This document shows positions 1-60,000 of a DNA stretch of 60,000 nucleotides, in pieces (within the stretch, counting starts at the first letter, position 1; the number at the start of each line of letters is the position of its first letter). Both the position numbers and the translations under genes were made by a program. Origin of the DNA: Malacoraja senta (taxonomy: Eukaryota). Location: NCBI GenBank assembly GCA_038087875.1, contig CM075987.1, forward strand, positions 21,578,001 to 21,638,000. Direction: 5' to 3'. Below the pieces are notes generated by a model, which searched no databases, had not been told where the DNA came from, and worked only from the letters and a program-made list of their open reading frames with translations.

Positions 1-1518
1 TTTAACAAGTTTATTAAAAATGGTGGGAATTTGTTAAGGTACAATTATGTCTTGAAGTTGTTTAACACAAACTAAAAGGTTGGAAAGTATCTTGGGGAGC
101 ATGATTGCAATTAAGTTTATGTGAAAATGTAAGAAAATTCCCTGGGGAAACTGCAAGTATTGCATTAACTGAGCATCCCCTGGAAAGGTAATGAGGGAAT
201 GATGCATGGGAGCAACTGAAGATTGCTTCGGGGGGGAGGGTTTAAAGAAGGAATTGTCTCCACCTTTACATAATGTATGTTTTCAGTAGTATGATACAAT
301 AAACTTTATTCATCCCTGGAGGGAAATTGGGGGAAAAAAAGGACAAGCGACTGTTGGCTGGTTGCCGTATGCACAGCGCCTAAACCAGAACGAAAGAACA
401 AACTCAGTTGATATGGAATTGCACTGATAAGTTTAGTCTTTACTATTTTTTCAAAAAATAACCCTTTTTACTGATCATCCAATTGTAAAAAAAAATCAGC
501 CTTTAAAGTTTTCAACTTTTGAATTTGGACCAGTATGCTTTATGTGGTGAAGTGTTAATTTCATTATTTTTAAAGCTCTTATACAAATCTTTTGGAAAAT
601 GGCTGTGTAAAGATTGCTGTGAAATGCTGTAAGATCTTTTATCTGCCTGATCAGGTATATACGGACCATTTTATAATAGATTAAGGTTGGTTTCTCTGCT
701 GCTAAATCTCCATGATATTGTTGCATTTGGACTCTTTTCACTTCTTTATGCTTCAGTTTCAACTTGTACCACGTCAGCTGCAACAGTCATTTCTGTCATT
801 ACCCACAGAAGTTCTTCCAAATGGCCAAGTTTCAAAATGTATTGACTTGCATTAAGTCTCTTTATTTTAGCTTTATTCCAAAGTCCCTTCATGAGCCATT
901 CATTGTAGTTTGCAATGTTTAGTAATGTGGGTGCTGGTCACTTCTACTGAACAGTTACAGAACATGGGAGTTAGAAACAAAGGTGCATATTTTGCTTAAC
1001 TCTGAACACCTCCCTACATGCAATATGTGATATATGAAGTTCTGTGAACATATGGCTTGTATACAAATACACTGCCTGTGTATTTTTTTGTAATCCTCTG
1101 ATACAGTTTTGCCATTTTTCTTTCTCAATCACTTTACAATTAAATTATTAGCGCACTTGGCTTTCTAAGTAGTCTTTTAGACAGCTTCCTCTTCAAATCT
1201 TTTGCCACTTTTTGCTCTTTTTAAAACATCTCCCCAAAAAGCATGGACCATGTTATGCTCTTAAGAATAAAGTTTGGTTCTCTCCCATAAAATGTGATGA
1301 ACTGCCATATGTACTTTGCCAGCAAGAGGCAACAACCACTTCCAATGCTTGAACAGGCACACTGGTGTTGGGCCCAGATATCTGCAAGTAGAATTGTGCC
1401 TCTGTGTACATTTCCCTTTTGAATGGACAAAGAATAAATTGAGCATGGACACAAAGCTGGAGTCTACTTGTAAACAAAATGAAATGGCTCAATTTTTTAC
1501 AATATGTTTTCATACTAG

Positions 1519-31162
<29,644 letters not shown>

Positions 31163-32684
31163 CTTCATTAGGGTCTGTGCTGATGTCATGCCTCGTAAGA
31201 ATGCTGAGTGCTTACTGCTGGGCAAAGTGAGAAAGGGAGGCCTTTGCTGCAATGAAGTTTGAAACATCTAGTTACTACCAGAGTGATTTGAATGTTAACA
31301 TTTAGTTTCCAAGATGAGATTCCCTGAGCATTTGATTCATTTTGTGAATGTAAATTATTCCTCTTCCGGAATCAATATGTAACCTTTAATATAGAAAATT
31401 ATTGATGTGCAAGAGATTGGAAATGAACTACACCATTGCAGTGGGGGGAAAGGGGCTCCTATACTGAGAAGAGAACTTTTATCTTGAAATGAATTCCCCA
31501 CAATTTTGTCTTTTATCTAAGTTGTAGGTTGCTGTTTGCACAATTCTCACTTTCTGTATTTAACATGCACTGTCTTGGGCAAGGCAACTTTCCAAATCTG
31601 CCATCTGTTATTTTTCTGATCAGGATACTGTAAATCTTCCTGGAACAGCACAGGTTCTTTCTTTTGCCCCCCACCATGTATATGGAGGCAAACTTGAATG
31701 TCATCAGTCTTTTGACAATAGTAAAATTATAGTTGAACAATTATAAAGTGTGGGTGGAGGTTAATTATGAGCTAATTTGTTCCACTTCTCTTCCTGCTTC
31801 CCCACCACCTTCCTCAAATTTGGAAAATATTGTTCTATCTCTTGCCTTCTATCACTCAGTGATAGCCTTTCAATATGTAATAGCTTTTATTTCTCTGTAC
31901 CTTTCTGGAGCAGAGAGGATAGCAGGAAATCTGCATCCTGGAAATTGTAAAGATGATTTAACTATCAAAAGCATAGCCATGGCCCTTTTGACTTCTCTTT
32001 TTCTAGGGGATCTATTTGGCCTGTCACTACATCTATAAAATTAGGACCAGGACATGACAAGTGATTGTTGTTCATGATAACTTTTATTACTTTAGTTTGC
32101 CAATAAGTATGTTCATGTGTATCTAGCACTTGTGGGGAAAGCAAGTATTTTAAAAACTATTGCACTTTAAATATCCATTGAAATTTTTTGCTCTGTTGCC
32201 ATTAACGAATTAGTAGATAATTAAATAGTTTTAAAGTGAGTTGTAGAGGGAAACTTTTATTGTTGCTCAGATTAACATAACGGTGTTGGAGGTGATGATA
32301 TTGAGCTTCCATCGTGCATTCAATGTTTCCAAATCTTATGATTGGGAGATTAGTAACTATCAAGAACATAATAGGAAATCTCAGCAGATTCGTCCTTCTG
32401 TTAAATACACCCATTAGCAGAGAGATGGGAATGGCTGCAGTTCTGACCTAGTTGTGTAGTCTGAGGAATGGCGGTATAACTACAAGTATTTGGGTATTAA
32501 AAGCATATCATTCAGAAATCTTGGGATATTGCTTTATTATGAAGAAAAACATAAAGCTATTTTTCTTTTTGTGCAATGCTAATTTTGTGCGGACATATAT
32601 GGAAATTGTTAACTTTTTAAAATTAAAGAGCATTGCTCCTATTTATAGATGTAACTTATGGTTTGTATTTGATAAATTCAGCAA

Positions 32685-32690
32685 AATAAA
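32685..32690 (+). promoter_or_regulatory. Candidate PKN3 polyadenylation signal AATAAA
   Basis: AATAAA after an AU-rich 3'UTR-like stretch, followed by T-rich sequence. Confidence 0.45.
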
Positions 32691-34160
32691 ATTTTAATTT
32701 CTTTAATCTATTGCTACTCTTTGGCAGCTTCTTGGCAGGAAAGGTCTAGTTCTGGCATAAAGCCTGCCCATACAACACAAGACCTGGAAATTGTATTTGT
32801 ATGTATCCAATTCCATTCTTGTCTGACCTCATTCTGAATTTACTTGTGCTCAAAATTTCCTTTCTTAATGTATTAATATCATGGACTATCTATAATGAAG
32901 GCATATAAAGCAGAAAAATCAAATTACTTTAAATCCAAATTAAGATATGAATTTGTTTAATCAATATTTTTTCACGTGATAATGACTCGAGGTAGAGGAC
33001 AGTAATCCAAAAATAAATCCAATATTTTAAAGAATATATCAACCTGTTCCAAAGATTATTTTAAAGAAAAGTAGCAAGTTGTGAAGAATATAAAACAGTA
33101 ATACAGTTAATATACAAATGGTTTTAAATCTCTGTACAGTCCAGCTGCTTAAATTCAATGTTAATTAAATTCCTGTTCACAGATTACAGTAATCTGTTTT
33201 GCCAGTTGTGCAGTGATTTGCTGTTTTTTCCAATGTATCAATGTCATGAATGTTGGTGAGATTGCTTTAATTGTTATAGTACATGTTGAGTTAACTGCAA
33301 CTCCCCTGCTTTTCTAGCAGGATGAAAGTATGTTTAGAAATGAGAGCACAAATGGGGATTGTAAGAAATAAAATTAAATTATTTGGGAAAACATTGGGTC
33401 AACTAGGCATTTTGAGAGTATACTTCCAATTCAATGGAAGAACAAAAACAGTTACGTAGAACAAGAGATTGAATCAGCAAAGTACATTAATTAATGCATT
33501 GCTTACATTTCTGTTAAAGAAATTGAGCGATGCTGCTTCTCGGTGGTATTTTGCCTGCAGATAAATTTCAGCCTCTTTCTGTACCCTGGACTAGTTTGCT
33601 ATTTCATGCGACCTGCAAATGTACTTTAGAGTTTATGTTCACTATATCATCCAGATATCTGAAAGTAGATGATAAACTGATCAATTGTATTTGAGTTTTT
33701 GCCATGCACTTTGCAAAGACGGGTTGAGACTCTGCTGTGCAGAAACTCTTGATATGCACACCGTCGTGCTAAAAAAAAATATCCTATAGTGTTAGTTACC
33801 AGCATTGGAACAAATGCTGTATGCCTGGATAGATTTGGTAGCCGAACAGTACTCTGATCTAGATTTTGATTTTCAATCCCACAGGTTCATTTAGCTATTT
33901 GTGTTTTGAACACCATGACAGCTGTAACTGCTTAAATGGTGTGTGCATGTAAAATGTCTGGATAGCGCACTGTCATGATAGGAATTGGTGTTTGCAGGCA
34001 TTATTGGCAATCTAATGGAGAAGGAATTCATCATTTGTTTTCCCATTTATGATGGTTGAAGTTATTTAAAAAAATTTAGTTATCATCCAGTCTCCATCTT
34101 AGTGAGGTAGTAAAGCAAAATAAGCAAAGATGAGATCACGAGTGGATAGAAACACAAATG

Positions 34161-34476
34161 CTAAACCAACCCATCCTCTTCTTTAAAATAAATCCTTTCC
34201 CATGCAACAGTCTTGCATACACAGAAAAACACCCACAAATTCACAAGAATGCCCTGATCAAATGGATTTTCCTCTGAGCTGCAGTGTTTGAGGTAAGAAA
34301 TGCGATGGCGGGACATAAACTCCCAAGTTGTGGTATTGCTGGATACCAGATACAAGTGCGATACCAATAACAGCATAACCACCACGGTGAGAATGATAAT
34401 GATGATGAATGCCAACAGCAGGAATATGTTGATACGGAGCCACTCTTTCCACTCGGTTTCAGTACCAAATCCAGAC
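34161..34476 (-). CDS. ZDHHC12: ZDHHC12 exon 5 (TM, NTTTWEF, NPFD, stop)
   Basis: cag acceptor, TAG stop. Confidence 0.93.
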
Positions 34477-37400
34477 CTGCACATAACAGCAATAATATTT
34501 AGGAATATTATAGATATCAAGCATTGTGCAGTAATTAACTATGCAGAATGATTTCATGCTGATCCTTACCAGGCAATGTGGAAAGCCCACAACAGGACAG
34601 TCAATTGAGAAATTAGGTAGAGCATAAAGAAGCGATGATTTCTCTCCCCCACACAGTTCTCAATCCACGGGCAGTGGTGATCATATCGCCGTACACAGTG
34701 TTGACAGGACTGGCAGTGTTTAGACCGCATGGGTTGCTGCTGAAACAAAGGAAAATCATTAGAATTTATCTTCTAAATCAAATAGAGTGCAAAAATGAGT
34801 TAAGGTTAACCTGAAGTGGAATTATTCAATGTTCTGCCTGCTTCTGTAATACAGAATTGACAGATTGAATCCCACAATATCACTTTAAATTTGCCAAACT
34901 TACTAAATTATTTCAACATTTTAGCATTTACTTTGTTTTACAGAAATAAAATGTCAGATTAGTACCCAATTGAAAATACAGATATATAATAGTTTGATAT
35001 AACAGGCTTATAATTTAACACCAAGTTATATTAAACTGCAATTTCTTGGAGCTCACTTGAACTACTGGAGTTTCCAATTGAATGCAATAAAGAAAAAATG
35101 ATTGCACTTCATGTGATTAATAATTATATTAAATCCAACTAATACAGCTTAACACCTAAGTATTAAGCATTGGTCACCGTTGGAGATACCTCTTTCAGAT
35201 TAGATGTTAAAAGACCATGGCAAAAAATACAGGAATTCTCTTTGATATCCTCCCCATTATTATTTGCTCAACAGCACACTAAAAGCAGATCATCTGAACA
35301 TTTTTTTTTCACTTTGTGTTGTGGGTTTCACTGACATGGTCAGCACTTTATTGACCATTCCTAACTTTGACAGCCTTTCATTGTCAGAGTTATACAGGTC
35401 AGAAACAGGCCCTCCTCTGAATTGTTTTTGGATTTCTTGAGATTTTTATACTGGACTGATACACTTTATTAATACTTTAAAGCTGTACTTTTAGAAAAAT
35501 AAATTCCCACCTGGACCATGCAGTAGCCACAGCGCCTCAATCTCTGGGCTTTCTGTACCACAGGGACCATCTGTTCCTCGTCATCCCAAACACAATGAAT
35601 CGATCGAGACACCTGGGTTTGCAAGGAACCAGCAAAAACCTCAGGAACTGAAAAACTTAATCTTCAAAATAAAATACAGAGCACTATGTTTATTGGAAGA
35701 AAGTGTTAATTTTAAACAAGGGGGTGAATATTTGCAAACACAATCATATGAAGCTACTTGCATTCAGGAAATGCAAATAAGTACATAAGGAACATAAGAC
35801 TCCTAGTAGCAATGGATGAAAATTGTGGGAGAAAGCTCACATGAAACAAAAACATCAACATGAAAGAAAAGCACCAATTGCCAGTTTCTTTGCAATAAGT
35901 TTTGTCTATAGGTGACCCCTCACGTTTTAGAGGGTTGTGTTCCTTGAAAACAGTCTATCCCAATTTTCCGTAACATAAAGCCACGTCATCAGTGCATACG
36001 GCACGAAACACGAGTTTAAAAATATATGGACGTTTATTTACTTTTTCTCCCAGTAAATTCCGTGAGAGCAAATTTTATTCCGTGTCTGATTTGTGACTTC
36101 TGTAAGGGGCAATTCCTGTTACCCAAACAGTCCTAAGGTGGGATCACAAGGAATTGCAGATGCTAGAATCTTGAACAAAACACAAAGTGATGGAATAACT
36201 CAGTGGGTGAGGCAGCATCTGTGGAGAATACTGAAAGGCAATGTTTCGGGTCGGGACTGATTCAGTCTGAAGAAGGGTTCCGACCCGAAACGTGATCTAT
36301 CATGTCCTCCAGAGATGCTGCCTGTCTCACTGAGTTCCACTTGCACTTTGAGCCCTAACATGGGTTGCCTGTAATTTCGGCTCTGGAGCAATATCGTTTC
36401 TACAGGATACAACTTACTTTGGCTACTCACACGGAGGAAAGAATGCAGCTTCAGCTACCTGTGGCATATTGTGCTAGATGGAGCTTGATTTACCTTTAGT
36501 TCATCGTCAAATGTGACGTATCCTGGATCCATGAGGGAGGTGATGAAGTACAGTAACATTGAACAGAGAACGAGCAGGAGGAAGGTTACTGGCTTTAGGA
36601 ACTCGCCACGTTCCTCGCTCTGCTTCAAATCTGTAATTAACAATAACAATTTGCATTCATTCAGCATTTTTCACATGCAAGATGAGCAAAGTGACTCGGG
36701 CAAATAAGTAATGAAAATGTCATATTTTCTCCTGGATGTGGTGAGGATGTTTCCACATGTGGGAAAGTCTAGGATTAAAGGACGTTCTTTTAGTAAGGAG
36801 ATGAGAAATTTCTTTAGTCAGAGGGTGGTGAATCTGTGGAATTCTTTGCCACAGAAGGATGTGGAGGCTGTCAGTGGATATTTTTAAGGCAGATAGATTT
36901 TTGATTAGTACAGGTGTCAGAGGTTAAAGGGAGAAGGCTGGAGAATGGGGTTAGGAGGGAGAGATAGATCAGCCATAATTGAATGGCATAGACTTGATTG
37001 GCCGAAATGGCCTAATTCTATTATTCCTTATGACCTTCTTAGACATTCCTTCAGGATCAGGAATGACATGCTTCTGCTGGAGTTCTGCAGATTTTAGGCC
37101 AGTGTTGCACACATAAACGTTGTCATTAGTGGGGTAAAAGCTGCTTGATATGAAGCTAGTTATACGCTACATAATTTACACTGGGCTTTTGTGTGTTCAA
37201 ATGGATTCTTAAAGCCTTAGCAAATGCTCCTCCATTCTGAGGTCTTGAATCCGATTTTCTCATAAATTGTGGGAAGGAGTAGTGTCTAATCCAGGTTTCA
37301 GGTGGTGGACAAGCGATGTAGCCTGCCCAATCGAGCCAGCACTGTAAATAGGGCTTCAGAGCTGGGAATGTTGGGCTGGAGGGAGATACTAACGTTGGTC

Positions 37401-39048
37401 CATCCAGTTTTGTGCAGTCTATGCATAACGCCTCTTCAGTGCTTTGAAGAGCTTACTGTAGGTTAATTAGGATCAGGTGAATTGTAGTAAATATCTAAAG
37501 GGCTTGACTAAGTAGGAAGAGGTATAGATACCTCCCTGGCTGGAGCATCTAAAAGTAAAGGGCACTGTCTCAAAAGAAGAGGGTTGGTCATTCAGGTAAG
37601 ATATTGTCCTTCAGTCAGAGAGCATAGAATCTTTGGAAAGTAGACAAAAATGCTGGAGAAACTCAGCGGGTGAGGCAGCATCTATTTTTATTTTTTGGAA
37701 ATTGCAAGAGGGAGAGAGGGCTCTTGATCTATTTCTTATGTTAGTAAATAGAGTTGGTCAGAATTTTTTTTGGACAGGATACAGCATTTTTTCCACAATA
37801 TCAGAAAGGCATCGTTATAATGAATCCGATGAATTCAAAAGAGATTTGTTTACTCGGGGGAGACGATGGGGATTCGTCACCCCAGGGAGTGAGTGTTCCA
37901 CAGGGCACTGATTCATGTCAAGGATGATGGATCAAGTTGGGAGGTCAGACATACTGAAAGGTGGGATAAATGGGGAGGGAGCACCCAGAGAAGTCATAAA
38001 TACCCCCACTAATATGTGAATTCACCATACGAAATTGGTTAAAAGCGCAGTTATTGTGCGTTTATGTGAATGTTTGGGGGGGGGGCGGGCGGGTGGGCAA
38101 GTCACTTAAAAAATTAAGTTAATTTCACTAACATAAGTTGTAATATTTCACTGGGATCACCAGTAACCCAAAAGGTATGAACACTATCATAAATGTTTAC
38201 CCTATACGTAACAATTTATAATGAATTTATGATCCCACTGTTTATTGTACGTTTGCAAGGAGGGAGGGCGTCAGTTGTTCGCAGGAACTGCTCCAGTACA
38301 TCGAGCAGGCCGACCGGACTTCGAATAATGGCGCCAAAATTGCTGGTGCCTGCATGAGTAATATATGCAAAAAGAATTTCACCCTGCAGTTGCACATGTG
38401 ACAAATAAAGCACTATTGACTATTGAGGCGGGCGGCACAGTGGTGCAGCGGTAGAGCTGTTGCCTTACTGCGCCGGAGACATGGTTCGATCCTGACCAGG
38501 AATGCTTGTCTATGTTCTCCCCGTTTAAGAAGGAACTGCAGATGCTGGAAAATCGAAGGTAGATAAAAATGCTGGAGAAACTCAGCGGGTGAGGCAGCAT
38601 CTATGGAGCGAAGGGAATAGGAAACGTTTCGGGTCGAGACCCTTCTTCAGACCCTTTCCTTCGCTCCATAGATGCTGCCTCATCCGCTGAGTTTCTCCAG
38701 CATTTTTGTCTACCTATGTTCTACCCGTGATCTGTGTGGGTTTTCTCCGGGTGCTCTGGTTTCCTCCCACACTCCAAAGACGTGCAGTTTTCTGTGGCTT
38801 GGTATAAATGTAAAATTATCCCTAGTGTGTGTAGGATAGTGTTAGTGTGCAGGGATCGCAGGTCGGCGTGGACTTGGTGGGTCTGTTTTCACGCTGTATC
38901 TCTAAACTAAACTACCCACAGACATGATGTTAGACCCACTGACGGCCTCACCCGTTCTGTGCAGGAAGAGAATCAACGTCACCGCCCAGGTGAGCGCCAC
39001 GTGACCGGCCCGCACCGCGAAGCCGGCGGACAGAACCTTCCGGAACAT
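34161..39048 (-). CDS. ZDHHC12: Palmitoyltransferase ZDHHC12, complete, 5 exons (272-273 aa)
   Basis: Exons 38952-39048, 36494-36630, 35511-35612, 34570-34736 (or 34739), 34161-34476 join in frame. N-terminus [42 protein letters not shown] domain [32 protein letters not shown] and NPFD motifs. Confidence 0.95.
34570..34739 (-). CDS. ZDHHC12: ZDHHC12 exon 4 (DHHC motif)
   Basis: tandem cag/CAG acceptor, gtaagg donor. Confidence 0.93.
35511..35612 (-). CDS. ZDHHC12: ZDHHC12 exon 3 (...[10 protein letters not shown])
   Basis: cag acceptor, gtggga donor; CxxC. Confidence 0.9.
36494..36630 (-). CDS. ZDHHC12: ZDHHC12 exon 2 ([14 protein letters not shown]...[13 protein letters not shown])
   Basis: cag acceptor, gtaaat donor; DPG motif. 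Confidence 0.93.
36730..37040 (+). mobile_element. CR1 3' fragment
   Basis: gtggtgaatctgtggaattct and 3'UTR. Confidence 0.75.
38431..38913 (+). mobile_element. HE1-like SINE interrupted by a fold-back Penelope-like element (38525-38713)
   Basis: ggcggcacagtggtgcagcggtaga head, ctaaactaaact tail; nested insert with 15-bp TSD ctatgttct(c/a)cccgt. Confidence 0.8.
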
Positions 39049-39310
39049 TCCAGAGCAATCGCCGGCTCGCCGCTCGCCAACCTCGTGTCTCGGCGGCGTG
39101 CGGCCACCTTCAGCCGCGGCGAGAGCGGAGCGGGCGAAGAGGGACCATCACTGGGACCGGAGCGGGCGAACAACCGCGGTCAGCGCCGCGACCCACCCCC
39201 CCCCCGCCGTCTCCTCGGAGACAGTAACACGGCTGCTCATTGGTGGCGACGCCCCGTTTGGTTGGAGGTAAGATCAGTCCCGGGATCTGCGCTGCCGCCG
39301 GGGACTGGAT
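38940..39310 (-). promoter_or_regulatory. CpG island / ZDHHC12 promoter and 5'UTR
   Basis: Sharp GC and CpG enrichment around exon 1; CCAAT on the minus strand at 39239-39243. Confidence 0.8.
38952..39048 (-). CDS. ZDHHC12: ZDHHC12 exon 1
   Basis: ATG at 39048, G/gtgagg donor, inside CpG island. Confidence 0.9.
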
Positions 39311-40647
39311 CTGAAAATATTATAAACATAACTGGGACTTGATTAACGAAATAGGTTCTCATCTAGTTTTAAAGGGGAGAAATGCTGCAAAAATGTTTGG
39401 GGAACATGAGCAGCACCAGAATAAGAAATACAAAGAATTTGTGGTAAAACCAAACTAAGAGGCAAAGATCCTATAGCCGCTATAGGATCTTTGCTAAAGA
39501 CAGGTACCAAGATTTCTCTCTCCGTCCCTCCCCCTAGTTCTCCGATTAGTTTCACTCGTGTCCCCCTGATTAAATTTACTGATCGCATGCTTCCTTGTCA
39601 GCTTTCCCTCAGCTGGTTTCCATGAACCATTCTACATTTCTTTATCAGCATCTGCTTTGATCTGTAGTTTTCACACCTTACCCCTCCATATCTCTGGTCT
39701 CCTTCTCCCCCCGACTCTAAGTCTAAAGAAGGGTCTCGACCCGAAACGTCACCTATTCCTTCTCTCCAGAGATGCTGCCTGACTAGCTGTTACTCCAGCA
39801 TTTTGTGTCTGTTTTATATTGTAAATAGAACTGGGACTTGATTAACAACAGTGGTTCTCATCTGGTTTTAAAGGGGAGAAATGGCGCAAAGATGTTTGGG
39901 GAAGATTACCAGCACCAAAATAAGAAATACAAAGATTTTTGGTAAAACCGAACTAAGAAGGACCAAGATGTGTGTGCTCCAAACCAAAGTGTATTCGACT
40001 AGTTTAGGGGTAATTAACTACATCTGATTGTGATGTTATTTCTTTACAAAGGGTCAGGAATGGGTTCACAATATGTGCCAGTACAAGGTGCAGAACTGGT
40101 TAAGAGCATTTGCAGTGCTGAAAAGTTTGAGATTAGTTTATTGTCAAGTGTACCGAGGTACAGTGAAAAGCTTTTGTTGCGTGCTAACCAGTCAGTGGAG
40201 AGACAATACATGATTACAATCGAGCCATCCACAGTGTACAGACACGTGATCAAGGGAATAACGAAAAACATTTAGTGCAAGATAAAGTCCAGTATAGTCC
40301 GTTCAAAGATAGTCCGAGGATCTCCAATGAGGTAGATAGTAGTTCAGGAGTGAAGAAGGGTCTTGACCCAAAAGGTCACCCACTCCTTCTGTCCAGAGAT
40401 GCTGCCTGTGATTGTGATGTTATTGCTTAAAAAAGGGCCAGGAATAGGTTCATAATATGTGTCAGTACAAGGTGTCAGACTCGGTACATGAGAGAATCTA
40501 TTTGAGATAATCATTCATTATCAATCCCTTCAGCTTCCTCCTTTAACTCTGGGACTATGGCAGAATCTCAGGGAATGAATGTAATGGATCTACAGGGAAT
40601 ATCAGGATGACGTATATAGATAAACATCAATAAACAAAATATGAAAT

Positions 40648-40653
40648 TTTATT
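40648..40653 (-). promoter_or_regulatory. Candidate polyadenylation signal of the unknown gene
   Basis: AATAAA on the minus strand ending an AU-rich stretch, with T/GT-rich sequence downstream. Confidence 0.45.
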
Positions 40654-42233
40654 TTAAGTTGTAAGAACTTTACATTGTTCCATTTCTGTATTGCAAACAT
40701 ATTCAAGTTACAAAGTCTTCTAATAAAATGAATATTAAATATTTGGTCATAGTTTTGTTTATCATCCAAGTTCCTCTGCAAATCATTCAACACCAAAAAC
40801 CTCCACGTGATTTTTCATTTCATCCATCCAAAAATATAATTTTAGCTCAAATACCCAATAATGCGAGATGGCATCCTGGTAAAACTTGCAGTGTAAGCGA
40901 CAAACGGTGGTATTTCAAACATTGGTGAGCAAAAACTGCTGTATTCAGAAAATTCCATTTTAAAACCCTTCAGTACAGAAGGGTATCACTTGGCCTATTA
41001 CTTCTTTTGTGTTTTACTTTCAAAGCACAATAATCCATTTAGCTCATCTTCCTCTACTCTTTGCTACAGCTTTATCCCTTTCCATGTATTTATCCAATTC
41101 CTTTTTGAATCGGATTCCAGAGCCATTTCAGTCAATATCACAAAGGTTTAGACTTCGGTGCACACTTAGAAGTGCTGAAATATTGGATGAGCTATCTTTT
41201 TTGAAGAGGCATTAAACCCATCCACACTGCCAAGCAAATGTTAGAGTCCTGGGCATTATTTTTAACAGGAAGGAGGATGGCTATTCCCCCTGTCCTAGCT
41301 AATATTTATCCCTCAAATCCAATAGACACTATTTGATCATTGCATTGTACTTTGGGGGAGAGCTTGCTACTTCAAAATTGGATGCCATAATTCTCACAAA
41401 AGTACATTATATATAGTTCTTTGGCTATAAACCATTGTGGTTCACCAGAGGCTACCAAAAAGGCCGTGTCATTGCAAATCCATTTTACATTAAAAAAATT
41501 AAATACAATCATTGCCACCACCACTTTGTTCCTTTAACCAATTTCCTGGGTGATGAGTAAGGAATAGTCTTTCAATAACCAAGTATCATAAAGAGCAATG
41601 TGATAATGACCATATATCTTTTTTTAAATACTACTGAGTGAGGGATAAATATTGGCCAAAGCACCAGAGAGAATTCCCCAGTTCTTTAGCTACCTGAGGA
41701 GGTCAAGGAAAGAGCGTTCACATCGCGGCCCTGTTTCCACCAATCTTTCCACCACCACGCACAAGAAGCGCAAGACAGACACCATTGTATGCAGATGCAG
41801 AGAAGTGTGTTCAGCTCTGGCTGAACATCTTTTAATCTGTGTGGACTCGATAAGAAGAAGAAGCTACCTGAGAAGTCAGGTTCAATGTCTCTGAAAGCCT
41901 GTGCCTCCAACCACACTACAGTTCTTCTTAATGGGACTAAGAATGTTAGTCCATTCACGGTTTCGGACCTCAAGGCTGAGGCTTGAACCTGTGATCTGAC
42001 AGGGAATGAAACTTGATTGACTTTTATTGCAACACGTAAACAAAATGGGAATGTAGTTTGATACTTGCACTATTGAACCTGGTGCAAAACAAAGACCCTT
42101 TGGAATAATAAATCTGGAAAATGAGGGATGGTCAGTGCATGAGCAGGAACGTGTTGGGTGCCTTGAATTCCTCATCCATGCCCCTTCCAGATCGCAGACA
42201 GAAGGGGATATGTGAGTTGAGGATTAGGGGCTA

Positions 42234-42398
42234 TTACCAAACACACGACATCTCAGATGCAGCATCACTGTTACGGCGGGTTCTTGTTGGGGACCATCCC
42301 ATTTCTGAACGGGCGTCATCTGTGTTTGTCAACTTTGGCCAGCGGCTGTAGCGTTTGGTGGATTGCTTATTATTCCAATTCCGTGGTTTTGTGTTCAT
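42234..42398 (-). CDS. Unknown gene terminal coding exon ([10 protein letters not shown]...SEMSCVW*)
   Basis: gtttcag acceptor, open to TAA; followed by repeat-poor 3'UTR-like DNA. Confidence 0.65.
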   Translation of the reverse strand: MNTKPRNWNNKQSTKRYSRWPKLTNTDDARSEMGWSPTRTRRNSDAASEMSCVW

Positions 42399-45300
42399 CT
42401 GAAACATAAACATCATATTTAACACTTGCCCTCCGAAGAGACTTATGAAAGCAAAGTAGACTGCAATTTAGAAATGTCATTGTATCTATATTTGTCTTCC
42501 TTTCATAATGCTAATGGACCAAAATAATTCAGTTGTGTATATTACACAATATCAAAGACTGGCCATGCTTTCATTTCTCTGCTACCATCGGGAAGAGGGT
42601 ACAAGAGCCTGAAAACTGACCACCAGCTTAAAGAACAGCTTCTTCCCAGCAACCATCAGACTTCTGAACACTGCACAACACTAACCACAGCAACGATAAT
42701 CTTCTATTGACAGTATACGTGGTTGCACAATGGACTTCATTTTTAATATTATCATGGTAACCAAGTACTACGGTTGTTAAGTTATTGTATTTTTGATTAT
42801 TATTGTAAAAAAAAAGTTATTGTATTTTTGATTATTATATATTTACATGTGTTATTGCATTTACAGGTCTGTTAAGCTGCAGCAAGAAATAATTTCATTA
42901 TTCCGTCATAGGTATATATGACAATTAAACATACTGACTCTTGAACTCTTGTTATAAATATATATGCATGTATACATTGGAGCTCAATTTTTAAGTAGAA
43001 ACAAATGTAGGCAATTTGATGGCCTTGAACATGCTTCACCATTTAGTAAAACCTCCACCTCAATTCTACATTCCTATCTAATCCCTATTTCTCAGCCCTG
43101 AATAAATCCAGTGACTGAGCATTCACAGTACTCTAACTAGAGAATTCCAAAGATTTACAATCCTCCAAGTAATTTCTCCTCTTTCCAGATGATAATTGAG
43201 TGACCCATATTCCAAAATTACATGATTAGTTACTAGACTCAGAGCCTCAGTACCATGCCCTACTGAAGTGTTAAATGCTTCAATGAAATTATCTAATTCC
43301 TTAAATTCCAGTGATTACAGATCCATTTTGCTCAATTTGTCTTCAAACGACATCTGCTATATATATCTTGAATAGGATAATTATAGACAATAGACAATAG
43401 GTGCAGGAGTAGGCCGTTTGGCCCTTCGAGCCAGCACCGCCATTCAATGTGATCATGGCTGATAACCCCAATCAGTACCCCGTTCCTGCCTTCTTCCCTG
43501 ACTCCGCTATTTTTAAGAGCCCTATCTAGCTCTCTCTTGAAAGCATCCAGAGAACCTGCCTCCACCGCCCGATGGCAGAGAATTCCACAGACTCACCACT
43601 CTGTGAGAAAAAGTGTTTCCTCGTCTCCATTCTAAATGGCTTACTCCTTATTCTTAAACTGTGGCCCTTGGTTCTGGACTCCCCCAACATCGGGGACATG
43701 TTTCCTGCCTCTAGTGTGTCCAAGCCCTTAACAATCTTATATGTTTCAATGAGATTCCCTCTCATCCTTCTAAACTCCAGAGTGTACAAGCCCGGCTGCT
43801 CCATTCTCTCAGCATATGACAGTCCCGCCATCCCGGGAATTAACCTTGTAAACCTACGCTGCACTCCCTCAATAGCAAGAATGTCCTTCCTCAAATTAGG
43901 GGACCAAAACTGCACACAATACCCCAGGTGTGGTCTCACAAGTGCTCTGTACAACTGCAGAAGGACCTCTTTGCTCCTATATTCGATTCCTCTTGTTATA
44001 AAGGCCAACATGCCATTCGCTTTCTTCACTACCTGCTGTACCTGCATGCTTACTTTTATAGACTGATGTACAAGGACCCCCTTTTCCAAACTTGACGCCA
44101 TTTAGATAGTAATCTGCCTTCCTGTTTTTGCTACCAAAGTGGATAACCTCACATTTATCCGCATTAAACTTCATCTGCCATGCATCTGCCCACTCCCCCA
44201 ACCTGTCCAAGTCACCCTGCATTCTCATAGCATCCTCCTCACAGTTCACACTGCCACCCAGCTTTGTGTCATCTGCAAATTTGCTAATGTTACTTTGAAT
44301 CCCTTCATCCAAATCATTGATGTATATTGTAAATAGCTGCGGTCCCAGCACCGAGCCTTGCGGTACCCCACTAGTCACTGCCTGCCATTCTGAAAGGGAC
44401 CCGTTAATCCCTACTCTTTGTTTCCTGTCTGCCAACCACTTCTCTATCCATGTCAGCACTCTACCCCCAATACCATGTGCCCTAATTTTGCCCACTAATC
44501 ACCTAAGTGGGACTTTATCAAATGCTTTCTGAAAGCCCAGGTACACTACATCCACTGGCTCTCCCTTGTCCATTTTCCTAGTTACATCTTCAAAAAATTC
44601 CAGAAGATTAGTCAAGCATGATTTCCCCTTCGTAAATCCATGCTGACTCGGACCGATCCTGTTACTGCTATCCAAATGTGCGGCTATCTCATCTTTTATA
44701 ATTGACTCCAGCATCTTCCCCACCACCGATGTCAGGCTAACTGGTCTATAATTCCCCATTTTCTCTCCCGCTTTTCTTAAAAATTAATATTACAATGTAG
44801 AGTATGTGTATAATGTGTTATGTACGTTGCATTATACAGATCTAATGTCTAAAAGCTAGGTATTCTAAAGCAATTCAGTCATGCAGTGAGGTATGTGGAT
44901 TACATTTCTAGCTAGCTGATCTTATCTTATTAATTCCTATTTAAATATTGCTTATATTGTTATAGGAGTGTGGTGCGAGTGGATTTTTCTAAATGGAACT
45001 TCTACCTTTGTTTGCGGAATCACCTGGAGCACTCCATATAACCTTCTATAACATTATTCTATTAAATGTAATGTTAGAAAAATACAGTGCCTATACCCAA
45101 CTGTAGATCTGTATAATTGGGGTTTTGGAGAAGGAGATGGTACATTGTGCCTCAGCTGAAGAACTGAACAACTGGGTTGTAAACCTAACTTGTGATATAT
45201 TATGTAGATAAAAAATAGTTTTACCTGTGGGCTTTGAACACTACAACACCACCACTACTTCAAAAAACCAAGATGTTCTATGGACTGTGTATTTTGTTTG

Positions 45301-48300
45301 CACTACTAACTTTGGTTTTGCACAATTATGACTATCCAGTATTACTGTTACTAACTAATTGCATTATTGATTATTGTATATTTATTGTGGTATTGCCTTA
45401 ATGGTCCTGTTAAACTGCAGCAACTTTACCGCTGCACTGCGGTGCCGCCCCAAATATTTAAAAAACATAAATTTATACCTTAACTTTGACAACATAATTT
45501 TCTCTAACCTGTACAAACACTGCAGTGTTCATCTGAAGTGTCTCCATTCGTTCGTTCATTCTTGCCAGCCAGTCCCCGTGGTCCATGATCAGCAGCTTTA
45601 GGTCATCATTGGACTCCTGGATAAAATCAAACCCAATCTCGCTGCTGGGTGATACAGCCTGAATCCAAGAAAACACAAAACACGTTTCAAACATGGTTCT
45701 ACCCTGATCTGACATGTTAGTTTAATTTAGATACAGCGTGGACACAGGCCCTTCAGCCCACCGAGTCCACGCGGCTAGCGATCGCCCCGTACACTGGCAC
45801 TATACTACACGCTAGGGCCAATTTGCAATCTTTACCAAAGCAAATTATCCTACAATCCTGCACGTCTTTGGACTGTGGGAGGAAACCGGAGCACCCGGAC
45901 AAAATTCACGTACAAACTCCGTACAGACAGCACCCGTAGTCTCTGGTGCTGCAAGGGAGCAACTCTACTGTTATGCCACCGTGCCGCAACACATGGTTGG
46001 AGCATCACCAACACATGGTTCCTACTACATCACCATTTCAACAACTCAGCATAATCATCTTCAACCCCCGAGATAATTTAGGGGGATACAATACATTATC
46101 TGTATTATTTGTCTGCAAATTCAATAATAACATTCAGAAAATACACCGGGTGGCGCTGTATGATGGCAGCCTCGCCTTTTCTTCTTTTGTTGTTTTTAGT
46201 CTTGTTAAATTATGTTTTAGTGTATCTTTAGTTTTGTATTATGTGGGGGGTGGGGGACTTATTTAATCTCTTTCCTCGACGGAGATGCGGCCTAACATCG
46301 AGGAGCTGGCGGCCTCTTGCTGGGGACTGACTTCGGGAGCTCTAACCACGGGGGCATCGTGGAGTTTGCGGTCCCTTGGTTAGGGTCTGACCGAGTTCCA
46401 ACCGCAGGAGTTTCAACCGCCCCGATCGCTTGAGCTTTGATTGCCCCGACGCGGGAGTTTCGATCATCGGCTGCGGAGTTTCGATCACCCTGACTGCGGA
46501 TGGTTCGACTGCCCCTTCCGCGGGAGAATAAGGAGGAACGAAGATAAGATTTTATTTTATTGCCTTCCATCACAGTGAGGAATGTGGGGGAGCGCTGTGG
46601 TGAATGTTTATGTTAACTTTTATGCAGTTGTGTGTCTTCTTGCATTTTTGGTATGGCTGTATGGCAAATCAAATTCCTTGTATGTTTTTACATACTTGGC
46701 TAATAAATTAATTACAAAAAGAATTGGATCAACAATAAAAAAGTAAAACATATCCTTAGCCTTGTAGAAATAACAGAGGGGTGAGGCTGCCTGGATACAT
46801 TTCCATGGAGCTGGCATGGACAAAGTGAGCTGAATGGGCTCTATGTATTCAACTATATTCTATGACTCTATAATCCAATTATTTTAAATATGATGCATGC
46901 TTTGCCACTCCTCGGCTCCCTCTTAGGCACAGGGACAGCATGCACAACGCCAGAAAATGTTTGCTTTACTGAAGGTGGCTCAAGGATTAACATTGGTCAG
47001 GATATCAGTTACAACTCCACAGTTCTTTTTCAATACAGTGCTGTGGTTTCCTTCCACCTGATGAGGCACCTCAGCCCAATGTCTTATTAAATGATGGGAA
47101 CCTCAGGAGCATCTCAGCTTAATGTCTAATTGAAGAATGAGGATTGATCTGGACTGCATTGGTGTGTTCTTGGTCCTTGAAAGTGGCTTAAACACCAAAC
47201 ATTCTGTCTTGGGTAAGTATGTCACTGACACTAAATTGTATCATAACTTCAGTGATTCCGACCCAATTAGACTAGAAAAGTACAGGCAATTATGTTCATT
47301 AATAAAATTAATACTGTCATCCTATAGAATAAGGAATCAAATTCATGCTTTTGGAGCTTTGCAATGGTTCAGGTTTATTATTGTCACATGTAGTGAAAAG
47401 CTTTGATTTGTATGCTATTCAATCTGATCAGATAAAACTATACATAAATACAATCAAGTTAAAAATTCAAATATAATAGGTAGAACAAAGGGGAAGATGC
47501 AGGGTGTGATTATTCACTTGTTCCACCACAGGATTGAAACAAACTGTGGTCAGTAATTTAAAAAAAAGTTAAGTGCATGCTACCTCGCCGATGGAAAGTC
47601 GCAAGTGTTCCAATTTGTCGATCTGGTTCCTTAGTCGATCCTCCAGATCTTTCATCAGAGCCAAATTTTCATCAGTCTTCAGATTTTCCCTCTGAGACAT
47701 CACGATGACCTGCAGGAGGCTGCAAACGAAGTAACTGAATATTGTTCAAAAGCTCTTATGTCTGAAATGTTGGCTACAATTTTAGATACCATCTCCATTT
47801 TGACCTCTCTTTCTCTGGCATAAACTTGAAAGAGACCAAAGCATGTCAGAACTTACCAGTTCTGATGACAGGCCAGAAACTTGTTTTTATCTCTTCACAG
47901 ATAATGTATGACTTGCTGAGTATTTCAAACACTTTCTGATTTTATTTCAAATTGTCACCGTCACACCACCCACACTGTAGCATTCTAGAATGGTTGCTGT
48001 TTTCTTCACTTTTTTTCTCCTCCCCTTCTCCATTTGCAGTCACCTCCGTCGATCTGCAAATAACAAGTATTCTCCACCCCTTCCAGCAGGCGCTGCCACA
48101 CATCTTTCTGCAGACTCCCGATCCGAACCGTCACCTGTCCATTCCCTCCCCAGATGTTGCCTGACCAACTGAATTCTAACACCCCTTTATGTTTTTCTCA
48201 AGTGAATACAGACCCAGTCTCCACCATTTATCTTATTGACCGTCTCCGGTACGGGGTTGGTATTGATGGCACTACCCTGAGCTGGTTTGTCTCCTACCTC

Positions 48301-50287
48301 AAAGATAGGAGTTTCTCTACAAACATAGGCAACTCTTTCTCCTCCCCAGCTAGCCTTTCCTGCGGGGTTCCACAAGGCTCCATCCTAGGCCCCATTCTCT
48401 TCTCCCTGTATATGCTCCCCTAAGGCCTTCATTCAAAGGCACGGCATTTCCTGCCACTGCTATGCAGAGGATACACAGCTCTATCTCCCCCTGAAACCCA
48501 ATACCGATCAAATCTACTCAGCCTTATTCACTGCCTCGAGGATATAAAGTGTTGGATGGCCCAGAACTTCCTCCAACTAAACGAGAGCAAGTCTGAGGTT
48601 ATCCTACTCGGTCCCTCGGACTCCATCAAAACGATAGCAGGCAGCCTTTGAAGCCTTACCCCCTTACTCATACCTCACGTCAAAAACCGTGGCGTGATAT
48701 TTGACTCTGTGTTGAAGTTTGACAAACAAGTCAATGCCGTGGTGAAAGCGAGCTTCTTCCAGCTTCGCACGATAGCTAAAATAAATCCATTCCTCCAATT
48801 CGACGACCTCGAAAAGATCATCCATTCATTTATCTCCTCCCGCCTTGATTACTGCAACTCCCTTTGCACTGGCATCAGCCAATCATCCCTGTCCCGCCTG
48901 CAATTGGTCCAAAACGCCGCAGCGAGACTTCTGACGGGCACCCGAAAAAGGGACCACATCACCCCAATTCTGGCCTCTCTCCACTGGCTCCCAGTGTGGT
49001 TCAGAATCAATTTCAAGCTCCTCCTTTATGTATACAAAGCCCTTAACGGGCTTGCCCCCACCTACATCAAAAATCTGCTAACCCACCATACCACCTCCAG
49101 GTCCCTCAGGTCGGCCGACTTGGGGTTACTGACCATCCTACTGACCGTCTAGGCATAAGCTTAGGGGCGCTTTTGCGGTTGCAGTACCTAGACTATGGAA
49201 CAGCATCCCTCTTCCCATCAGAACTGCCCTGTCCATCAACTCTTTTAACTCGTTTCTTGAGGTCCTCTGAGGGAGCGCTGTATGTATGTATTTATGTATG
49301 TATTGTTGATCTATATACCACTGTTTGTAGCACGTTAGTACCTGCACTGATGTAAAGCACTTTGGTCAACGAGAGTTGTTTTTAAATGTGCTATAGAAAT
49401 AAAATTGACTTGACTTGACTTATCCAGCAAGCCCGTCATCCCAAGAACCAATGTGAAAAGTATATCGGTTTTTAGGTAAGGAGGCTTTTTGACCTTACTT
49501 CTCATTATGCGGCTTATTGTACTGTTTCCTTCACTGGCATATCTATGAAGCACGTTGTGACATTTTACAATAATTTGATTCAGTGGTTTTGTCAAATATC
49601 TGGAAGGTGATAACTGCAACAAACAAAGTGCAATGCATTTATTTATTTTTTAAATTACAAAACAACTGTTTAAAAAAAACTTACAACATAAGTTTCTTAA
49701 GTGCAGTGATAGGAAATAAAAGGGTTTATCGGCAATAATATTATGGGCAGGAGTTCACAAGGTCACTTGTGAATATGCTTGGGTGTCACTTGATACCTCT
49801 TTGCTTGATACAGAGCGAGGGGATGCCATAGGTCCTTGCGGAGAGAAAGCGGGTTTTAAAATCCTAGAGGAAGGACTAGGATTCATTGGGCTCACAGGTG
49901 GAAGCTGAAATTTCATGATTACAAGTACTGAACTCAAGAACACAAACACATTTAAAAAAGCAAAGTGGTACATTGACTAGAAGTACGAAATAAAAACAGG
50001 TAATGCTTTAAACGCTCAGCAGATCGAGCAACTTTAGTAGAGAGAATAAGGGTTACAGTTTCAGGTGAATGGCCTTTCTTATACAACCGTTGCCTGGCTT
50101 CTGTCTTCCTCGCCCGAGCAAATAAAGATCAGCTACATTACAAAACACTTATTATCTGTTATTCAAACATAAAACTTCAACAACAGGTTACCCTAACGCA
50201 CTCACCTGTTGGGGGAAGGGGAAGGTGTTATTTCCTCTGATCGAGACGGCTACTCGTGGTGGTCTTAGATTAGTAATGTCTCCGTCT
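42234..50287 (-). CDS. Unrecognised multi-exon protein-coding gene (Pro/Ser-rich N-part, coiled-coil-like core); 5' end unresolved
   Basis: Exons 50206-50287 (or 50299), 49797-49904, 49494-49613, 47584-47709, 45509-45658, 42234-42398 have AG/GT boundaries, phase-0 joins and no stops until TAA at 42234. Confidence 0.7.
42570..42935 (+). mobile_element. Rex1/Babar-like LINE 3' fragment
   Basis: [11 protein letters not shown] and [12 protein letters not shown] segments. Confidence 0.55.
43383..44780 (-). mobile_element. 5'-truncated CR1 LINE (RT with frameshifts)
   Basis: [24 protein letters not shown]; (CTATTGT)n tail. Confidence 0.9.
45509..45658 (-). CDS. Unknown gene exon ([50 protein letters not shown])
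   Basis: T-rich tract + ttcag, CAG/gttaga donor, 150 nt. Confidence 0.75.
45717..45987 (-). mobile_element. HE1-like SINE
   Basis: tRNA-like head at the right end, V-domain core, ctaaac tail. Confidence 0.8.
46145..46710 (+). repeat. Interspersed repeat with internal degenerate about-23-bp tandem units
   Basis: ccttccatcacagtga module also at about 23460 and 25285; units like gcggagtttcgatc at 46404-46516. Confidence 0.55.
47584..47709 (-). CDS. Unknown gene exon ([42 protein letters not shown])
   Basis: ctcctgcag acceptor, GAG/gtagca donor, 126 nt, heptad-like pattern. Confidence 0.75.
48221..49420 (+). mobile_element. 5'-truncated L2-clade LINE (RT, disrupted)
   Basis: [42 protein letters not shown]; aataaa + (TTGAC)n tail. 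Confidence 0.85.
49494..49613 (-). CDS. Unknown gene exon ([40 protein letters not shown])
   Basis: Strong ttgtttgttgcag acceptor; weak AAG/gtcaaa donor, 120 nt. Confidence 0.55.
49797..49904 (-). CDS. Unknown gene exon ([36 protein letters not shown])
   Basis: tttcag acceptor, GAG/gtatca donor, 108 nt. Confidence 0.6.
50206..50287 (-). CDS. Unknown gene exon ([27 protein letters not shown]); may be UTR
   Basis: Perfect CAG/gtgagt donor; acceptor ambiguous (50287 or 50299). Confidence 0.5.
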
Positions 50288-50639
50288 CTAAATAGTTCAC
50301 TGCAATTGACTACAAGTTGAGTCTCCCAGGGGAATGTGAAGAATTCAACCTCAGTTGGTATTGGAGAAAATCAGGACTGGATACCCTGAACGAACCGGAT
50401 TGAAATGTTTCAATAGCTGATAGGGATTATAATTCATAACCCTAACTTTAAAAAAAATCGCTGGATTGTTGTAAGTATATGCCCTCAACCAGTGCTTTCT
50501 TTGTGGACAAACTGATGCCGGTACACGTATGTATGGCTTGAATGTACTCATGTACAGTATAATCAGACTTAATTGGATAGCACGCAAACAAGAGCTTGTC
50601 ATTGTACTTGATACATGTGACAATATTAAACCAATACCA

Positions 50640-51150
50640 CTGAGGCCACCCTCTCCACTTCCTACACTCAGGAAAAAAATGTAAGCTTATTTTAGCTCAT
50701 TTTGTAGCTCAATCCCTTGAGTTCTGGTAACATCCTGGCGAATCTTTACTGCTCCCTTTCCAGCATGTGACATCCTTCGTATAAGTAGGGCAACCAGGAC
50801 TGCACACAGTACAAGAGAGTTCGAGTTAGATTTAGCTCTTAGGGCTAAGGGAATCAAGGGATATGGGGATAAAACCGGAACGGGGTACTGATTTTGGATG
50901 ATCACTGATTTTGAATGGTGGTGCTGACTCGAAGGGCCGAATGGCCTACTCCTGCACCTATTTTCTACGTTTACTCCAAATCTGAACTCACTAATGTCTT
51001 GTACAGTTGTGGCATATCTCATTTCCTGCACTCAGTACCTTTACCAATGAAGGCAAACACACCAAACACCTTCACCCTGCCTATCCATGTTGCCACTGTA
51101 CACCCAAGTCTCTCTGCTCCACAACACTCCACAGAGACCTTTACCGTGCA
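50640..51150. mobile_element. CR1 fragments (minus-strand piece with a plus-strand 3' tail inserted at about 50820-50970)
   Basis: CR1 3'UTR ggccgaatggcctactcctgcacctattttct. Confidence 0.6.
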
Positions 51151-54100
51151 GATTCTGTCGTAGCTTGATGTACCATCATCTCACTCTTCGTGGAAGTAAT
51201 TTAGGATGTCAAGGGCTAGTTCAGAAAAGGTGTTCATTTTGACAAGTCATAGAGCATCCGGAATTTTGAAAATATCTTGCATCAAGTTCCCATGTGATTC
51301 CAGGAACTGCACATCTCGCTTTGCGTCAGGGGAATGTACTTGCACTGACTCCATTGCTCCTGGATACAAACCTTCTGCTTCTTGTACACTTGATACTTTA
51401 GATGTTTACACTCTGAATTAGAATTCCCTTGCAATTTAGAGTTAGACATCCATTTCTCTGTAACATATTTGCTTCAAAATTAACACATCCTTCAAATACT
51501 ACACCTTTAGAATGCAATTCTTCTGTAGTTATGTTCTTCATTACACCAGAAATGTCTTGGTTTGAGTACCTCTCACAGCTTCTTGATAATATGGCCGTCT
51601 ACTACTCAGTGAGATTGGCCTTTAGCCTGTGTTTGTTGATCTCAGCTTGTATATTTTGGAGGGATAGGAGGAAAGAGGGAAAAGGGTACTGATCCATGCT
51701 CTCCAAACATAATTATTAACATAAGGTAGGCAAAGGCACCTTAGCTGTGTCCCACTGACCAGTTAAATAATACCTTAAAGATGAAAACTCAGATCATGAC
51801 ACTTAAAACATCTGTATTCCAACTAGTCAGCTGATAAAAGACATGGATAGAATAGAACACATTCAGCTTTTCCATTGTGTACCTCCTGTTCATATCACAG
51901 ACTATTCACTGTATACAATATAGACCCACTTCCATTGACTGAAATACAGAGACAAGGAATTGTGAGCTGCATGTCTTCCGTCTTTTTTTTTTAAGTAGCC
52001 AAAGAATAAGAGTACCGATAAACACTTTTCACAACCACAGAGTGTCTCAAAAGGCTTGGTAGTCAATGAAGTAGAAAATATTATTTGTTGGAAATGTTGC
52101 AATCTTCCCTGGGAAATTTGGAATTCTTATCTATAATAGCAGGTATTTGTAAGATATCCTTAACCTCCCATTCTTTCTGCACCCCCTTCTCATCCCCACC
52201 AACACCTTCTTCAAATTGCTTTTGAAATTTGGAAGTGAGCCATTATATTAACTGTCCAAAGAACTCCAGTTCTAAAGGCTGGGAATTCTCTCAAGATGTG
52301 TTAAATCCATTGATGCCAAAACCCATGATAGTGTATGCCATATAGGTTTACACCTAACGTAGACTTGATCACTGGAACATTGGGTTCTCCTTTTCTAAAG
52401 GCTGCAACCAATATTTTCCTGCTTGGTAACTAAAGTCAGGGGGCAGGGATGACTGCTGCATGGTAGATCATGAACTTTGTGCTGGGTTTGAGGACTTCAT
52501 TCTTTTTCTCAAATAGCAAAGCAGCTGTGCTGGCAGAGGTACCAACAACATCACTGCAAATTCCTCCAAATTCACCAGGATGTCAGCAACCTCTTTCAAC
52601 TCAACATCCCCAGCACATAGGCCATGATGTAGTTCAGTTGGCCAGACTCCTGGTGGAGACACACTGCTCTGAGCCTCGCCACTCAGAAAGACAGAATAAA
52701 TCATTCAAAGAAGGTTTCAGAGCCATCTTGAAAGTGTGTAGCATCCCCATCCCCACTAACTCAGAGGTATCACTGCCCATGATCAGTCAAAGGGGAAAAT
52801 AAGTTTTTGTCATTATGCAACTTGATAATACTGCCACAACTTTGGCCATACAAGAAAATTGTGTTTGAACCCAATGTTCAGCGATTAGAAACACTCTAAA
52901 GCCCAGTGTAAATTGAGTGGAAGCAAGTTAGCCTCTATGCCGAGAGGCTGCCCAAGAAGCAGATGCCTAAAGCTTTAGTGGGGTGTGACAAACAGATTCC
53001 TAACTACAGCAGTCTGAACTTCTGGAACACACAATTGCTCTTTTCTCACAACGGTAATAAATATTTTCCTGCTACTAGTTGTTTAATAAAACAAGGATTC
53101 TCAGTGCAGTTGTCCAGCTGTTCCATGTTGACAGTACGCTCGGGAGCTTTTAGACCAGGTAATCACAAGATATACTCCAAAAACAAACCAAGCCTTGGAT
53201 AAGAGAACTCAGGCAAAAATGAGAGTTAGTACAATGATTACAGTTAATATAAATACTGTGTCCTCTTTGATTAAAACACAATGTGCTGGGGTAACTCATC
53301 AGGTCTGGATAGGAGGGAAGGGAATGGAGGGAATGGATAGGCGATGTTTCAGGTCAGGGCCCTTCTTCACTTAAGATTCCAGCATCGGCAGTTCCTTGTC
53401 TCCGCATCTGCTTTGATGCTGGTTATCTATTGTAGACATGTACCATCAGTGGGTGCACTGGCTCTTCATCTCCAGTGTTCAGAACATGGAAGCCCTGGCT
53501 TTGAGAAATATATGAAGTGCGATTGCTTCATTGTGTGACCTGGCCAGGAACAGAAGCACAGCCATGAGGTCTACATAGATGAGTACAGTATGTTTTACAT
53601 CTTCAGCACCCACCTTCACATATAATTTGACAAGCTTTCAATACACGATCATAACTGATTGATGAACATGATACGTGACTGATCATATTAGTTAAATTGC
53701 ATTTTTTAGATTGCCAAGTGAAAGAGCATCCTCGTTCCCCTCATCTTCCCATCAGTCCTTCCAGATTCAATTTGAATCTAGGTAACTTACGAGTGGGTAC
53801 TGGAGGGCAAGTGATGGGGGTGAACAAAAAGCGACAATAAATCTGTTCAGCATTCCCCCAAAATGTAAATGTTATTAAAACAGCAAAGCATATGCCTAAA
53901 TCAACTTACTAAAGATTACTTACACATCACTGAATTGGCACACATTACCCACCAATATTTGCGATTGTGACTCAAATTGGGCAGTTTTCAGTGGAACTAC
54001 TCAGCTCATTTGAGGTCATGCCACTATATTATTTTTGCAATTAAATATATTGTATTGATATTACCCGCCAATTGAGAATGCTGAGTTTGTAATTAGAACT

Positions 54101-54249
54101 GGAACATAAAGAGTCCTTTACAAAGAATAGGTAAGATACAACTTTGCAGCAGACCTACAGACCAGGTTCACAGGCTGGTGATTGAATTATCAGTTGCAAA
54201 AACGGAATATTAGCACACCTACAGGAACAAGTGCCTCAACAACAAATCA

Positions 54250-54255
54250 TTTATT
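54250..54255 (-). promoter_or_regulatory. Candidate ZER1 polyadenylation signal AATAAA
   Basis: About 490 nt after the stop; GT-rich element downstream on the minus strand. Confidence 0.55.
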
Positions 54256-54741
54256 AATTATTCCTTATTTTTCTTAAAAGTTTATAACTGTTGACATTTG
54301 ATTAACTGGCACAGCCCAAAAGATTTCACAATCAAATTTTTTCAAGACAAACCATGGAAGCACAATTTACAAAATGACGGGAAAAGAGTGGAGGGAACAT
54401 GGGACAGGGAGAAAATATAGCCGAAAAGCAAGGGTGGAGGGAAAGAAAATGAGACTCAAATGGCAAGGAGAGATTAAAAGGAAGAATCAAAGTAAAGGTA
54501 AAAGGGATAAAGTGAGAGAAAACGCTAATTCCTTATCCAATAAAAAATGACACGAATTAACATTTTCTTGTGCAACACCAAATATTCTGCTGTGCGTCAT
54601 CTTGACACTGTGTCATGCACAGAGATTCCTCCCTATAATGCATCTGGCGCATTATTGTAGCAGGACATTAAAGTTCCTCAGTGTCTACACAGCACGCTTG
54701 ACAGGAAGTAGTGAGAGTTGGTGAGAGCTTATATTCAGTCT

Positions 54742-54799
54742 TTAACTCGACGTGTCCATCTGCTCCTCTTTAAAGTTCTCACAGAATTTGATGACGTTT
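54742..54799 (-). CDS. ZER1: ZER1 terminal coding exon (NVIKFCENFKEEQMDTSS*)
   Basis: cag acceptor, TAA stop; matches the ZER1 C-terminus. Confidence 0.92.
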
Positions 54800-57700
54800 C
54801 TGTTGGATAGCGAAATAAAAGAGTGATCACTTTCTTGAAACAGATCTGTATATCAACAGTTGCTTTTAATCCAAAGTTGGATAATATTGGTAGAAAATGT
54901 AAAGGAAACTGCAGATGCTGGAAACTGGAAATAAAACCAGAAAATGCTAGAAACACTCAACAGGTTAAGCAGCAGCCGTGGAAAGAGAAATAGTTAACAT
55001 TTTCAGTCCAGGGCCCTCTATTAGATCTGAGTTTCAGCGTTTTCTGTTTCATGATATAACTGAGAGGTGCTTCATCGCGAGGAGTTGTGTCTTCTACACA
55101 CACAGCAATGCCCACCGCCAATTATTGTAAGCTGACATTACACATTACACCCAGCACTACAAAGTGGACACGTAGGTACACAAAAATGCTGGAGAAACTC
55201 AGCGGGTGCAGCAGCATCTATGGAGCGAAGGAAATAGGTAACGTTTCGGGCCGAAACCCTTCTTCAGACTGAATGCTGAATCCATAGATGCTGCTGCACC
55301 CGCTGAGTTTCTCCAGCATTTTTGTGTACCTTCGATTTTCCAGCATCTGCAGTTCCTTCTTTAACAAAGTGGACACGTAATTGTGTTCCTGTTGCTTCAA
55401 CCCGAATCTGATGGATTTACTACCAAGTTTCTTGGAAGATCCATTCCTCACACTGTCTATCTAGTCTGTGAATTTTGTAATCTCAGGGTTTGAACAAGTA
55501 ACCTTTGTAGAACTTGTGGAGTACCCATATTTTAAATTTTTAATCCTTGTTGCCGATGCTTGCAGACTTCAGCCTTCTGAAACATAGCTGTCCATATGAA
55601 ACACGCGAGCTCTGGAAATTCAAATAGACTGACCAATGACCAAGAAATGAAAAATATCCCAAATGGGTTTGGAAACGAGATTGCCAAGCACTGAGAGGCT
55701 GCCAGCAACTTTAATAAAGCAAACGAGTTCCTAGTCTGAATATGTCTGCCAATTTGCGAGTAGCTTTATGAGCTTAACCTTTCCTGATGTTTTATTGTAA
55801 CTCAACTTATTTGAGTTTGGATCCTTGGAATAACTAGTGCAAGATTTGTCTTATGATTCTACGGTGTCACTTGCAGTGTAATGTTAAAAGCTGACCATGA
55901 TAAAATGGAAGAATCAGAATGCAACCTGTCTGGACTGCAACCTCCCTATACAAACTCTGGCTCAAAGGTCTCTGTATGGGACACGTGGTCCTATCTTTGA
56001 GAGTTTCACTTACTTTGCCATCTCTTTGGTCTCTGATCTAGCTGCGTCACTCTCGATCACACCCTTCAGCAGTTCAATTCCATTCTCTTTTATCAACAAT
56101 GTGCAGTATTTCTCAGCTGAAGATTTAAATTAAAAAGCGTTAATTTACAAACTGCTTTCAGCTCAAATTTAGTATCTAATTTTCTGATCCAACATTGGAC
56201 TTCTTTTTTAAAAAGTTATTAAAACGTTTTTATTCCCCAAAATATGTGCATCAAATTCAACATCTGGATTGTTTGCTTGGAGAGAGGAGAGGGGATGGGT
56301 GGGGTGAGATCAGAGGCAGCATTGAGAACTGCACAGTTGAACATTTCCCTCCCCTTCTTTCATTTGTGGGACACATTATTCTGACAATTTCACAGACCAT
56401 ATTTTCCTAGCACAATATACTGCTACTATATTAACAGCACAGACATGACTGGTTGAATGCACTGTATTATTCAACACGTATCTTGCAATTTAGGAACACC
56501 AAGTCTGGTGTGAATTATGCAATTTACTCTTAATAACTCAGCGTTTCATATTTTAAGATGAGTCGCAGGAATGTTATTAGACAAGATCTGACACTGCTCA
56601 TTGATATAGGTTTTATGAAACACCTTAGTGGAAGGAAAGAGAGTTAGAGATAGAATTTCAGAACTTCAGTTGACGACACAACAGCCGGTGGGAGGATGAA
56701 GAACATCAGGGTGTAGAGACACTGGAACTGGATCTGAAGGGTGTACATTGGGGATGTTACAGAAATGAGAAGAATCGTGGCCATGGAAGGATCTTCAAAT
56801 AAAGATTAAAACCTTCTTAGTACTGTAATGGTGATGTTTTTGAACTAGTTGTTCAGAACCCTGGAATAACAAATCCCATCATGAATATTCGTTTGAGAAA
56901 TTAAATTCCATTGCTATTGAAATCCTTGCCTACTCTGCCGTGAACGTTAGAAATATAGAGATACATCACTAAATGTTACTTACGATAGACTGATGTGAGG
57001 TTAAAGAGTGCCCAGGTTGCCCAGTGCTGGCTGACTGGAGCCACTCGCTGAGGAAGAAGGCGCAAGATTGGCTCAAATGATCTGTGGGAGAGAAGGATCA
57101 TCAGCTCAAAAAGTCGTGTGCTCAGAATACTGTCAGTGCCGTAAACATCCCATCACTAGCTAACTAGTCCATCACTAACTCTCCAACCAGCAGACGCTGT
57201 GAGGGTAATAGAAAATTTCTTAACTAACACACACTTCACCACCGCCCCTCTTTATTATGAGCAAAGTGGAAAAAATAATTAATTTGTCAAGTGGATATTT
57301 AACCAAGTCAAAACATACTGTCACTGGATAAAACATCCATCGCTGCCCAAAAAGAGTTTCCAGTGGCCAAAACAACTCTTGCTCTTGCCATAAACTTTCA
57401 ACAGTACACACACTGGCTAAAGCACTGCTGGTCAAAACAGTCTGTGACTATCCTGCCATTGACCAACACAACAGAATGATCTTCGCAAAGCTAATGACGC
57501 ACAATCCCACTGTCCCCACCACCATTCTACAGCCATCCTTAGCTCATGCCAAAGTGAATGATTCCACTTTTCACCTGTAATTAATGTTTCTTCTTGAGTT
57601 CTCATCCCAGCTGGAGATTGCTCGCCACATTCGATCCATCACTTCGACCCGGCGAGGTTCTGCGATGGTCCAGGCTTCGTCTCCATCAAATATGATATGC

Positions 57701-59265
57701 GACAGTACCCCGCAGGCATTGTACGACACCTCGATCCCATCGGCATTGCTTTCTAGGAGACGGCTGTGAAAGAAACATACAATAACATTCAATTTGTTTG
57801 AGGGAAGGGTGTGTGGATGGGGATGGGAAGAGAAAGGACAGAGAGGACTCCCCTCTCATTCTTACCGAGTAAAGTGCTCACTAGCAGATTGGAAATCCAG
57901 AAATAATTTATAAATAATAAATTTGTTTACATTGGATTAAAGTAATACAGAGCTATTCACTGTCTGATGCATCTTCACGGTTTATCGTTTGAACATTAAC
58001 CGGATTAACAAATCTAGGAGATAATATTTGTTCAATATCTTCCTCTCTCCTTCACTTAATATGTCTAGTTTATGAAGCTATAATTTGACTCTTTTAGCCT
58101 TACTTTCATTCTGATAGATCTGAGCTATACTCCTTCCAAGGCTATATCCTGGATTATCTTAATCTAATTTGATTGGTATTGGAAAATACGCTGATCTAAT
58201 CTAATTTGCCTCCTAGCCGGCACCATAGGTTAAAATTATTCCCCCAAACTTCTCCCATCCTCTTAACTCTGTAAGGAGCACACAGAGAATCACTTTCTGT
58301 ACTTCTTGGACAAAGTGGGATCAATAATAATATAGAAAAGAACAAGTGCGAAGGCAGCTCGTGTCCTGCACTGAAGGAACAAATGGATCAGACAAGCTCC
58401 TTTTCCTAACTGACTCTAATTCAGTGAGTTCTCAACAACATAGGCAGGATTCTAGCCACTGGATATGAAAATGTCAGACTGATTAGTTAAGTGGAGAGAT
58501 TGGAGAAGTCAAGCTTAGTCTCCTCTCTCCTCATCGGGTTACTACGAGATTTAGGTGCCCAAAATCATGAAAAGATTTTGATACAATAAGTAGGGAGAAA
58601 CATCTTCCACTGGCAGGACAGGCAGTAACCCAAGGTCATGCATAGATGGTAATTGCCTAAAGAACCAGAGGGAGGATAAAGATTTATTTTTAAATGTAGC
58701 GAGTTATAATTAGGAATGGATGATATGAAATGATGATGGAAGTTGATTTAATATTAACTTTCAAATGGTATATGCCTATGGATATGTAAATGAAAATTAG
58801 CAGACAATGAGAAACAAGTGGGGAAGGAGAAATAATTGGAAGGGTCTTTCAAAAGAGCCAGCACAGGCAGGATTAACTGAATGGTCTCCCCATTCAACCT
58901 CAAAGCAGAGTGACCAAGCTGAGAAGAGGTGTGTGGGTGTTGGTAAAAGCTGGGTCGGTCGAGGAGGAGACAATCTACTTACACAATTGGCTGAAACAGA
59001 TATTTAGGTGAGGATTCGATTATGGTACAAACAGTGATCGCATTCATAGAAGGCAGATGTGGGAGGAGTTGAAAAAAAGGGCAAATAAATGAAACAACTT
59101 CTGAAATTGCAAGCAAATTATTTGTTCCAACTGTTCCTTCAAAACAGACCTGAAGACGCTGATAAACTGCGTGGTCATTAGGTATGGCCGAAGTTGTTTG
59201 ACCTCAGCAACATTTCCCAAGAGTCCCAGCATGTTCCGGTGTAATTCTTGTTTTCCTTGGAATTC
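54742..59265 (-). CDS. ZER1: ZER1 (ZYG11-related CRL2 substrate receptor), last five coding exons (armadillo region to stop); 5'-partial
   Basis: Exons 59150-59265, 57575-57763, 56984-57081, 56014-56116, 54742-54799 join in frame: KQELHRNMLGLLGNVAEV, ADGIEVSYNACGVLSH, SRRNINYRSFEPILRLL, SQHWATWAL, ENFKEEQMDTSS*. Confidence 0.95.
55175..55363. mobile_element. Fold-back Penelope-like element with hammerhead core
   Basis: 16-bp TSD ACAAAGTGGACACGTA; core on the minus strand at 55240-55267. Confidence 0.8.
56014..56116 (-). CDS. ZER1: ZER1 exon (EKYCTLLIKENGIELL...ETKEMA)
   Basis: cag acceptor, gtaagt donor. Confidence 0.93.
56984..57081 (-). CDS. ZER1: ZER1 exon (SFEPILRLLPQRVAPVSQHWATWALFNLTSVY)
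   Basis: cag acceptor, gtaagt donor. Confidence 0.95.
57575..57763 (-). CDS. ZER1: ZER1 exon (RLLESNADGIEVSYNACG...SRRNINY)
   Basis: cag acceptor, gtgaaa donor. Confidence 0.95.
59150..59265 (-). CDS. ZER1: ZER1 exon (EFQGKQELHRNMLGLLGNVAEVKQLRP...)
   Basis: tag acceptor, gtctgt donor. Confidence 0.93.
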
Positions 59266-59596
59266 CTAGGATTAAGGAAGGTTAAAGAATGAGGAGAAAA
59301 GTAGGATGCATTATAAATGGACAATGAATGTCTGGGGAATTCTAACTTGCTCCTAGACCTTGGGCAGCAAACACTGGGTTCCTAAATCACAACACTACAC
59401 AGTTGAGCTCCAAGATCCTACACCAACAAAAAGTGGTCTCCAGTAACTTCAATTGTTATTTGCTCACAAGATGTGAACAATACTGGCAGTGCCAGCATTT
59501 ATGGCCAATTCTTTCATGTATCACAGAATAATTACTGATGTATCGCCTTAAAATATTACAGACCTGCTGAAGATACACCCAGTGCTGTTGGGTGGA

Positions 59597-59910
59597 GGTG
59601 GCACAGTGCCGTAGCTGGTGGAGCCGCTGCCTCATAGCACCAGAGACCTAGGTTTGATCGTGACCTTAGGGTGCTGTCTGTGCGGAGATTGCATGTTCTC
59701 AATATGACTGCATGGGTTTCCTCCGGGTGTTCCGGTTTCCTCCCGCATTCCAAAGACGTGCAGGTTTGTAGGTTAATTGGCTTCTGTAAATTGCCTTTAG
59801 TGTGTAGAGTGTAAAAGTGGTCTAATATAGAACTAGTGTACAGGTGATAGGTGGTCGGCGTGCACTCAGTGGTCCGAAGGGCCTGTGTCCATGCAATGTC
59901 TCTATATTAA
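59597..59910 (+). mobile_element. HE1-like SINE
   Basis: tRNA-like head and gggtttcctccgggtgttccggtttcctccc core. Confidence 0.8.
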
Positions 59911-60000
59911 GTTCCAAGCTTAATGTCTGACAAATTATTTCTGAGTCAGACACGTGCGCGACTTGGGAGGGAAACATACAAATGTGACATCCCTATGACC

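Follow-up and report, generated by a model that had tools for sequence, protein, structure and literature searches.

Between the exons of a DHHC palmitoyltransferase gene and those of ZER1, a 60-kb stretch of Malacoraja senta DNA (the window) carries a series of short open segments, and the question raised by this locus is whether they make up a gene of their own and, if so, which of them encode its protein. A reading made without searches, referred to here as the sequence-only reading, had joined six of these segments, bounded by AG and GT, into one open frame with every junction in phase 0, giving a protein of at least 222 aa with an SP-rich disordered N-terminal part and an unresolved start codon. 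All six segments are present as described, and the locus is a real protein-coding gene of the minus strand, with several exons and with DHHC and ZER1 exons flanking it as that reading had proposed. Only the three 3′ segments are, however, supported as coding, through homology and a joined contig, and they encode a protein of 143 aa. We put the probability of the three-exon model with its start at ATG 47700, together with the assignment of the product to an unnamed jawed-vertebrate family as its single-copy skate orthologue, at about 0.85. The features of the locus are as follows.

50206-50287/50301, minus strand: 82-96-nt segment with a consensus donor (CAG/GTGAGT) and no ATG; possible non-coding first exon
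49797-49904, minus strand: SP-rich 108-nt segment, not supported as coding
49494-49613, minus strand: 120-nt segment with donor GTCAAA, not supported as coding, a 5′UTR exon at most
48064-48420, plus strand: weak reverse-transcriptase remnant upstream of exon 1 (RVT_1 E 0.0017, under the Pfam cut-off)
47584-47719, minus strand: coding exon 1, with 19 nt of 5′UTR, ATG at 47700-47698 and 39 codons (MSQRENL...SIGE)
45509-45658, minus strand: coding exon 2, 150 nt, 50 codons, most of predicted helix 2 ([32 protein letters not shown])
43980-44783, minus strand: reverse-transcriptase remnant (LINE) in the intron between exons 2 and 3 (RVT_1 E 1.6e-16 and 3.9e-11)
42234-42398, minus strand: coding exon 3, the last, 165 nt, 54 codons and TAA at 42234-42236, carrying the predicted disordered tail and the near-invariant C-terminal motif
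40392-42233, minus strand: 3′UTR
40648-40653, minus strand: AATAAA within the 3′UTR

The joined coding sequence is 432 nt long, with 143 codons and a stop. The three 3′ segments match homologous proteins in tblastn at E 1e-8 to 1e-28, with values of 1e-8 to 7e-18 for exon 1 and as low as 1e-26 for exon 2 and 6e-28 for exon 3. A single contig of 973 nt (record 26 of run X6), the one among those listed that has all three exons joined and uses the acceptor at 47719, covers 47589-47719, 45509-45660 (with 0 differences) and 41838-42398 and joins the exons exactly; the runs behind the contigs are only guessed to be RNA, none of the 24 having been found recorded as such. The genomic match of contigs from all four runs (X1, X2, X5 and X6) stops exactly at 42398, and Logan contigs with the complete coding sequence are 0.9-1.4 kb long (at most 1439 nt), against a genomic span of 5.5 kb for the exons. 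The arrangement of three coding exons with the start in the first was seen for the window and for the contig of one relative. The mRNA has a 3′UTR of about 1.6-1.8 kb, with contigs of two runs stopping at 40697 and 40731 and those of two others reaching 40392, and the AATAAA that had been reported after it is in place. A joined contig could in principle derive from a retrocopy.

The three 3′ exons, previously read as 126, 150 and 165 nt with a stop, are thus real coding sequence, though the first of them starts at 47719 rather than 47709. The 10-nt difference determines the fate of the longer protein: since the contig uses the acceptor at 47719/47720, the three 5′ segments drop out of the phase-0 chain, and an in-frame stop lies 30-81 nt ahead of the ATG whichever upstream segment is joined. 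For 50206-50301 this stop falls 66 nt before the start codon, while with the observed acceptor the frame of the 120-nt segment runs for 16 codons of the next exon before it meets a stop. The start codon can accordingly be assigned to ATG 47700, which opens the conserved 143-aa protein. In a partial gene model from Scyliorhinus, too, the reading continues through the 10-nt stretch, with a match up to 47715, and a minor isoform with the 47709 acceptor may exist. The 5′ parts of the contigs extend 30-149 nt upstream of 47719, with record 18 of run X5 carrying at least 149 nt of 5′ sequence.

That all six segments are open and AG/GT-bounded, that two AG acceptors stand 10 nt apart before the 126-nt exon, and that gene models of 168-226 aa exist in other species would all fit the six-exon protein of at least 222 aa. 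Against it, besides the acceptor used by the junction contig and the Scyliorhinus model, stand the homologues themselves: eight longer models have N-terminal extensions without a conserved column ahead of the core, unlike each other and unlike the segments of the window, and NCBI has replaced a 220-aa Callorhinchus model with one of 142 aa. In tblastn, the check that had been suggested for the assembled peptide, homologues were found for the three 3′ exons, but none of nine queries matches anything within 49494-50301, and the SP-rich segment thus corresponds to the N-terminus of no homologue among them. A protein search found the peptide of the 120-nt segment in no protein of 71-2000 aa. Low-depth contigs also pass unspliced over both proposed splice sites of the 120-nt segment (X2 record 13, 49419-49645), and record 24 of X5 (49784-50036) does the same over those of the 108-nt segment; stretches that no contig covers carry no weight in this argument. 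Phase-0 segments of 80-170 nt that are open and bounded by AG and GT are, moreover, common by chance, with 871 on the plus and 1256 on the minus strand of the 60-kb window, or 15-21 per kb (a pyrimidine-tract and GTR filter lowers this to about 1.8 per kb), so that finding three within the 2.6 kb that precede the real exons is unremarkable. The three upstream segments are non-coding and only the three 3′ segments exceed chance; the six-exon protein, SP-rich part included, is very improbable. The segment at 50206-50301 is possibly a non-coding first exon. Contig depth in the bin 50006-50672 is roughly what would be expected if the 5′ parts sat on the 50206 donor exon, a weak hint, as contig depth cannot carry such a claim.

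The 143-aa product belongs to a family that has been met repeatedly by automatic annotation. A search with exon 2 returned two proteins among three candidates (P0001 and P0002), both of 143 aa and with 100% and 90% identity, and a search with the full P0001 retained 81 of 89 candidates at E ≤ 1, most of them covering 90-100% of the query. These relatives come from sharks, chimaera, coelacanth, bichir, paddlefish, sturgeon, teleosts, frogs and salamanders, with Rhinoraja longicauda, Cetorhinus, Chiloscyllium, Mustelus, Scyliorhinus and Callorhinchus among the cluster members. Similarity runs end to end over about 135-145 aa. The window protein is about 97% identical to its skate relatives, differing at 3-5 residues from six of the seven skate-cluster proteins (5 from P0001), about 87% identical to shark proteins, and 45-73% identical to those of chimaera, coelacanth, ray-finned fishes and amphibians. 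Three of its residues, G38, N96 and V142, are unseen in six aligned skate relatives. Uncharacterized loci that align over their full length include LOC144608328 of Rhinoraja longicauda, the one named skate member, LOC144685547 of Cetorhinus maximus, LOC103184639 of Callorhinchus milii, LOC106702816 of Latimeria, LOC108713281 of Xenopus laevis and LOC105355212 of Oryzias latipes; proteins of this group are mostly 133-150 aa long and share with the window protein the invariant residues, the C-terminal motif and 45-98% identity.

Conservation is concentrated at the C-terminus. An alignment of 27 sequences has 25 invariant columns, 11 of which lie within the last 20 residues (W124, R130, R131, S133, D134, A136, S137, E138, S140, C141 and W143, each in 27 of 27), and R128-x-R130-R131-N132-S133 is invariant or nearly so. 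The window protein ends in [21 protein letters not shown], and to judge from the aligned sequences these last residues, about 20, appear barely to vary from sharks to teleosts and frogs. A tree of 38 sequences mirrors vertebrate phylogeny, with chondrichthyan (89/60), coelacanth plus amphibian (88/81) and ray-finned fish (99/97) groups. A lamprey record was rejected as a cyclostome orthologue, as it nests inside the percomorph teleosts in the tree. No amniote, and hence no mammal, is among the named relatives found, in keeping with the suggestion that the gene is absent from mammals.

A chance, transposon-derived or pseudogene reading frame might be proposed for a locus that has LINE remnants in its introns and matches no Pfam family. 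The reverse-transcriptase frames, as the sequence-only reading had noted for transposons, lie only between exons, and 143 intact codons close to identical with those of other skates, a tree that follows the species, teleost proteins still 45-60% identical with a near-invariant tail, and a locus present once in the window make such an origin the least credible of the alternatives, and we regard it as exceedingly improbable.

The neighborhood of the gene differs between lineages. Whereas in the window the gene lies between the DHHC gene and ZER1, in bony fishes it adjoins EDF1, and some gene models there fuse the two (P0072, P0081 and P0091). With EDF1/MBF1 the protein has no likeness in sequence; the name stems from models that merge two neighbors (P0028, P0046, P0072, P0081 and P0091), and the domains MBF1 (PF08523) and HTH_3 (PF01381) were found only in the fused sturgeon models P0072 and P0081, with no trace of either in P0001 and P0002 at a threshold as loose as E ≤ 10. 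An EDF1-like exon was sought in the window, where tblastn gave no convincing match (best E 0.010, 32% identity). The position downstream of ZER1 raises the prospect that the exons are alternative 3′ exons or read-through of that gene. ZER1 is on the same strand, its last Pfam-matching exon (56013-56129) is about 8 kb upstream, and no CpG island was found between the two. The same protein is nevertheless encoded beside EDF1, not ZER1, in bony fishes, so that the gene retains an identity that does not hinge on ZER1; contigs of 0.9-1.4 kb hold complete reading frames of 143 aa, and whichever candidate upstream exon is joined, an in-frame stop lies ahead of the ATG. Dependence on ZER1 is consequently highly unlikely, and a separate three-exon gene is the reading we retain.

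The description of this gene as unrecognised holds in part: records of the type "uncharacterized protein LOC..." already exist in many fishes and amphibians, but the searches yielded neither a function nor a Pfam family nor a paper for it. Every source labels the relatives as uncharacterized or hypothetical, save three entries wrongly named EDF1, in agreement with the earlier view of an uncharacterised protein. With P0001, P0002 and five exon peptides nothing in Pfam rose above the gathering cut-offs, the best sub-threshold matches being DUF6572 (12.8 bits, cut-off 27) and CCDC138_cc (13.5, cut-off 27.1), and among the 27 alignment members no family appeared in more than nine, all such families being generic helical ones. 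The ESM Atlas gave best scores of 0.84 and 0.85 for the 150-nt exon and P0001, below lead level, and an Rfam scan of the whole window gave 0 matches. Literature searches, covering text outside supplementary tables, found no paper on the tail motif, the ZDHHC12/ZER1 synteny, the LOC identifiers or the accessions. As judged from the sequences collected, the family is so far seen in fishes and amphibians only, and it appears to be unstudied.

With its product shortened from 222 aa or more to 143 aa, the locus takes its place in a well-conserved, apparently unstudied family, and some database records named "EDF1 isoform" can be understood as merged models of two neighboring genes. A family without a domain entry, with a tail motif that seems to vary less than most enzyme active sites do and with members known so far from anamniote jawed vertebrates alone, lends itself well to knockout work in zebrafish or Xenopus and to the question of what has been lost or replaced in amniotes. 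A broader account can be offered tentatively: an ancient single-copy gene of gnathostomes, presumably more than 400 My old and kept in cartilaginous and ray-finned fishes, coelacanth and amphibians, may have been lost in the amniote stem, its tail being an undescribed phospho-regulated docking motif and its histidines H32 and H66 a metal- or pH-sensing site.

The suggestion of a coiled-coil-like protein agrees with an AlphaFold2 model that is helical. Two long helices (residues 3-41 and 57-90, pLDDT 82-94) are predicted to be joined by a loop and followed by a disordered basic tail below pLDDT 50, with a pTM of 0.30. Sequence motifs and this low-pTM model would be compatible with a helical adaptor with a phospho-regulated tail, a mechanism that as a whole we consider doubtful. 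The helix-loop-helix might serve as an oligomerisation or docking module, the tail might act as a short linear motif, with phosphorylation of the invariant serine in RxRRxS as its switch, and the terminal Cys-x-Trp might be a docking or lipidation site. RxRRxS is an AGC/PKA-type consensus; the stretch R128 to S133 fits the motifs of basophilic AGC kinases (RRxS, RxRxxS), a motif match that is weak by itself.

Structural comparison with VIA-align wide gave 33 chains at Z ≥ 5, of which not one reached Z 8, and Foldseek against the PDB gave one match at E 8.3. The profile search of PDB sequences, led by flagellin (E 0.001) and then by GCN4-type coiled coils, was generic, and no solved relative was found. 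The top structural match, SYCE3 (PDB 4r3q; Z 5.8, rmsd 3.3, 69 residues aligned, model residues 8-86), is a small helix-loop-helix like the model and the sole entry of the first ten to span both helices. Identity between the two is, however, 9%, helical models commonly reach a Z of 5.8, nothing in SYCE3 corresponds to the conserved tail, and neither the PDB profile search nor the Pfam scans returned SYCE3 or its family; the likeness to the predicted fold is one of shape only. Two histidines, H32 and H66, are invariant, and in the predicted hairpin they would lie at equal distance from the loop, facing each other.

The sequence-only reading proposed a six-exon minus-strand gene of at least 222 residues between ZDHHC12 and ZER1, and as a description of the sequence it is accurate. 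All six segments are present, each quoted peptide lies within a stop-to-stop open frame, and each segment has AG before it and GT after it. The AATAAA placed 3' of the gene is found at 40648-40653 on the minus strand, and reverse-transcriptase remnants fall between the segments, with none inside.

Segments of the proposed gene
50206-50301 or 50206-50287, minus strand, segment 1 (82-nt form from 50287), AG/GT flanks, open frame
49797-49904, minus strand, 108-nt segment, AG/GT flanks, open frame
49494-49613, minus strand, 120-nt segment, AG/GT flanks, open frame
47584-47709, minus strand, 126-nt segment, AG/GT flanks, open frame
45509-45658, minus strand, 150-nt segment, AG/GT flanks, open frame
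42234-42398, minus strand, 165-nt segment including the stop, AG before it, open frame

The multi-exon gene is real in its 3' half, but the 5' half of the model is wrong. A protein search with the 150-nt segment matched two 143-residue proteins at 100% and 90% identity, both starting at a methionine inside the 126-nt segment and continuing through the 150-nt and 165-nt segments. Joined by coordinates with a script, these three segments give 432 nt, or 143 codons plus a stop, and the product differs from skate cluster members at just 3 to 5 residues. Nine longer gene models of other species matched the three 3' segments only (tblastn, E 1e-8 to 1e-28), with no match from any of them in 49494-50301.

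Splicing was followed by aligning contigs of four public runs (X1, X2, X5 and X6), presumed rather than recorded to be RNA, to 40001-60000. A 973-nt contig (X6 record 26) aligns to 47589-47719, 45509-45660 and 41838-42398, so that the three are joined at the splice sites predicted for them, and in contigs from X1, X2 and X5 (965, 985 and 1108 nt) the genomic match stops exactly at 42398. No Logan contig that encodes the complete protein exceeds 1439 nt, whereas the exons span 5.5 kb, so these contigs, too, must derive from spliced copies. Joined contigs could also come from a retrocopy in DNA; the small share of the stretch that the runs cover (0.13-0.22) fits RNA better.

In the X6 contig the first coding exon begins at 47719, the first of two AG acceptors 10 nt apart, rather than at the proposed 47709; a partial Scyliorhinus model likewise continues across these 10 nt, and its likeness to the window ends exactly there. 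If 47719 is the acceptor, the frame proposed for the 120-nt segment runs into a stop 16 codons past the start of the exon. Each of the three upstream segments, when joined to this exon, leaves an in-frame stop 30-81 nt 5' of the ATG at 47700 and no other ATG after that stop, and the start codon, which had been left undecided, is thereby settled at 47700, shortening the protein to 143 residues.

The peptides of the upstream segments match nothing, for the 120-nt segment among proteins of 71-2000 residues, and in eight longer models the residues added N-terminal to the core have no conserved column in common. For Callorhinchus, NCBI has replaced its own 220-residue model with one of 142. At the splice sites proposed for the 108-nt and 120-nt segments, two low-depth contigs run straight through unspliced. 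On the window's minus strand there are 1256 open, phase-0 AG..GT segments of 80-170 nt, about 21 per kb, so that three in 2.6 kb are expected by chance. The mRNA contigs carry 30-149 nt of as yet unplaced sequence 5' of 47719; a non-coding first exon may be among the three upstream segments, most likely the one whose consensus donor lies at 50206. At the other end, transcript-like contigs from X1 and X2 extend some 250 nt beyond the AATAAA, within 40392-40650, and those from X5 and X6 end short of it, at 40731 and 40697 respectively; species may differ in their 3' end, or a second site may be used.

A search with the 143-residue protein returned 81 proteins at E <= 1 among 89 candidates, and cluster members include the skate Rhinoraja longicauda, the sharks Cetorhinus, Chiloscyllium, Mustelus and Scyliorhinus, and the chimaera Callorhinchus. 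In a search of 1.84 billion representatives with a 27-sequence profile, 54 proteins scored E <= 0.001, and each one inspected was a member, fragment or fused model of the same family. The named species are all cartilaginous fishes, ray-finned fishes, coelacanth, frogs or salamanders, with no amniote among those in either set of matches. A record labelled Lampetra planeri (P0036, on a 30,712-nt contig) was considered as a cyclostome orthologue; a tree of 38 rows puts it deep within the percomorph teleosts (support 97/92, 97/89), and it probably entered the lamprey assembly as contamination from a teleost. Apart from this record the tree agrees with vertebrate phylogeny, as expected for a single-copy orthologue. 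Source names are uncharacterized or hypothetical for all but three rows (P0028, P0046 and P0077), which carry an EDF1 name or another species' LOC name, and no paper on the family was found in main texts by tail motif, LOC ids or accessions. The gene, first described as unrecognised, is uncharacterised, and its family is already present in automatic annotation; this is a known but unstudied kind of protein, to which the skate adds a member.

AlphaFold2 with an alignment predicts helices at 3-41 and 57-90 (pLDDT 82-94) and a tail disordered from about residue 98 (mean pLDDT 67, pTM 0.30). These helices, with the lack of amniotes among named relatives, bear out the suggestion of an uncharacterised helical protein absent from mammals. 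Pfam, PDB sequence, Foldseek and Atlas searches gave nothing specific for it, and the best structural match, the helix-loop-helix protein SYCE3 (Z 5.8), is within noise for helical models. Polar residues R22, K29, H32, R34 and H66 are invariant in the 27-sequence alignment, a pattern of conservation unlike that of a plain coiled coil. H32 (47605-47607) and H66 (45578-45580) are equidistant from the loop centre, which would bring them opposite one another if the helices pair as an antiparallel hairpin; there they could form a putative metal or pH-sensing site. Across the last 20 residues there is almost no change, with W124, R130, R131, S133, D134, A136, S137, E138, S140, C141 and W143 invariant in the 27 sequences.

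RxRRxS is a basophilic kinase consensus. One tentative reading, to which we give roughly one chance in four, is a small helical module with a kinase-switched tail motif and a terminal Cys-x-Trp site: the helical part would dock or oligomerise, the tail would act as a short linear motif under the control of a basophilic kinase acting on the RxRRxS serine, and the Cys-x-Trp would offer a further docking or lipidation site.

Neighbouring features
59047-59265, 57574-57855, 56979-57152 and 56013-56129, minus strand, ZER1-like C-terminal domain exons
39001-39500, CpG-rich stretch, GC 0.57, CpG o/e 1.09
34569-34772 and 34164-34538, minus strand, DHHC exons
18276-31159, plus strand, protein-kinase and Pkinase_C exons
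10230-11234, minus strand, LINE ORF1, GDSL-lipase/esterase-type
9169-10251, minus strand, LINE endonuclease
7247-9244, minus strand, LINE reverse transcriptase, 666 residues open

The kinase, DHHC and ZER1-like exons match the human order, PKN3-ZDHHC12-ZER1, and the paralogue names, which rest on that order, are putative. Bichir and sturgeon gene models merge the gene with EDF1 (P0091, P0072, P0081), and two percomorph records named as EDF1 (P0028, P0046) are read, by name, as mergers, which places the gene directly beside EDF1 in bony fishes. These merged records (Echeneis, Dunckerocampus, Acipenser, Polypterus-like) either bear the name 'EDF1 isoform' or have MBF1/HTH_3 domains. This order differs from that in the skate, where the DHHC gene follows downstream and tblastn finds no EDF1 exon in the window.

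The stretch at 39001-39500, the only clear CpG-island-like one near the gene, lies about 0.9-1.1 kb past its 3' end and is presumably the promoter of the DHHC gene; upstream of the new gene there is none of this kind. Over 52674-54007 contig depth resembles that of the mRNA contigs of the new gene; the interval may belong to a long 3'UTR of ZER1, whose last matching exon ends near 56013, or may be something else. Upstream of the plus-strand kinase gene, ahead of its first detected exon, lies a near-complete minus-strand LINE with three long ORFs (7247-11234).
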